This document shows, in pieces, positions 1-64,000 of a DNA stretch of 64,000 bases (position 1 is its first letter; each line of letters starts with the position of its first letter). Origin of the DNA: an uncultured Bacilli bacterium (lineage in GTDB: Bacteria > Bacillota_I > Bacilli_A > RF39 > UBA660); assembly GCA_934101175.1 (NCBI GenBank), contig CAKOQC010000006.1, forward strand, positions 7,292 through 71,291, read 5' to 3'. Below the pieces are notes generated by a model. That model saw nothing but the letters and a program-made list of their open reading frames with translations, searched no databases and was not told the origin of the DNA. The position numbers and the translations under genes are program-made.

Positions 1-71
1 CCTCGCGTTTTCTTCGTATATTTTATCACATATTAAGAAATATTTCATTAATTATATTAGAAAAGGAAATC

Positions 72-1871
72 TTATTTGGAGATTTCCTTGTTATTTTCTA
101 AGATATCTACTCTATTTATGATATTTTTATTAATTTTTTCTAGAAGTATTTCTTTATTTAGAGGTTTTATTAATATATCACTAAAGCCCATCTTTAAGTA
201 TTCTTCATTATATTCATATTTATTATCTTTACTTAGTAAGATTACTGGTATATTAAAGTTTCTTATTCCTTGTAAGTTCTTTAACATTTCATATCCTGAT
301 ATTGTATTTAATTCTTCATCTAATAAGATTAAATCATATCTATTTCTAGTCTTAATTTTATTATAAGCATCTCTTCCATTTAATGAATAATCAATATTTA
401 TATTACTTCCTTTAAGTAGTTTTTCTATTATCTTGATACTAGGTTCACTATTATCTATAATTAATATTTTCTTATCTTCTAGAATACTTTGATATTTCTT
501 CTCTTCTTTATTTGGAGTTTTATCTATTTTCTGATCTAGGATTATCTTTATTTTATTTCCTGATCCATAATTAGATGTTAATACCATAGTACCATTCATT
601 AAAGTTATTAATTTATAAGATTCTGAGATATTTTTATTATCTATCTTAATCTTTTCTAGTTCACTACTTTTAATACCCATACTGGAGTCTTCAATAGTAA
701 TTATTAATCTTACGATATCATTTTTAATAATAGTATTTATATCTAATTCAACATATCCTTTTTTAGTAGATTTAACACTATATGTAAGTAATAAATTAAT
801 AGCTTTCTTTAAACTAATATTATCTCCATATAGAGATTCTGGAATGCTATGATCAATATTAGTTCTAAATTCTAAGTTCTTATTATGACATATATCAGTA
901 TAACTACTGATAATTGTTCTAAGTAACATTTTTAAATTATAACTACTATTATATATTTTTATATTTGATGAATCTATTGCTGATACATCTAAGATATCAT
1001 TAGTCATCATTCTAAACTTAGAAGTTTCTCCCTTGATATTTCTAGCAGATTCTTTATCTGTATCAATATCATCACTATCAATAATTATATCAGCTTCATT
1101 ATCAATATTCTTAGTAGTAGCTCTAATTTCTTGGGTCATATTATATAAGAATAAAGTCTTTTCTTCGTTGGCATTATCAGATATTTCTTTAGCTTCATGC
1201 ATTTCTTTAAGTAGTTTCATGTCTGGGTTTTCTATGGTGAAGTACATTAAGAATGTTATAAATGCGTGAATTGGTACTGCTAACAATAGTCCTGGATTTT
1301 CATATTGAATGAAAGAGCCAACACCACCAATAATAATAAACAATACTAATGGTAAGAAACGCTTATCTCTAATATTTTTTCTATTATATATAAGGCAAAT
1401 AATTCCAATAATAGTAAATAGCATTGATGAAACATAAACAATATTTACACTGCTACCATAAGTATAAGTTATTTTACCATCACAATAAAAACTAATTGGT
1501 AATTTAAATATTAAAACCGAAAAAATTATTAATAGAATCATAAAAATAGTTCTTACTGTTTTTTTGTATTTTTCTTGATTATTCATATTTAGTGTAATAA
1601 TCATTATATATAAACATAAAACTGTTATCCATAATTGTAAAAAAACGCAATATAATTTAGCTACAAAATAACTAATAACTGTTATCGTTGAATATAATGG
1701 CCCTACAAAGTCTAATAATAATTCCAAAATTAATTCAGTAATAGCTACTATAACTAAAAATATATATATTTTATTCTCCTCATTTTTTAATCTTTTCTTA
1801 TTAAAATATACTATAATTAACAATAACATATATGCTATTGCTTCTATTAAGAAAAATATTCCAGTACTCAT
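72..1871 (-). CDS. Membrane-bound hybrid histidine-kinase-like protein with C-terminal receiver domain; the kinase core appears degenerate
   Basis: The N-terminus has ~7 hydrophobic TM segments. An H-box-like segment 'LFLYNMTQEIRATTKNI' resembles 'ShEiRTPLn' but carries Q in place of the phospho-acceptor His. The N-box-like 'AINLLLTYSVKST' and the G-boxes are degenerate ('IEDSSMGI', 'NYGSGNKI'). The C-terminal receiver keeps the Asp in 'DLILLDEEL' and 'ILIKPL'. Confidence 0.55.
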   Translation of the reverse strand: MSTGIFFLIEAIAYMLLLIIVYFNKKRLKNEENKIYIFLVIVAITELILELLLDFVGPLYSTITVISYFVAKLYCVFLQLWITVLCLYIMIITLNMNNQEKYKKTVRTIFMILLIIFSVLIFKLPISFYCDGKITYTYGSSVNIVYVSSMLFTIIGIICLIYNRKNIRDKRFLPLVLFIIIGGVGSFIQYENPGLLLAVPIHAFITFLMYFTIENPDMKLLKEMHEAKEISDNANEEKTLFLYNMTQEIRATTKNIDNEADIIIDSDDIDTDKESARNIKGETSKFRMMTNDILDVSAIDSSNIKIYNSSYNLKMLLRTIISSYTDICHNKNLEFRTNIDHSIPESLYGDNISLKKAINLLLTYSVKSTKKGYVELDINTIIKNDIVRLIITIEDSSMGIKSSELEKIKIDNKNISESYKLITLMNGTMVLTSNYGSGNKIKIILDQKIDKTPNKEEKKYQSILEDKKILIIDNSEPSIKIIEKLLKGSNINIDYSLNGRDAYNKIKTRNRYDLILLDEELNTISGYEMLKNLQGIRNFNIPVILLSKDNKYEYNEEYLKMGFSDILIKPLNKEILLEKINKNIINRVDILENNKEISK

Positions 1872-1893
1872 TCACACTTACCTCCTCAAAAAC

Positions 1894-3660
1894 TTATTTA
1901 CTTTTAATTCTTTTTTTATTCTTTTTATCATTTTCGTATTCTTCTATCGCCATTTTTTCATATTTTTTATAGTCTATCTTATCAGCTTCTGTTAAATCTA
2001 TTTTATCTACAAAGTCTATACTTGTTGGTATTTCAAATGAATTAAGCTGAATTACATCATTATTAATATCAAACAATTTTTTTGTACATTGCTCAAGAAT
2101 ATAATTTCTGGTATTTTCATCTGGTAAAATATCTTCTTTAAGTACTACGTATGCTTTACCAGTAAATCTTGTGTAATCATCTGGTTTATCTACTACGACG
2201 CAAGATTTAACAATATCAAGTAAAGATATAAAGTTTTGTACTTTTTCACAATATACTTTATTTCCATCACTTAATATATAAAATCTTGATTCTCTACCAG
2301 TAAGTGAAAAATACCTATCTTCTGAAAGTTTTCCAACAGTTCTTGTATTATAATACTCTTTACCATCAATAGTAATTTTTTCTTGTGCAGTTAATTCTGG
2401 GCTTTTATAATAACCTTTAAAAACATTTTTACCATGTATTAGTAAAGTACCCTCTTCATTGTATTTTACCTCTTGCATTGTTTCAGAATTTACCACTAAT
2501 GGTTCTTCTCCAACAAGAATTCTACCAACTGTATTAGGTCTAACTTTTGTACCAACAGAACTAGACCATGTGGCAACGGTTTCTGCATTACCAGCTCCAT
2601 TACAGAAGGTCATATTGTTACAATTATGTTTAGCAAAAAACTCTCTTCCCATTTTTTCAGTCTTTTCTGTGAAAAAGTCTCCTCCGGTTACAAATGTATG
2701 ACCTAAAGATAAATCAACATCATCAGGAACAATACTCTTAAGTACGTCTAGCAATGCTGGACTGCCATAATAATAATTAATTTTAGGTAGGATTTTTCTA
2801 ACGTTTTCATTATTAAGTCCGTCAGGAACTAGTACTACTGTTCTACCACACATCATAGTTAAAAGAACTGATGTTGCAAAGCCATAAGGATACTTAAATG
2901 GAACAAAACATAAACATTTATCCCCCTTAGTTTGTGGCAAATTGATAGTGTTTTTTATATAAATACCAGAAGCTAAAACATTTTCATTAGTAAGTAGCAC
3001 TGATTTTGGATTACCACTCGAACCACTGGTATATAATATTAAAGCATCCTCTTTACTACTGTGAATAGGATTAATAAAATTTTTATAGTATTTAGCTACA
3101 TTAGCTAAGTCATTATATGAGATAAAATCATTATAACCAATTAATGAATTACTGCTGGTATTAAACTCTTTAGTATATAATTTATTCTTACTTAAAGTAA
3201 TTATTTGCTTAACTTTAGTATCTTTTTTTATTTCTTCATTATATTCTTGACTTCTATCATAGTTAATAAATAATGGTGACTCAAAAAGATTTAAATACTC
3301 TTTAATTTCATTGTCTGAAGCTCTATAATTTAGAAATGTAGTTATAGCTCCTATTCTATTTGCTGCTAAAAAAATTGCTACAGCTTGATATGTATTAGGC
3401 ATACATATTGTAATTATATCACCTTTTTTGATACCTAATTCTTTAAGAGATTTAGATATTGTTATTGTATCATTAAATAGTTCATTATAGTTAATATTTA
3501 AATCTGCACATTCTATGGCATTTAAGTCTTTATTAAAACTATTAATTAATGATATTGCATTATATATACTCATATTAGGTATAATTGGGTTTCTTTTAAA
3601 ATAATTAAACCCAGCATCATGTGTTTTATCTATACTTGGATAACCTGTTTTTTCTTTCAT
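1894..3660 (-). CDS. AMP-dependent synthetase/ligase (adenylate-forming enzyme, acyl-CoA ligase-like)
   Basis: The AMP-binding signature 'LILYTSGSSGNPKSVLLTNENV' is present. The N-terminal region is typical of acyl-CoA synthetases ('IPNMSIYNAI...NINYNELFNDTITISKSLKELGIKKGDIITICMPN'). Length is 588 aa. Confidence 0.8.
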   Translation of the reverse strand: MKEKTGYPSIDKTHDAGFNYFKRNPIIPNMSIYNAISLINSFNKDLNAIECADLNINYNELFNDTITISKSLKELGIKKGDIITICMPNTYQAVAIFLAANRIGAITTFLNYRASDNEIKEYLNLFESPLFINYDRSQEYNEEIKKDTKVKQIITLSKNKLYTKEFNTSSNSLIGYNDFISYNDLANVAKYYKNFINPIHSSKEDALILYTSGSSGNPKSVLLTNENVLASGIYIKNTINLPQTKGDKCLCFVPFKYPYGFATSVLLTMMCGRTVVLVPDGLNNENVRKILPKINYYYGSPALLDVLKSIVPDDVDLSLGHTFVTGGDFFTEKTEKMGREFFAKHNCNNMTFCNGAGNAETVATWSSSVGTKVRPNTVGRILVGEEPLVVNSETMQEVKYNEEGTLLIHGKNVFKGYYKSPELTAQEKITIDGKEYYNTRTVGKLSEDRYFSLTGRESRFYILSDGNKVYCEKVQNFISLLDIVKSCVVVDKPDDYTRFTGKAYVVLKEDILPDENTRNYILEQCTKKLFDINNDVIQLNSFEIPTSIDFVDKIDLTEADKIDYKKYEKMAIEEYENDKKNKKRIKSK

Positions 3661-3727
3661 ATACTCCTACTCCCTTTATGATTTATTATTTTATTTAATT
3701 TATCTATATTTTCATAACTTTATTATA

Positions 3728-4054
3728 TCAAATAATACTTTTTATTTCTATATAATTCTTAAAGCTTATTGTTTTTCCAAAATAAGATATTGCTTTAGTA
3801 TTTAAATTATCAATATTCTCATGACACATATATTGATATGCTGTCATATTAGGAATTTTAGCTTCTATAGCATTCTCACTATAATATTTAAGCCATGGCT
3901 TATCAATAGATAAATATGCTGTGTTAGGTCCTAATAAATTTCCTAGAGCTAAGTTTCTTAAATATTTATTTCTTTCAAGTATTTCATCATCAGTAAGTGT
4001 ACTTAATTTTTCTTTTAATGCTAATAAATATTCTTTTTTCACAATTATCCCCAT
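3728..4054 (-). pseudogene. N-terminal fragment (108 aa) paralogous to the N-terminus of the adjacent AMP-dependent ligase; likely a gene remnant
   Basis: 'SIDKPWLKYYSENAIEAKIPNMTAYQYM...NLNTKAISYFGKTISFKNYIEI' aligns with 'SIDKTHDAGFNYFKRNPIIPNMSIYNAI...DLNAIECADLNINYNELFNDTITI' of ORF 1894..3660. 'KPWLKxY' is the usual acyl-CoA ligase N-terminal motif. The ORF ends long before the AMP-binding core. Confidence 0.45.
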
Positions 4055-4249
4055 TCGAATGAGCTATTATATACTTTTTATACTTATTTTTAATTATAAG
4101 CTCTATTTTGGCGTTTCTATGCCTTATTATAACACTTATTATATAAATTTGTAAATTATTATAATATGAGTTTTTTTAATAAAATACCCTTAAAACTCTT
4201 TATACTAATATATAGATTATAAATATAGAGAATAAAGATATGATGATTA

Positions 4250-5581
4250 TTAATAATTTTTATATATACTTAAATCTAGAATAGTATCCTTTTTAGGATA
4301 TTTATAATAAATATATTTCATAATAGAAGTGTTGTACTGAGAATACTCATGATTTTGAGTAAATACTTCTTTTTCATCTAGAAGAAATTCACACTGATTA
4401 TTTTTGCAAATATTTTCTATTTCATTAATAATACCAGTACTTCCTGATGAACCAAGATTGCCATCATTTAATAAATCATACTTAGTTATAGGTAGATTTG
4501 CTTCTAATTTTATAAGATAACTATTCTTATTAATAATAAATATTTTTTTATCTTTATTATCATCTAAATAAGTAATTATAGTGTCTAAATATTCTTTAAA
4601 GTATTTACTATGAGGTATGATACGATATTTTATTAAATTAATATCATTTAGGAATGTATAATCTTTATACTTTAGTAGATAAGCACTATTAGAAAAACTA
4701 TATATAATGAATACTAGGAAAGAAATTTGAAGAATTTTTTTAGATAGTTTTAGATTATTTAGAAAGTATCCTAATGAAGGGATAAAGGCTATCATAGTAT
4801 GATATCTATCTATTATGGGATAAGCAAATAGTAGAAAACTTATTAAATAGATTATCTTTATATCTTTAGTTTTAAAATATTTAATTATTAAGTAGATAAA
4901 TGAAGTTATTAATAGAAAGATACCTACTGGTTCTGTTACTAAATTATCTTTAGCAAATGATTTTATTCCTAAGAAACAATAATCTATAAAATTATATAAG
5001 ATATTATTTTTAATTAGATAGATTAGAAAGATAATGTTAGGAATAAGAAAGCCTACTATTCTTTTGAAGATTTTCTTATAATTTTTTATAAATAAAGTAG
5101 GAAGACACAGATAGATACCTACATTTTGTTTAGTTAAGAAGGTTAAGCCTAGAATAAATCCTAATAAGTAATCGTTTTTATGATTGTTTTCTAAGTCCAT
5201 TAAGATATAGAGAAATAATAGACATAGTATAGAATAATATGGACTACTATATGGCATAAGTAATAAGTATATTAAATAGTAGCTTTTATGATTTTGCTTT
5301 TTCATATAATAGAAAATTATAGTACATATGATGGCATTAAATATATGAAATGTTAGAAAACTATTACCAAACATTTTTAGAATTAGGGCATTTATCATGG
5401 GATACAAAGGTGTTATTACCATATTGAAGTCTTTATATGGAATAAGTCCGGTATAAATATTATAAGCAAAACCATAATTCCATACTTCATCATGAGTTAC
5501 TTCATTACATAGTAAGTTAAATAATAGGGTTATGATAAAGATTAATAATAATTCTAATAAGGATTGTTTATGTTTATTCAT
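4250..5581 (-). CDS. Polytopic integral membrane protein, possibly GT-C fold glycosyltransferase/polymerase-like
   Basis: 443 aa with >10 predicted TM helices. It has an acidic loop motif 'HDEVWNYG' near the first periplasmic loop, as in the PMT/ArnT-like GT-C enzymes. No soluble catalytic domain was recognized. Confidence 0.3.
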   Translation of the reverse strand: MNKHKQSLLELLLIFIITLLFNLLCNEVTHDEVWNYGFAYNIYTGLIPYKDFNMVITPLYPMINALILKMFGNSFLTFHIFNAIICTIIFYYMKKQNHKSYYLIYLLLMPYSSPYYSILCLLFLYILMDLENNHKNDYLLGFILGLTFLTKQNVGIYLCLPTLFIKNYKKIFKRIVGFLIPNIIFLIYLIKNNILYNFIDYCFLGIKSFAKDNLVTEPVGIFLLITSFIYLIIKYFKTKDIKIIYLISFLLFAYPIIDRYHTMIAFIPSLGYFLNNLKLSKKILQISFLVFIIYSFSNSAYLLKYKDYTFLNDINLIKYRIIPHSKYFKEYLDTIITYLDDNKDKKIFIINKNSYLIKLEANLPITKYDLLNDGNLGSSGSTGIINEIENICKNNQCEFLLDEKEVFTQNHEYSQYNTSIMKYIYYKYPKKDTILDLSIYKNY

Positions 5582-5642
5582 GATAGTCCTCCTGATAAGG
5601 ATATTTTATCATATAAAAGAAAAAAAGTAATTATTCATTACT

Positions 5643-6617
5643 TTATAACTCTAATTTACTAATAAAATCTTTTAATTCGAATGTATTTTCTATACGATCA
5701 TTTAATGGTGGCATGTTATAAGCTATTTTTGAACGAGATTCAAATTCAAAGTCACTTACATCTTTTGGTGTTAATAAACTTTTGTTTAGAACGATTTTTT
5801 TACCTTCTAATTTATCAAAAGTATTTTTATTTATTAGCATCATTTTATTTAGTTTAATTGTGCTAGGTTCTATTAAGTATATTACTTCATCACATAAACT
5901 TTCACCAGTAGAATTATTTAAGTCTACTAGTATCATGTTAGCATTGCCAAACTTGTTAATAGCAGCATTTAAGTTTCCTTGATTTACAGAATACATATCT
6001 CTTTCATTGAAATATCCAAAATCATTTTTATTTACTTCAATGGCTACAACATAGTCTTTTTGTGATAGAATTTTCTTTAACATATATATTAGGGTTGTAG
6101 CACCAGCACCATTTGTCATATTTTTGAATCCTATAACACGAGCACTTCTTGAAGAGTGGAATTGTGGTTCTTCATCATCTTTGTGGAAGAATCTACTCTT
6201 CTTTTCAGGCTTGCTAGTATCTTCTGTATTAGCATCCATATCTAATTGATGGATATGAGCTACATCTTTATAAGTATTAGGATGATTATATAGATACATT
6301 AGTGATTCTTTATCTTTACCAAAGTTATATATTCCCATACTTATTAATTTTGATAAGTAACTATTATCATTAATTAAATTATTATCTAATAATACTATTA
6401 CTTTATCCATTTCTAAGCCCATGGATAATTTTTGAATATTAGAAATATCATGATAATTTTTAAGGGCTGTTATATCTAAGAACATTCGATTAAAAAAGAA
6501 ATTAGAGAATGTGCTTATTAATTCATCAGCGGTAAATTCTCCATTTATTGATTTAATTACGTCGATGTCTAGATTTTCTAACAATCCTTTGTTTTTATTT
6601 GATACGATTACATTCAT
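5643..6617 (-). CDS. TadZ/CpaE-like pilus assembly protein (pseudo-receiver N-domain plus degenerate MinD/ParA-like ATPase domain)
   Basis: It is the last gene of the Tad operon. The C-terminal half carries a deviant P-loop-like 'VIGFKNMTNGAGATTLIYMLKKIL' and a MinD-like fold pattern. The N-terminal ~110 aa is receiver-like and lacks a classic acidic pocket. Confidence 0.4.
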   Translation of the reverse strand: MNVIVSNKNKGLLENLDIDVIKSINGEFTADELISTFSNFFFNRMFLDITALKNYHDISNIQKLSMGLEMDKVIVLLDNNLINDNSYLSKLISMGIYNFGKDKESLMYLYNHPNTYKDVAHIHQLDMDANTEDTSKPEKKSRFFHKDDEEPQFHSSRSARVIGFKNMTNGAGATTLIYMLKKILSQKDYVVAIEVNKNDFGYFNERDMYSVNQGNLNAAINKFGNANMILVDLNNSTGESLCDEVIYLIEPSTIKLNKMMLINKNTFDKLEGKKIVLNKSLLTPKDVSDFEFESRSKIAYNMPPLNDRIENTFELKDFISKLEL

Positions 6618-6635
6618 AACTAATTTCTCCTTATA

Positions 6636-7148
6636 TTATTTCTCTCTAACAACTACTCTTGTTTCTCCAGATATTTTCCATAATCCTTGAATGACGTCTT
6701 CATCATCAGCACGTCCTCCGAAAGTAAGAATGTTGTTTAGAAATGGTAAGCTCCAGCCAACATATGTAGATACTTCATAGTACATACCTTTAGTGTTTTT
6801 AGCTTTTCCAGCTTCACGAATAACTATTCCTAATTGGTTACAATGTGCAACTTGTCTTCCAGCATCATTAGTCATATTTATTTTATCGCAAATATTTCTT
6901 TCACTAAGATTATAATTCATATTACCTAATATTTCATCAGTTAGGAACTTTTCGAAATCTTGCATTTTCTTTCCGGTTTGTAATTCTGAAATGCTAGTAA
7001 TTTCATTTTCTTCAATGTAATCAATAATTTTATTTTTTACTTTGAAGGCTTTTGCATAGTTTAGTGAAATTGCTATAAAACCTACATATATAACTATAAA
7101 TACTAAGAATATTTTGACCATAAAGGCTCCGCCAAAGGCATCCTTCAT
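6636..7148 (-). CDS. Small membrane-anchored protein of the Tad operon (TadE/pseudopilin-like candidate)
   Basis: It has a single N-terminal hydrophobic helix 'VKIFLVFIVIYVGFIAISL' followed by a soluble domain. It lies immediately downstream of the pilin gene. Confidence 0.3.
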   Translation of the reverse strand: MKDAFGGAFMVKIFLVFIVIYVGFIAISLNYAKAFKVKNKIIDYIEENEITSISELQTGKKMQDFEKFLTDEILGNMNYNLSERNICDKINMTNDAGRQVAHCNQLGIVIREAGKAKNTKGMYYEVSTYVGWSLPFLNNILTFGGRADDEDVIQGLWKISGETRVVVREK

Positions 7149-7190
7149 ATGTTATCACCTACTTTTTATTTCATATTTGTTAATTTTTAA

Positions 7191-7349
7191 TTATTTTTGA
7201 TTATACCCAGCAGTGTTTCCACCTTGGCCCCATAATCCACCAATAGTGTTTTGGATATTTCCCCATTGACTTGCTAAGATAGCTCCGATTACACCAATGG
7301 CTACTAATGTTACAACAGTCATTGATACTTCACCAGTTGCTTCTTTCAT
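7191..7349 (-). CDS. flp: Flp/Fap-family pilin-like small protein (52 aa), absent from the ORF track
   Basis: The reverse strand translates as 'MKEATGEVSMTVVTLVAIGVIGAILASQWGNIQNTIGGLWGQGGNTAGYNQK'. It is preceded by a strong RBS (GGGAGGTG, 7 nt before the ATG). The short charged leader plus hydrophobic helix is Flp-like. It sits between tadC and the TadE-like gene. Confidence 0.55.
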   Translation of the reverse strand: MKEATGEVSMTVVTLVAIGVIGAILASQWGNIQNTIGGLWGQGGNTAGYNQK

Positions 7350-7423
7350 TGTCTCACCTCCCTATCATTAATATAATTTGATTATAACACCTTTTTTATA
7401 TTTTGACTATATTTTATATTATT

Positions 7424-8215
7424 TTAACCGCCAATCATTGTAAATGACGCTATTAACATCAATACTAGAGCGGCTCCACCAGTACATACTAACATTTTCA
7501 TGGTCATGTTTTCCATGGTAGTTAATCTGGCTTGATATTTTTGCTCTCTGGCTTTTAATTGAAGAGCAGATACAGTTTTAGAGAAAGATAACATTTGCTC
7601 ATGTTTTTTATCTTGTTCTCCTAAACTTAAACGATATAATAGACGCATCATTCTCATTGAATCTCTAACTGGATATTGATTAGCAAAATCCATATATGGA
7701 TCAACAGATGAGTCACCATTTTCTATTTTAGCTACTAATTCACGAAGTCCTGGTTTGAATACTTCAGGAGCATCTTCAATAGATCTAGCAAGAGCTACTG
7801 GTACAGTATAGTGTTGTACTAATACCTCTAAGCTTTTTAAATAGTATGGTAATAATGAATCTATAGTATTTAAATTTTTTTTATAAAATTTCTTTAAATC
7901 TAAATATTGTGATTTAAATACAAAATATCCAAAAGCAATAGATATTAATATATATAATGGTTTTAAATCAGAGATGAAGATAAAGAGCATGATAACCATG
8001 GCTGCTAGACCTTGCATTACTCTTTTTCTGAATACTTGTCCAACATCATATATTTTATCACCATATTTTGTTCTTAATAGAAATTCATAATCTTTTTCTT
8101 GAAGTAATTGAAATATTCCTTTATTTTCTCCAAAGAATTTAGTAGTACTTATAGTACCATTATAGATAAAGATAAAGAAGACAATTACTCCTACTAATAA
8201 TAATTCTAAATGCAT
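7424..8215 (-). CDS. tadC: Tad pilus inner-membrane platform protein TadC (T2SS-F domain)
   Basis: TM segments flank a cytoplasmic domain ('LLPYYLKSLEVLVQHYTVPVALARSIED...DFANQYPVRDSMRMMRLLYRLS'), as in GspF/TadC. It is adjacent to tadB and cpaF. Confidence 0.65.
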   Translation of the reverse strand: MHLELLLVGVIVFFIFIYNGTISTTKFFGENKGIFQLLQEKDYEFLLRTKYGDKIYDVGQVFRKRVMQGLAAMVIMLFIFISDLKPLYILISIAFGYFVFKSQYLDLKKFYKKNLNTIDSLLPYYLKSLEVLVQHYTVPVALARSIEDAPEVFKPGLRELVAKIENGDSSVDPYMDFANQYPVRDSMRMMRLLYRLSLGEQDKKHEQMLSFSKTVSALQLKAREQKYQARLTTMENMTMKMLVCTGGAALVLMLIASFTMIGG

Positions 8216-9111
8216 TATTCAGCCCCCACATTCTCATTATAGTACTTCTCTCCTTTTAATAGGAAGTAACTATTTATTAGGACAACACCATGTACTAATA
8301 TTTTCATAATGACATTGTCTAACATTTCGATATAGGATTCTACTCCTAGAATTAATTGGATTAACATTATTAATGAATATAAGGTTACTCCAAATACTAG
8401 GAATTGTCTGTGGAATTGTTTTCTGTCTGATCTATCACGATATACTCCTTCTACTAAGATATCGATATCATTTAACATGTTATCGAAGGTATCTTCAGTA
8501 TTTTTAGCACCTTCTTTAGTTACTTGAAGGAATAATTGATGCATGTTTTTTACCATGTAATATGGATATTTAGCATTCATGTAATTGATTGATTCAGTTA
8601 CATCGCCTTTTTCATATGATAAAGCTATCATTGTTTTAACGTCAGATAATACTGGTTCATCAAGTACTCCTGATTCTACAACACCTTCAAGAGCTTTAAT
8701 GAACGATTGGGTAGTATTAAATTCCATAATAGTATTAGTTGTATATACTTGTATTTGTTCAAAAATAAATTCACTATATTGTCTTTTACATCTTAAATAT
8801 GTTAAATATGGAATAGTAGCTACTGCTATTATGGCATATATAATTACTACTACTAAGTTATAGAAATATAGATAACCAATAACTCCTGCTACTACAGCAA
8901 ACATAGTTACTTGAATAGTATATTGTCTAGTGGTATATTCAAGTCCTAACTCTTTAATTTTTTCACGCATTACTTTATATGAGTATGGTGCAAATTGGTC
9001 ATAGGCAACAGTAGCTTGGCTTTGTAAGAACTTATATATTCCTTCACCAGAACTATTTCTATATGTTACTACAAATATTAAGATAAGACCTATTATTATA
9101 AATATTCCCAT
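8215..9111 (-). CDS. tadB: Tad pilus inner-membrane platform protein TadB (T2SS-F domain)
   Basis: It is a polytopic protein with a T2SS-F-like topology and is translationally coupled to tadC (shared 8215). Confidence 0.6.
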   Translation of the reverse strand: MGIFIIIGLILIFVVTYRNSSGEGIYKFLQSQATVAYDQFAPYSYKVMREKIKELGLEYTTRQYTIQVTMFAVVAGVIGYLYFYNLVVVIIYAIIAVATIPYLTYLRCKRQYSEFIFEQIQVYTTNTIMEFNTTQSFIKALEGVVESGVLDEPVLSDVKTMIALSYEKGDVTESINYMNAKYPYYMVKNMHQLFLQVTKEGAKNTEDTFDNMLNDIDILVEGVYRDRSDRKQFHRQFLVFGVTLYSLIMLIQLILGVESYIEMLDNVIMKILVHGVVLINSYFLLKGEKYYNENVGAE

Positions 9112-9130
9112 ATAATCACCTACTTTCTTA

Positions 9131-10624
9131 TTAATTATTTGGCAAATTATTTATTTGATTTGGATTATTTATTATTTGATTAGGAATGTTGTTAATCATT
9201 TGTTGTTGATTAGGAACACTCCCATATTGATAAGTATTTACTTGATTTGGGTTTACTACGTTATAATTTTGATTAACTTGATTAGTTGGGTTAATCGCTT
9301 GTGGATTTATACTCTTTGGTGCTATATTTTGTGGTTGATTATTCATTATTGGTGTTTGATTATTTTGATTAGGTACTGATACTTGTACTTGCGATTGTGG
9401 TTTTGGCGTAGCAACATTTGGAGTTTTGGTAGATACTACAGTTTGATTAGTAGTGACACCATTAGTTGGTGCTGATGATGGAATGGTTTCTTTAGCAGCA
9501 TCAATATTAGTAGGATCTACTTTATACTCATTAGTAGCTTGATCAATATTTTCATCAGCTGATTTGAACTCCTCTTTTACTAAGATATCTGGTTGCATGA
9601 TTAAGCCTTGGCTTTCTAGGTATCCTAAGAGATATTTTGTAGGGTTATGTAAAGTAAATTTACCATCAGGTGTTTTCTTATAAAGAATATTAGTTTTAGG
9701 TTCATTGTCTTCAGTAACATAGAACTCTACTACTTCAGCAATTTCACGATGAAATCTTTGTCTTTCTTTACTATAATATCCTTTAACGTGAACTCCTAAT
9801 TGAACATATCTATGAATACTTCTTAGAAATTGTTCTAGGTCAATATTACTTTCTAGCAAACTATATAATCTACTAGGAATAGATGCAGCTTTATCAGCAT
9901 GAATTGTTGATAAGATGTTGTGTCCTGATGATATAGAGTTACGTACGGCCATTACGGCTTCGGCACTTCTTACTTCGGATAGTAATATCCATCTTGGATT
10001 CTGTCTCATACAGGTAACAAGTACATCTGAATAACTAGCTATATTATTAGTTTTCATAGCTACGATATCTCTTGTTGGAAATATTTTATCAAGGTGAAGC
10101 TCAAGAGTATCTTCAATAGTAATTATTTTTTCATTTTCTTTAGTGTGAGCTGCTAAGTATTTGATAAACTCTGTTTTACCACTACCAGTTTCACCACTTA
10201 CTAAGATGTTACAGTGTCCTTCAACGCATTTCATTAAGAAATCGTGAATATCTAATCTGATATAATCATCTTCAATAATTTTTTCTTTTACTAATCTTAT
10301 TTTAGCTGGTGTTTTACGTACTAACAAGGCAATGCCATTTCTAGCTATGGAATCATGAACGAAGTTAAGACGTAATTCAGCACTTTCGGCATCAAGAAAG
10401 GGATTGGCCATATTGAAGGACTTACCCATCGTGTTAGCACACTGAAAGGCTATTTTTTCTATTAAGGTATTATCGATTCCTGTATTCTCTACTCGATATA
10501 CTCCTTTTGACAAGGTCTTTATCCATACCTGCCCACCATTACTATAGGATATATCGGTAACATCATCATTATCCAAAAATTGTTTTAATGGTCCAAAATC
10601 GACTTGTTGAAATTGTGCATCCAT
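9131..10624 (-). CDS. cpaF: CpaF/TadA secretion ATPase (VirB11/GspE superfamily) with an N/Q/P-rich C-terminal extension
   Basis: Walker A is 'ILVSGETGSGKTEFIKYL'. 'LSEVRSAEA' and 'STIHA' match the CpaF His/Asp boxes. The last ~110 aa are low-complexity ('NQNNQTPIMNNQPQNIAPKSINPQAINPTNQVNQNYNVVNPNQ...'). Confidence 0.85.
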   Translation of the reverse strand: MDAQFQQVDFGPLKQFLDNDDVTDISYSNGGQVWIKTLSKGVYRVENTGIDNTLIEKIAFQCANTMGKSFNMANPFLDAESAELRLNFVHDSIARNGIALLVRKTPAKIRLVKEKIIEDDYIRLDIHDFLMKCVEGHCNILVSGETGSGKTEFIKYLAAHTKENEKIITIEDTLELHLDKIFPTRDIVAMKTNNIASYSDVLVTCMRQNPRWILLSEVRSAEAVMAVRNSISSGHNILSTIHADKAASIPSRLYSLLESNIDLEQFLRSIHRYVQLGVHVKGYYSKERQRFHREIAEVVEFYVTEDNEPKTNILYKKTPDGKFTLHNPTKYLLGYLESQGLIMQPDILVKEEFKSADENIDQATNEYKVDPTNIDAAKETIPSSAPTNGVTTNQTVVSTKTPNVATPKPQSQVQVSVPNQNNQTPIMNNQPQNIAPKSINPQAINPTNQVNQNYNVVNPNQVNTYQYGSVPNQQQMINNIPNQIINNPNQINNLPNN

Positions 10625-10659
10625 AATATTTCCTCCCTATTCTTTTTTGCCACTAATAA

Positions 10660-11526
10660 TTATTCATTGGTATTAGTGTTTGTGTTATTTTCTTTTTTTT
10701 GTGAATCTTCAAGAGCTTTTTGCTCCATTTCATTTAACAATTCATTATATAATTCTTCTTGTCCATCAATCTTTTGAATTTTATCAAGAACGAAATCATA
10801 TAAGTAATCACTAGTTACTTCTACTGCTGCAGGATTTTTAGCATCGAATTTAACAGTATTTGGTACTAATACTACTTCTATATCATTAGTTAAGATATAA
10901 TTTAATGATGAGAATAATAAGTATTTAGCTTCTGGTAATGAGAAGTATACATATGCTGGTACTCTTGCTTCTTCAGTATTTTCAAATACGTTTTTACCTG
11001 AAGCATCTTTTACACCAAGTACTTCGATATTATCAAAGAATTCTCCATATACTAATTTACCACTATTGTCATATAATTTTACATATACGTCTACAATATT
11101 TCCAGGCATAATTGAATTTCCATATGTAGTAACTGTGTCTACTGGGAAACTAACAACTCTTTCACCTTCGTTAGTGTTGTATAATACAGCATCTGGTAAA
11201 TTTCCTTCAGATACTAATAAATCTGAATAGAAGATACTACCAGCGGCAATCATTGTATTGTAGTTACTATATTTTCCTACAATGTCATTATAATTTTTAT
11301 AATATGTTCCTTTAATGAATGCTCCTGGTACTCTTGTTTTAGATACCATATCTTCAGTAATTAAAGTCTTAGGTTGTATTGTTTGGTTTGCATAGTATAC
11401 ATCTACTAATGCAGTTTTTTTGTTGATACTAGTTGTATAACCAACATAAAGAATAATTAAACATAGCAATATTCCTAAGATGGTTACAGTATTTTTGTTT
11501 TTTAAGAACTTGTTAAAATTTTTCAT
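10660..11526 (-). CDS. cpaB: CpaB/RcpC-like Flp pilus assembly protein (SAF domain)
   Basis: An N-terminal TM anchor is followed by a SAF-like segment 'ALVDVYYANQTIQPKTLITEDMVSKTRVPG'. It lies upstream of cpaF. Confidence 0.55.
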   Translation of the reverse strand: MKNFNKFLKNKNTVTILGILLCLIILYVGYTTSINKKTALVDVYYANQTIQPKTLITEDMVSKTRVPGAFIKGTYYKNYNDIVGKYSNYNTMIAAGSIFYSDLLVSEGNLPDAVLYNTNEGERVVSFPVDTVTTYGNSIMPGNIVDVYVKLYDNSGKLVYGEFFDNIEVLGVKDASGKNVFENTEEARVPAYVYFSLPEAKYLLFSSLNYILTNDIEVVLVPNTVKFDAKNPAAVEVTSDYLYDFVLDKIQKIDGQEELYNELLNEMEQKALEDSQKKENNTNTNTNE

Positions 11527-11546
11527 TTCTTTTTCCTTCCTCTCTT

Positions 11547-12005
11547 TTATTTATTATCCTTTTTTACTTTATCACACTTGTAGCAATCTAAGATTGCGGA
11601 TAATTCATTTATAACATTTGTTTGAGTAGCATCTATGTCTACACTAAAAGTGTTATATATATTATAAGAATTTGTGGCGTCCACGATGCGAATACTAACT
11701 TTAGCAGGATATTCACTTATTTGATAGTAGTAAATATCATAGTTTCCTTGACCGAATGTTGATGTTTCTGTAAATCTTCTTGTAAAGTTTTCGACAAATT
11801 TTTCTTGGCTTATTTTTATTTGTCCACTTAGTCTATAGTAAGCAACATCTACAGATTCAATCATTGCAGCTTCGGTAGCTTCTTTTAAAGTGTAGTAATC
11901 TTGCTCATTACTTACGGTTATTTCGCTAAATAAGAGTATGATTACAATTCCAAATATTCCCATGACAATGACGCCAACTGATGCAAAGGACCATTTCATG
12001 GGCAA
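11547..12005 (-). CDS. Small membrane-anchored protein (TadE/pseudopilin-like candidate)
   Basis: It has an N-terminal hydrophobic helix 'FASVGVIVMGIFGIVIILLF'. Its start overlaps the end of the upstream Cys-rich gene. Confidence 0.3.
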   Translation of the reverse strand: MPMKWSFASVGVIVMGIFGIVIILLFSEITVSNEQDYYTLKEATEAAMIESVDVAYYRLSGQIKISQEKFVENFTRRFTETSTFGQGNYDIYYYQISEYPAKVSIRIVDATNSYNIYNTFSVDIDATQTNVINELSAILDCYKCDKVKKDNK

Positions 12006-13831
12006 ATCTCTCCTTTTTTATTATTTTTACATCTTGGTTGGTATATTGGATTTTTGATGGTATGTTTACTATCTAGATATTCACATTGATTTTCTACTCC
12101 ACATCCTAGTGAATAGAATGAATCTTTAGTAATAGTACTATTTCTATTAATAATGTTTTGACTAGTTATAAACATACTACCTCCATTTATACTCATCTTG
12201 CTCCAATCTGTATATAAATTCTCTTTATTATAATTTCTAATAAAATCTAAATTAATATTAGTTGTGGCATAAGTAACAGTATTAAATGATTTATCTATTT
12301 CAGGATCTTCTTGATTAATCTTTTCATCTTCGCCCCATTTTTCCCAATCACTATATTTAGTTATTCCATTAGGAAAAGGATTAGTTATATCTATTGGACG
12401 ATAATAAAAGTTAAATCCAATAATTTCTGACTTTTTGCTGTTTTTATCATCTGATACCTCATTATAAAATCTTTGTTTTATCTTAATATCAATATTAGTG
12501 TTATAGTAACATCCGCCCGCTTTTTCTACTTTATTAATAGCGTCCTGAATACTTCCTTCAGGTAAGTTAGTATTAAAGCTTCCATTTCTTGATGGTGAGA
12601 TATACTTAGCATATTCATGATTTTTAGAATATTTCTTGATTAGTGCTGTACAAATACCTACTGATGTTTCTTTATTATTAGCTTTCATTATAAATTTATA
12701 ATTATCTGTTTCTTTGGTATTTAATGGTATGAATACGTGCCAATGTTTATTTTGTTCACTGTCTGTTTCATTTTTGACATAATACCACTCTTCTCCTTTA
12801 TCACGGCAAGGATTTTCATCATTTGCATTTACGGGTGAAGTTAAGTATTCAACTTTGCCACTTTTGGCATTAATACATGCTCCATATAATTCGTAGCAAT
12901 AATTTTTAATTACATTGTTTCCATTTTGTCTACTTTCATAATATGATGTTGGTTTTTCTCCAACGGCTACAGCTTGATATGTAGTACATACTTCATTATC
13001 ACCTGAACCATATTTATAGCCATCTTCTTTTCCAAAACATTTAGCTTCGTTTGGATCATAGATATCTACGGTATAACTTACTCCGCCGGTTACTGCTGCT
13101 ACTGCTGAATTATATCCTTGATGTAGTGCTGTATTGTTGCATCCTGCATGTTCTTGGGTTTTAGTTACGTGTTCTATTCTTTCACTTTGCCAGTCACGAC
13201 AAGATTTACCATCTTTGTCACATTCAAAGTGATATGTTTTTATGATTTTTTCGCAATCATAAACTCCTAGACCATGACCATAATAAGTAGCCTGTCTTTT
13301 TTCACAAAGATTAGCTCCCATATATGTTCCTGATAGTACACCAAATGAACTTTTTAATGGTTCATTAAACATATCGTATAAGTCCCAAGTAACAGTCATT
13401 TTTTGATTTGTTACGCCATATGTTATTGAACAGGCTTGAAATGTACACTTCATACTATCGATGAATTCATCATGTTCTTCATTACCATCGTCACCGTCAT
13501 CGTCACCACCAGGGGTATCATCATCGTCATCTTCTCCATCGCCACCGCCGTTAGAATTATTAGGGTCCGGATCAGGCTTTGGGTCTGGTTCTGGTTTTGG
13601 ACAAGGATTACAATCTTGATCTTCTCCAGGTTGTACTTCGTTGTTATCAGTATCTACAGTGAATCCACCATTTGTGTCTGCATCATCTGTTGTTGTTTCT
13701 TTTTGAGTTGTTTCTGTGCTATCACCTTCTGCTGGCTCATTAGCATATGTAATATTTATTCCTGTAAAATATAGAAAGGTAGCTATTGCCATTAGTATTA
13801 ATATGGTACTCTTTAAGGTCTTCTTTGTCAT
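11996..13831 (-). CDS. Large secreted acidic low-complexity plus cysteine-rich protein (paralogue 1 of 2), pilus-operon associated
   Basis: It has a signal peptide, then a D/E/G/P-rich region ('CPKPEPDPKPDPDPNNSNGGGDGEDDDDDTPGGDDDGDDG'). A ~450-aa domain with ~20 Cys follows ('CTFQACSITYGVTNQ...DLYDMFNEPL...GANLCEKRQATYYG'). It is paralogous to 14613..16496. Confidence 0.5.
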   Translation of the reverse strand: MTKKTLKSTILILMAIATFLYFTGINITYANEPAEGDSTETTQKETTTDDADTNGGFTVDTDNNEVQPGEDQDCNPCPKPEPDPKPDPDPNNSNGGGDGEDDDDDTPGGDDDGDDGNEEHDEFIDSMKCTFQACSITYGVTNQKMTVTWDLYDMFNEPLKSSFGVLSGTYMGANLCEKRQATYYGHGLGVYDCEKIIKTYHFECDKDGKSCRDWQSERIEHVTKTQEHAGCNNTALHQGYNSAVAAVTGGVSYTVDIYDPNEAKCFGKEDGYKYGSGDNEVCTTYQAVAVGEKPTSYYESRQNGNNVIKNYCYELYGACINAKSGKVEYLTSPVNANDENPCRDKGEEWYYVKNETDSEQNKHWHVFIPLNTKETDNYKFIMKANNKETSVGICTALIKKYSKNHEYAKYISPSRNGSFNTNLPEGSIQDAINKVEKAGGCYYNTNIDIKIKQRFYNEVSDDKNSKKSEIIGFNFYYRPIDITNPFPNGITKYSDWEKWGEDEKINQEDPEIDKSFNTVTYATTNINLDFIRNYNKENLYTDWSKMSINGGSMFITSQNIINRNSTITKDSFYSLGCGVENQCEYLDSKHTIKNPIYQPRCKNNKKGEICP

Positions 13832-14508
13832 TCTAATCGCCTACTTTTCTTAAATGATTTGACTTTTAGAATGATAGTAACTGTAGCTAATATAGCAAAA
13901 ATACTTATAGCAATAATAATTACTAAGTGTGAATTAATATAATCAATTATTTTATCAATAAAACTTATACTATCTTCATTATTCTTAGAATTATTATCTT
14001 TATTTCCATTAGATGTATCTTTTGAATTATCATCTTTTGTTAAGCTCTTCTTATAAGTTTCAACTCTAGATTTAAATTCTTCTTCAGTTAATTCTTTTTC
14101 ATAGTCAGGTTGACATAAAGCAAATTCTTCAATACCATTACATAATTCACTTTCAGAAAACTTATTATATTTTTCAACTTCAGGTGCTTTCACAGTTTCT
14201 TTACAATTTTTTCCTATTACTATGACATCATAATTTATTTTGTCAGTGCCAACACATGTTATATTGTTTTCATCAATAACTTCACATTTAATTCTTGATG
14301 TTGAATATATATCATATTTAAACAATGTTGGAGCAGGATTGTATATTTTAAAAATGTATTGATTATTTTCTATATAGTAAGTCGCTTTAATTTTTGATTC
14401 TAAATCATTAAATTCTTTTAACTCTGATTCAGTACATGAGGCATACGCTTTACTACTAAAGAGAATAAATAACATTAATAAAAATACTAAATATTTTCTT
14501 TTTAACAT
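13828..14508 (-). CDS. Small secreted Cys-containing protein with C-terminal TM anchor (paralogue 1 of 2)
   Basis: The signal peptide ends in 'KAYA|SC'. A ~170-aa ectodomain has 6 Cys. The C-terminal anchor is 'LVIIIAISIFAILATVTIIL' followed by 'KVKSFKKSRRLE'. It overlaps the next gene by 4 nt. It is paralogous to 16493..17179. Confidence 0.5.
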   Translation of the reverse strand: MLKRKYLVFLLMLFILFSSKAYASCTESELKEFNDLESKIKATYYIENNQYIFKIYNPAPTLFKYDIYSTSRIKCEVIDENNITCVGTDKINYDVIVIGKNCKETVKAPEVEKYNKFSESELCNGIEEFALCQPDYEKELTEEEFKSRVETYKKSLTKDDNSKDTSNGNKDNNSKNNEDSISFIDKIIDYINSHLVIIIAISIFAILATVTIILKVKSFKKSRRLE

Positions 14509-14565
14509 AATACCTCCTTTGCTTACTCTCCTACTATTAAAAGTATAGCATAATTGTTTACAAAA

Positions 14566-14596
14566 AAAAAGACTTTTTTAGTCTTTTTTAGATAAA
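14566..14596. terminator. Bidirectional rho-independent terminator between the two duplicated gene pairs
   Basis: The sequence is 'aaaaaaaaagacttttttagtctttttta'. A perfect hairpin aaaagact/agtctttt is flanked by A- and T-runs. Confidence 0.6.
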
Positions 14597-14612
14597 TTAG
14601 TGGCTGTTTATT

Positions 14613-16496
14613 TCATTTATAACTACTTGTAGGACATATATCATTCTTTTTATTATTCTTACATCTTGGTTGATATATTGGATTTTTAATTTTTTGTTCT
14701 TTATCTAGATATTCGCATTGATTTTCAATACCGCATCCTAGGGAATAAAATGTTTTATTGGTAATTAAACCATTTCTATCTATAATATTATCTTTTTGAA
14801 TAAAGATACTACTACCATCTATATTCATTTTACTCCAATCTGTATATAGGTTTTCTTTATTGTAATTTCTAATATAACTTAAGTTAATATTGGCAGCTGC
14901 ATAAGTAACGGTATTAAATGATTTGTCTAATTCTGGATTTTCTTTTCCTTGTTTTTTATTTTCATTCCATTTTTCCCAATCACTATATTTTGTTATACCA
15001 TTAGGGAAAGGGTTATCTAGACTTATTGGTCTATAATAGAAGTTAAATCCTATTAACTCTGAGGTATCTTTATTATTGCTAGCTACTTCGTTATAGAATC
15101 TTTGCCTTAAACTAACATTAATTGTTGATTTATAATAACAACCATTCTTAACTAAATTTATATCACTCTTATTTTTATTAAATGATCCTATAGCAGGAAC
15201 TATATATTTAGTATATTCGTAATTTTTAGAATATTTTTTAATAATAGCAGCACATAATTTACTAGATTTCTCTTTTGTCTTAGACTTCATTGAAAATTGA
15301 TAATCGTTCGTTTCTTTGGCGTTCAATGGTATAAAGATATGCCAATGACGATCACTTTCATCTTTATAGTCATTCTTGACATAGTACCATTCATCTCCTT
15401 TGTTACGGCAAGGGTTTTCATCTTCTTTACTTACTGGTTCTGTCAAATATTCGACCATACCTGTTTTAACATTAATACATGAGCCATATAATTCATAGCA
15501 ATAGTTTTTGATTACAGTATTACCTTTGTTTTTACTTTCTTTATAACTTGTTGCTGTTCCGCCAATAGCAACAGCATGATAAGTTTTACAAATTTGACTT
15601 TCTTCTTTACCATATTTATAGCCGTCAGGTTTATCATAACATTCTGCTTCATTAGGATCAGAAATGTCAACAGTATATAACTCTTCACCAGACAGAAGTG
15701 ATAATGCCGTTTGATATCCGCCTCGTAATGCTGCTTCAGTACAGCCAGAATCTGGATATGATGCTGTACGTGTTTCTATTCTTGTTTCATAGTGACACAC
15801 ATATTCATAACGTATCCCATATTTATCAATTGAAACTGTAATGTCACATACCTGATATTTTACATTTCTTTTACATGAATAATTCATACTTCCAGAACCA
15901 TAATACACTGCTTTTCGCATTTCACATAAATTGGCACCGATATGAGTACCCGCTAAAACTCCAAATTTTGATGTCAATGGTTCATTAAACATATCATACA
16001 ATTGACCTTTTACTTCTACTGAATGTTGTGATACTCCGTAATCTAGACTACAAGATGTAGCAGTACATTCCCATTCACCTTCTTGTTTCTTAGTTTCATG
16101 TATCAATTCTTCTTCAAGCTTGTCTATATCTACTTTATCATTGTGACTATAGTTATTATCTTTTTCTTCTCCTTCGCCACTACCACCTCCTCCTGTATTG
16201 GTGTTGTTATTATCCTGAGGCTCATTACCACAAGTAGTACATTTACCATCATCGCCATTTTCATCATTTCCACCATCATCGCTACTATCAGTATTATCAT
16301 TAATATAATCCCCACTAAAATGTATGCCGCCATCACCGCCGCCTTCACCGCCACCATCACCGCCACCATCACCGCCACCACCACTTTCGGCTTGCTCTCC
16401 TTCTTCAACAGCATATACAAGACTTTGAATTGTAAACGAAAGAAATGTTGAAATAGCTAACAGTAACAAAAAAAGCACTTTAATCTTTCTTTTCAT
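14613..16496 (-). CDS. Large secreted acidic low-complexity plus cysteine-rich protein (paralogue 2 of 2)
   Basis: It has a signal peptide, then 'GGGGDGGGDGGGEGGGDGG' repeats. A Cys-rich domain follows ('CTATSCSLDYGVSQH...QLYDMFNEPL...GANLCEMRKAVYYG'). The C-terminus '...YSLGCGIENQCEYLD...NPIYQPRCKNNKK' is conserved with paralogue 1. Confidence 0.5.
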   Translation of the reverse strand: MKRKIKVLFLLLLAISTFLSFTIQSLVYAVEEGEQAESGGGGDGGGDGGGEGGGDGGIHFSGDYINDNTDSSDDGGNDENGDDGKCTTCGNEPQDNNNTNTGGGGSGEGEEKDNNYSHNDKVDIDKLEEELIHETKKQEGEWECTATSCSLDYGVSQHSVEVKGQLYDMFNEPLTSKFGVLAGTHIGANLCEMRKAVYYGSGSMNYSCKRNVKYQVCDITVSIDKYGIRYEYVCHYETRIETRTASYPDSGCTEAALRGGYQTALSLLSGEELYTVDISDPNEAECYDKPDGYKYGKEESQICKTYHAVAIGGTATSYKESKNKGNTVIKNYCYELYGSCINVKTGMVEYLTEPVSKEDENPCRNKGDEWYYVKNDYKDESDRHWHIFIPLNAKETNDYQFSMKSKTKEKSSKLCAAIIKKYSKNYEYTKYIVPAIGSFNKNKSDINLVKNGCYYKSTINVSLRQRFYNEVASNNKDTSELIGFNFYYRPISLDNPFPNGITKYSDWEKWNENKKQGKENPELDKSFNTVTYAAANINLSYIRNYNKENLYTDWSKMNIDGSSIFIQKDNIIDRNGLITNKTFYSLGCGIENQCEYLDKEQKIKNPIYQPRCKNNKKNDICPTSSYK

Positions 16497-17179
16497 TCTA
16501 AATACCTACTCTTTCTTATAGCTTTAATCTTTAGAACAATTGTGATTATTAATAATATAGCAAAGATGGAAATTACTATAATAGTTGTTAAATGATCTTG
16601 AATATATTTAATAATATTATTTATTAAAGTTATCTTTGTTTTATTTGTATTGTTATTATTGTCGCTTGAATTATCATCTTTAGTTTCATTTTTTTTGTTC
16701 AACCCTTTTTTATATGTTTTTACTCTTGATATAAATTCTTCTTCTGTTAATTCTTTATCATAATCTGGATTACACAAAGTAAAATTCTCTATACCATCAC
16801 ATAATTCGCTTTCGGAAAAATTGTTGTATTTTGTGATAATTATAGGCTCTTGATTAAATGCTGTAGTACAATTACTATCATAACTTTTGACTGACACATT
16901 ATATTCACCATTTACTTCTCCGATGCATTTACTATTATTTATATCTATAATTTCACAGTTCAATTTGTTTGTTGTTTTAATTTCATATTTAAATACGTCT
17001 GGATCCGGATTGTATATTTTTAAAACATATTTGTTATTTTCAATATAATGAGTTACTTTAAACTGAGATTCTAGCTCTTTAAAACGATTTACTTCTTCTT
17101 CAGTACATGATGCATTTACTGTATTACTAAAGAGAATAAATAATGTTAATACAAATAATAAATATTTATTTTTATTCAT
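16493..17179 (-). CDS. Small secreted Cys-containing protein with C-terminal TM anchor (paralogue 2 of 2)
   Basis: The signal peptide ends in 'VNA|SC'. 'YIENNKYVLKIYNPDP' and 'FSESELCDGIENFTLCNPDYDKELTEEEF' are conserved with 13828..14508. The C-terminal anchor is followed by 'RKSRYLE'. Confidence 0.5.
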   Translation of the reverse strand: MNKNKYLLFVLTLFILFSNTVNASCTEEEVNRFKELESQFKVTHYIENNKYVLKIYNPDPDVFKYEIKTTNKLNCEIIDINNSKCIGEVNGEYNVSVKSYDSNCTTAFNQEPIIITKYNNFSESELCDGIENFTLCNPDYDKELTEEEFISRVKTYKKGLNKKNETKDDNSSDNNNNTNKTKITLINNIIKYIQDHLTTIIVISIFAILLIITIVLKIKAIRKSRYLE

Positions 17180-17424
17180 AAAATCACTCCCAAAAAAATC
17201 TTCAAATATTCTACTTTACAGTTCTTTGTTATAGCTAAATTATACTATAAACAAAGAGATTGTGCAATAATAATTAAAATTTTTTTGACAAGAAATCAAG
17301 ATTATTTTTTTCTGTAAATGATGATATAAATTCAATGTTTTCAAGGGTTATCAAATATTTATAGCGTTACTTTTCTTTCTTATAAAAATTATTATAAATA
17401 AGAAAATATTACATATACTTTAGT

Positions 17425-18090
17425 ATGAAAAAAGAAAAGATAATAATTATATTATATTTATTTATAACTATACTATCTATATCAAATGTTTATGCTGATA
17501 TTAATAATTATGATTTATTAGGGAAAGTAATTTATCTAGATCCTGGACATGGTGGTATTGATAGTGGAACTACTTATAAGAATATTTATGAAAAAGATAT
17601 TAACTTAGTACTATGCAAAAAACTATATCAAGAGTTAACTAATAGAGGTGCTAAGGTATACTTAACTAGAGAAACAGATAAAGATTTATCAGTATCTAAG
17701 AAACATCGTAAACGTAGTGATTTAATTAGTAGAGCATATTTAATTAATAAGACTAAGCCTGATATGTATATATCTATTCATTTAAATTATATATCTAATA
17801 CTAAGTGGAAAGGATTACAAGTATTTTATACTAATAAGAATAAAGAAAATAAAGAAATAGCTAATAAGATTACTAGTTATATGAAAGAAAAGACTTCTAA
17901 TGTTAAAGATCCTAAAGAGAATAATACTTATTATATGTATAAGAATATTACTACTCCGGGAGTATTAATAGAAGTAGGATTTTTATCAAACCCTGATGAT
18001 AGATATAGATTAACTCATGAAGAATATCAGGATAAATTAATTTCTAATCTAACTTATAGTATTGTTAAATATTTTAAAGAAAAAGACTAA
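17425..18090 (+). CDS. cwlD: N-acetylmuramoyl-L-alanine amidase (Amidase_3), germination-specific CwlD-like
   Basis: It has an N-terminal signal anchor and 'VIYLDPGHGGIDSG', the Amidase_3 zinc-binding motif. Length is ~220 aa, as for CwlD. The genome is that of a spore-former (spoIIR nearby). Confidence 0.65.
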   Translation: MKKEKIIIILYLFITILSISNVYADINNYDLLGKVIYLDPGHGGIDSGTTYKNIYEKDINLVLCKKLYQELTNRGAKVYLTRETDKDLSVSKKHRKRSDLISRAYLINKTKPDMYISIHLNYISNTKWKGLQVFYTNKNKENKEIANKITSYMKEKTSNVKDPKENNTYYMYKNITTPGVLIEVGFLSNPDDRYRLTHEEYQDKLISNLTYSIVKYFKEKD

Positions 18091-18208
18091 AATAAATAAA
18101 CTTAACTTCAAAAGTAGACAGTTTATAAATAGTCTTTTTTATTTATCAACATAATTGTTGATAGAGTGATATTTTTATGATAAAATTTAGATGTTTGGAA
18201 GTGATATT

Positions 18209-20347
18209 ATGAAAAAGATAGAACTACTTGCTCCTGCTGGTAATATGGAATGCTTAAAAGCGGCAGTTATGGCAGGATGTGATGCAGTATACTTAGGAGG
18301 AGACCATTTTGGTGCTAGAGCTTTTTCTAAGAATTTTTCTCGTGAAGAAATAGTAACTGCAATTAAATATTGTCACTTATATGGAGTTAGGGTATATGTT
18401 ACAGTTAATACACTTATATATGATAATGAAGTAGACGACTTTCTTAATTATATAGAATTTATACATAAAAATAATGTAGATGCTATTATTATTCAAGATT
18501 TAGGAATGTTTGATTTAGTTAGAAAGACATTTCCTAAATTAGAAATACATGCTTCTACTCAGATGCATATCCATAATTTAGATGGAGTTAAATTAATGGA
18601 AAAACTTGGTATGAAAAGAGTTGTTTTAGCTAGAGAAACTAGTATTGATAAAATTAAAGAGATTAAAGATAATAGTAATGTAGAATTAGAAGTATTTGTT
18701 CATGGTGCTTTATGTATTAGTTATTCTGGGCAATGTCTTATGAGTAGTTTAATTGGTGGTAGAAGCGGTAATAGAGGTACTTGTGCTGGTAGTTGTAGAC
18801 TTAAATATGATATTGTTAATGAAAATGGAAAGAAGTTAAATACCTTGGAGTATCCTCTTAGTACTAAAGATTTAAATAGTTTAGATAATATAGGAAAACT
18901 AATAGATATTGGTGTTAGTAGTTTAAAAATAGAAGGTAGAATGAAATCATTAGAATATGTCTATATGGTAGTTAGGATATATAGAGAAGCAATTGATTCT
19001 TATTATGATACAGGTAGAGTTTATATAGATTTAGATAAACTTAAGAAATTGAAGAAGATTTTTAATAGAGAGTACACTAAAGGATTTTTAGGAAATACAA
19101 ATAATGATGATATTATTAATGGATATAGACCTAATCATATGGGCGTAGATATAGGAAGAGTAATTGATTATAATAAGGGAATGGCTAGAATTAAACTTAA
19201 AGATAATTTGGTTATTGGTAGTGGTCTTAGGGTAATTGGAAAGAATGATGTAGGAATTAAGGTTAATGATTTTTATATAAATGGCAAACTTGTTAAGGAA
19301 GCTAATGAGGGGGACACTATTAGTATTAAGGTATTAGATAAGGTGTATCCAGGTGATAAGGTAGTTATTACGTTAGATAAGAAAATTAATGATGATATTG
19401 AAAGAATGGTTAATGCTAATTTACGTAAGGTAGATATTTCAGGAAAATTTATAGGTAGAATTAATGAGAAGATGAAGCTTATAGTTAGTGATGGAGTTAA
19501 TGAAGTTTATCTAGAAGGTAATGTTTTGGAAGAAGCTAAAAAAAATCCTACTAAGGAAGAGGATATTAGAATTAAACTTAATAAGTTAGGAAATACAATA
19601 TATGAATTTAAAGAGTTAGATATTGAGATAGATAATAATGTATTTATTCCAATTGGAGAAGTTAATGAACTTAGAAGAATGGTACTAGATAAACTTAGTG
19701 AGAAAAGATTATATGATACGGAGTTTATTAAGGAGAAGTATTATATAGATGTTCCTTCATTCAAGAGAGAAAGATTAGTTAGTTGTTTAGTTAATAAGAA
19801 GGAAGATATAGATAAGTTAGATATGGATTATGATATTATATATTGTTATCAAGAAAGTGATAAGAGTATATTAAAACTTCCTAGGGTAATAGATAAATAT
19901 CCTGATAATTTGAATTTAGCATTAGTTGGAGATATTGGAGCTTTTTATCATGGAAAGAATTTATATACAGATTTTTCTTTAAATGTTGTTAATTCTTATA
20001 CAGTAGCTTTCTTACATTCACTAGGAGCTAAGATGGTTACATTATCCTATGAGCTTACGGAACTACAAATAAAGGAATTAATTGATAATTATCTTAAAAG
20101 ATATAGAAGTTATCCTTCTACTGAGGTAATTGTATCAGGATATGAAGAAGTAATGATTTCTAAGTTTAGTTTGAATAAATTTTATAAGAATGATAATATT
20201 TATCTTAGAGATATGTTTGGTAATAGATATAAGATAATTAATAGAGATAATTTAATGTATATATATAATTATAAGAAGAGAGAATGTTATAGTGATAGGT
20301 TATATGATATGGGAGTAAATTCTTTGAGATTTAATTTTGATAGATAG
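18209..20347 (+). CDS. Peptidase U32 family protein (collagenase-like, long form with C-terminal extension)
   Basis: 'MKKIELLAPAGNMECLKAAVMAGCDAVYLGG..FGARA' is the U32 N-terminal signature. The start is placed at the internal Met after the RBS 'ggaag'. Confidence 0.8.
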   Translation: MKKIELLAPAGNMECLKAAVMAGCDAVYLGGDHFGARAFSKNFSREEIVTAIKYCHLYGVRVYVTVNTLIYDNEVDDFLNYIEFIHKNNVDAIIIQDLGMFDLVRKTFPKLEIHASTQMHIHNLDGVKLMEKLGMKRVVLARETSIDKIKEIKDNSNVELEVFVHGALCISYSGQCLMSSLIGGRSGNRGTCAGSCRLKYDIVNENGKKLNTLEYPLSTKDLNSLDNIGKLIDIGVSSLKIEGRMKSLEYVYMVVRIYREAIDSYYDTGRVYIDLDKLKKLKKIFNREYTKGFLGNTNNDDIINGYRPNHMGVDIGRVIDYNKGMARIKLKDNLVIGSGLRVIGKNDVGIKVNDFYINGKLVKEANEGDTISIKVLDKVYPGDKVVITLDKKINDDIERMVNANLRKVDISGKFIGRINEKMKLIVSDGVNEVYLEGNVLEEAKKNPTKEEDIRIKLNKLGNTIYEFKELDIEIDNNVFIPIGEVNELRRMVLDKLSEKRLYDTEFIKEKYYIDVPSFKRERLVSCLVNKKEDIDKLDMDYDIIYCYQESDKSILKLPRVIDKYPDNLNLALVGDIGAFYHGKNLYTDFSLNVVNSYTVAFLHSLGAKMVTLSYELTELQIKELIDNYLKRYRSYPSTEVIVSGYEEVMISKFSLNKFYKNDNIYLRDMFGNRYKIINRDNLMYIYNYKKRECYSDRLYDMGVNSLRFNFDR

Positions 20348-20349
20348 AA

Positions 20350-20390
20350 AAAAAGTTATAATATAATGGTTTGTATTATAACTTTTTTTA
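20350..20390. terminator. Bidirectional terminator between the convergent U32 gene and the T7SS operon
   Basis: The hairpin is 'aaagttataat...attataacttt', followed by a T-run. Confidence 0.5.
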
Positions 20391-20398
20391 ATTATTAA

Positions 20399-20698
20399 TT
20401 ATACTATTGGGGTTCTTTCAGGAATGGTAATTTCTTCAAATGAACTGAAATCTTCATTTATTTTACTATTTAATTTTTTATAGTTATTATCAGTTTTTTG
20501 ATAGTTTTCTTTTATTCCTTTAAGATCACTTTTAAATTCTGCTACTATTCCAGAAAATCCTTCTAGGACGCTATCTGAAATTTCATCAGGGATGTCAAAA
20601 GTTACTGTTGATAGTGATTTTATTTTATTCTCAGCAAGAGTACTATTTTTTTCTTGACTTTTTAATAATCCTAATTCGGGATATGTTACTTTTGTCAT
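20399..20698 (-). CDS. Small T7SS-associated helical protein (99 aa)
   Basis: It is the last gene of the essC-esaB-WXG operon and is 4-nt coupled to the upstream gene. Confidence 0.3.
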   Translation of the reverse strand: MTKVTYPELGLLKSQEKNSTLAENKIKSLSTVTFDIPDEISDSVLEGFSGIVAEFKSDLKGIKENYQKTDNNYKKLNSKINEDFSSFEEITIPERTPIV

Positions 20699-21003
20699 AT
20701 GTTATTATAATCCTCCTCTGCTTGACTTTGTCTTACACAGGTATCAACGCTACTAGCAGTAGCTATTAATTTACTAGCAAATTCTTTTAATGAATCATAG
20801 AAATCTAGGTATTGTTGTTTATCTAAAGCTACGATTTGAACATATTTGTCAGCTTTAGTTCCGCGCCATGACCTATCATCTGTAGGAATGGTTGTTAATT
20901 TTTTAAACAAATTAGTTATTTCTATGTTATATTCATTTGCTATATCAATTATTTCATTACCTATGTCAGTAATATTTTTACTATCAGCATATGTAAAATT
21001 CAC
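20695..21003 (-). CDS. WXG100-family small secreted protein
   Basis: It is 102 aa and helical, with a central 'SWRGTKADKY' (W-x-G) motif. Confidence 0.45.
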   Translation of the reverse strand: MNFTYADSKNITDIGNEIIDIANEYNIEITNLFKKLTTIPTDDRSWRGTKADKYVQIVALDKQQYLDFYDSLKEFASKLIATASSVDTCVRQSQAEEDYNNI

Positions 21004-21338
21004 TTTTTACCACCTCTTTTGGCCGCAGCCGCAGCTGCAGCTGCAGCTAACTTTCTTAATTCTTCAGCAATTAAGGCATTTAACTGAGCTATTCTGGCAT
21101 TTACTTTAGGTACGGTCACGTTATTTAGGTGATTTTTTACTTTATTAACCGAATTTGCGGCATCAATAACTCTTTTATGAGTTTTTGTTTCATCACCATC
21201 AATATTATAGCTTTGTGCTACTGATAATGCAGTACTTTGGTATGTTCCTTCTAAACTAGATAGCGTACTAGTAGTACTAGCAATAGTTCCTAGTAGAGCT
21301 TTACATTTAGCTAATTGTTGATAATAGTATCCTAACAT
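21000..21338 (-). CDS. Small helical T7SS-cluster protein with C-terminal poly-Ala/basic tail
   Basis: It is 112 aa and ends in '...LRKLAAAAAAAAAKRGGKK'. Confidence 0.3.
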   Translation of the reverse strand: MLGYYYQQLAKCKALLGTIASTTSTLSSLEGTYQSTALSVAQSYNIDGDETKTHKRVIDAANSVNKVKNHLNNVTVPKVNARIAQLNALIAEELRKLAAAAAAAAAKRGGKK

Positions 21339-21356
21339 ATTGTGACCTCCTTATTC

Positions 21357-21827
21357 TTAGTCTAGGCTTAATCCTTGAGCAGCTGATCTTATTTCTTGTG
21401 CATTTGATGAAGTACTTTGTGCTACGTTTTGTTGACCTTCTTGCCATTGTTTATATGCTTGTTTTGCTTTGAAAGCTTCAAGACGCATTGTATGTACATA
21501 TGCTTGTAACAAAGTCTTAGCAGCAGTAACGAATTCTGTTACAGCTTGTTGAGTATCTCCTTTAAAAGCTACAGCAGTATTAGCAGCAGCGTTGAATTCA
21601 GCTATTTGAGCTTCAATTGTATCACAATATCTATAAATTGCTGGAACTAGAGTACCTTCTAATTCAGCTTCGCTGATTCCAACAAATCCTCCATTCCATA
21701 ATCCAGATATACCAGCATTTAATGTACCAATAACGCTTTCTAATCTTGACTTTCCTTGGGTAATTGCTGATTGAACATTATTTCCAACTGCTGATCCAAC
21801 ATTTTGTAATCCACTTTGTATTGACAT
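21357..21827 (-). CDS. WXG100-like helical protein (156 aa)
   Basis: It has a 'GLWNGGF' motif within a helical hairpin context. Confidence 0.4.
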   Translation of the reverse strand: MSIQSGLQNVGSAVGNNVQSAITQGKSRLESVIGTLNAGISGLWNGGFVGISEAELEGTLVPAIYRYCDTIEAQIAEFNAAANTAVAFKGDTQQAVTEFVTAAKTLLQAYVHTMRLEAFKAKQAYKQWQEGQQNVAQSTSSNAQEIRSAAQGLSLD

Positions 21828-21856
21828 TTTTTCTCCTCCTTTACTATATGTTATTA

Positions 21857-22165
21857 TTAATTAAAATTTATACTTTGGTCTACGTCGATCATTCCACCGC
21901 CTGATGCATGTAATCCACCTACAACGGCATTTCCAGCTTCTTCTAATGCTTTAATTACTTGATTAGCATCTTCTTGAACTTTGTCTTTAAATTTATTTGC
22001 AGATTGTCCAACCCATGCTTGGTCTACTGAAATGTTAATGTTAGCTAAACCAGTACGCATTGCTGAAATAGTATTAGCTATGCAATTTACATTTATTTCA
22101 TTGATTAAATGTTGTAGTCCTTCTGAATCATAACCGAATGTTGAATTTTCAAAATTTAGTGCCAT
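21857..22165 (-). CDS. WXG100 family protein (EsxA/EsxB-like)
   Basis: It is 102 aa, with 'VDQAWVGQSANKF' (W-x-G) at the expected central position. Confidence 0.6.
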   Translation of the reverse strand: MALNFENSTFGYDSEGLQHLINEINVNCIANTISAMRTGLANINISVDQAWVGQSANKFKDKVQEDANQVIKALEEAGNAVVGGLHASGGGMIDVDQSINFN

Positions 22166-22167
22166 CC

Positions 22168-22533
22168 TTAATCCACCTCCTTAACTTTGCTTTTCATATC
22201 TTCAACAGTTCCTTTTCCTTGATTAGCGATATTTGTTAATTCTCTATCGCCTTCAGCCATCTTTCTATTTAGTATACTCATATCGTCAGAATATGAAATA
22301 GCATTTCCTTTAATTATTGAATAATTATCTTTAAGGCTTTGATATTTTTCTTTGATTACTTCTAGAGCGTCACATTCAAGATAACTCTCTAAAGTTTCAA
22401 ATTTTTCATCTAGCTTATCGAAAAGAATTGATAGATTATCAGCGCTTGTCATAAAATCAAGAGCTAATTTTTCTAAGCCTTCACTATTAATTGCTAGATT
22501 TATTTCTTGTTCACTTACTACTTGACTACTCAT
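22168..22533 (-). CDS. Small helical T7SS-cluster protein (121 aa)
   Basis: It lies immediately downstream of esaB. It has no W-x-G motif and is EsxC/D-like by size and position only. Confidence 0.3.
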   Translation of the reverse strand: MSSQVVSEQEINLAINSEGLEKLALDFMTSADNLSILFDKLDEKFETLESYLECDALEVIKEKYQSLKDNYSIIKGNAISYSDDMSILNRKMAEGDRELTNIANQGKGTVEDMKSKVKEVD

Positions 22534-22650
22534 AAATCACCTCTTATTAATTATTCTTAGAGTACATACATTCTCTACTCTAAATTTATTATTACACGTA
22601 TTTTTTTGTTTGTAAAGTTTTTTTGTTTTAGCATTTACATTATTTGTAAA

Positions 22651-22911
22651 CTATTTAGAATCTAATACTAATTCAGTACCATTTCTTATATCAGTATTTC
22701 TTATGGCAATACTATCAGAATATAATTCAGATGTTTTTCGGTTATATAGATATACTTTATTCTTAATAGGATATACTCCATTAGTAATATTATTAATTAG
22801 TCTATTTATTAGGGTATTTACTTGACTAACTGTCTTATTGATAGGGATATACATTTCATAATTTTTTTCTATTTCAGGGACATATAGTTTAATTAATACT
22901 TTATATTCCAT
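22651..22911 (-). CDS. esaB: EsaB/YukD ubiquitin-like T7SS protein
   Basis: It is 86 aa ('MEYKVLIKLYVPEIEKNYEMYIPINKTVSQ...'), the size and beta-grasp-like pattern of YukD. It is directly downstream of essC. Confidence 0.6.
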   Translation of the reverse strand: MEYKVLIKLYVPEIEKNYEMYIPINKTVSQVNTLINRLINNITNGVYPIKNKVYLYNRKTSELYSDSIAIRNTDIRNGTELVLDSK

Positions 22912-25900
22912 TATTCATCACCATCCATAACTGTCCTTATAACAGTATATTTAGCATCGGTTATTGTATATGCTAATCCATTAAAGCTATATTTTTTATC
23001 TTCTTGAGTTAATTCATTAGTAGCAAAGATGCTTTGATTACTTAGTCCTTTACCTAACCAAATTCCTTTATTATTATTAATAATATTATACCATGGTTCT
23101 AATTTAAGAGATTTTATTCTGTCATAGTCATCTACTAAGATAAAGGTTTCTTTTTTAGATTTTATGATGTTATTAAATAGATTTTGGAATATTTCTATAC
23201 CTCCTGGTGATAAGACTTTTTTGTATTTACCTATTCCAATTATTATATTGATAGCATTATCTTGAAGTTCTGTTCTAGTTAGGACATCTTTTTCTACTGA
23301 TGCAAAGACAACATCAATATTATCTTGGAATAGTTTTATATCTAAGATAGGTTTTTTAAAGATTTCTAACATGTCGATGACACGTACTTTTACGTTTGGT
23401 ATTTTACTTAATACTCCTACTAATCCATAGATAGCATTAATATTTTCTTTTATGTCTTTACCTGTAACTAGATAGATTTTTTCATCTAAGAAGTTATATT
23501 TAGCAATAGTTTTTTCATAGAAATTATATCCTATTGGAACATTTTCTAGATTAGTTATATATTGGGTTAATTCTTCACTAGTTATGTTATCAGGTACTTT
23601 TGCTAATTGTTTGGCTTTAGTTTTATAGTAAGATATCATTTTAGTAGCCATAGTGTTAAGATATTCTATTTGTTTATCTTCTTCTATTATGTTAGTAGTT
23701 TGGAATTCACAATAAGAATCGGCGTCTTCTCCTATTTTACAAATACCACGGCCAATATAATTACCTGGGAATAATCCTCTTCTACAATTAGTAATTCCAC
23801 GGTAGAAGGAATCATCTTGTAGTTGCATTACAATAACGTTATTAAAGAATTGTAATTGTCTTTGTCTTAGACCATTTTGATTAGAAGTACTTACAATATA
23901 AATAATTCCATATCTTGGTCCATCACGATACATTGAATTTAGAGCTTCATAGAATTTAGCCATGGTCTCTTCAAAAATTTCGATACCATTAATAACTACA
24001 ACGATTAATGGCTTTTTCTTTTCATTTACTTTGTTGTAGTATTCGAATGAACCATTATAGTCAGTAAATTCTTCTTTTCTTTTATCTTGTTCTTCTAAGA
24101 TAAGATTTAGGACACCAATTATTTTATCGGGTTCTCCTTGGGTTACTACTTCTCCAACATGAGGAAATTTAGAGAATTTCTTTAGAGTTTCAGCAGCCAT
24201 ATCAATGATATAGTAATTTATTTCAGCAGGAGTATGTTCACTAATACTTGACCAGATGATAGTAGTTAGTAGCATTTCTTTTCCTGAACCAACTTGACCA
24301 ATTATACCAACATTTCCTTTTATTAAGTCTAGTTCTAGTAGGCCTTGTTCCTGTCTTCTCGGTTCATCATATTCACCAATGGCAATATTATATTTATATG
24401 GAGTTATTTGATGGTTATACTTAGTTATTAGGTCTTTAAGGTAAGTAACTGGTTTTACGTTAGGTAACCATAATTGTCTTTTAATTAGTTTTTCTTTCTT
24501 ACTAGCAGTATCTATATACTGAATGATATTGATTAATTCTTCACCTTTACATTCTTTTTTAGTAGTTCTTATTTTATCATCATCAAAACTACTAATTACT
24601 TTACCAATATTGCTTATGTATTCAACGGATTGGTCGATCTTTTTTTGGAGGACATCTGATGGGTAGTATTTAGCACCTGCCCAAGCTGATTGGCCTAGAT
24701 TATAGTATTCATCAGTACCAACTTCTAAGTAGAAGGCACCAACTTGTTTTAGGTAAGCAGCATCTGGTTTTTTTAGTACTTCATTAGAATCACTAACACT
24801 TTGTACTTTTAAGCAGACTTTGAATTTAGAGTTTGACCATATTTGATCATTAACAACACCGCTTGGTTTTTGAGTAGCTAGAATTAAGTGCACTCCTAGG
24901 CTACGACCGATACGAGAGATGGAAATTAATTGATCCATAAATTCGGGTTGTTGACTTTTTAATTCAGCAAATTCATCGCATATGATTAAGAGATGACTCA
25001 TTGGTTCTTTTACCATGCCTTTACGATATAATTCTTGATATTTATAAATGTTCATAGAGCCTTCTTTTAAATCTTCACGTGCTTCATTAAAGACTGATTG
25101 TCTTCTTTTTAGTTCTGATTCAATAGAAGCTATTGATCTATTTATGGCAGATTTGTCTAGGTTAGTAATTGTTCCTGCTAAATGAGGAAGTTTTATACCT
25201 AGTTGTTCATTTTCAAAACTTAGAGCTAGACCGCCACCTTTATAGTCTATTAATACAAATTGTAATTCATCAGGATGGTAATTTACTGCTAATGATAAGA
25301 TGTAGGTAATAATCCATTCACTTTTACCACTACCGGTAGTTCCTGCTATTAGTCCGTGAGGTCCATATTGTTTTTCATGAATATCCATTTTAAATAATTC
25401 ACCATTTTGATCTATACCTACAGGAACAGATAAAGTATTAGTAGGATTATTATTAGCCCAACGTTCATTAATATTTAATTGTTCTACTTTACCAACACCA
25501 TACATTTCTAAGAAAGATAGGCTATTAGGTAGTTCATATTTAGATTTTTCTACAACAATTGGAATGTTAGCAATCTTTTTAGCATAAGCATAAATATCGA
25601 TGTTTGTAAGATAATCTCCAACAAATTTCTTTTGATTATCTTTAGATAATTCATTTTTAATTAGACCACATTCTATCTGATCAATTATTATAAATGAGGT
25701 AGTTTCACTAGGAAGTGTTGATAAGCGATCATTAGCTATTAATAGTGAGAAACCAACATTCTTTTTATATTTTAAGATTTTCTTAATTAGAGGTACATTT
25801 CTGATATTAGATATTTCATCAGTAAAAATTAGATAGTATGGTTTATATTCTTTATATATTTCTTTATCAAGTTCTTCTGAACCATCATCTTCGTTCTTTT

Positions 25901-27497
25901 CATTTTCTTCTTGTGCTACCCTACTATCAAAGGATTTGTCTAATTCAAGAGTAATTTCTGTTAGCTCTTCAATATTGGTAGCAAAATATCTTGTTTGTTT
26001 AGAGTTATCCCAACAATGAGGTATTATTTTTAGATAATCCCACTTATTAGCACTTTCGGTGTATACTATTATTTTTAATTCACTATAAGAATGAAGCGTC
26101 ATTATTTGAAGAAAGACATTATCAAGAAAACTCTTTAGAAGTGGATCTTGTCCTACTACGGCAGTAATATAATCTTCAGTTAAGGTAATTGTTTGAGGAA
26201 CTTTTTCGATAGTTTGAGCATCCAATACTACTTTTTGAAGATCTTGATATAGTCTATCAGTGTCTTCTATGGTAAATTTATCTTCAGGAATATCTACTTT
26301 TATTTTAGCACTAACATTACCTATACCTAGTCTTATTTGAAGAAAATCTTCATGTTCTATATTTCTTTGCCATAAGATACGATTTCTTTGATCAATAGCT
26401 TGAGTTAATTTATCGACGGTGATAGCATTTTCAATAATGATTTGTTTTTGTTTTTGTTTGATATAAGAAATTTCTTGTTTCTTTTTATCTAGATAGCTAC
26501 TATATCTTTGTCTTCTTTTAGTTTCTTTTCTTAAGTAATTTTTCTTATTTATATTTCTAGCAATTCCTGGCCATAGAAAAGCTCCTACGGCAGTTACTAA
26601 CATTGTAGAGATGGAAAAGATTAAACTTATTGTGTTGTCTTCGCCGCTTCCTTGCTTAGAAAAATTATTAATAGTAGCAGCAATAGAAATTCCTGAGGTT
26701 ACAATCATAGTAAGCTGAGGACCAATCGTAGTTATTAAAGGGGTTTGATCCATACTTTCTGGAGCTGGTGGCTCATCTATTTTGACAGTTTCTTCTTCAA
26801 TAACAGAATCAAAACGAGGAGACTTGAAGAAGTAATCATCCTTAGTATACAAAGGGGTATCATCAGGAATATTTGATTCAATTACACTAGACTCTTTAGT
26901 ATTATCTTCATTTACTAAAGTTAGAGATTTATTAATAGTAACTAGACCATTAGGATTGTTAATTAAAATATTCTTACCATAAAAGATTATTTTTAGGCCT
27001 TCAAAGAAAAGATAGTCACCATTAAAAAGATAGGCTTTAGACACTACTTTATCTACTAAAATGACATCAGGATAAGTTGTTTCCATAGTCCAATAATAAT
27101 TATTATATGTAAGAGTAATATTACCGTTTGGTAAGTTTTCTTTTTTATAATAAATATCATTAGAAAAATCATTACCTATAACTAAAGTATCCTTACCTAC
27201 TATATATTTATACATGTTTTCATCATAAGTAGGAATAGCATATAGATAATATTTTTCATTATTAATAGTATCTTTTACAATTAAACTAACATAGTTAACA
27301 ATAGAAAGATTACTTTGATATTCAACAATAATGTTTGTAGTGGGTTTAAAAATCCAAGAGTTATTCTCTTCTTCTATATTTCCTAAAAAAGTATTGTCCT
27401 TTCCATGTATCTGATAGACACCACTTATTTTTACAGGAAGAATACTTTTTGTTACAAAATCATTATCTATTATATATATTATCATATTGTTTCCCAC
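22911..27497 (-). CDS. essC: Type VIIb secretion ATPase EssC/YukB (FtsK/SpoIIIE family, N-terminal FHA-like domains, 2 TM, multiple P-loop domains)
   Basis: It is 1528 aa. TM helices lie near residues 250-310. D1 Walker A is 'GLIAGTTGSGKSEWIITYIL...VLIDYKGGG'. D2 has a degenerate 'GIIGQVGSGKE'. The N-terminal forkhead-associated-like repeats match EssC. Confidence 0.9.
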   Translation of the reverse strand: MGNNMIIYIIDNDFVTKSILPVKISGVYQIHGKDNTFLGNIEEENNSWIFKPTTNIIVEYQSNLSIVNYVSLIVKDTINNEKYYLYAIPTYDENMYKYIVGKDTLVIGNDFSNDIYYKKENLPNGNITLTYNNYYWTMETTYPDVILVDKVVSKAYLFNGDYLFFEGLKIIFYGKNILINNPNGLVTINKSLTLVNEDNTKESSVIESNIPDDTPLYTKDDYFFKSPRFDSVIEEETVKIDEPPAPESMDQTPLITTIGPQLTMIVTSGISIAATINNFSKQGSGEDNTISLIFSISTMLVTAVGAFLWPGIARNINKKNYLRKETKRRQRYSSYLDKKKQEISYIKQKQKQIIIENAITVDKLTQAIDQRNRILWQRNIEHEDFLQIRLGIGNVSAKIKVDIPEDKFTIEDTDRLYQDLQKVVLDAQTIEKVPQTITLTEDYITAVVGQDPLLKSFLDNVFLQIMTLHSYSELKIIVYTESANKWDYLKIIPHCWDNSKQTRYFATNIEELTEITLELDKSFDSRVAQEENEKNEDDGSEELDKEIYKEYKPYYLIFTDEISNIRNVPLIKKILKYKKNVGFSLLIANDRLSTLPSETTSFIIIDQIECGLIKNELSKDNQKKFVGDYLTNIDIYAYAKKIANIPIVVEKSKYELPNSLSFLEMYGVGKVEQLNINERWANNNPTNTLSVPVGIDQNGELFKMDIHEKQYGPHGLIAGTTGSGKSEWIITYILSLAVNYHPDELQFVLIDYKGGGLALSFENEQLGIKLPHLAGTITNLDKSAINRSIASIESELKRRQSVFNEAREDLKEGSMNIYKYQELYRKGMVKEPMSHLLIICDEFAELKSQQPEFMDQLISISRIGRSLGVHLILATQKPSGVVNDQIWSNSKFKVCLKVQSVSDSNEVLKKPDAAYLKQVGAFYLEVGTDEYYNLGQSAWAGAKYYPSDVLQKKIDQSVEYISNIGKVISSFDDDKIRTTKKECKGEELINIIQYIDTASKKEKLIKRQLWLPNVKPVTYLKDLITKYNHQITPYKYNIAIGEYDEPRRQEQGLLELDLIKGNVGIIGQVGSGKEMLLTTIIWSSISEHTPAEINYYIIDMAAETLKKFSKFPHVGEVVTQGEPDKIIGVLNLILEEQDKRKEEFTDYNGSFEYYNKVNEKKKPLIVVVINGIEIFEETMAKFYEALNSMYRDGPRYGIIYIVSTSNQNGLRQRQLQFFNNVIVMQLQDDSFYRGITNCRRGLFPGNYIGRGICKIGEDADSYCEFQTTNIIEEDKQIEYLNTMATKMISYYKTKAKQLAKVPDNITSEELTQYITNLENVPIGYNFYEKTIAKYNFLDEKIYLVTGKDIKENINAIYGLVGVLSKIPNVKVRVIDMLEIFKKPILDIKLFQDNIDVVFASVEKDVLTRTELQDNAINIIIGIGKYKKVLSPGGIEIFQNLFNNIIKSKKETFILVDDYDRIKSLKLEPWYNIINNNKGIWLGKGLSNQSIFATNELTQEDKKYSFNGLAYTITDAKYTVIRTVMDGDE

Positions 27498-27602
27498 CTT
27501 TTTATTATAAGTTAAGTATACATTATTTTATATTTTGTGTCAATTACAATGAATAGAGTTTGACTAAAATGAAAACTGTGATATGATAAAGATGGTGATA
27601 GG

Positions 27603-29003
27603 ATGATTGAATATAGAAAAATAGCAAAATTTAGTTATAAGGGAAATACGTATCAACTATTAGTAGATAAAGATAATAAATATTTCTTTTTAAAAATTGA
27701 TAGTGATGGGGTATATTCATATGTAAGTATGGATGAGTATATGGCTTTTATCAACATTTTCTGTCGAAAGCCTAGTACAATGATGATTACTGATGAGAAA
27801 ACTGGAAGAAAAAGTAAACGACTTAAAGTTGTTCCTAAAGTTATTCTTGGTACAACTGCAGTAGTACTTTCAGCCACAGTAATAACAGCCGCTATTAATG
27901 ATGCTAAGTATGATAAAATAGTAGCAGAATATGCTAAGAATATGAGTGATTCTGAATACGTAGAAAATTCTATTCAAAAACATGTCTCTTTTTCAGTAGA
28001 AGATTCTCAAGAAGAACTAGTAGTAGATACAAAATTAGATTCAGCTTTTGATGATGATGTATATATATTTGATATGGAATACCTAGATGATTATCTAGAT
28101 TATAAAACTGCTAGTAAGGAAATGTTACTTAATGCTTTGGATAATAATACTAAGATTAGTGGACAATACAAGATATTAATGACAGAATTTATAGATAGTT
28201 TATGTGAGAAATATCCTGATGTAGATAAAAGAGTTTTATATGAAAATTTAAAAGGATTAGAAGTAGTAGAATGTTCAAAAGATGAATTAATGATGAAGAC
28301 ACTTAATGTTGATTCTTGTGCATGCTATGTAAGAAATGAAAATAAGATTTATACTTTAGAAAATTATAAATATGAAAAAGGAACATGGGAATATCAAATT
28401 ATATTCCATGAAATGGGACATGCACTTACTTGTGGTAATATTAAGGTAGGAGATAAAATGCTTAAAGTTACTAATTCAGGAAATGCATTATCATTGGTAA
28501 CGGTAGATGAAGCACTTAACTCAGTATTTGCAGTAAGTCTATTTGATTATGAAGAAAGAGATATAGCATATCAACTACAAAGTAACTATTGCAGTATCAT
28601 GGTAGAGTGTTTAGATAATTATTCACTAGCAGATTATGTTGATCATAGTTTAAGTTATTATGCTAAGAAGCTAGATGAACATAATGGAGATAATAATTAT
28701 GCCGTTACAATGTTAAATTTAATAGATACTCAATATAAAGATTATCATAGTGATGAGATAGAAATTGAACAAGAAGAATACTATCCAATATATGATTATA
28801 TTGCTGATATGTATTATATGAAATATATTACTCCAGGAATGTCTTATAGTGAAGCTAAACAAATAGCTGATACTTTAGTAGATAGAGTTATGTTTGATGT
28901 ACCTGAAGAATATAATATAGATACTAATAGATTTTATGTAGATTTAGATAAGCATTGTGAATTAGTAGGAATACCTGTAGTTAATAATAGTAGAAGTATG
29001 TAA
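27603..29003 (+). CDS. Membrane-anchored HExxH zinc-metallopeptidase-like protein
   Basis: It has one TM helix ('VILGTTAVVLSATVITAAI') after a ~80-aa cytoplasmic N-terminus. The extracytoplasmic domain carries 'IIFHEMGHALTCG'. It is divergent from essC. Confidence 0.4.
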   Translation: MIEYRKIAKFSYKGNTYQLLVDKDNKYFFLKIDSDGVYSYVSMDEYMAFINIFCRKPSTMMITDEKTGRKSKRLKVVPKVILGTTAVVLSATVITAAINDAKYDKIVAEYAKNMSDSEYVENSIQKHVSFSVEDSQEELVVDTKLDSAFDDDVYIFDMEYLDDYLDYKTASKEMLLNALDNNTKISGQYKILMTEFIDSLCEKYPDVDKRVLYENLKGLEVVECSKDELMMKTLNVDSCACYVRNENKIYTLENYKYEKGTWEYQIIFHEMGHALTCGNIKVGDKMLKVTNSGNALSLVTVDEALNSVFAVSLFDYEERDIAYQLQSNYCSIMVECLDNYSLADYVDHSLSYYAKKLDEHNGDNNYAVTMLNLIDTQYKDYHSDEIEIEQEEYYPIYDYIADMYYMKYITPGMSYSEAKQIADTLVDRVMFDVPEEYNIDTNRFYVDLDKHCELVGIPVVNNSRSM

Positions 29004-29037
29004 ATAAGAGATTATAGATATAAAATTACATTTTTTG

Positions 29038-29065
29038 TTGACAAATATATAACCTATGATATAAT
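29038..29065 (+). promoter_or_regulatory. Sigma-A-type promoter upstream of the GNAT gene
   Basis: TTGACA at 29038-29043 is followed by a 16-nt spacer and an extended -10 TGaTATAAT at 29057-29065. It is followed by a ~140-nt leader. Confidence 0.4.
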
Positions 29066-29212
29066 TGACTTAAGTTTTTGTGAGTATATATATGGTTTTT
29101 ACCTAGCTATATAGGGCAATTTGCTTACACGTAATAAAGATACGGAGTCACATACAAGGTGATTTCGTGTCTTTTTTATAGATATTAAAATTACCAGAAA
29201 GGAGTAATTAAA

Positions 29213-29773
29213 ATGAAATACTTTAAAAAAATCGTTGGAGATAGAGTATATTTATCACCAATAAGTACTGAAGATGCTATGCAATATGTAGAATGGTTAA
29301 GTGATTTTGAAACAGCTAAATATGTAGGTCAATATACTAGAATTCATACAATGGCTAATGAATTTGCCTGGATAAATGGTACTGGTAATAGCAATGAATA
29401 CAATTTTGCTATTATCGAAAAAGAAAGTGATAAGTTACTTGGTAATATTGGTTTAGTTAATATTAAAAATATTAATAGAACAGCAGAAATGGGAGTATTT
29501 ATCGGAGACAAGGAATACCTATCAAAAGGATATGGTAGTGAAGCTATAATGTTAATTCTTGATTATGGATTTAATTTTCTTAACTTGAATAACATTATGC
29601 TAAAGGCTTTTAGTTTTAACGAAAGAGCAATTAAGGCTTATGAAAAATGTGGATTTAAAATATTTGGAATATGGAAAGAAGCTGTTTACTTTAATGGTGA
29701 ATATGTAGATGATGTATATATGAATATTTTAAAGAAAGACTTTAATGCTAAGAAATTAAAAAAGACTATTTAA
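29213..29773 (+). CDS. GNAT family N-acetyltransferase (RimJ/RimL-like)
   Basis: 'NIGLVNIKNINRTAEMGVFIGDKEYLSKGYGSEAI' is a GNAT acetyl-CoA binding motif. Length is 186 aa. Confidence 0.8.
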   Translation: MKYFKKIVGDRVYLSPISTEDAMQYVEWLSDFETAKYVGQYTRIHTMANEFAWINGTGNSNEYNFAIIEKESDKLLGNIGLVNIKNINRTAEMGVFIGDKEYLSKGYGSEAIMLILDYGFNFLNLNNIMLKAFSFNERAIKAYEKCGFKIFGIWKEAVYFNGEYVDDVYMNILKKDFNAKKLKKTI

Positions 29774-29814
29774 TTAGTTTTATGATAGTTATCACTAAAC
29801 TAATTATAGTCTTT

Positions 29815-30501
29815 TTATTTTAGATAATAATTTACTTTTTTATTAGCATCAATAGTTAAAAGAAGGATATCTTCTTGTTTCTTACCAAGAACTTTTAGTT
29901 CATGACTTAACCACTTATCAGTTACTTTAGCTAGAGGAAAGTTCTCTTTAACAACTTCGCCATCAATAATAATATTATAGACAAGTCCTGGATTAATAGT
30001 TTTAATATTTATATCTTTTTTAGTAGCAGGTTTTTCTTTTTCAAATGGCTCAAAACTTATTTTACCATTAGCTTCTAAATAAGCATTATTTATTTCTTCT
30101 AAGTGGAAGTAGCCTATGATTCTAGCTTCTCTTTCTAAAATATTTACTGTTATTTTATTCTTTCTCATATTTTCTTTATTTAGTTTACCATTTGAAATAA
30201 GAATAGTTTCAGTACCATCAAAAAAGTTTCTTAACTTAATACTTTTTAAACTTATATAAGATATAGCTATAGAAGTAAGACAATATATTAAAAGAGAGAT
30301 TAGACCTCCTAGAAGATTTTTTTCAATATCTAGAGAAATATCTGCTACAATAGAACCAATAGTAATACCAGTAATATAGTCAAACATATTCATTTGAGAA
30401 ACTTGTTTTTTACCGAGAAGTTTAAAAAGAAAGAAAATAATTATTAAGACAAGAATTGTTCTTAATACGATATGTAATAATTCATTCATATGATTCACCA
30501 T
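29815..30501 (-). CDS. DUF421/YetF-family membrane protein
   Basis: It has three N-terminal TM helices followed by a soluble domain, with 'MFDYITGITIGS' typical of DUF421. Confidence 0.55.
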   Translation of the reverse strand: MVNHMNELLHIVLRTILVLIIIFFLFKLLGKKQVSQMNMFDYITGITIGSIVADISLDIEKNLLGGLISLLIYCLTSIAISYISLKSIKLRNFFDGTETILISNGKLNKENMRKNKITVNILEREARIIGYFHLEEINNAYLEANGKISFEPFEKEKPATKKDINIKTINPGLVYNIIIDGEVVKENFPLAKVTDKWLSHELKVLGKKQEDILLLTIDANKKVNYYLK

Positions 30502-30556
30502 GATTATTATTGACTAAAAAAGAATACCTATACAGATTATCAGGTATTCTTTAGTA

Positions 30557-33100
30557 TTATTTTAATTTTTCTAAAATTTCAGCTAATTTACTTTCTTCTT
30601 TAGCTAGATTAGTGCGATCTAATTCTACTACATTAGCAGGAGCTTTATTAACATAATTTTCATTAGATAAAAGCTTCTTTCTTCTTTCAATAGAACTAAT
30701 TAATTTTTCTTTAGCATTTTCAAGAAGAAGTTTTTCTTCAGTATGATCTACTTCATCATTATATAGAATATCTAGAGAAAGATTATCTAACTTGACAGTT
30801 TCTTTTAAAGAATATTCATTAGTAGTAGTTATCTTGTCTGTTAATTTTAACATATTAATAATTAAAGTAGATAACCCAGAATCTTTTATATGATTAATAA
30901 CTTTAAAGTCTTTAATATTTAAATCTTTCCTCTTATTTCTAAATAAAGTAATAAAGTCAATAGCAGTATCTATTTCTATAGTACTAAAATGATACTTTTT
31001 ATTATATTCTGGATATGATGATATCATAATAGATTCGGCATCTTTTACAGGAAGAGAATTATATAATTCATCAGTTACAAATGGCATAAATGGAGATAAC
31101 ATTTTAAGAATACCAGTTAGAACATAACATAAAGTTGACTTAGTAGAAAGATCATTAATAGTAAACTTAGACATTTCTATATAATTATCACAGAAATTAG
31201 ACCATGTAAATGAATATATAACATTAGCAGCATTATTAAATTCATATTTTTCCATATATTTAGTTACTGTTTTAATAGTTTCTTCATATTTAGATAAAAT
31301 CCATTTATCAGCAATATTTAAATTATCTAGATTAATTTCTTTTAAAGATTCAATATTTAGAAGAGTAAATCTAGTAGCGTTCCATAATTTATTGATAAAG
31401 TTCCAAGTAGATTTAATTTTTTCTTCATCAAAACGAATATCAGTACCATTAGCAGCAGTAGTAGTTAGATAATATCTTAAAGAGTCTGCTCCGTATGTAG
31501 AACACATATCCATAGGATCTACTCCGTTACCTAGAGATTTAGAGAATTTTCTTCCTAATTTATCTCTGATAAGGCCATGAATTAGACAGTCTTTAAATGG
31601 ACGATGTCCAGTGAACTCTAATGATTGGAAAGTCATACGATTAACCCAGAAAGGAATGATGTCATATCCTGTTACTAAGCAATTATTAGGGAAATATCTT
31701 TCCATATCGGTTGTTTTTTCAGGCCATCCTAATGTTGAGAAAGGCCATAAGGCTGATGAGAACCATGTATCTAGAACATCTGGATCTTGAACCCAGCCTT
31801 CTCCTTTTGGAGCTTCCATACCACAATAGATTTCTTCACCACGATACCATACTGGAATACGATGTCCCCACCATAATTGACGAGAAATACACCAATCATA
31901 TGTAATTTCCATCCAGTGATTCATAATCTTTTCAAATCTTGCTGGTACAAAGTTTACTTTAGTATCCTTATTCTTTTGATTATCAAGAACAGCATCTGCT
32001 AAAGGACGCATTTTTACAAACCATTGTTTTGATAAGTATGGTTCTACAACAGCATCACTTCTTTCAGAATGTCCTACAGAGTGAGTCATTTCTTCAATGC
32101 TGATAAGTAGATTTTGGTCTTGTAAATCTTTTAAAAGCTCTTCACGACACTTTTCTCTTGTCATACCTTGATATTTGCCTGTTAATTCATTCATAGTAGC
32201 ATCAGGATTCATAATAACAATTCTTTCTAGATTGTGGCGAAGACCTACTTCAAAGTCATTAGGATCATGAGCAGGAGTAATTTTAACTACACCGGTACCA
32301 AATTCTGGATCAGCATGTTCATCTGTAATAATTGGAATAGGTTTATTCATTATTGGTAAAATAGCATTCTTACCTACATATTTAGCATATCTTTCATCTT
32401 TAGGATTGACTGCTACAGCGGTATCTCCGAATAGGGTTTCTGGTCTAGTAGTAGCAACATCTAAGTATTCATCAGTTCCTTCAATATAGTATTTTAAATG
32501 ATAGAAAGCACCTTTATCTTCTTTATAGATAACTTCTTCACTTGATAAGGCTGTTTGTTGAACGGGATCCCAGTTAATAATTCTTTCTCCACGATAGATT
32601 AAACCTTTATTATATAAATCTACGAAAACTTTTCTTACAGCATAATTTAATCCTTCGTCTAAGGTAAATCTTTCTTTAGTATAATCAAGACTTAGGCCTA
32701 GTCTAGCCCACTGAGTATGAATAGTATTAGCATATTCTTCTTTCCATGACCAAGCATGTTTTAACCACTCTTCTCTAGTTAGACTACGAGGATTAATTCC
32801 TTCACTGCGAAGACGAGCATCTACTTTGGCTTGGGTAGCAATACCAGCATGATCCATACCAGGAAGCCACAAACAATCAAAGCCTTTCATACGTTTATAT
32901 CTAATAATAATATCTTGAATAGCAGTATCCCAAGCATGTCCTAAATGTAATTTACCAGTAACATTTGGGGGAGGAATAACAATACAGTAAGGTTCTTTAG
33001 AAAGATCTCCAGAATTAAAGTATCCGGCTTCTTTCCATTTTTCATATTTATCTTTTTCTACTTCTAAATGATTATATTTTTTATCTAACATTCTTATCAT
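30557..33100 (-). CDS. valS: Valine--tRNA ligase
   Basis: Class I HIGH motif is 'PPNVTGKLHLGHAW' and KMSKS is 'KFSKSLGNGVDP'. Length is 847 aa. It has the ValRS C-terminal coiled coil and an upstream T-box leader. Confidence 0.9.
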   Translation of the reverse strand: MIRMLDKKYNHLEVEKDKYEKWKEAGYFNSGDLSKEPYCIVIPPPNVTGKLHLGHAWDTAIQDIIIRYKRMKGFDCLWLPGMDHAGIATQAKVDARLRSEGINPRSLTREEWLKHAWSWKEEYANTIHTQWARLGLSLDYTKERFTLDEGLNYAVRKVFVDLYNKGLIYRGERIINWDPVQQTALSSEEVIYKEDKGAFYHLKYYIEGTDEYLDVATTRPETLFGDTAVAVNPKDERYAKYVGKNAILPIMNKPIPIITDEHADPEFGTGVVKITPAHDPNDFEVGLRHNLERIVIMNPDATMNELTGKYQGMTREKCREELLKDLQDQNLLISIEEMTHSVGHSERSDAVVEPYLSKQWFVKMRPLADAVLDNQKNKDTKVNFVPARFEKIMNHWMEITYDWCISRQLWWGHRIPVWYRGEEIYCGMEAPKGEGWVQDPDVLDTWFSSALWPFSTLGWPEKTTDMERYFPNNCLVTGYDIIPFWVNRMTFQSLEFTGHRPFKDCLIHGLIRDKLGRKFSKSLGNGVDPMDMCSTYGADSLRYYLTTTAANGTDIRFDEEKIKSTWNFINKLWNATRFTLLNIESLKEINLDNLNIADKWILSKYEETIKTVTKYMEKYEFNNAANVIYSFTWSNFCDNYIEMSKFTINDLSTKSTLCYVLTGILKMLSPFMPFVTDELYNSLPVKDAESIMISSYPEYNKKYHFSTIEIDTAIDFITLFRNKRKDLNIKDFKVINHIKDSGLSTLIINMLKLTDKITTTNEYSLKETVKLDNLSLDILYNDEVDHTEEKLLLENAKEKLISSIERRKKLLSNENYVNKAPANVVELDRTNLAKEESKLAEILEKLK

Positions 33101-33104
33101 CCTT

Positions 33105-33395
33105 TCATTATTCTTATATAGATTAATATAAGATTTCTAAAAATAAAAAAGTCTATAATGAAAGGGCGAATTACCGTGGTACCACCTTTCTTATAGACTT
33201 ATCTATCACTCAATACTTTAACGCAGTTAACGCTTTATCCTACTAATGATTCAGATAAAGAACTCACGAGCTACCTTCAGATATATTAATTATTAGTTTA
33301 CACCAGACACTAACTCTCTTTAAATTAATAATACCCTACTCCTCTCGGTCTTGGTTTTTGATATGTATGTATTATATCACAATAAAGTCAAAATG
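33105..33395 (-). promoter_or_regulatory. T-box riboswitch leader of valS, with intrinsic terminator
   Basis: The minus strand contains 'gaaaggtggtaccacggtaattcgccc', the T-box 'AAnnGGGTGGtACCgCG' core. It is embedded in a terminator hairpin (gtctataa...ttatagac, 33141-33188) followed by a U-run. Confidence 0.7.
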
Positions 33396-33401
33396 CAAGT
33401 A

Positions 33402-34151
33402 TTAATTTACTATTTTCTTTTTAATATAACTATTTAAAACGACTTCAATTTGTTTGAAGAATTTTTCTATTTTACGATCTTCAAAGATTAAAGAATCAAT
33501 AATCTTATTAATATAACCTTTTTCTTCAATTAAAGAATAACTTATAGAATAATTAAGACCAAACAAATTAGAAAGACTTATTAGAATATTATCAGCATTA
33601 TTATCAGACATCTTTTTATTGACAGGAATAAATAATTTAAAATCATTATATACAAGAGTACTAGGATACTCATCAATACGATTATCAATATATGGATAAT
33701 TTATAACCATACGTAATTCTTCAATACGATGAACATCTTTCATAATATTACAAATAATAGTAGTCTTCTCATCAATGTTTTGAGGTAACTTATCTTTGTT
33801 GTGGCAAAAGATGGCTAACTTAATAATATTATCATATTTAGTTTCCTCAGTTATCTTTCTAATTAGACCATCGTCAAATAAAATTTCAATAGACTTCATA
33901 GTACTATCTTCTTCAATATTATCTAAATAATTATAATTCTTTTGTTCAAAATTACCAATATCATGAAACAACGCTATTAACTCGATTACCACTATTTCTT
34001 CTTCAGAAAAGATAGCAAAACTAGTAGCAATGGTCTTAGCTAAATCCATTGATTTTAAAGAATGAAAATACTTAGCTTTAGACCAGGTATTATTCATATC
34101 TATATTTTTCATATATTCATCAAAATATCTTAATAATCTACTACTTCTCAT
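33402..34151 (-). CDS. HD-domain phosphohydrolase
   Basis: It has the 'LIALFHDIGNF' HD motif. Confidence 0.6.
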   Translation of the reverse strand: MRSSRLLRYFDEYMKNIDMNNTWSKAKYFHSLKSMDLAKTIATSFAIFSEEEIVVIELIALFHDIGNFEQKNYNYLDNIEEDSTMKSIEILFDDGLIRKITEETKYDNIIKLAIFCHNKDKLPQNIDEKTTIICNIMKDVHRIEELRMVINYPYIDNRIDEYPSTLVYNDFKLFIPVNKKMSDNNADNILISLSNLFGLNYSISYSLIEEKGYINKIIDSLIFEDRKIEKFFKQIEVVLNSYIKKKIVN

Positions 34152-34521
34152 AGAATTCCTCTTTCAACTTATATTTATATTATATTTTATCTTTATTTAT
34201 ATAGTATCTATCTTTATTTATATGTTTTATGAGTAAATTCTTAGTTAAAATTTATATATAAATTTGGAATATAGATACTTAACTATAGGCTTATTTAATA
34301 ACTAAACTACTGGTAAAATTTAGTAAATACCAGTCCTTGTATATTTTTAGTTATATTTAGTATATTACAAATATTCATATTTTTCAATAATTTTTAGAAA
34401 AAGAAATAAGAAAAAATTACCATTTTTTGGTAAAATTCTTACCAAGTATGGTAATATTTTGATAATGAATGAAATATTGGGTTCGATTTTATTATAATTG
34501 TTTTGTAATGGAGGTAGTTTT

Positions 34522-34860
34522 ATGGATTTAGGAAGCAAAATCAAGAACATTAGATATAATAATAATGTTAGTCAAGATGAAATGGCTCGCATTCTTAAAA
34601 TTAATAGAAATTATTTATCTAGAATTGAAACAAATAAATCTTTACCAACTGCTGAAGTGTTAACAAGATTGGCAGAGGCTTTCAATATCAGTATTGATTC
34701 ACTTCTTGGAATTAATCTAGATGGTAAAGACGGTGCAGAAACTAAACTAAATAAGATTAAGAAAATTAATCAATATTGTTCATATCTTTCTAACTCTGAA
34801 TTAGATTTTGTTATTAATATGTTATGTGTTATGACAAATAATTCAAGAATTAAGATGTAA
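34522..34860 (+). CDS. XRE-family helix-turn-helix transcriptional regulator
   Basis: 'SQDEMARILKINRNYLSRIETNKSLPTAEVLTRLAEAF' is an HTH_3 (XRE) motif. The start is moved to the Met after the RBS 'ggagg'. Confidence 0.7.
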   Translation: MDLGSKIKNIRYNNNVSQDEMARILKINRNYLSRIETNKSLPTAEVLTRLAEAFNISIDSLLGINLDGKDGAETKLNKIKKINQYCSYLSNSELDFVINMLCVMTNNSRIKM

Positions 34861-35010
34861 TAATGGGGGAATATATTTTTAGAACATCTATAGAATTATG
34901 GATGTTTTTTAATTATAAATATTAATAATTGTCTTGATAAAGGATCTTTTGCTATTAGTAAGGGAATAAAGTTAAGATAATTTGTGATATAATTAAATAG
35001 AGGTGAAAAA

Positions 35011-36360
35011 ATGAAGATTAAAGATATTATAGAAGTTTGTCATGGAGAATTAATATCTGGAGATATAAATATTAAATGTAAAAATTTTACTAAAGATACA
35101 CGTACTATTTTAGAAGGAGATATATATGTAGGTATCAAGGGAGAAGTATATGATGGAAATACTTTTTATAAAGAGGCTTTTAATAAAGGAGCAATAGCTT
35201 GTATTTTAGATAACAAAGAAGTAATAAAGAATGTTAAAGATAATGAGACAATTATTTTAGTTGAGGACACTATTAAAGCTTTAGCAGAGTTAGCTAAATA
35301 CAAGAGAAGTATGTATAATATACCAGTAATAGCTGTTACAGGTAGTGTTGGTAAAACATCTGTTAAAGATATGATATATAGCGTTGTTAAAACACAATAC
35401 AAAACATTATGTACAAAAGGAAATTTGAATAATCATATAGGAGTTCCACTTACAATATTAGGTCTTGATAAACATGAAGCATTAATAGTAGAAATGGGAA
35501 TGAATCATTTTAATGAATTACATGTATTATCTAATATAGCTAAACCTACTATTGCAGTAATTACTAATATAGGAACTGCTCATATAGGAAATCTTGGTAG
35601 TAGGGAAAATATTCTTAAAGCTAAACTAGAAGTATTAGATGGAATGAATAATGGAACATTAATTATTAATAATGATAATGATATGTTAAGAACTGTTAAA
35701 TATGATAATTTAATTACAATAGGAATAGATAATAAGAGTGATTATATGGCTCATGATATAGAAATGAAGGCTTTTTCTTCAGAATTTTATATTAATGATA
35801 AGTATGTATCTTTACCAGTAGGAAGTAATGCTTTTATATATAATGCTTTATTTGCTTATGCTGTAGGTAGAAAAGTAGGTATAAGTGAGGAAAATATTAT
35901 TAAAGCACTAGAGACATTTAAACTTAGTCCTCATAGATTAGAAATGATTCATACTGATGAGTATACTATTATCGATGATACTTATAATGCTAGTTTAGAT
36001 TCTGTTAAAAATTCTTTAGGACTTCTTTCTAAGGTAGATGGAAGACGAGTATTTATTTTTGCAGATATATTAGAAGTGGATAGTTATGGAGAAGAGATAC
36101 ATAAAAATGTAGGTCTAGCTTGTGTAGATGATGATATTGATGTAGTTATCTGTGTTGGTAAATTAGCTAAATATACATATGAAATAATAAAAGATAATGA
36201 TAAAGAATGTTATTACTTTGATGATAATGATAAATTAATTCAAGAAATAGATAAGATTATTAAGAAAGATGATACTATACTAATAAAGGGGTCTCATTCA
36301 ATGAATTTATTAGAGATTGTTAACTATTTGGAGGGTAAAAATAATGGAGAGAATTTATAA
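35011..36360 (+). CDS. murF: UDP-N-acetylmuramoyl-tripeptide--D-alanyl-D-alanine ligase
   Basis: 'IAVTGSVGKTSVKDM' (P-loop), 'EMGMNHFNEL' and 'DDTYNAS' are Mur ligase motifs in the MurF arrangement. Confidence 0.85.
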   Translation: MKIKDIIEVCHGELISGDINIKCKNFTKDTRTILEGDIYVGIKGEVYDGNTFYKEAFNKGAIACILDNKEVIKNVKDNETIILVEDTIKALAELAKYKRSMYNIPVIAVTGSVGKTSVKDMIYSVVKTQYKTLCTKGNLNNHIGVPLTILGLDKHEALIVEMGMNHFNELHVLSNIAKPTIAVITNIGTAHIGNLGSRENILKAKLEVLDGMNNGTLIINNDNDMLRTVKYDNLITIGIDNKSDYMAHDIEMKAFSSEFYINDKYVSLPVGSNAFIYNALFAYAVGRKVGISEENIIKALETFKLSPHRLEMIHTDEYTIIDDTYNASLDSVKNSLGLLSKVDGRRVFIFADILEVDSYGEEIHKNVGLACVDDDIDVVICVGKLAKYTYEIIKDNDKECYYFDDNDKLIQEIDKIIKKDDTILIKGSHSMNLLEIVNYLEGKNNGENL

Positions 36361-36673
36361 CAAGTTAGTAAGAGATAATATACCTGAGAAAATTAAGGGT
36401 AATGGAGAGATGCCAATAATTAGAACTCTTTCTGATTACGAATATAAGATAGAATTAGAGAAAAAGTTATATGAAGAATACTTGGAAGTTATTGATGCTA
36501 AGGGTGAAGATAGATTAGAAGAATTAGCTGATATGTTAGAAGTAATTAAAGCGTTAGCTATTACAGATGGATATAGTTTTGAAGATATTATTAACTCTGC
36601 TAAAGAAAAAGCTCACAAAAGAGGAGCATTTAAAGAAAAAATATTTTTAGAAAAAGTTGTTGTTAATGATTAA
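36344..36673 (+). CDS. MazG-like nucleoside triphosphate pyrophosphohydrolase domain protein
   Basis: It has 'YNKLVRDNIPE' and 'EELADMLEVIKALA', the EExxE/D metal motifs of the MazG/HisE fold. It overlaps the murF 3' end. Confidence 0.55.
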   Translation: MERIYNKLVRDNIPEKIKGNGEMPIIRTLSDYEYKIELEKKLYEEYLEVIDAKGEDRLEELADMLEVIKALAITDGYSFEDIINSAKEKAHKRGAFKEKIFLEKVVVND

Positions 36674-36701
36674 GAAGAATAAAATGATTTAGTGAAAAGA
36701 A

Positions 36702-36734
36702 AAAGCAATCTCAAAATGAAGATTGCTTTTATAT
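36702..36734 (+). terminator. Rho-independent terminator after the murF/MazG-like genes
   Basis: The hairpin is 'aaagcaatct-caaaatgaa-gattgctttt', followed by a T-run. Confidence 0.5.
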
Positions 36735-36789
36735 ATTCAGTCCGGTAATCAGACATAATTTCAAACTTGACCAATTGAATTGTTGAAAT

Positions 36790-36816
36790 CAAAAAAAACA
36801 CAACAAGTGTGTTTCT
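36790..36816 (-). terminator. Terminator downstream of tRNA-His
   Basis: The minus strand reads 'aaacacacttgttgtgtttttttt': a hairpin followed by a U-run. Confidence 0.45.
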
Positions 36817-36901
36817 TAATTAAGAACATTTAATACTATCGAGCAAGATTTTAATTAAATATTCATATCTAAAACATTAAAATAATGTTTTATTCAATTA
36901 A

Positions 36902-36979
36902 TGGGACGGATTGTGGGAATCGAACCCACGCATGTTGGAACCACAATCCAATGTGTTAACCACTTCACCAAATCCGCCA
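36902..36979 (-). tRNA. tRNA-His (anticodon GTG) with the extra 5' G(-1)
   Basis: The minus strand reads 'GGCGGATTTGGTGAAGTGGTTAACACATTGGATTGTGGTTCCAACATGCGTGGGTTCGATTCCCACAATCCGTCCCA'. The anticodon loop is 'TTGTGGT', the T-arm is GGTTCGATTCC, and it ends in CCA. Confidence 0.85.
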
Positions 36980-36990
36980 GTACGTTTGTA

Positions 36991-37019
36991 ATTATATCAG
37001 TAATAAAATGATTTGTCAA
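36991..37019 (-). promoter_or_regulatory. Consensus sigma-A promoter driving tRNA-His
   Basis: The minus strand reads TTGACA, a 17-nt spacer, then TATAAT ('ttgacaaatcattttattactgatataat'). Confidence 0.6.
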
Positions 37020-37024
37020 TTGTT

Positions 37025-37567
37025 TTATTTAAGAAATATAATAATAGCAATAATTATCAAAATAATACCACCGATAGTTTTAGAATATGTACCTACTTTT
37101 TTACCAAGAATATTACCAAGAATTAGTCCTAGATAAGTAAATATAAAACTTGTTATAGAGAAAGTTATAGCAGATAGAAAATAATTATTAGTTAGAGCTT
37201 TTAGGCCTATTCCTACGGAGAGACTATCAATACTAACAGAAAGACCAAACATAAGAAATCCTACTAGACTTATAAGAAGTTTATCTTCTTCCTTGTAATT
37301 AGAAATTATTAAATCAATACCTATATATACTAAGATAATAGAAGCTATTATATCAATACTTATAAAATTTATTTTGCTTATTAAGAAACCAAATTCTAAG
37401 CCAATTAAAGGCATAATGAAATGATAAATACCTACTATTAAAGAGAGAATTATCTTGTCCTTAGAATTTAGATTAGACATACCATAAATAAGAGCTAAAG
37501 AAAAAGCATCCATACTTAAACTAATAGCAATTAAAAAAATAGTAAGAAAAGAGTTCATAGTATTCAC
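37025..37567 (-). CDS. mntP: Manganese efflux pump MntP (DUF204)
   Basis: It has six TM helices and the signature 'SLSMDAFSLAL'. Confidence 0.75.
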   Translation of the reverse strand: MNTMNSFLTIFLIAISLSMDAFSLALIYGMSNLNSKDKIILSLIVGIYHFIMPLIGLEFGFLISKINFISIDIIASIILVYIGIDLIISNYKEEDKLLISLVGFLMFGLSVSIDSLSVGIGLKALTNNYFLSAITFSITSFIFTYLGLILGNILGKKVGTYSKTIGGIILIIIAIIIFLK

Positions 37568-37597
37568 CTATTTAATATTACTCTTTGACTCACTATT

Positions 37598-38113
37598 TTA
37601 GAATATTTTATTAATTAACTCCTTAAAATATGATTTATAAGTATGATGTTCTTCCCTATCTACAAGACAAAAATTAGGAAATAGAACACACCAGAAATTA
37701 TCACCCTTAGCATCTCCAATAGAAATTACTAAAGATTCATAATATCCTTCTTGATAAGTTATTCCTTGATATGTTTTTTCCGGAAAATAATTATTACCAT
37801 AATTTATTTTATATGGTAGTAAGTAATTGTTATCGTTAAAAATATTACCTACATTATTATCAATATTTTCTAAATTATCATTTATAATAGCTCTAGCTTC
37901 TTCAATAGAAGTAGTATCCTTAGTTAAAGAATAAACATTTTTTTCTAAATATGATTTTACTTTTTCTTTAATAGAAATATCTTCTGGATTGTTACTATTG
38001 GGTATTACACGAAGTCTAATGGAAGTATCAGGAATGATTATTTCTTGATTATTAAGTTTATACATAGAAATAATTATTAATGCGAAGAGAATTAAAAATA
38101 TTTTTCTTTTCAT
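37598..38113 (-). CDS. spoIIR: Stage II sporulation protein R
   Basis: It has a signal peptide. 'IRLRVIPNSNNPEDISIKEKVKSYLEKNV' matches the SpoIIR 'RLHVIANSDS..DQ.LK..VRD' block. 'FWCVLFP' is the conserved C-terminal motif. Confidence 0.7.
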   Translation of the reverse strand: MKRKIFLILFALIIISMYKLNNQEIIIPDTSIRLRVIPNSNNPEDISIKEKVKSYLEKNVYSLTKDTTSIEEARAIINDNLENIDNNVGNIFNDNNYLLPYKINYGNNYFPEKTYQGITYQEGYYESLVISIGDAKGDNFWCVLFPNFCLVDREEHHTYKSYFKELINKIF

Positions 38114-38175
38114 TTTATCACCTAGTTATATATTGTAGGTAATTTAAATTATTGAAACAAAAAAATAAGAAAATA

Positions 38176-39129
38176 TTATTTTTTTAATAGTTTTCTTATT
38201 TTAGATATACAATATTCTCCATAATTATCTGTATCATAAGTATCATTTAGTTCTTGAGTAAATTCTTTTAATCTAGAAATTTGGTCTGTATCTAGATATG
38301 TCATTATTTCTTCAAAGCATGTTAAATCAAATAAAGTTTCACAGATGACTTCTGGACTATTATTTCCTTTTTCTTTATCAAATAATTGGCGAATGATTTC
38401 AATAGCTTTATTATAATATATTGGGCTATAGTCTTCAGTAGTAGTAATATCGATTAAGAAGGGATTAAATTTAGCTTGGACTGCTAATAATTCTAAGATA
38501 ATATTACTAGTAAGAAAATCATAGCGAAAATAATTTTTATATTCTTTTAATAGTCTTTTTTTATACTTTTTTTCATATGTGGTTGTAGCTTTAGTGTCTT
38601 TAATTATTTGAAGTATTTTTCTAGTAGCACTTAAAAAGATAATACTTAAGGCTTCATCATAATAATCATCTAACTCGTCGGGATAATCTGTTAAATATTT
38701 TTCTTCAAGAGGATAATCTTCTAGGGTATCTAGGTCTTCTGAATATCCATCATAGTATTCATCTTCAAGATTTTCTTCAGGAAATTCATCATTTGCTTGC
38801 TCTTTTTCTTCTTGCATCAATTTTCTTTTAAAAATGCTTTTCTTATCATGAATATATGCTACAACATTGATGGCAACACAATATTTATAATCATCAGAAT
38901 ATTTTTCTTTTAACTTGTTTAAGTAGTTAGCCATAAGAGATAAATCTTCTAGGCTTATTCTGCCACAGAATGAGATAGTTTTTTGTAAATTATTATATAA
39001 CTGGGTTAACTTGTTTAAATATTCTTGACTACTCTCTTTATTTCTTGATGATAATTCCATTAAAGCACCATATTCATAATCTATTTCGATGCATATTTCT
39101 AATAATTCTTCACAATATTTTTTATACAT
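38176..39129 (-). CDS. Hypothetical acidic cytoplasmic protein
   Basis: It is 317 aa and D/E/Y-rich, with no recognized motif. It lies between prmC and spoIIR. Confidence 0.3.
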   Translation of the reverse strand: MYKKYCEELLEICIEIDYEYGALMELSSRNKESSQEYLNKLTQLYNNLQKTISFCGRISLEDLSLMANYLNKLKEKYSDDYKYCVAINVVAYIHDKKSIFKRKLMQEEKEQANDEFPEENLEDEYYDGYSEDLDTLEDYPLEEKYLTDYPDELDDYYDEALSIIFLSATRKILQIIKDTKATTTYEKKYKKRLLKEYKNYFRYDFLTSNIILELLAVQAKFNPFLIDITTTEDYSPIYYNKAIEIIRQLFDKEKGNNSPEVICETLFDLTCFEEIMTYLDTDQISRLKEFTQELNDTYDTDNYGEYCISKIRKLLKK

Positions 39130-39354
39130 ATTAATCCCCCTAATTAAAATTTAGCACAATTGCTTATAAAAAGCAAGATTTATGATATTCTTGATATAGA
39201 TTTAGAGGTGGTAATTAATAAATACTTACTCTCAATTTATTATATGCATAATAAAAACCTCATTTCATATTTCGATGTATACTCTAACTGGGTATTTCAT
39301 TTTGAAAATGAGGTTTATATAAGACTTTAATTAATACTATTAAAGGTAAGTATT

Positions 39355-40083
39355 TTAATTTTTATTAGTTATAAAGATAAATCTTTCTTTGCCCTGATAA
39401 TCTTTTTCAACATAAATGTTGATATTATTTAACTTAGAGTTAGCATAATCAACAATATCTGTTGACTGAGTATATCCTATTTCTAGAGCAACTAGAAAGT
39501 TTTTCTTAGTAAGATATTTTAGATTATCAATAATTTTCTTATAGAAATAAAGGCCTGAATCAGGAGCATATAAAGCTAGATGAGGTTCATTATTTTTAAC
39601 TAAATCCATGATAGGTTCTTCATATGAGATATATGGGGGGTTAGAAATAATTACATCATATAATTTATCAGTATATGTAGTCATGTCAGATTCAATAAAG
39701 TTAATCTTAGTATTATTATCAAGAGCATTCTTTTTAGCTAAAGACAAGGCTTCTTTTGATATGTCTAGAGCATCAACATGAGATGTAGGAATATTTTTCT
39801 TGATAGTAATGGCAATACATCCTGAACCTGTTCCTAAGTCAATGATGTCTAAATCTTGACTTGGAAAGTGTTTTTTTATTTTATTTAGAGTTTTATCTAC
39901 TAGTAATTCTGTTTCAAAACGAGGAATTAGGACGGAGTCATTGACAGATATAGTGTTTCCATAGAAATCAACGTTACCTACAATGTACTGAACGGGAATT
40001 CCTTCTTCTAATTTTTTTACTCCTTCTTGATATAAATCACTAGGAAGATATTTCTTTAGATATGCTAAATCTTTTTCATTCAT
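39355..40083 (-). CDS. prmC: Release factor glutamine N5-methyltransferase PrmC/HemK
   Basis: It has the SAM motif 'IIDLGTGSGCIAI' and the catalytic 'ISNPPYI' (NPPY). It is immediately downstream of prfA. Confidence 0.85.
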   Translation of the reverse strand: MNEKDLAYLKKYLPSDLYQEGVKKLEEGIPVQYIVGNVDFYGNTISVNDSVLIPRFETELLVDKTLNKIKKHFPSQDLDIIDLGTGSGCIAITIKKNIPTSHVDALDISKEALSLAKKNALDNNTKINFIESDMTTYTDKLYDVIISNPPYISYEEPIMDLVKNNEPHLALYAPDSGLYFYKKIIDNLKYLTKKNFLVALEIGYTQSTDIVDYANSKLNNINIYVEKDYQGKERFIFITNKN

Positions 40084-41144
40084 TAGATTTCTTTATTTTC
40101 CAATTCTAGACGTTGGTTTTCGTTAATAAGTGCTTCAATTATAACTCCTAGGTCGCCATTCATAATACGGTCTAGGTTCATTGAAGTAAAGCCAATACGG
40201 TGGTCTGTTACTCTGTTTTGAGGATAATTGTAAGTTCTTATTTTTTCAGAACGGTCACCAGTTCCTATTTTATTTTTACGTTCAGCAGCATTAGCAGCTT
40301 CTTGTTCTCTTAGTTTTAAATCATATAGTCTTGTTTTTAATATTTTGAAAGCTTTTTCTTTGTTTTTGATTTGGCTACGTTCTGTTTGAGAATATACGAT
40401 GATACCAGTAGGAATATGGGTAAGTCTTACGGCGGAATCGGTAGTGTTTACTCCTTGTCCACCACAACCACTACTTCTTGTGATATCAATTCTAACTTCT
40501 GATTCATCTAGTTCATAGTCAAACTCTTCGGCTTCTGGCATAACTAAAACAGTCGCAGTTGAAGTATGAACACGTCCTCCTGATTCTGTTTCAGGAACTC
40601 TTTGAACACGATGAGCACCAGACTCATATTTTAATTTTGAATAAGCACCCTCACCTTTTATCATGAATTCTATTTGTGAATAGCCTCCGGCTGCTCCAGG
40701 TTCTTCATTTAATACTTCTATTTTCCAGCCAAAATTATTAATATAATGAGTGTACATATCAAATAAATCACCGGCAAAAATGTTAGCTTCATCGCCCCCG
40801 GCTGCTCCACGAATTTCAACGATAACATTTTTTTCATCATTAGGATCATGTGGTAATAATAATACTTCTAGTTCTTTTTCAATACTTTCTTTTTCTTTAG
40901 TAAGAGATGCGATTTCTTCCTTGGCAAATTCTTGCATAGAAGAGTCTTCTAACATTTCTTTAGCAGTTTCAATATCAGATAATACTTGTTTATATTTGTC
41001 ATATATTTCAACTGTTTTAGATAATCTGCGTTGTTCTTTTGATAACTCTGTCATTTTCTTTATATCTTTAATTACTTCCTCAGTAGATAATTCTTTTGAT
41101 ATTTCGTTGTATCTATTTTTAATTGCTTCTAATCGATTTATCAT
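40083..41144 (-). CDS. prfA: Peptide chain release factor 1
   Basis: It has the 'SSGCGGQGVNTTDSAVRLTHIP' GGQ motif and 'RVQRVPETE', the RF1-type PxT tripeptide. The start is trimmed to the Met of 'MINRLEAIKNRY'. Confidence 0.85.
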   Translation of the reverse strand: MINRLEAIKNRYNEISKELSTEEVIKDIKKMTELSKEQRRLSKTVEIYDKYKQVLSDIETAKEMLEDSSMQEFAKEEIASLTKEKESIEKELEVLLLPHDPNDEKNVIVEIRGAAGGDEANIFAGDLFDMYTHYINNFGWKIEVLNEEPGAAGGYSQIEFMIKGEGAYSKLKYESGAHRVQRVPETESGGRVHTSTATVLVMPEAEEFDYELDESEVRIDITRSSGCGGQGVNTTDSAVRLTHIPTGIIVYSQTERSQIKNKEKAFKILKTRLYDLKLREQEAANAAERKNKIGTGDRSEKIRTYNYPQNRVTDHRIGFTSMNLDRIMNGDLGVIIEALINENQRLELENKEI

Positions 41145-41272
41145 ATAAATCAGTCCTCTCTTGCGGTATAAGTATATCATAAATTGAAAAATACTTCAAT
41201 TTATATTGTTATTTTTTAGTAATTTAAATTATAAATTGAAAACTTGACAGATGTTTGCTATAATTATGTTAG

Positions 41273-42478
41273 GTGGTTATGATGAAGGAAAGAATTATTT
41301 TTCATATAGATTGTAATAATGCTTTTTTATCATGGACGGCGGTTCATATGTTACATAGCGGAAGTAAGATAGATATAAGAAATAGATATGCTGTTATTGG
41401 AGGAAAAGAATCTGAAAGAAAGGGAATTGTTTTAGCTAAGAGCAATCTATGTAAAAAATGTGGTGTTGTTACAGGGGAAACTTTATATGCAGCAAGAAGA
41501 AAATGTCCATATTTAGAAGTATATCAACCAGAATTTAAAATATATAGAAAATATTCTGATATTATGTATACTTATTTATGTAATTATTCTAAAAAGATAG
41601 AAAGATATTCAATAGATGAGTGTTTTATTGATTTTAGTGATAATTTAGAAATTAAAAAAGATCCTGTTAGATGGGCTTATAAAATAAAGAATGAAATAAG
41701 AGATAATTTTGGATTTACAGTTAATGTTGGTGTTGGTAATAATAAATTATTAGCTAAAATGGCTAGTGATTTTTCTAAACCAGATAAAGTTCATACCTTG
41801 TTTAGTAATGAGATTAAAGATAAAATGTGGGGATTACCAATAGAAGATTTATTTATGATAGGAAGAGCTAGCAGTAAGAAACTAAGAGAACTTGGAATCA
41901 ATACCATTAACGATTTAGCACATACTGATAGGGAATGCTTGACAAAATATTTTAAAAGCATGGGCAAAATGATGTGGGAATACGCTAATGGAATAGATGA
42001 ATCCTTAGTAGAAAGTGATTATGGAAATCCTAAGAGCATAAGTAACTCTTGTGTACTTCCATATAACTATTCTAATATAGATGATATATATCAAGAAATT
42101 AAAAGATTATCAGAAATGACTGGAAAGAAATTAAGAGAGAAAAAAATGTATTCTCCTAATGTGATGGTATGGGTTAAATTTGATGACTTTACTAAAATTA
42201 GTAAACAATTAACATTAGATAACCTAATTAATAGTGATAAAGATATATATGAATACGCTATTAAATTATTTAATAAAATATGGAATACTGATAGTGATAG
42301 AAAAGTAAGATCACTATGTGTAGGAGTATCTAACCTAACAGATAAATATATGGTACAACTATCAATGTTTGAAAATAATAATATTAAAGATAATGAAGAA
42401 GATAAACTTAAAAAGACACTAAACAATATAAAAGAAAAATATGGAGATAAATCAATTACTTATGCAGATAGATTATAA
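41273..42478 (+). CDS. Y-family DNA polymerase (DinB/UmuC-like)
   Basis: 'IIFHIDCNNAFLSW' carries the catalytic Asp of the IMS domain and 'SIDECFIDFS' the DE motif. A little-finger domain follows. Confidence 0.8.
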   Translation: MVMMKERIIFHIDCNNAFLSWTAVHMLHSGSKIDIRNRYAVIGGKESERKGIVLAKSNLCKKCGVVTGETLYAARRKCPYLEVYQPEFKIYRKYSDIMYTYLCNYSKKIERYSIDECFIDFSDNLEIKKDPVRWAYKIKNEIRDNFGFTVNVGVGNNKLLAKMASDFSKPDKVHTLFSNEIKDKMWGLPIEDLFMIGRASSKKLRELGINTINDLAHTDRECLTKYFKSMGKMMWEYANGIDESLVESDYGNPKSISNSCVLPYNYSNIDDIYQEIKRLSEMTGKKLREKKMYSPNVMVWVKFDDFTKISKQLTLDNLINSDKDIYEYAIKLFNKIWNTDSDRKVRSLCVGVSNLTDKYMVQLSMFENNNIKDNEEDKLKKTLNNIKEKYGDKSITYADRL

Positions 42479-42547
42479 AAGATAAAGACATTTAAAGAAA
42501 ATTTGTGATATAATTAATAAGCATGAATAGAAAGAAGGATTATAAAT

Positions 42548-44701
42548 ATGAATGAATTTATTATAAAGGAAATTGCTAATGAACTTAATGTTAAGATAAA
42601 CCAAGTAGAAACAGTACTTAAACTATTAGAAGACGGAAATACTATTCCTTTTATAGCTAGATATAGAAAAGAAGCTACAGGGGCACTTACAGAAGAACAA
42701 ATTAGAAGTATTGATGAAGTATATCAATATCAAGTTAACTTAGCTAAAAGAAAAGATGATGTTATTAGATTAATAGATGAAAAAGGTTTACTTACTGATG
42801 AACTTAAAAATAGCATTATGAACTGTACTAAACTAGTAGAAGTAGAAGACTTATATAGACCATTTAAAGAAAAGAAAAAAACTAAAGCTACTGAAGCTAT
42901 TAAAAATGGATTAGAACCATTAGCCAAAGAAATAATGACATTTCCTATGAAAGGAAATATCAATGATATGGCTAAAAAATACCTTAATGATAATGTTCCT
43001 GATATAGATAAAGCAATAGAAGGAGCTAAATATATCATTGCAGAAAATATTAGTGATGATGCTAAAATTAGAAAAAGTATTAGAGATAATACATATAACT
43101 TTGGAATAATTAAAAGTAAAATAAAGAAAAATGCTAAAGATGATAATAAAGTATATGATATGTATTATGATTATGAAGAAAGAATTAAATATATTAAGCC
43201 TCATAGAATACTAGCATTAAATAGAGGAGAAAATGAAGATATACTTAGTGTTAGTATAGATAATGATAAAGATAGAACTATTGAATACATTAATAAAAAA
43301 GTTATTAAGAATGATAAATCTTTTGTAGTAGATATAGTTAAAGATGCTATTATAGATTCATATAAAAGATTAATAGAACCTTCTATTGAAAGAGAAATTA
43401 GAAGTGACTTAACTTCAATTGGAGAAGAAGCTGCTATTAATAATTTTGGTAAAAACCTAGAGGCATTACTTCTTACACCTCCTATGAAAGATAGAATTGT
43501 ATTAGCTTTTGATCCAGGATATGTTAATGGATGTAAGATTGCAGTTATTGATCCTACTGGTAAGTATTTAGATTCTACTGTAGTTAAACCATTCTTAAAA
43601 GGAAGTAATGCAGATAAATTAATGGAACAATCTGTGGCAGTAGTTCTTAACTTAATTAATAAGTATAAAGTAGATGTTATTGCTATTGGAAATGGTACTG
43701 CTTCAAGAGAAAGTGAAAAAATGATTGCTGATATGATTAAGAAATATAATCTTAATTGTAAATATGTAATTGTATCTGAAGCTGGAGCTTCTATTTATAG
43801 TGCATCTCCTATTGCTATTGAAGAATTTCCTGATTTAGCAGTAGAAAAAAGAAGTGCTGTAAGTATTGGCAGAAGATTACAGGATCCATTAGCAGAACTA
43901 GTAAAAATACCTCCAGAAGGTATTGGTGTTGGTTTATATCAACATGATGTATCTAGTAAAAAATTAAAAGATAATCTTGACTTCGTTGTTAGTAAAGCAG
44001 TTAATAGTGTTGGTGTTAATGTTAATACAGCCTCTCCTTCTTTACTAAAATACGTATCTGGTATTACTAAAAGAGTTAGTGATAAATTAATTAGTTATAG
44101 AGAAAAAGTTGGCAGAATTAATTCAAGAAAAGAAATACAGGATATCTTAACAGATAAAGCATATGAACAAGCAATTGGTTTCTTGAGAATTACTGATGGG
44201 GATAATATTTTAGATTCTACAGGAATTCATCCTGAAAGTTATAATGTTGCTATTAATTTACTTAATAATATAGGAATGACTTTAAATGATGTTGGTAGTG
44301 ATAAATTAATTACTAAATTAAATGAAATTGATACTGATAAGTATAAGAATTTATTAAATACCGATATTTATACTCTAGAAGATGTTATTGATTGTTTAAA
44401 GAAGCCTAATAGAGATCCAAGAGATGAGATGCCTCAACCAATACTAAAAAGTGATGTACTTGAATTAAAAGACTTAACAGTTGGTATGAAACTTCAAGGA
44501 ACTGTTAGAAATGTAGTTGACTTTGGAGCATTTGTAGATATTGGACTGCATGAAGATGGATTAGTTCATATATCTAAAATTACAGATAAATATATAAAAC
44601 ATCCAAGTGAAGTTCTTAGTGTTGGGGATATAATTGATTGTTATGTTGAAGAAATTAAACTAGATAAGAATAAAGTTAGCTTAACTATGATTAAACCTTA
44701 A
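42548..44701 (+). CDS. tex: Transcription accessory protein Tex (S1 RNA-binding)
   Basis: The N-terminus reads '...VLKLLEDGNTIPFIARYRKEATG', a Tex hallmark. YqgF and HhH regions are present. The C-terminus is an S1 domain ('VGMKLQGTVRNVVDFGAFVDIG...DGLVHIS'). Confidence 0.85.
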   Translation: MNEFIIKEIANELNVKINQVETVLKLLEDGNTIPFIARYRKEATGALTEEQIRSIDEVYQYQVNLAKRKDDVIRLIDEKGLLTDELKNSIMNCTKLVEVEDLYRPFKEKKKTKATEAIKNGLEPLAKEIMTFPMKGNINDMAKKYLNDNVPDIDKAIEGAKYIIAENISDDAKIRKSIRDNTYNFGIIKSKIKKNAKDDNKVYDMYYDYEERIKYIKPHRILALNRGENEDILSVSIDNDKDRTIEYINKKVIKNDKSFVVDIVKDAIIDSYKRLIEPSIEREIRSDLTSIGEEAAINNFGKNLEALLLTPPMKDRIVLAFDPGYVNGCKIAVIDPTGKYLDSTVVKPFLKGSNADKLMEQSVAVVLNLINKYKVDVIAIGNGTASRESEKMIADMIKKYNLNCKYVIVSEAGASIYSASPIAIEEFPDLAVEKRSAVSIGRRLQDPLAELVKIPPEGIGVGLYQHDVSSKKLKDNLDFVVSKAVNSVGVNVNTASPSLLKYVSGITKRVSDKLISYREKVGRINSRKEIQDILTDKAYEQAIGFLRITDGDNILDSTGIHPESYNVAINLLNNIGMTLNDVGSDKLITKLNEIDTDKYKNLLNTDIYTLEDVIDCLKKPNRDPRDEMPQPILKSDVLELKDLTVGMKLQGTVRNVVDFGAFVDIGLHEDGLVHISKITDKYIKHPSEVLSVGDIIDCYVEEIKLDKNKVSLTMIKP

Positions 44702-44706
44702 TTAAA

Positions 44707-44749
44707 ATACTCAGATAGATAATTTTCTATTTGAGTATTTTTTGTTTTT
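44707..44749 (+). terminator. Rho-independent terminator after tex
   Basis: The hairpin is 'atactcagatag...ctatttgagtat', followed by a T-run. Confidence 0.5.
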
Positions 44750-44791
44750 ATTGATTTTTGTTCAAATTTATATTTTTTTTATTAAAATGTG

Positions 44792-44820
44792 TTGACAAAA
44801 GGCTTAAGTTCTACTATAAT
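44792..44820 (+). promoter_or_regulatory. Consensus sigma-A promoter for tRNA-Gly
   Basis: TTGACA at 44792-44797 is followed by a 17-nt spacer and TATAAT at 44815-44820. The tRNA starts ~20 nt downstream. Confidence 0.65.
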
Positions 44821-44840
44821 TTATATTGCCTACTTGATTT

Positions 44841-44914
44841 GCGGATGTAGTTTAATGGTAGAACTTCAGCCTTCCAAGCTGACCACGGGAGTTCGATTCT
44901 CCTCATCCGCTCCA
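44841..44914 (+). tRNA. tRNA-Gly (anticodon TCC)
   Basis: The sequence is 'GCGGATGTAGTTTAATGGTAGAACTTCAGCCTTCCAAGCTGACCACGGGAGTTCGATTCTCCTCATCCGCTCCA'. The anticodon loop is 'CTTCCAA'. It is 74 nt with an encoded CCA. Confidence 0.85.
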
Positions 44915-44951
44915 AAAGATAAAATCGTCGCACCAAGCGATGTTAATGATT

Positions 44952-44977
44952 AAATCAACGCAAGTTGATTTTTTTGT
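44952..44977 (+). terminator. Terminator after tRNA-Gly
   Basis: The hairpin is 'aatcaac-gcaa-gttgatt', followed by 'ttttttt'. Confidence 0.5.
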
Positions 44978-45007
44978 TGCTATTGCAAAGAAAGGGTGTG
45001 ATGTGGT

Positions 45008-45280
45008 ATGATTAATATCGTAAAAAAGAAAATCAATATGAGTGATGAACTCAAAGCCAAAATTAATTGGTCTTGCAAATTTAATAAGAAATCCTATCAA
45101 ATAATTGAAGGATACTTAAGAATTGTGGAACATACTAATTTAGCGTATGTAGAGCCACATAAAGTAATTATTGGAGATAAGTTATACCTATTCTTCAATG
45201 AACAGAAACATTTTTACATAGGGAATTTAAAGAATAAAATCCCATTGTCTGAATTATCAGAGTACATAGCAAGGCATTAA
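45008..45280 (+). CDS. Hypothetical small protein (90 aa) between tRNA-Gly and the recombinase stub
   Basis: The ORF has no recognized motif. It may belong to the outer element. Confidence 0.25.
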   Translation: MINIVKKKINMSDELKAKINWSCKFNKKSYQIIEGYLRIVEHTNLAYVEPHKVIIGDKLYLFFNEQKHFYIGNLKNKIPLSELSEYIARH

Positions 45281-45421
45281 TGAATTGGTGAGTTTATATA
45301 CTCCCACAATATTGGTTGTTTTTGTCGTATAAATAACTAATATATTTCAAAGGTGTCCTTGTTATGTGACACCTTTTTACTTTGGTGCCTTTCATTACTA
45401 AAAGAAAGGAGAATGATAATT

Positions 45422-45505
45422 ATGGATAATGAAAGGAAAATTGCAGGAGTTTATATTCGTGTTAGTACTCATACTCTTAAAAGTGAGAAAAAATTTAAAA
45501 AATAG
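45422..45505 (+). pseudogene. 5' stub (first 16 codons plus RBS) of a large serine recombinase gene whose remainder lies at 54419..56191; interrupted by an inserted element
   Basis: RBS 'aaggag' is 11 nt before the ATG. It translates as 'MDNERKIAGVYIRVST|HTLKSEKKFKK*'. 'YIRVST' is the catalytic-serine motif of serine recombinases. The frame degenerates after codon 16 at the junction. Confidence 0.7.
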
Positions 45506-47099
45506 ATTTGAAATTATATTTAATTTCAATATTTTTATCATTATCAATAGTAATTCTATCAATTATTGTTGATAATAATTCTCTACTTGGAGTTTTTAGT
45601 TTTAAAAGCTCATTTATTATATTTATGTATTGTGAATTATCTTTTGAATTTAATTTATTTTCTAATTGATATAATTTAAGTTCTAAATCGTGTTTATCAT
45701 TTTTTAATTTAGTCTTTTCTTGAGTAAGATTATTATATTGTCTTAAAAACATTTCTTCGTCAATAATACCTTTTAACTTGTCTTTGTAAATCTTATCAAT
45801 GTAAGTGTCTTGTAATTTTATATTATTTTCAAGTCTACTGATTTGATTTTCAAAATCTACTTTTAATTTTAAAGTCTTATCATTTTGTTTAAGTAATTCT
45901 TCAAAATTATTAGTTTTAACATATTTCTTACATTGTTTTCTAACATCTTTTAATATTTCATTTTCAAGTTCATAGTAATTAACTTTATGATTAGTGCATA
46001 AACCTCTTTTTGAATATTTTTTATAAAGAGAACAAATACAATATTCTTTTTCAACATATTCGCCGTTGGCTTTGGTGTATCTACTTCTATCAATACCCAT
46101 TTTATGACCACACTCTTTGCAGTAGAAAAAGCCTCTAAATAAATATGGAATTTCTTTGCCATAATTATTTTTGTTTTTATCAGCCATATTTTGGACGATA
46201 TCAAAAGTTTCTTTATCAATGATAGCAGGACAAGCACCCTCTACGACTATCCAGTCCTCTTTTGCATTTCTTCTACGATATTTCATTTTATAACTAACTT
46301 TATATTGTTTGCCTTGTGCTAAATTACCAATGTAAGTTGGGTTTTGTAAAATATCTCTAATAGTAGAACTTTGCCATAAACCATAAGTCATAGTTGGATT
46401 TTTATAGACTTTTCCTTTATAAACACTTGGACTTGGTATGTTTTCGTCAGTTAAAGTATCACTAATTGCTTTAATTCCCATACCACTTTTAGCCATATTA
46501 AATATTCTTCTAACAATAGGTGCTACCTCTTCGTCTATAATAAGTTCGTGTTTGTCGTATGGAATATTTTTCTTATAGCCATAAGGAACTGTTCCACCCA
46601 TAAATTTACCTAACTTTTTTTGTGAATTAAGAGTTGCTTTTACTTTTTTTGATGTGTCTTCAACATACATTTCATTAAGCATTGCTTTTAACATCAATTT
46701 ATTATTATCTTTATGTTTGTCAAAACTATCATAGTCATCACTTATTGCATAATATCTAACATTTTTTTTAGGAAAATATTCAGTAGCAAAAATCATACTT
46801 TGTGCCATATTACGACCTAAACGGCTTAAATCTTTAGTAATTACCATATTAATTTTTTTGTCGTCAATATCTTTTAACATACGATTAAAACTATCTCTAT
46901 CAAATTGAGTTCCACTAACTCCATCGTCAATGTAAGTTTCAACTACTTCTAAATCATTTTTGATAGCATATTCCATAATGTAATCTTTTTGATTAGAAAT
47001 GCTTTCACTCTCACTTTTTCCGTCCTCTAAATCTTTTAATGATAATCTTAAATATATACCAACTTTAAATGCTCCGTTCATAATTTTTTCTCCTTTCAT
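45495..47099 (-). CDS. Large serine recombinase (integrase) of the inner element
   Basis: 'VGIYLRLSLKDLEDG' holds the catalytic Ser of the resolvase domain and 'LSRLGRN' is present. A recombinase domain, a Cys4 zinc ribbon ('CKECGHKMG...CICSLYKKYSKRGLC') and a C-terminal coiled coil follow. Length is 534 aa. Confidence 0.85.
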   Translation of the reverse strand: MKGEKIMNGAFKVGIYLRLSLKDLEDGKSESESISNQKDYIMEYAIKNDLEVVETYIDDGVSGTQFDRDSFNRMLKDIDDKKINMVITKDLSRLGRNMAQSMIFATEYFPKKNVRYYAISDDYDSFDKHKDNNKLMLKAMLNEMYVEDTSKKVKATLNSQKKLGKFMGGTVPYGYKKNIPYDKHELIIDEEVAPIVRRIFNMAKSGMGIKAISDTLTDENIPSPSVYKGKVYKNPTMTYGLWQSSTIRDILQNPTYIGNLAQGKQYKVSYKMKYRRRNAKEDWIVVEGACPAIIDKETFDIVQNMADKNKNNYGKEIPYLFRGFFYCKECGHKMGIDRSRYTKANGEYVEKEYCICSLYKKYSKRGLCTNHKVNYYELENEILKDVRKQCKKYVKTNNFEELLKQNDKTLKLKVDFENQISRLENNIKLQDTYIDKIYKDKLKGIIDEEMFLRQYNNLTQEKTKLKNDKHDLELKLYQLENKLNSKDNSQYINIINELLKLKTPSRELLSTIIDRITIDNDKNIEIKYNFKSIF

Positions 47100-47480
47100 A
47101 TCTAACGGAACACATTTTTAATATACATACTTATTATACCACTTTTACCCTTATTTCTCAAGGTTTTCAGTGATTTTCTCGTTAAAATATGCGATTAAAA
47201 ATTGTTCCAAAATTTCTTGTAAAGTTTTACCATTTTCATTAAATGTACTTGTTATTTTCATAAGTTCACCTTTGACTTATGCCGACATAAGAATTTTATT
47301 AAATCCTTTCTCTTTCCTTAAGGCACTTACAATATAACATTTAAAAATAGACATAATCTCGTTCATAAAAATGCTGTAAATGTTCCAAAATCAAAACAAA
47401 AAAAGCCCATAAAATAAGGGCTGACTTAAAAAATGCTACCTATTTTTCGAGTAAAATAAGTAAAAAAAGATATAATTATT

Positions 47481-47530
47481 TATGATATTTTTTGATACTT
47501 TGTGATACTTTATGATACTTTATGATACTT
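47481..47530. repeat. Five tandem 10-bp direct repeats (consensus TnTGATACTT) with helical phasing
   Basis: The sequence is 'tatgatattt tttgatactt tgtgatactt tatgatactt tatgatactt'. It is followed by 'tccttatacgtgtatgtgtta', which resembles the attR-side sequence. Confidence 0.7.
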
Positions 47531-47819
47531 TCCTTATACGTGTATGTGTTATAATAATAATGAAAGGAAAAGTATATTTAAAGAAAAAAATATAAAAAAA
47601 CTATAACATTATATTTATTTGTTTAAGTCGAAAAATAGGTATTTAAAAAGCCTGAATGTCAATAAATATAAGGCTTTTATTATTTTTAAAATGGAACACT
47701 ATTTTAAAAAAAGTGCACCTTTTTTTGAAGATATTGTTTGTTATAATTAAAGCACAAAGGGAAAAGATAACGCGTTTGAAACTTTGTAAAAAGAATTAAA
47801 TGTTTAGAAATGAAAGGAA

Positions 47820-48110
47820 TTGATTAAAATGGAAAAACACACATTTGGTTATGAAAAAGATTATTTAAAGGGTTTTGATAGTAGTAAGTGCTTTGGCTAT
47901 CTTGAAGAAGCGGAAATGGACTATAAAGAATACATAGGAGCATTTATTGAAGACTACATTTATAACGAGAAAGACATTAAAAAAAATGATAATTTACTTG
48001 ATAAATTATATGAAAATGCTTTAATTAAGTTTAACTATTTAAGTGTAAGCGATAATGAAATTAAAGATTTTGTGGATAATGAATTAAAAAATATGAAAGG
48101 AAATGATTAA
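47820..48110 (+). CDS. Hypothetical protein (96 aa), gene 1 of a 4-gene cargo operon
   Basis: It is acidic with no recognized motif, and is tightly linked to the next gene (2-nt gap). Confidence 0.3.
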   Translation: MIKMEKHTFGYEKDYLKGFDSSKCFGYLEEAEMDYKEYIGAFIEDYIYNEKDIKKNDNLLDKLYENALIKFNYLSVSDNEIKDFVDNELKNMKGND

Positions 48111-48112
48111 AA

Positions 48113-48460
48113 ATGAATAAAAATTTAGAAAGATTTATACCAATATTTAATACTTGGAAAGGACAAGTTGATAAAGTAATGCTTGATAATAACATTGATA
48201 GCATAGTTGCAGAACACGAATTTTACAGCCATTTAGCATTTATTTATGACACTATTAAAGGTGGTAAAACTATTTATGACGCATTTGGCGATAATTTAGA
48301 CGAAAGCGAAGATTACATTGTTAGTTATGATATTATTAATGACTTAATAAATGCTATTGATAATTGCTATTATGTAATTGGAACTCTTGATAATAAAAAA
48401 GTTATGGTTATTGACGATAAAGATAGTTATTATCTTGACGAAACAAAAATAAAACTTTAA
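48113..48460 (+). CDS. Hypothetical protein (115 aa), gene 2 of the cargo operon
   Basis: No recognized motif. Confidence 0.3.
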   Translation: MNKNLERFIPIFNTWKGQVDKVMLDNNIDSIVAEHEFYSHLAFIYDTIKGGKTIYDAFGDNLDESEDYIVSYDIINDLINAIDNCYYVIGTLDNKKVMVIDDKDSYYLDETKIKL

Positions 48461-48514
48461 AACTAAAATACAAAGGTTGTCTTAAAGATAACCTTTTTCT
48501 ATGCTATAATATTA

Positions 48515-49624
48515 TTGGAGGGCTACATTATGGGAAAAAGACATAATACCTTAAGCGACGACATTTTTAGAAACTCTAAATATGTTAAAACACTTGAAAA
48601 AGAACTAGGTATTGATAATTTTAGAAAAGAATATAAAGAACAATACGACATAATGCTAAACATCTATAAGACCTTTATTTTGATTAACAATATTATTTTT
48701 GCTGATAGTAATAAATCAATAAACGATAAAATATTTGAAATAGAACTTGAACTTGAAAAATGTTTATTTGGCTCTGATGATAATGATAGTGAAAAATACC
48801 AATACAGCACTAGAACAATTAAAGGGCTACTAGATAGCAATTCAAGAATATTATTTAATAAGTTTATTGAGTGGTATGACTATTTAATGAATATTAATAA
48901 ATTAGACCAAGTAAAAAAAGATTTTGAAGAATTAATGAATAAATTAGAGTATGTTGGTTTTGATAATGTCATTAAAGGCAAAATTGAGTATAAAAAAAAT
49001 AAAGATAGTAATTACAAAATCTTTATTAGTAAGTTTAATAATTTGTATGTTGAAAATAAGGCATTTTTAGACCAATACAAGCAAGATTATAATAATACTT
49101 ATGGAATTGACTTAAGCGATAATGAAATGCTAGAAATAGCCTTTATTTACGATATGGTGGCTAGTGCTAATAATGGACTTGCTTACTTCTATTCAAGTGA
49201 AGATATTAGTAATTATAACTTAAGTGAAAAATCTAGTTATAAAGATTATTATAGTGCTTATTTAAGTGCTTTAAATATTGATTTTTGCGACAATACTTTA
49301 TTTGAAAAAAATACCGAAATATTTATGCAAAGATGTTTTAAAACAATTAAAAGAATAGAAAAACAAGGTAAAGATGTTTCATTAAATAAGTTTATTGCTA
49401 ACTTTGATTATTATTACTTTAGAGAAAACTTTAGAATAATTGCAAAAAAGCCTAATACTATTAAAATTAAAAATGATTTATTAAATAAAATTGTTAAAGA
49501 TTTAATAGAAATCTATAATTTAATAGAAAATGAGGAAGAAATAGAAAATAACTATCAGTTGGCTTTTGATAAGGTGCAAAATATAATTGATAGAAATAAA
49601 AACTTTTTTGAAAGGTTGAGTTAA
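48515..49624 (+). CDS. Hypothetical protein (369 aa), gene 3 of the cargo operon
   Basis: It has its own RBS and is predicted soluble, with no recognized catalytic motif. Confidence 0.3.
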   Translation: MEGYIMGKRHNTLSDDIFRNSKYVKTLEKELGIDNFRKEYKEQYDIMLNIYKTFILINNIIFADSNKSINDKIFEIELELEKCLFGSDDNDSEKYQYSTRTIKGLLDSNSRILFNKFIEWYDYLMNINKLDQVKKDFEELMNKLEYVGFDNVIKGKIEYKKNKDSNYKIFISKFNNLYVENKAFLDQYKQDYNNTYGIDLSDNEMLEIAFIYDMVASANNGLAYFYSSEDISNYNLSEKSSYKDYYSAYLSALNIDFCDNTLFEKNTEIFMQRCFKTIKRIEKQGKDVSLNKFIANFDYYYFRENFRIIAKKPNTIKIKNDLLNKIVKDLIEIYNLIENEEEIENNYQLAFDKVQNIIDRNKNFFERLS

Positions 49625-49626
49625 TT

Positions 49627-50394
49627 ATGAAATCAGTAAATACAATTAAAGTTATGAACGAAGAACAAAAGATAAAAGATTTAATGAAAGCTGACAAAAG
49701 CCACAATTATTTATTCTATAAAAAGGCTTATTCTTTTGTTGAAAATTATATCTTAAGAAAAATAAAAAGCATAGATATTAAAGAAGTCATACCAAAAGGC
49801 GAAAAAATAAGATCAAGTGTTGAAAAGTTTTATTATGAAGAAATGGAAAGTAATGCTGTAATGCTTACAATATTATTGGCAAGAGTTGATTTTGAGGAAA
49901 ATAAATCACCACTATTATTAAAAGATAATGAGGTAGGCTTTCTTGAAAGTAAAGATTTAAGTATTAAAAAAGATATTGGTAATAGAATATTTGATACCAT
50001 TTATAAAAAATATACTTTTGAAAATAAAGTTGAAGAATATTTTGAAAAGTATTTAATACCTATGCTTAATAAGTTAAATGATAATAAAATAATTACTTAT
50101 GATGTTAATTCCGAAGATAAGGAAATACAATTATTAACTAATAAAACAACTGAACTTGTAAAATTATTTATTAATAATAAAATTGGTAATTGCATTAATT
50201 TTTCATTATTCAAGTATGCTTTTAACGAAGAAGAAACTTATAGATTTAACTTTCTTTATAATGACAATGAAAATGCAAGAAATGATTTTGTTGAGATAGT
50301 GAAAGATTTTTTAGAAAATAATTATAATAAAATGGAATTAAAGACAATGAGTAAAGAAACAATGGAGCAATACATTGAGGCAGTAGAAAAATAA
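49627..50394 (+). CDS. Hypothetical protein (255 aa), gene 4 of the cargo operon
   Basis: It starts 3 nt after the stop of gene 3. No recognized motif. Confidence 0.3.
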   Translation: MKSVNTIKVMNEEQKIKDLMKADKSHNYLFYKKAYSFVENYILRKIKSIDIKEVIPKGEKIRSSVEKFYYEEMESNAVMLTILLARVDFEENKSPLLLKDNEVGFLESKDLSIKKDIGNRIFDTIYKKYTFENKVEEYFEKYLIPMLNKLNDNKIITYDVNSEDKEIQLLTNKTTELVKLFINNKIGNCINFSLFKYAFNEEETYRFNFLYNDNENARNDFVEIVKDFLENNYNKMELKTMSKETMEQYIEAVEK

Positions 50395-50524
50395 AGGCTA
50401 CTACCTTTTTTCTTTGCATTATTTTTTTGGTAATAATAAATAGTGCTTAATTAAATCAATTAAATAGTATTCTAGTTTTAAGCAAAATAAAAGAGTATGT
50501 TTTTTACATACACCTTTTATACAT

Positions 50525-50785
50525 CTATTTTTCTTCTTTTGTTTCTTCTTCTAATTCTTCAAATAATACTTTAATAGGAACTCCTAATACTTTTGAAATG
50601 TGGTATAAAGTATTTAAAGAACAAGTCTTAAATGTATCATTTTCTAAATCGCCAATAAAGTTTTCACTGAAACAACATTTTTCAGCAAGTTGTTTTTGCG
50701 TCCAACCTTTAATTTTTCTTTGCTTTTTTATATTTTTTCCTACCCAATAATAAATGTAGTTATTATCTTCTTTAGATACTTTCAT
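50525..50785 (-). CDS. XRE-family HTH repressor-like protein (86 aa)
   Basis: 'IKKQRKIKGWTQKQLAEKCCFSENFIGDLEN' is an HTH_3 motif. It is divergent from the zinc-ribbon gene cluster. Confidence 0.7.
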   Translation of the reverse strand: MKVSKEDNNYIYYWVGKNIKKQRKIKGWTQKQLAEKCCFSENFIGDLENDTFKTCSLNTLYHISKVLGVPIKVLFEELEEETKEEK

Positions 50786-50853
50786 TTCTCACCACCACAT
50801 TTTAATTATCTTATATATTTTCACAATTTAACTACTCCGAATAGGTGGGGTTA

Positions 50854-50862
50854 TGGTATAAT
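50854..50862 (+). promoter_or_regulatory. Extended -10 promoter (TGgTATAAT) for the zinc-ribbon gene cluster, in the divergent region shared with the XRE repressor
   Basis: 'atggtataat' lies ~20 nt upstream of the RBS 'aaaggagg'. Confidence 0.4.
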
Positions 50863-50882
50863 AGTATAAAGGAGGTATTATT

Positions 50883-51284
50883 ATGGCAATGATTAAATGC
50901 AAAGAGTGTGAAAAAGAAATGAGCGACCACGCAAAAATATGTCCTCATTGTGGTTATGAGAATAGTATAATGTTTTGCCCTGAATGTGATAAACAATTAA
51001 GTAGTAAGGCAAATATGTGCCCTCATTGTGGCTATGTCTTTAAAAATATTAATAATGGTAGTGATAGTTCTAAAGGCGAAAATTATAATATGGCTTTAGC
51101 ATCTCTTATTTGTTCTTTTTTCGGTATTACATCAATAGTTAGTTTAGTTCTTGGAATTATTGTATTAAATGCTAATAAAGGAAAAACAAATAGTGCAAAA
51201 ACAATGGCTACTATATCGGTAATTATAAGTAGTGTTTTTATGTTTATTGTTTTTCTATGGATAGTTGTATCTTTAACCTATTAA
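50883..51284 (+). CDS. Double zinc-ribbon membrane protein (paralogue 1 of 3)
   Basis: 'IKCKECEKEMSDHAKICPHCGYEN...FCPECDKQL..MCPHCGYVF' gives two CxxC..CxxC ribbons. Two TM helices follow. Confidence 0.5.
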   Translation: MAMIKCKECEKEMSDHAKICPHCGYENSIMFCPECDKQLSSKANMCPHCGYVFKNINNGSDSSKGENYNMALASLICSFFGITSIVSLVLGIIVLNANKGKTNSAKTMATISVIISSVFMFIVFLWIVVSLTY

Positions 51285-51301
51285 AAAGGAGTGTGTATTT
51301 T

Positions 51302-51388
51302 GTGAATATTGGTATGATTTTAATTATAGGAATAGTAATAATTCTTATTATAGTATTATTATCTATTTTACTAAAAAAAGAAAAGTAA
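51302..51388 (+). CDS. Candidate small hydrophobic peptide (24-28 aa, single TM, KKEK tail)
   Basis: RBS 'aaggag' lies 10 nt upstream of GTG 51302 (with an in-frame ATG at 51314). It translates as 'VNIGMILIIGIVIILIIVLLSILLKKEK*'. It sits between two paralogous genes. Confidence 0.3.
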   Translation: MNIGMILIIGIVIILIIVLLSILLKKEK

Positions 51389-51399
51389 GGAGTGATAAA

Positions 51400-51924
51400 A
51401 TGGCTTTAATTAAATGCAAAGAGTGTGGAAAAGAAATAAGTGATACATTAAATGTTTGCCCTAATTGTGGTATAGAAATTAAAAAAGCAAATATAATTAA
51501 CAATAATAAAAATAATCATAATCTTTATGGAAAAATAGATATTTTATTATTTATTTTACTAATGATTTATTCATTGATACGCTTATATTACATAATTACT
51601 GGTATAAAAGATTGCATTTTATCTTTAACTACTATAAAAGGTATTTTGATTTCAACAAAAAACTTATTATTGATAGTATCTTTATTATCATTTTTATGGT
51701 TAACATTTTTATATTTTGAAAAAGGAAAAAATAATTACAAGAAATTAGGGTTTATTTCTTTAATGATTTATTGTTTTACAATGGTTTTTAATTATCTTGA
51801 TTTTAAATTTTTTAGTTTATTAGAAATTTTGAATAATATTCTTATATCAATAATTCCAATTGTAATATTAGGTATAATAAGTTTAAGAATAGGAGAAAAA
51901 AATAATGGCGTTAATAAAATGTAA
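51400..51924 (+). CDS. Zinc-ribbon membrane protein (paralogue 2 of 3)
   Basis: 'LIKCKECGKEISDTLNVCPNCGIEI' is followed by four TM helices. Confidence 0.5.
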   Translation: MALIKCKECGKEISDTLNVCPNCGIEIKKANIINNNKNNHNLYGKIDILLFILLMIYSLIRLYYIITGIKDCILSLTTIKGILISTKNLLLIVSLLSFLWLTFLYFEKGKNNYKKLGFISLMIYCFTMVFNYLDFKFFSLLEILNNILISIIPIVILGIISLRIGEKNNGVNKM

Positions 51925-52465
51925 TAAATGTGGTAAAGACATAAGCGATAGTGTAAAAAAATGTCCTCATTGTGGCTTTGACTTAAAAGATAAAGAAAAT
52001 AAAAAGAAGAAAATAACAATAATAATTAGTGTATTAATTGCAGTTCTTTTAATACCAATACTTATAATAATAATTCAAGAAATTAAAGAAAGTAAATATG
52101 AATTGTCAGATGGTAATGCTTATGAAGTTTATGAAATATTAAAAGACCATCAAAACGATTTTAAAAATCCTAGTTCAGTAAGAGTTAAAAATGCTTTTGT
52201 TTGTAATAATGTGTGGGACATTGAGATAGAAGCAAAAAATGGATATGGAAATACTATAACTGCAACATTTTTAAAAGTTGATAATTTATTTTTTGATATG
52301 AATAACATAAGCGATTATTGTGATACAAATGAAAAAAGAATTAAAGCAATTAATTTTCTACTAGAACAAGAAGACTGCATTAAAGAAGGAAAATCAGTTT
52401 ATGTAAATGAAAAAGACATAACTGCTATAAATAATAGATTAGAAAGAGATAATAAAACTAATTAA
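51905..52465 (+). CDS. Zinc-ribbon membrane protein with extracytoplasmic domain (paralogue 3 of 3)
   Basis: 'LIKCNKCGKDISDSVKKCPHCGFDL' is followed by one TM helix and a ~130-aa C-terminal domain. Confidence 0.5.
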   Translation: MALIKCNKCGKDISDSVKKCPHCGFDLKDKENKKKKITIIISVLIAVLLIPILIIIIQEIKESKYELSDGNAYEVYEILKDHQNDFKNPSSVRVKNAFVCNNVWDIEIEAKNGYGNTITATFLKVDNLFFDMNNISDYCDTNEKRIKAINFLLEQEDCIKEGKSVYVNEKDITAINNRLERDNKTN

Positions 52466-52636
52466 GTAAATCTATTAAAGAGGTAGCCACTTAATTTTAA
52501 TATTGTCAAGTTCTCTTTTACTAAACATAGCCCCTATTAGTTGATTATAGTAATAATAATTGACTTATGAGGCTTTTTATTGCCCTATTTGATAGATAAG
52601 TTATTTGTAATAAACATCTCTTAAATACCTCTTAAA

Positions 52637-52670
52637 TTAAGTTATAAGAGGTGTTTTTTTGTGTCTTATA
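52637..52670 (+). terminator. Rho-independent terminator
   Basis: The hairpin is 'acctctta-aattaagtta-taagaggt', followed by 'gttttttt'. Confidence 0.55.
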
Positions 52671-52782
52671 ATTCATTATAGTTAAGTCATAGTTCTTTTA
52701 GTGTAGTTTTAGTTGTAATTATCTTCTTTTAAGTAGAGGGTGGTAATAAAGACACTCTTTAAGATAATGGAGGTATGAAAAA

Positions 52783-52947
52783 ATGAAATATTACACTACA
52801 AAGGAAATTAGTTGTATGTTAGCACTATCAATTAAGACTATTCAAAAATTAGTAAGAGATAAACAAATAGTTGCTTATAGAATTGGTGGACGATATTTAA
52901 TTAAAGAAAGTGATTTAATTGATTACATACAAAATAAAAAAGCATAG
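52783..52947 (+). CDS. Excisionase-family helix-turn-helix DNA-binding protein (54 aa); candidate recombination directionality factor
   Basis: RBS 'ggaggt' is present. The product 'MKYYTTKEISCMLALSIKTIQKLVRDKQIVAYRIGGRYLIKESDLIDYIQNKKA' matches the HTH_17/Xis pattern ('T..E.A..L.vS..TI.rlv..G.l.a.rvGr...I...dL..y'). It is absent from the ORF track. Confidence 0.6.
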   Translation: MKYYTTKEISCMLALSIKTIQKLVRDKQIVAYRIGGRYLIKESDLIDYIQNKKA

Positions 52948-53011
52948 ACTTAACAACAACTATCAAGTCAATTTAAAATTATAATGTAAAAAATAATCTT
53001 GGAGGGAGGAA

Positions 53012-53350
53012 ATGAAAGACAAAATTAAGTTTGAAGATATTTTTGATTTAACTGATATTGAAAAGACATTTGAGCAAACAATAGAATACGACCTTTTAAA
53101 GTTAATGGAAAAATGGGAAAATGAAAAGAAAGACCAACAAAGAAGACAACAAATAATAAACGAGGAAGACGAGCACATAAAGGAAATAGTAAGAAAAGTA
53201 TTAAAAGAAGAATTGCAAAAGATGTTAAATAGTAAAGGCTTGTTTGGAGAAAAGTTTTTTAGAGAGTTAGAATTACAAGGCTTTAGTCGTAATTGTATTG
53301 GCTGTTTGTATGCTGAAAAAAATTATGCTATGGCTAAAAGAGAATATTAG
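53012..53350 (+). CDS. Hypothetical protein (112 aa)
   Basis: It is charged and helical, with a C-terminal 'CIGCLYAEKNY'. Confidence 0.25.
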   Translation: MKDKIKFEDIFDLTDIEKTFEQTIEYDLLKLMEKWENEKKDQQRRQQIINEEDEHIKEIVRKVLKEELQKMLNSKGLFGEKFFRELELQGFSRNCIGCLYAEKNYAMAKREY

Positions 53351-53494
53351 AATAATAGATAAAGATAGAAGAAATTATCTAAATTGCTATTTTACCCTTT
53401 ATTTATAATGTTTTCTTATAAAAATAAAGGTGTCATACTTGCTACCAATAATTATAAACTTGGTAGCATTTAATGACACTTTAAAGGGGGTTTT

Positions 53495-54019
53495 ATGAGT
53501 GATAATAATATTAAATATTTTGTTATAGACGCCGATAGTGGCGAAGTTATAATTGATGTTTATGATAATCAAAGTTTAAGTGTAATTGAAAAAAAGAAAA
53601 CTAATTATCTTAATGCTACCATAGAACTAAATAAAAAAAAGACTTTTGTTAAATGTTATTGTCTTCCCTGTTTGGAACTTGTTAATGTAGATTTAACACC
53701 TTTTGAAAGCAAAATATTATTAGTTATGGTATCTAATTTAGGTTATGGTATTTATAATGGAATAGTTATTAAAAAATGTAATAATAGATTTATGGACTTT
53801 ATGACAAGTAAAGATATTATAGAAATAGCTAAATGTGAAGATAGCACTTTTAAAAGAGCCATAAAAAAGTTTAGAGAATTAGAAATATTGCAAACAAAAA
53901 GAAAGGGAAATAAAAATATTTACATCTTAAACCCCTTTCTATTTGCAAAAGAAAAAAGAATACCTAAAACATTATTTGAAATGTTTAGAAATAGTAAATA
54001 CAATTACTTAAATGAGTAA
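53495..54019 (+). CDS. Putative winged-helix replication/DNA-binding protein (RepL-like)
   Basis: It is 174 aa. The C-terminal 'SKDIIEIAKCEDSTFKRAIKKFRELEILQTKRKGNKNIYILNP' is wHTH-like. The size and context resemble Firmicute RepL initiators. Weak call. Confidence 0.3.
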   Translation: MSDNNIKYFVIDADSGEVIIDVYDNQSLSVIEKKKTNYLNATIELNKKKTFVKCYCLPCLELVNVDLTPFESKILLVMVSNLGYGIYNGIVIKKCNNRFMDFMTSKDIIEIAKCEDSTFKRAIKKFRELEILQTKRKGNKNIYILNPFLFAKEKRIPKTLFEMFRNSKYNYLNE

Positions 54020-54083
54020 ATGCACCACCTATAATAAATAGTATAAATAAAGAGATAAGATTAAAGTTCTTATCTATATTTAA

Positions 54084-54317
54084 TTACTTATTTATTAATT
54101 TATTATAAAGTTTTCTTTCTTCAACATTGTTTTTTTTAAACTCCATAACAAATAAGGTTGTTAATTCTTTTAACTCTTTCTCTAAAAGTTTTCTATCTTT
54201 ATTACTTAATTTATTTTCTTTTAGCATTTGTCTTAACATAACAACTTCAATAAACATATTATTCATATCTTCAGTAATATTAAATCTTAAATCATTTAAT
54301 TTAGTAATTTTTTTCAT
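54084..54317 (-). CDS. Hypothetical small coiled-coil protein (77 aa) at the right end of the inner element
   Basis: ORF only. Confidence 0.2.
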   Translation of the reverse strand: MKKITKLNDLRFNITEDMNNMFIEVVMLRQMLKENKLSNKDRKLLEKELKELTTLFVMEFKKNNVEERKLYNKLINK

Positions 54318-54388
54318 TTTCTATAACTCCTTTATAATTTTATTGTATATCTTAAATGTGCTCCGATATAGATTATATAATACTTTGA

Positions 54389-56191
<1,803 letters not shown>

Positions 56192-56198
56192 TTAAATT

Positions 56199-56552
56199 AT
56201 GAATATTGAATATAAAAAATTTGGAGACTATTTATTACCTAATTTGGTAATAGAAAATCAAAATTATAGAGAAATAAACAAGTATGGGTTATTAAGACTA
56301 GAGTATATTAAAGAACACAAAAAAGGATTATATCAATCACTTTTAATGAAGAACGAACTAACAAACCACCTTCTTTCAGTCAGTATTGAGGCAGAAGAAA
56401 AATTTAAATTTTTAATGGAGAACTATATTAAAAATGATGAAAAACTATCTGAAAAAAGTAAAGAAAATAATCAACTTGAATGGGTAAAATTGATGAATAA
56501 TTATAAAGATACTGCTGAAGAAATTATTCTTAAAGAGTTAATTTATGTCTAA
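56199..56552 (+). CDS. Small protein (117 aa) between recombinase and relaxase
   Basis: Its position is analogous to tnpV in Tn4451-type mobilizable transposons. No sequence motif was recognized. Confidence 0.3.
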   Translation: MNIEYKKFGDYLLPNLVIENQNYREINKYGLLRLEYIKEHKKGLYQSLLMKNELTNHLLSVSIEAEEKFKFLMENYIKNDEKLSEKSKENNQLEWVKLMNNYKDTAEEIILKELIYV

Positions 56553-56617
56553 TGTTGTCATAAGCGAGCAACGGGCTGGTACTCCCACCATCCCAAAAGA
56601 AAGGATATACCATATAA

Positions 56618-57919
56618 ATGGCGACAACATCAATTTGGAGTATTAAGAATAATTTAAAGCAGTCTATAAATTATATTATCAATCCTGAAAAAACTACTAA
56701 TGAAAATTATGGTGAAGTTGACTATGATTATTTAGAAGGTAAAAAAGATTATAATTTCAAAAAAGAAAAAGTTTGTTATGTAAGTACACTAAATTGTGAT
56801 GAAAGTAATCCCTATGATGATATGTGTGATACAAAAGATTATTTTAGAAAAAAAGATGGCATTTTAGCATTTCATGATTATCAATCATTTAAAGAAGGAG
56901 AAGTTACTCCAGATATTGCTCACGAGATAGGTGTTAAGTTTGTTAATGAAATGTTTAAGGATTATGAAGTGGTTGTTGCAACACATCAAAATACTAACCA
57001 TATACACAATCATTTCATAATCAACTCTGTTTCTTGTAAAGATGGTAAGAAGTATAATAACAATAGAACTAATCTGGCTAAGTTAAGAAATATATCTGAT
57101 TCAATATGTGCTGAATATGGTCTATCTGTTTTAGACGAGGATATTGGATATAAAAGCACCTATAATCATAAAGTTATAAATAATGATTATTACAAAACAC
57201 TGAAAGAAGATTTAGATAATTCTATAAGTTATTCAGTAACCTTAAAGCAATTATTTGAAAGAATGAGAAATATTGGTTATAAAGTATATTTTCGTAGTGG
57301 TGTTATAACTATTTATAGAGATGGTGAAGATAAAGTAAGAATAGAAAAAGCATTTGGTGAAGAATACTCAAAAGATAAATTAAATGAAAGATTATACTCA
57401 TCAAGACAAATAGTATTTAAACCTATGTCTCAAAAATCTATCTTTGAAGAATACTGTAAAACTAATAAACCTCATAAAGGTATCTATGGATTATATCTAT
57501 ATTATTGTTATTTATTAGGAGTATTCCCAAAGAAACACCCTAAGCAATACCTTCCTTATTCAATTAGAAAAGAAGTTTACAAATTAGAGCAAACTTCACA
57601 GCAAGTTAGATTCATGCACGAGAATAATATTGTAACAAAAAATGATTTAGATAACTTTGCTAAAAGTAATAATGAACAATTAAGTGAGTTAAAAGGTAAA
57701 AGAGAAAATCTTTGGAAAAGATACCATAGAGCAAAAACTGAAGATAAACAAAATGAAATACTTGCTGAAATAAATGATATCCAGCCTAAAATTAAAGAAC
57801 TTAATAAGTATGATAAGTATTGTAAAGAGATAACCAAACGAGCTGAAGGCATACAAAATAATCTTAATAATTTTGATAAAGATATCCAAAAAGAAAAAGA
57901 CAATTCTAGGTCTATGTGA
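56618..57919 (+). CDS. MobA/MobL-family relaxase (mobilization nuclease)
   Basis: It has an N-terminal relaxase domain with the 'ATHQNTNHIHNHFIINSV' histidine triad (HxH..H) and a Tyr-containing N-terminus 'MATTSIWSIKNNL'. The C-terminus is a coiled coil. Confidence 0.75.
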   Translation: MATTSIWSIKNNLKQSINYIINPEKTTNENYGEVDYDYLEGKKDYNFKKEKVCYVSTLNCDESNPYDDMCDTKDYFRKKDGILAFHDYQSFKEGEVTPDIAHEIGVKFVNEMFKDYEVVVATHQNTNHIHNHFIINSVSCKDGKKYNNNRTNLAKLRNISDSICAEYGLSVLDEDIGYKSTYNHKVINNDYYKTLKEDLDNSISYSVTLKQLFERMRNIGYKVYFRSGVITIYRDGEDKVRIEKAFGEEYSKDKLNERLYSSRQIVFKPMSQKSIFEEYCKTNKPHKGIYGLYLYYCYLLGVFPKKHPKQYLPYSIRKEVYKLEQTSQQVRFMHENNIVTKNDLDNFAKSNNEQLSELKGKRENLWKRYHRAKTEDKQNEILAEINDIQPKIKELNKYDKYCKEITKRAEGIQNNLNNFDKDIQKEKDNSRSM

Positions 57920-57932
57920 CTTAAATTGTCTT

Positions 57933-59921
57933 TTATATTTCGCCAATCAATTTATTAGCTTTTTCATTTTCTTCTTTAGTTATTTTTATTTTATATTTTT
58001 TGCATATAAATTCAACTAACCTATGTGAAAATTTTGCTTTTGGAATCAGTGTATCTAAAATTCCTATTAGACTAAAGACTAAAGAAAATACAGAATAAAA
58101 ATTAATATTATTATTTATAAAAGAAATTATTGATATTACCAGACAACTTATTATAATACTTACCATTAAGGTATAATATATAACATTAGAAATATTATTA
58201 AACTTGTTAACTTTTTTATTTATTTCTATATCTGCATTGTCGATAATATTCTTTTTCATTGATTCAATTTTTATATCTTTTTTTATACTTCTTTCTTTGG
58301 TATCTATTAGTTCATTTTTTGTTTTTCTCAATTCGTCATCTTTATCTTTAATATAGTTTCCAAAATTCTCTTTTGTTACATTATCAGGATTATTTTCGAC
58401 CATTTTAATATAATCACTACAATATTTTAGATAATTTTTAGATAATAGCTGACTTACTCCATCAATATCGCTAATTAATTTATCTCTTTTTATATCTTCC
58501 AAATATTTATTTGCTTTTTCTATTATTTTGGGGTTTGGATCAGTTGCGGCAAGTGCATTTTCAATCAATCTTAATTTTGGTAATTCATTATTTTTAGAAA
58601 AATCCTTAAACCAAAGGAAAGTTGTTAAATCTAAATCATCAATTACCAACCCTATTTCTAAATCATCAATTTCTTTCATAACTTGTTTTGAAGCATATTT
58701 TAAATAATAGAAAGTTGTTACAAAAATATGTGTACAATTTTCTAATTTTGAAAACTTTCTTCCTTTTCTTAACATATTAATTGCACATACAGAATTAACA
58801 TCATTAGTTATTGCTTTACCTTTATTATAACTAATATCTTTATTGTTATAGTATTCTTTTAACTTTTCTTCAAGGCCAGCAACATCAATTACATCTTTAT
58901 ATTTATCTTCTGTATAATCAGGTGTACTAACTATTTTTATTCCTAATTCTTTAAATCTGTTTTCCAAGTTTGAGATAGCCATATCTACTTGTGTTTCAGT
59001 ATATTCTTTTAAATCAAAATATTCTAATGTAGATTCTTGAAAAGTTCCGATATGTTTTTTATAGAAAGTCATAATATTTATTACTTCTAGGTAATTGTGT
59101 TCAAAGCAACATATATTTGCTCTATATTTTTTTAATAAATTAAACAATTCTTGGGCTGAAACATTTTCTTCTTTAGTTTTGTATCCCAAAACCCTCAATA
59201 TAAATGGTGCGTCTAAATAACAATTTAAATTTTTTAATGTTGAAGTATTATCGTTTTCTATTTGCATATATATTACATTAGCAATCATATACCCTTCAAA
59301 TATTTTCAATATTTCATTAAATAATTCAATGTTATCTTTAGATATATTATAAATATATTCTCCAATGCAGTAATTTATATAATCCGATTTAGGATTTATT
59401 GTTTTTATTGATAAAATATTATTATATGTATTATATCCATAACTATCTATAAAGTTAGATAAAGCAATTTTTGTTTCTTCTTTTGTTATTCCTTGTATTT
59501 CATCTATTAAGTGTTCATATATAAAATCAATAACGGTTGACATCTTTTGCTTTGCTTGTCCCAATCTATTTGAAAATAGATTATAATCATCTTTTAAGTC
59601 TTTTTTTAAAATAAATTCATTATTATCACGCATCAAAATATGTTTTCTAGTCATTCTTTTTAAAATAACTTCTAAAATAGCGTGAGGAAAATTATTAAAA
59701 GAAAACTCATTTTTTAATTCTTCAATTATTTGTTCTCTATCAGTTTGGTCATTTATTTTATAATTCTTATAAATAATGTATTTGATAAATGGTGTAATAA
59801 GTTCAATATTATCTTTATGTGTTTCATCCCAAATTGCAGTTAATATTGATGTACTTATTAATGCTGAGTCATTATTCATATAATTATCCTCCCTTCTATT
59901 TTCTAAAAGTGTATTTATCAA
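57933..59921 (-). CDS. Large hypothetical protein (662 aa) with two C-terminal TM helices
   Basis: It is predicted soluble until ~residue 560, then 'VIYYTLMVSIIISCLVISIISF' and 'VFSLVFSLIGILDTLI'. No recognized catalytic motif. Confidence 0.3.
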   Translation of the reverse strand: MINTLLENRREDNYMNNDSALISTSILTAIWDETHKDNIELITPFIKYIIYKNYKINDQTDREQIIEELKNEFSFNNFPHAILEVILKRMTRKHILMRDNNEFILKKDLKDDYNLFSNRLGQAKQKMSTVIDFIYEHLIDEIQGITKEETKIALSNFIDSYGYNTYNNILSIKTINPKSDYINYCIGEYIYNISKDNIELFNEILKIFEGYMIANVIYMQIENDNTSTLKNLNCYLDAPFILRVLGYKTKEENVSAQELFNLLKKYRANICCFEHNYLEVINIMTFYKKHIGTFQESTLEYFDLKEYTETQVDMAISNLENRFKELGIKIVSTPDYTEDKYKDVIDVAGLEEKLKEYYNNKDISYNKGKAITNDVNSVCAINMLRKGRKFSKLENCTHIFVTTFYYLKYASKQVMKEIDDLEIGLVIDDLDLTTFLWFKDFSKNNELPKLRLIENALAATDPNPKIIEKANKYLEDIKRDKLISDIDGVSQLLSKNYLKYCSDYIKMVENNPDNVTKENFGNYIKDKDDELRKTKNELIDTKERSIKKDIKIESMKKNIIDNADIEINKKVNKFNNISNVIYYTLMVSIIISCLVISIISFINNNINFYSVFSLVFSLIGILDTLIPKAKFSHRLVEFICKKYKIKITKEENEKANKLIGEI

Positions 59922-60043
59922 AAATAATTATACAATAATTCGACAAAAAAATCTATAATTGATAATTAATATAAGCAATATTTTAATTATTGAATTATAA
60001 TATTAACCAATTTTATGGTAAAATATTATATGGGTGATGTATC

Positions 60044-60838
60044 TTGAATATTTATAAAAGTTTAAATGAAATAACTGAGTATATTGATAAGAATTTAGAA
60101 GAAGAAATAAGTTATGAAGTTCTATCAAAAATGCTAGGTGTTAATGTCTATACAATGCAAAGATTATTTACTATGATAGCAGGTATCCCTCTTGCTGAAT
60201 ATATTAGAAAAAGAAGATTATCTAGTGCAGGATATGATTTATATGAAGGTAATTTAAAAGTAATAGATGTTGCTTTTAAATATCAATATGATAATGCTAC
60301 ATCATTTTCAAGAGCATTTGAAAAATTTCATGGAATTAAACCAAGTTTAGTAAATAAAGAAACGAAGTTAAAAAACTTCCCTAGAATAGTATTTAACGAA
60401 GATATTAATATTACTACTGAGTTAGATTATGAAATAATTAATCTAGACGAATTGAATTTATATGGTATTAGTATTACTACTAATAACGATGAAATAGGTA
60501 AAGATGCTCCTGTATTTTTTAGACAAACTGAAGATAAATATTATAACAAGTACGGTGAAGTTAAATATGGAATGATTACTTATGATATAGAGCGTGAAGA
60601 AAGTCAAAAGTATTATTGCTTATATGATAAGAAAATTGAAGAATTTGAACATATTAAAATACCAAAAAGTAAATGGCTTAGATTTAGAATCAATTCACAA
60701 AATGCTAAAGATATACAAGAAACATCTCATAAATTCTATGGAGAATTCTTACCATCAGTTAAATATAATTTAAAAAAATTACCTGAGTTAGAATACTATC
60801 ATGATGGCGTAACTGACTTCTTAGTAGCAATTTATTAA
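60044..60838 (+). CDS. AraC-family transcriptional regulator with GyrI-like effector-binding domain
   Basis: The N-terminal AraC HTH reads 'ISYEVLSKMLGVNVYTMQRLFTMIAGIPLAEYIRKRRLSSAGYDL'. The C-terminal ~150 aa resemble a GyrI-like small-molecule binding fold. Confidence 0.7.
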   Translation: MNIYKSLNEITEYIDKNLEEEISYEVLSKMLGVNVYTMQRLFTMIAGIPLAEYIRKRRLSSAGYDLYEGNLKVIDVAFKYQYDNATSFSRAFEKFHGIKPSLVNKETKLKNFPRIVFNEDINITTELDYEIINLDELNLYGISITTNNDEIGKDAPVFFRQTEDKYYNKYGEVKYGMITYDIEREESQKYYCLYDKKIEEFEHIKIPKSKWLRFRINSQNAKDIQETSHKFYGEFLPSVKYNLKKLPELEYYHDGVTDFLVAIY

Positions 60839-60914
60839 ACTGACAAAACTGATTATTAAAAAGTCAGTTTTTTATTTTGTATTTTTGTTATACTCTTTTA
60901 CGAGGTGACGGATT

Positions 60915-62774
60915 ATGGGGTTAACGTCAGAAATATATCTAACTAAAAAATTTGTTTCGAAGGAAGAATGGTTAGAGTTAATTAATACAATATCAAATTA
61001 TAATGGTTTTTTAAAAAAATGGAAAATTATTATCACTAATGATAAAAATCAAATTAGATACTTTGTTAAAACTAGATGTAGTTTACCAGCAACAATAAAT
61101 AATTTAAATTCATTTTTATTAAAACCTGTAAAAGAAATTAAAGTTCCAAAACATAATTATACATTACTTTCCTTGCCTAAAGTTGGTAGTAGTATTATAG
61201 ATTTAATAAATTATAGTGAGATAAGAAACAAGGGAACACTAAAATATCTTGAAATAAGTTTTTTAAAATTATATGAAGATAAGATTAAATCAAAAATAAA
61301 GTTTTATCTTAATAAAAATGGTGTAATTAAAAAATATAATGTTATATTTGCTATTCCAACAAGTATTTTATCAGTAGATTTTGGAGGAAATAAAAGATAT
61401 TTCTATAAGAGTTCTCCTAAATATTTGGAAATTAATAAAATATTACATTTATTAAATACTGATTCTAATAATGCACTATTATCTGTTGATACATTTCCAT
61501 ACTTACAGGGTAATTTCTATTTAAATCAAAATAATTTTAGTTTTGATAAGCACTCTGTCATAATAGGTTCTTCTGGATGTGGTAAATCTAAGTTTATAAG
61601 CCTTTTAATCAATAATATTAATAAAAATGAAAATTTAAAAAGAAAATATAAAGTTGTAGTAATAGATCCACATACTTCACTTGAAGAGGACATTGGTGGT
61701 ATTGGAAAAGTAATTGACTTTAAAAGTAATTTAGATAGTATTGACTTATTTATTAATAACAATGATGATATTGTAGCATCTACAGAACTATTATTAGATT
61801 TATTAAAATCATTAATTGCTGATCAATATAATTCAAAATTAGAAAGAGTCTTAAGACATTCAATACATTTATTATTAACTGATGAATCATTTAATTTTAG
61901 AAATTTAAGAAGACTTATTTTAGATTTAGAATATAGAAATAATTTAATAAAGAAATTAAAATATAATTTACCAGTTAGTGTAATAGATTTCTTTCTATCA
62001 GATTTTAATGATTTAAAAACTAAATCTTATGGTGAAGCAATATCTCCAATTATAGGTTTTATAGATGTAATGGAAATGATACCTGTATTTAATAGAGAAC
62101 AAAATAGTGAGAATTTAAAAAATACTATTCATGATAATTTCCTAACTTTATTTTCACTAGATAGAACAAAACTTGGAGATAAAGTGACTAAAACAATATC
62201 AGGATTAATAATGCAACAGTTACTTACTATAATTCAAAAGAGAGAGATTGACGAACATATTATTTTTATTATTGATGAGGTTGCAGTAGTTGAAAATCCA
62301 ATTTTATCTAGATATTTATCAGAAGCAAGAAAATATAATTTATCGTTAATATTAGCAGGACAATATTTTAATCAAATATCAGATGAATTAAAAAGCTCTA
62401 TATTTGCAAACGTTATTAATTACTTTATATTTAGAGTTTCAAAGTTAGATGCTAATGTGTTAGTAGATAATTTTAATATGAAAATACCTCTAGATGATTC
62501 TAGAGATAGAAAAATCAAATTATTAACTGAGCTTAATAACAGAGAATGTATTGTAAGAATAGATTCCAATGGGGTATTATTACCAGCATTTAAAGGTGTT
62601 ACACTAGATTATACAAGCATTCCTAGAATTAAAAGAGCAATTACAAGTAATAACAATAATATAAACGAAGATAACTCAAATAAATCTAAAACTAATTTTA
62701 GTTTGAATAGTAATGTTAGTTTAAAAGATATCTTAATATCTAATTCTTCAAGTAGAAAGGTTGTGAAAGAATGA
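60915..62774 (+). CDS. HerA/FtsK/TraG-like P-loop ATPase (DUF87-type), soluble
   Basis: Walker A is 'VIIGSSGCGKSKFISLL', then 'KVVVIDPHTSLEE'. Walker B is 'HIIFIIDEVAVVE', and 'RKYNLSLILAGQYFNQI' is arginine-finger/sensor-like. There are no TM helices. A ~210-aa N-terminal domain has unknown function. Confidence 0.6.
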   Translation: MGLTSEIYLTKKFVSKEEWLELINTISNYNGFLKKWKIIITNDKNQIRYFVKTRCSLPATINNLNSFLLKPVKEIKVPKHNYTLLSLPKVGSSIIDLINYSEIRNKGTLKYLEISFLKLYEDKIKSKIKFYLNKNGVIKKYNVIFAIPTSILSVDFGGNKRYFYKSSPKYLEINKILHLLNTDSNNALLSVDTFPYLQGNFYLNQNNFSFDKHSVIIGSSGCGKSKFISLLINNINKNENLKRKYKVVVIDPHTSLEEDIGGIGKVIDFKSNLDSIDLFINNNDDIVASTELLLDLLKSLIADQYNSKLERVLRHSIHLLLTDESFNFRNLRRLILDLEYRNNLIKKLKYNLPVSVIDFFLSDFNDLKTKSYGEAISPIIGFIDVMEMIPVFNREQNSENLKNTIHDNFLTLFSLDRTKLGDKVTKTISGLIMQQLLTIIQKREIDEHIIFIIDEVAVVENPILSRYLSEARKYNLSLILAGQYFNQISDELKSSIFANVINYFIFRVSKLDANVLVDNFNMKIPLDDSRDRKIKLLTELNNRECIVRIDSNGVLLPAFKGVTLDYTSIPRIKRAITSNNNNINEDNSNKSKTNFSLNSNVSLKDILISNSSSRKVVKE

Positions 62775-63469
62775 ATGATACTAAAGCACTAGAAATTGTT
62801 AATAAGATATTTAAAAGTGTATTCGATAAAGAAAATAATTATTCTTTAGATACACTTTTAGAAAAGTTTGCATTTGATGTTAAGTTGCCCAAACAAGTTA
62901 ATGATTCAACTACAAATGAAATAACTTGGGCAGATTCAATTAACAGTGGTAGATTTATCACAAATAAAAATATGGAAAAAAGAGATGAAGAAACAGGTTG
63001 GATGCTTCCTAAAAAAGAAATAAGTAATTTACAAGAGTTAATTGATATATGGAACACTATTAACTTAACTACAACCGAAAGAGTTTATGATTCTATTAAT
63101 GTAGCAAAAAGTGATACTATTTATAGATGCGAAAATGTTTATAGAAGTACCGATTGTAGTGATTCAAAAAATATGATTTACTGTGATTCTTGTGGTAATA
63201 GTGAATTCTTACTTGCGTCTCAAAGATCTGGAACTTGTAATTTCTGCATAAGATGTGATGACTCTAAAGATTGTAGCAATAGTTATAATGTTATTTGTTC
63301 TAATAAAGTAAGTAATTCATTATTTATTCAAGATTGTTTTGATTTATATGAATGTATGTTTTGCTCACATATTGCATCAAAAAGATTTTGCATAGCAAAT
63401 ATGCAATTTGAAGAACAAGAATATTATGAAATCAAAAAATTAATTATAGATTGGATATTAAATTCATAA
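62771..63469 (+). CDS. Cysteine-rich hypothetical protein (232 aa), translationally coupled to the ATPase
   Basis: The start overlaps the ATPase stop (atgA). The C-terminal half has ~17 Cys in CxxC/CxC clusters ('YRCENVYRSTDCSDSKNMIYCDSCGNSEF...CNFCIRCDDSKDCSNS...CMFCSHIAS'). Confidence 0.5.
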   Translation: MNDTKALEIVNKIFKSVFDKENNYSLDTLLEKFAFDVKLPKQVNDSTTNEITWADSINSGRFITNKNMEKRDEETGWMLPKKEISNLQELIDIWNTINLTTTERVYDSINVAKSDTIYRCENVYRSTDCSDSKNMIYCDSCGNSEFLLASQRSGTCNFCIRCDDSKDCSNSYNVICSNKVSNSLFIQDCFDLYECMFCSHIASKRFCIANMQFEEQEYYEIKKLIIDWILNS

Positions 63470-63613
63470 AAACTTGCATAAAAAATACTAGTACGAGTAT
63501 ACTAGTATTGACAATTATCATTAAAAATGGTACTATTGTCATATAAGAACTCTGTTCAATCCGAAGCTTTACGTTTAGTACGTGAAAGGTTTATGTAGGA
63601 AGAATGGAGTTTT

Positions 63614-64000
63614 TTATTTTGAATTTTTAGTTAATGATGAATCAAATATACTATTTTTAGATTTAAAGCACCAATGTCTATACGGATCTTTCCAATTATT
63701 AGTTATATCATTACGATAACTTGTAGAAACTCCAATATTAAAATTAGGATAGATAGTTTTAATATTTCTTAATATATTTTTATATAATTTTTCTTTTGCA
63801 ATAGTTCTCTTGCCTCGTCTATTACTGCCTGGCATTTTTTCTTTATCCATATTATTTAGTTTAAAGTTCATAGTACCTAATATAATATCCATACATTGTA
63901 ATATAACATGGTTTTTAGAATCTACTTCTGCTATATCTTCGTTGTAAATATGAACATTGTTAATACAAAAGAAATCATTAAGTGCATAAATATATCCCTT
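63614..64000 (-). CDS. Hypothetical protein, partial (runs off the right edge of the window)
   Basis: The reading frame stays open upstream of the annotated Met ('...KGYIYALNDFFCINNVHIYNEDIAEVDSKNHVILQCMDIILGTMNF...') with no stop before position 64000. Confidence 0.35.
   Translation of the reverse strand, partial: KGYIYALNDFFCINNVHIYNEDIAEVDSKNHVILQCMDIILGTMNFKLNNMDKEKMPGSNRRGKRTIAKEKLYKNILRNIKTIYPNFNIGVSTSYRNDITNNWKDPYRHWCFKSKNSIFDSSLTKNSK

Follow-up and report, generated by a model that had tools for sequence, protein, structure and literature searches.

A conserved operon pairing an FtsK/HerA-superfamily ATPase with a new family of predicted beta-solenoid proteins in uncultured gut Bacilli and DPANN-type archaea

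What does a soluble P-loop ATPase do when its gene overlaps that of a protein resembling no known family? The question is raised by a pair of genes in the window analyzed here, a 64,000-nucleotide stretch of a contig from an uncultured Bacilli bacterium. A previous interpretation, the sequence-only reading, had described a HerA/FtsK-like ATPase translationally coupled to a novel Cys-rich protein, adjacent to an AraC/GyrI-like regulator on mobile DNA, and had suggested a role in anti-phage defense. Both open reading frames lie at the positions claimed, and the stop/start overlap is 4 nt long, with ATGA providing the stop codon of the ATPase gene and the start codon of the partner gene. The pair belongs to a compact conserved module of 3.5 kb (60009-63474) with sharply bounded homology and varying flanking contexts; in the window the pair has as its neighbors the AraC regulator, a mobile element, and a DUF3800-like ORF. 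The features discussed below are as follows.

60044..60838, + strand: regulator of 264 aa with an AraC/XylS-type HTH and a GyrI-like/Cass2 effector-binding domain (Pfam)
60838..60873, + strand: hairpin AACTGAC ... GTCAGTT with a second ACTGA in its 18-nt loop and a T-run after it (read from the sequence)
60886..60908, + strand: candidate extended -10 element TGtTATACT (60886-60894) and ribosome-binding site GAGGTGA (60902-60908), by consensus only
60915-62774, + strand: FtsK/HerA-superfamily ATPase, 619 aa, soluble
60915..61529, + strand: N-terminal domain of the ATPase, residues ~1-205, family-specific
61530..62618, + strand: P-loop core of the ATPase, FtsK/HerA superfamily, with Walker A G218-S225, D251-P252-H253, Walker B D454-E455, R472-K473, and Q483-Y484-x2-Q487
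62619..62774, + strand: low-complexity Asn/Ser/Lys-rich C-terminal tail of the ATPase and stop codon (sequence; AF2 pLDDT <35)
62771-63469, + strand: partner protein, 232 aa
62771..63085, + strand: N-terminal alpha/beta domain of the partner, residues 1 to ~105 (AF2 and alignment)
63086..63385, + strand: predicted beta-solenoid of the partner, residues ~106-205 (hexad register, autocorrelation, and AF2 strands)
63386..63469, + strand: C-terminal signature C-I-A-N-M-Q-F...E-Y and terminal helix of the partner, residues 206-232, and stop codon

Conservation of the pair is far beyond chance. Homologues form more than 1,400 clusters at 90% identity for the ATPase and more than 1,400 for the partner. 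In a survey of 80 species-representative genomes of uncultured gut Bacilli, the ATPase gene lies directly upstream of the partner gene in all 71 assessable loci, and the stop-to-start distance is between -20 and +5 nt in all 82 Bacilli loci of our gene-order table, with modes at -8 and -4. Across the 80 species the partner is the more conserved of the two proteins (74-100% identity versus 53-95% for the ATPase) and is under strong purifying selection in this large clade of uncultured, reduced-genome gut bacteria; the linkage is kept in two bacterial loci (L091 and L093) where partner identity is ~28-40%. The sequence-only reading was to be abandoned if the Cys-rich ORF proved absent from homologous loci or poorly conserved in them; because every homologous locus has the partner, it survives in this respect. 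The flanks of the module are common to species within genera and unrelated between genera, which together with the 74-100% partner identity makes the module look vertically inherited in the gut clade. The ATPase and its partner constitute a real, uncharacterized cellular module, and our literature search found no description of this pair.

Every ATPase motif quoted previously is present in the 619-aa sequence (GSSGCGKS at residue 218, VVIDPH at 248, IIFIIDEV at 449, RKYN at 472, and LAGQ at 480), and Pfam and PDB profile matches support the description of a soluble HerA/FtsK-like enzyme with a distinct N-terminal domain of ~205 aa. In the Pfam searches that had been proposed, DUF87, the HerA central domain, scored 32.1 bits against a cut-off of 23.2, and TrwB_AAD_bind scored 26.3 bits against 20.5 over the C-terminal half of the P-loop domain; TraG-D_C matched weakly, under its cut-off. 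All of the P-loop core residues listed above are invariant in 20 bacterial and archaeal orthologues, and a profile of these 20 sequences matched anti-phage HerA (E 1.6e-7), FtsK (5e-3), and TrwB (0.04) in the PDB. On these sequence grounds we place the ATPase in the FtsK-HerA superfamily of P-loop ATPases, with intact catalytic residues. The highest 19-residue Kyte-Doolittle mean is 1.43, and the protein therefore has no TM-like window. Its N-terminal domain has no match in Pfam, NCBIfam, or the PDB, aligns with the N termini of bacterial and archaeal orthologues (E6 and P148 are invariant), and is modeled with an AF2 pLDDT of ~80 over residues 1-145. The AF2 model as a whole is poor (pLDDT 45.7), and its Foldseek result is uninterpretable save for a weak local match of the N-terminal domain: nothing was significant, and the best local match was the SV40 T-antigen origin-binding domain (E 0.4). 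The alignment is also shallow, as a three-sequence profile search gave back only the same close relatives. In place of the C-terminal tail, archaeal orthologues carry disordered tails of ~130-350 aa that are acidic and then Lys-rich.

The partner had been described as unlike any recognized family, and Pfam, NCBIfam, PADLOC, and the PDB indeed returned no match to it. Its supposed Cys richness fared less well. The CxxC motifs are there, three of them (at 138, 156, and 195), but we counted 13 Cys rather than ~17 and found no CxC cluster. C207 is the sole invariant Cys and C198 nearly so; in relatives Ser, Thr, or Val takes the place of the others, and only close relatives have the CxxCxxC motif. 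Cys content is therefore not a defining feature of the family, and the partner probably does not depend on disulfides or metal sites. We considered Zn or Fe-S binding by the Cys clusters and regard it as unlikely, since every candidate ligand is Ser, Thr, or Val in some orthologue.

What does define the partner is its predicted architecture. The N-terminal domain is modeled with a pLDDT of 82-96 over residues 1-100 and contains a conserved FAFD..LP motif and a nearly invariant P40 (alignment A1). It is followed by ~16 hexads of the form x-[S/C]-x-[N/D]-[V/I/C]-x, with small residues at every third position, autocorrelation peaks at lags 3, 6, 9, 12, 15, and 18, and AF2 strands that recur every 6 or 12 residues. 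C-M-F-C then precedes the C-terminal segment with the signature C-I-A-N-M-Q-F (pLDDT 89-98); C207 and N210 are invariant, and F197, C198, I208, Q212, and Y218 occur in at least 90% of 43 members that span 24-100% identity. The net charge is -10, moderately acidic and evenly spread. As had been noted for nucleases, we recognized no nuclease motif in the partner, nor any NADase, other effector, catalytic, or binding motif. The partner in the window has no hydrophobic stretch, none of the partner sequences examined has a signal-peptide-like N terminus, and hhalign did not relate the partner to the N-terminal domain of the ATPase. Known solenoids offer only distant parallels. The Tenebrio molitor antifreeze protein, whose 12-residue coil is TCTxSxxCxxAx, likewise has a 6- or 12-residue repeat with small side chains at every third position; it is the one solenoid in the profile-versus-PDB list (1EZG), at a nonsignificant E of 4.7. 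Left-handed beta-helix hexapeptide proteins, such as gamma-carbonic anhydrase and acyltransferases, have a similar small-residue spacing and account for all of the weak Foldseek matches, none of which is significant (E 0.07 or worse, TM <0.25). The inward residues of the partner solenoid are spaced 3+3 and not 4+2, and Pfam Hexapep, the model for [LIV]-[GAED]-x2-[STAV]-x repeats that form a triangular left-handed coil, matched none of 11 family members. The partner differs from both groups in being predicted to be cytoplasmic and in having an additional N-terminal domain and the CIANMQF helix signature.

The pair is also present in DPANN-type archaea, one of them a Candidatus Micrarchaeota, where the same ATPase precedes arrays of partner paralogues with up to eight copies in a row beside one ATPase. 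Archaeal partners are either ~525-aa proteins in which the whole fold occurs twice or adjoining pairs of ~255-aa singles. In one archaeal locus (L010) identity is 25% for the ATPase and ~24-28% for the partner domains, and the linkage is kept. The C-terminal signature recurs in the archaeal branch (hhalign of alignments A1 and A3, probability 100%, E 8e-43), and the partner and the N-terminal domain of the ATPase are found together in bacteria and archaea alike. Taken with alignment A1, the linkage, and the position of the bacterial gene directly after the ATPase gene, these data define a new ATPase-linked beta-solenoid family characterized by an alpha/beta head, ~16 hexads, and a C-x-F-C...C-I-[AG]-N-x-Q/E signature followed by a helix. 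The arrangement, a HerA-type ATPase with a dedicated partner, is of a known kind; the partner family is new. Within an archaeal locus the paralogues are 30-56% identical, while orthologues from different loci reach 87% with their order kept, a pattern that points to specialized subunits rather than fast diversification. In 6 of 12 long archaeal loci one partner unit has no ATPase within ~10 kb, which suggests that the partner may act without the motor or with a motor supplied in trans. Neighboring archaeal genes are mainly housekeeping genes (RtcB, deoxyhypusine synthase, a tRNA synthetase, and arginine and purine biosynthesis genes), and regulators of the AsnC/Lrp type (14 loci) and the HTH_10 type (13 loci) are conserved beside the arrays. 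AbiE and HicA toxin-antitoxin genes are found near some archaeal loci. An analogy between the fused and single archaeal partners and double versus single jelly-roll capsid proteins was rejected on account of the predicted solenoid fold, the housekeeping neighbors, and the lack of a relative among viral contigs.

Could this be an anti-phage or anti-plasmid system built from a HerA and an effector, in which the ATPase senses or translocates invading DNA and the solenoid is a new effector or sensor? HerA-NurA, Sir2-HerA, and DUF4297-HerA resemble the pair in having a P-loop core with "DPH" after Walker A and an "E-x-RK-Y/F" motif, a separate N-terminal domain before that core, and a dedicated partner in the same operon, and the HerA subunits of the Sir2-HerA and DUF4297-HerA complexes are the best PDB relatives of the ATPase (E 1.6e-7 to 1e-5). 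However, the similarity does not extend beyond the Walker A region and one short C-terminal stretch, no HAS-barrel was detected in the N-terminal domain by Pfam, PDB profile, or Foldseek (the latter on the model with pLDDT 45.7), and the partner, which is present in up to eight copies in archaea, is not related to NurA, Sir2, or DUF4297. The pair does not belong to HerA-NurA: no NurA gene adjoins it, and none was found in the 82 Bacilli loci or among the conserved neighbor families of the archaeal loci. Nor is it a known anti-phage HerA system, as the ATPase scores 17.3 bits with NCBIfam HerA_antiphage (NF042943) against a cut-off of 800 and the partner, in the place of a Sir2 or DUF4297 effector, has no Pfam or PADLOC match. 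The best PADLOC match of the ATPase is mad8 of MADS (PDLC04140, 4.3e-14, from Walker A to Walker B), a protein for which we found no description in the searched text of the paper introducing MADS. MADS is an eight-gene operon (mad1-mad8); the other seven genes are absent from the locus, the partner has no mad counterpart, and the mad8-like similarity of the ATPase does not make the pair a MADS system.

Further points that could favor defense are PADLOC matches of the ATPase to HerA models (1e-9), the two-gene architecture with its sharp boundaries and varying contexts, the archaeal toxin-antitoxin neighbors, and some gut-locus neighbors that match mad3 (1e-70), PDC-S01, PDC-S04, DrmC, dCTPase, and WYL models. 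The locus is nevertheless no obvious phage-defense island. The archaeal arrays lie among housekeeping genes and consist of ancient, order-conserved paralogues. PADLOC models for ATPases, SMC, and radical-SAM proteins give generic matches, and the partner has neither a PADLOC model nor an effector motif. Defense genes are typically patchy in distribution and turn over fast, unlike this module, which, with its local synteny, is conserved throughout the 80 species sampled and whose partner is more conserved than its ATPase. Given also its apparent vertical inheritance and its absence from phage and viral searches, anti-phage defense is not supported, and we consider it unlikely. GajA-like ATPases also occur among the defense-type neighbors of some gut loci.

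A function in a mobile element, with the ATPase as a conjugative coupling protein (TcpA/TraG/VirD4-like) or as a viral packaging ATPase accompanied by a structural protein, might be suggested by the TrwB_AAD_bind and weak TraG-D_C matches of the C-terminal P-loop half, by a MobA/VirD2 relaxase, TnpV, and a serine recombinase 3-6 kb upstream in the window, and by weak PHROG matches of the ATPase (phrog_5156, 3e-18) and of the partner (phrog_15341, 5e-6). Yet the recombinase-TnpV-relaxase element is a separate insertion that is seen in 3 of 80 genomes and ends upstream of the module, so that the claim of a location on mobile DNA does not hold. In 8 of the 80 loci, counted from the gene-order table, the module does directly adjoin a large serine recombinase, which, like the defense-type neighbors of some gut loci, counts against a cellular role. 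Type IV coupling proteins differ from the ATPase in having an N-terminal TM anchor and conjugation neighbors, and the profile match to TrwB stands at the E of 0.04 given above. The sequence-only reading had itself judged the ATPase not to be a classic coupling protein and had named conserved conjugation neighbors as evidence to the contrary; relaxase genes lie near only those 3 loci, and no locus of the gene-order table contains T4SS genes. A scan of 2.9 million viral contigs with the partner alignment yielded no relative, a protein-level search of 50,697 phage records with the bacterial and archaeal versions of the module found no match, and a near-identity DNA search with 54000-64000 found none in plasmids or phages. 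Among 72,556 plasmids the partner has no match and the ATPase has five distant ones, all below 28% identity. The predicted fold of the partner is moreover a solenoid and not a jelly roll. For practical purposes these context data refute conjugative coupling, and a mobile-element function of any kind is extremely improbable.

Collectively, our results are most consistent with a model, to which we assign a probability of roughly 45%, in which the ATPase and its partner form an obligate, stoichiometric complex with a cellular role, housekeeping or stress-inducible, other than conjugation. By analogy with its superfamily, the ATPase would be a ring-forming, ATP-driven translocase or remodeler. Its family-specific N-terminal domain would replace the HAS-barrel of HerA and dock a partner dimer, and the partner, with its alpha/beta head, narrow beta-solenoid rod, and terminal helix, would select or gate the substrate of the motor, be it DNA, RNA, or protein, in a partnership like that of NurA, Sir2, or DUF4297 with HerA. 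The operon structure and the HerA precedent are what point to a physical interaction. The fused doubles and adjoining singles of archaea suggest that the partner unit is probably dimeric, which in gut Bacilli would mean a homodimer, and archaeal genomes would keep several anciently diverged, nonredundant versions of it.

Might the partner instead be a client, which the ATPase unfolds, assembles, disassembles, or exports? The presence of up to eight paralogues beside one ATPase, as pairs or fused doubles, would fit such a role, as would the partner units found away from an ATPase and the highly conserved C-terminal helix and tail, which could serve as a recognition signal. Arrayed, paired substrates with a conserved C-terminal signal would recall the FtsK-like EccC/EssC of type VII secretion, and the best NCBIfam match of the ATPase is T7SS EccCb, in the Walker A region only (E 2e-5, 23 bits against a cut-off of 347). 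The ATPase, however, has no TM segment, no conserved membrane protein was found in any Bacilli or archaeal locus examined, and the partners show no signal-peptide-like N terminus. Bacteria also have just one partner gene, whose overlap with the ATPase gene is conserved, and operons show this arrangement more commonly for the subunits of a complex than for a motor with its cargo. We regard a client role as quite doubtful.

A broader interpretation of the obligate complex is that DPANN-type archaea and wall-less gut Bacilli share an ancient, hitherto unrecognized ATP-driven cellular machine, of which the pair would be the minimal form in bacteria. Though unlikely, this interpretation would imply a HerA/FtsK-like ring motor working with specialized beta-solenoid dimers or pseudodimers, up to eight per archaeal locus, either in a new structure, cytoplasmic or nucleoid-associated, or in a system that selects substrates, outside the known roles of the superfamily in DNA end resection, chromosome segregation, conjugation, secretion, virus packaging, and defense. 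DNA pumps, secretion motors, virus-packaging enzymes, and several recently solved anti-phage machines all belong to the ATPase superfamily, and a branch that combines an N-terminal domain of its own with an obligate partner of new fold would extend this range by a further mode of working. The cell biology of the host organisms is largely uncharted, and a partner that belongs to no known family, yet is strongly selected and has multiplied in Micrarchaeota-type archaea, marks conserved biology of this kind. The 3.5-kb size and a putative inducer-sensing regulator make the system directly testable.

In the proposed order of control, the gene for a ligand-sensing AraC/GyrI regulator would be followed by the conserved hairpin and by a separate promoter for the two-gene operon, which in Bacilli would probably be switched on by a small molecule through the GyrI-like domain. 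Such control is suggested by adjacency: the regulator, as had been observed, adjoins the pair, directly upstream of the ATPase gene here and in 51 of 66 assessable homologous loci (the remaining 15 do not have it next door), and its identity across loci (56-95%) parallels the divergence of the pair. By its sequence it is an AraC/XylS regulator with a GyrI-like effector domain of the Rob/Cass2 type, with HTH_18 (58.9 bits), Cass2 (39.7), and GyrI-like (38.4) all above their Pfam cut-offs; its best NCBIfam match, RobA, scores 67 against an equivalog cut-off of 380, which marks it as a family member and not a Rob orthologue. A drug-sensing regulator raises a further alternative, a module against xenobiotic or DNA-toxin stress in which the solenoid rod mimics or shields nucleic acid and the ATPase loads or removes it. 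The adjacent regulator and the rod-like partner, with its terminal helix and net charge of -10, would suit this idea. The rod would then be comparable to the pentapeptide-repeat proteins Qnr and MfpA, and the mfp conservon, where MfpA works with the small GTPase MfpB, offers a precedent for an NTPase paired with a beta-helix. However, the partner has no homology to pentapeptide-repeat proteins, its repeat period is 6 or 12 and not 5, and its charge is only moderately acidic and evenly spread. The archaeal loci have unrelated regulators, and no topoisomerase or efflux gene is associated with the module. We therefore think such a stress module very unlikely. In an alignment of 57 homologous intergenic regions the hairpin, including its loop, is almost invariant; it resembles a terminator of the regulator gene and may double as an operator. 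The columns TG.TATAcT and GAGGTGA are conserved in the 57 loci as well, and these elements are candidates for the promoter and ribosome-binding site that would serve the ATPase-partner operon.

Two genes of the module encode a soluble ATPase and a protein of a new family, and a regulator gene precedes them. ORF listing and direct reading bore out the coordinates that a sequence-only reading had given for the ATPase and its partner, and the domains of the regulator were assigned with Pfam:

60044-60838, forward strand, regulator ORF, AraC-type HTH fused to a GyrI-like/Cass2 domain
60915-62774, forward strand, ATPase ORF, 619 aa
62771-63469, forward strand, partner ORF, 232 aa

The ATPase ORF ends and the partner ORF begins within a common ATGA tetranucleotide, so that stop and start codon overlap. 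Homologue searches gave over 1,400 clusters at 90% identity for the ATPase and likewise for the partner, often on the same contigs. When GTDB species were scanned with one genome each, 390 stretches encoding a relative came up, and the best 80 loci, which were analysed, are all from metagenome-assembled genomes labelled as uncultured Bacilli, Tenericutes, Mollicutes or Erysipelotrichaceae, including Ca. Coprovivens and Ca. Ventrenecus. Among these 80, every assessable locus (71/71) has the ATPase gene immediately before the partner gene, and identity across the species is 74-100% for the partner, 53-95% for the ATPase and 56-95% for the regulator. The distance from ATPase stop to partner start ranges from -20 to +5 nt in 82 of 82 measured loci (-8 in 32, -4 in 22), and this retention of an overlap or near-overlap agrees with the translational coupling that had been proposed. 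The AraC/GyrI gene is directly upstream of the ATPase in 51 of 66 loci. Homology to the window repeatedly begins at 60009-60021 and stops at 63457-63474; the flanks beyond are common to loci within genera and unrelated between genera.

Motifs and profile matches place the ATPase in the FtsK/HerA superfamily, and its catalytic residues are intact. All of the motifs named earlier were found (GSSGCGKS at 218, VVIDPH at 248, IIFIIDEV at 449, RKYN at 472 and LAGQ at 480). The protein scores above the Pfam gathering thresholds for DUF87, the HerA central domain, and TrwB_AAD_bind, and below those for TraG-D_C, FtsK_SpoIIIE and AAA_10. When a profile of 20 orthologues was compared with the PDB, anti-phage HerA subunits ranked first (E 1.6e-7), followed by FtsK (5e-3) and TrwB (0.04), in alignments limited to the Walker A region plus a short 'E-x-RK-Y/F' segment. 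Residues 1 to ~205 have no match in Pfam, NCBIfam or PDB, the C-terminal ~50 residues are of low complexity and form a short Asn/Ser/Lys-rich tail, and the structural model is of poor quality. HerA proper was considered and rejected because there is no NurA gene and the HerA family scores fall far below their cut-offs. A coupling protein was rejected, in line with the earlier view that this is no classic one, because no TM-like segment that could serve as an anchor was found in the sequence and there is no conjugation context. A function of the module in conjugation or virus packaging is contradicted by the genomic context, and we consider it highly improbable.

The partner belongs to no family that we could name, as had been supposed: neither its single sequence nor its profile matched Pfam, NCBIfam, PADLOC or PDB, and no family model for it was found in the databases searched. 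It had been described as carrying ~17 Cys in CxxC and CxC clusters; we counted 13 Cys, three CxxC motifs and no CxC. In an alignment of 43 members (24-100% identity), the only invariant residues are C207 and N210, with P40, S114, F197, C198, I208, Q212 and Y218 kept in at least 90% of members; at the remaining Cys positions, relatives have Ser, Thr or Val. By this comparison, Cys-richness is not the trait of the family. Residues ~106-205 are built of ~16 x-[S/C]-x-[N/D]-[V/I/C]-x hexads, with small residues at every third position and autocorrelation peaks at lags 3, 6, 9, 12, 15 and 18. The AlphaFold model (pLDDT 86.6, pTM 0.80) has an alpha/beta N-terminal domain, strands that recur at intervals of 6 or 12 residues and a C-terminal helix, and Foldseek searches of PDB and BFVD with it returned weak matches only, all to left-handed beta-helix proteins (E at least 0.07, TM below 0.25). 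We take the 3+3 spacing of small, inward residues to be typical of very narrow coils of 12 residues, for instance those of the Tenebrio antifreeze protein, which is also the sole solenoid in the list from the profile comparison with PDB, at a non-significant E of 4.7. On the predicted fold, our reading is that the Cys and Ser of the partner would be the small core residues required by a narrow solenoid. A role of the Cys as metal ligands is unlikely, because every candidate ligand is substituted in some orthologue.

Searched exhaustively, a set of 1.84 billion representative proteins yielded 331 clusters related to the partner, and about 30 among the matches listed are proteins of 510-540 aa that contain the whole fold twice (doubles, as opposed to singles). 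The pair is intact in a distant bacterial locus, L091 (partner 40% and ATPase 36% identical). In locus L008, the ATPase is followed by six tandem partner paralogues, and in L010 it is followed by one double, annotated to Candidatus Micrarchaeota archaeon, two singles and the start of another copy. L008, which may be bacterial or archaeal, also has TnpB (Cas12f-like) and HTH genes just upstream of the ATPase (L008:1-1074, L008:2037-2498). When metagenomes were scanned with the archaeal branch, 74 loci came up whose arrays hold up to eight partner genes, present as doubles or adjacent pairs of singles, beside ATPases of 565-919 aa. The extra length of the long ATPases consists of disordered C-terminal tails of ~130-350 aa, strongly acidic and then ending in Lys/Ala-rich, histone-tail-like stretches; the short tail of the window ATPase is at the same position. 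Examples of tailed archaeal ATPases are:

L161:13951-16707, reverse strand
L098:189-2318, forward strand
L135:10760-13444, reverse strand

Full-length homology joins the bacterial branch of the partner to the archaeal one (hhalign probability 100%, E 8e-43). The archaeal copies appear to be old and specialised rather than rapidly diversifying, because identity among the paralogues of one locus is 30-56%, whereas orthologues from different loci reach 80-87%, with their order kept. Among the 12 archaeal loci that span 15 kb or more, six hold a single partner unit with no ATPase within ~10 kb, and thus partner genes can sit apart from the motor gene:

L115, L116, L120, L137, L160 and L164, ATPase-less partner loci, each with a double or a pair of singles

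The strict bacterial linkage, the conserved gene overlap and the co-distribution of the ATPase N-terminal domain, which is specific to this family, with the partner point to a motor-partner complex, for which we propose an architecture like that of HerA-NurA, Sir2-HerA and DUF4297-HerA. Because one double is equivalent to two adjacent singles, the partner unit is suggested to be a dimer. The arrays next to the ATPase, the orphan partner units and the conserved C-terminal signature of the partner would also fit a partner that is the client or substrate of the ATPase, but such a system would here be without any membrane component, and we regard it as unlikely. The model of a motor-partner complex in which a dimeric partner serves as adaptor or gate in a cellular role has, in our estimate, a probability of roughly 45%; we are much surer that the two genes function together than that the partner is an adaptor or gate. 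A HerA-type ATPase with a dedicated partner is a known arrangement, and the partner family is new; no description of this pair was found in open-access text, although comparative-genomics surveys may carry the ATPase under generic names.

The strong conservation of the module, flanks that are common to loci of one genus and the housekeeping setting in archaea all favour a cellular role. Conserved regulators, of a double-wHTH AsnC/Lrp type (14 loci) or an HTH_10 type (13 loci), stand beside the archaeal arrays, and the other neighbours are mostly housekeeping genes (among them RtcB, deoxyhypusine synthase, Glu/Gln-tRNA synthetase, arginine and purine biosynthesis, NDK, RIO kinase, RFC and ribosomal protein L11), with a few TnpB, AbiE or PDC-type genes. 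Against this stands the proposal of a defence system composed of a HerA and an effector, for which the nearest solved relatives of the ATPase, defence-type neighbours in some gut loci and the sharp bounds of the module in variable contexts all speak; we judge it a minority possibility, somewhat above that of a client. The module is absent from the phage and viral collections searched (50,697 phage records by tblastn and 2.9 million viral contigs). The ATPase (phrog_5156, 3e-18) and the partner (phrog_15341, 5e-6) weakly match PHROG families without a known function.

In Bacilli, the role of the module may be inducible through the GyrI-type regulator. That regulator is the main support for a drug or DNA-toxin stress module in which the solenoid would be a nucleic-acid mimic, a reading that we consider improbable. 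Regulator and ATPase genes are separated by a 75-nt spacer that is near-invariant in 57 loci and holds an extended -10 (TGnTATACT), the ribosome-binding site GAGGTGA and a hairpin followed by a T-run:

60838-60873, forward strand, spacer hairpin, AACTGAC, 18-nt loop and GTCAGTT, near-invariant including the loop in 57 homologous loci

A second ACTGA inside the loop gives two direct copies and one inverted copy of this motif. The invariance spans species in which protein identity is down to 56-95%, which exceeds what a plain terminator would need, and therefore the hairpin may be an operator or RNA element.

The pair had been placed on mobile DNA, a view that did not hold: a mobile element is a neighbour rather than the carrier, as its genes turn up again near the regulator in just three of 80 loci (L013, L032 and L060). 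The features on this side are:

44891-45468 plus 54408-59921 (L013:1050-7146), mobilisable-transposon-like element with large serine recombinase, TnpV, MobA/VirD2 relaxase and a 662-aa unknown protein
45469-54407, putative nested insertion of 8.9 kb, absent from L013 and L060

The gene for the 662-aa protein, whose C-terminal region looks hydrophobic, is on the opposite strand, and the element ends at 59921, ~90-120 nt upstream of the AraC/GyrI gene. Since 44891-45468 is contiguous with 54408 onward in L013 and L060, the window appears to hold a nested insertion, which has its own 534-aa serine recombinase (45495-47099, reverse strand). The Pfam Resolvase match of the recombinase at 54542 starts at profile position 48 of 145, suggesting that the 5' end of its gene was severed by the insertion. 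The gene-order table shows the module directly flanked by a large serine recombinase gene in eight of 80 loci, upstream of the regulator in the window, L013, L032 and L060 and downstream of the partner in L014, L015, L017 and L040; from this abutment, the module borders may be recurrent or favoured integration sites. Just 3' of the partner gene is an Rfam DUF3800-VIII RNA motif (RF03075; 63546-63613, forward strand; 56.6 bits, gathering score 40.2, E 4e-9). Directly adjoining it is the stop codon of an ORF on the opposite strand (63614-64000, reverse strand) with a weak DUF3800 match (E 0.006). In two loci, L016 and L024, homology to the window continues beyond the module into this stretch.
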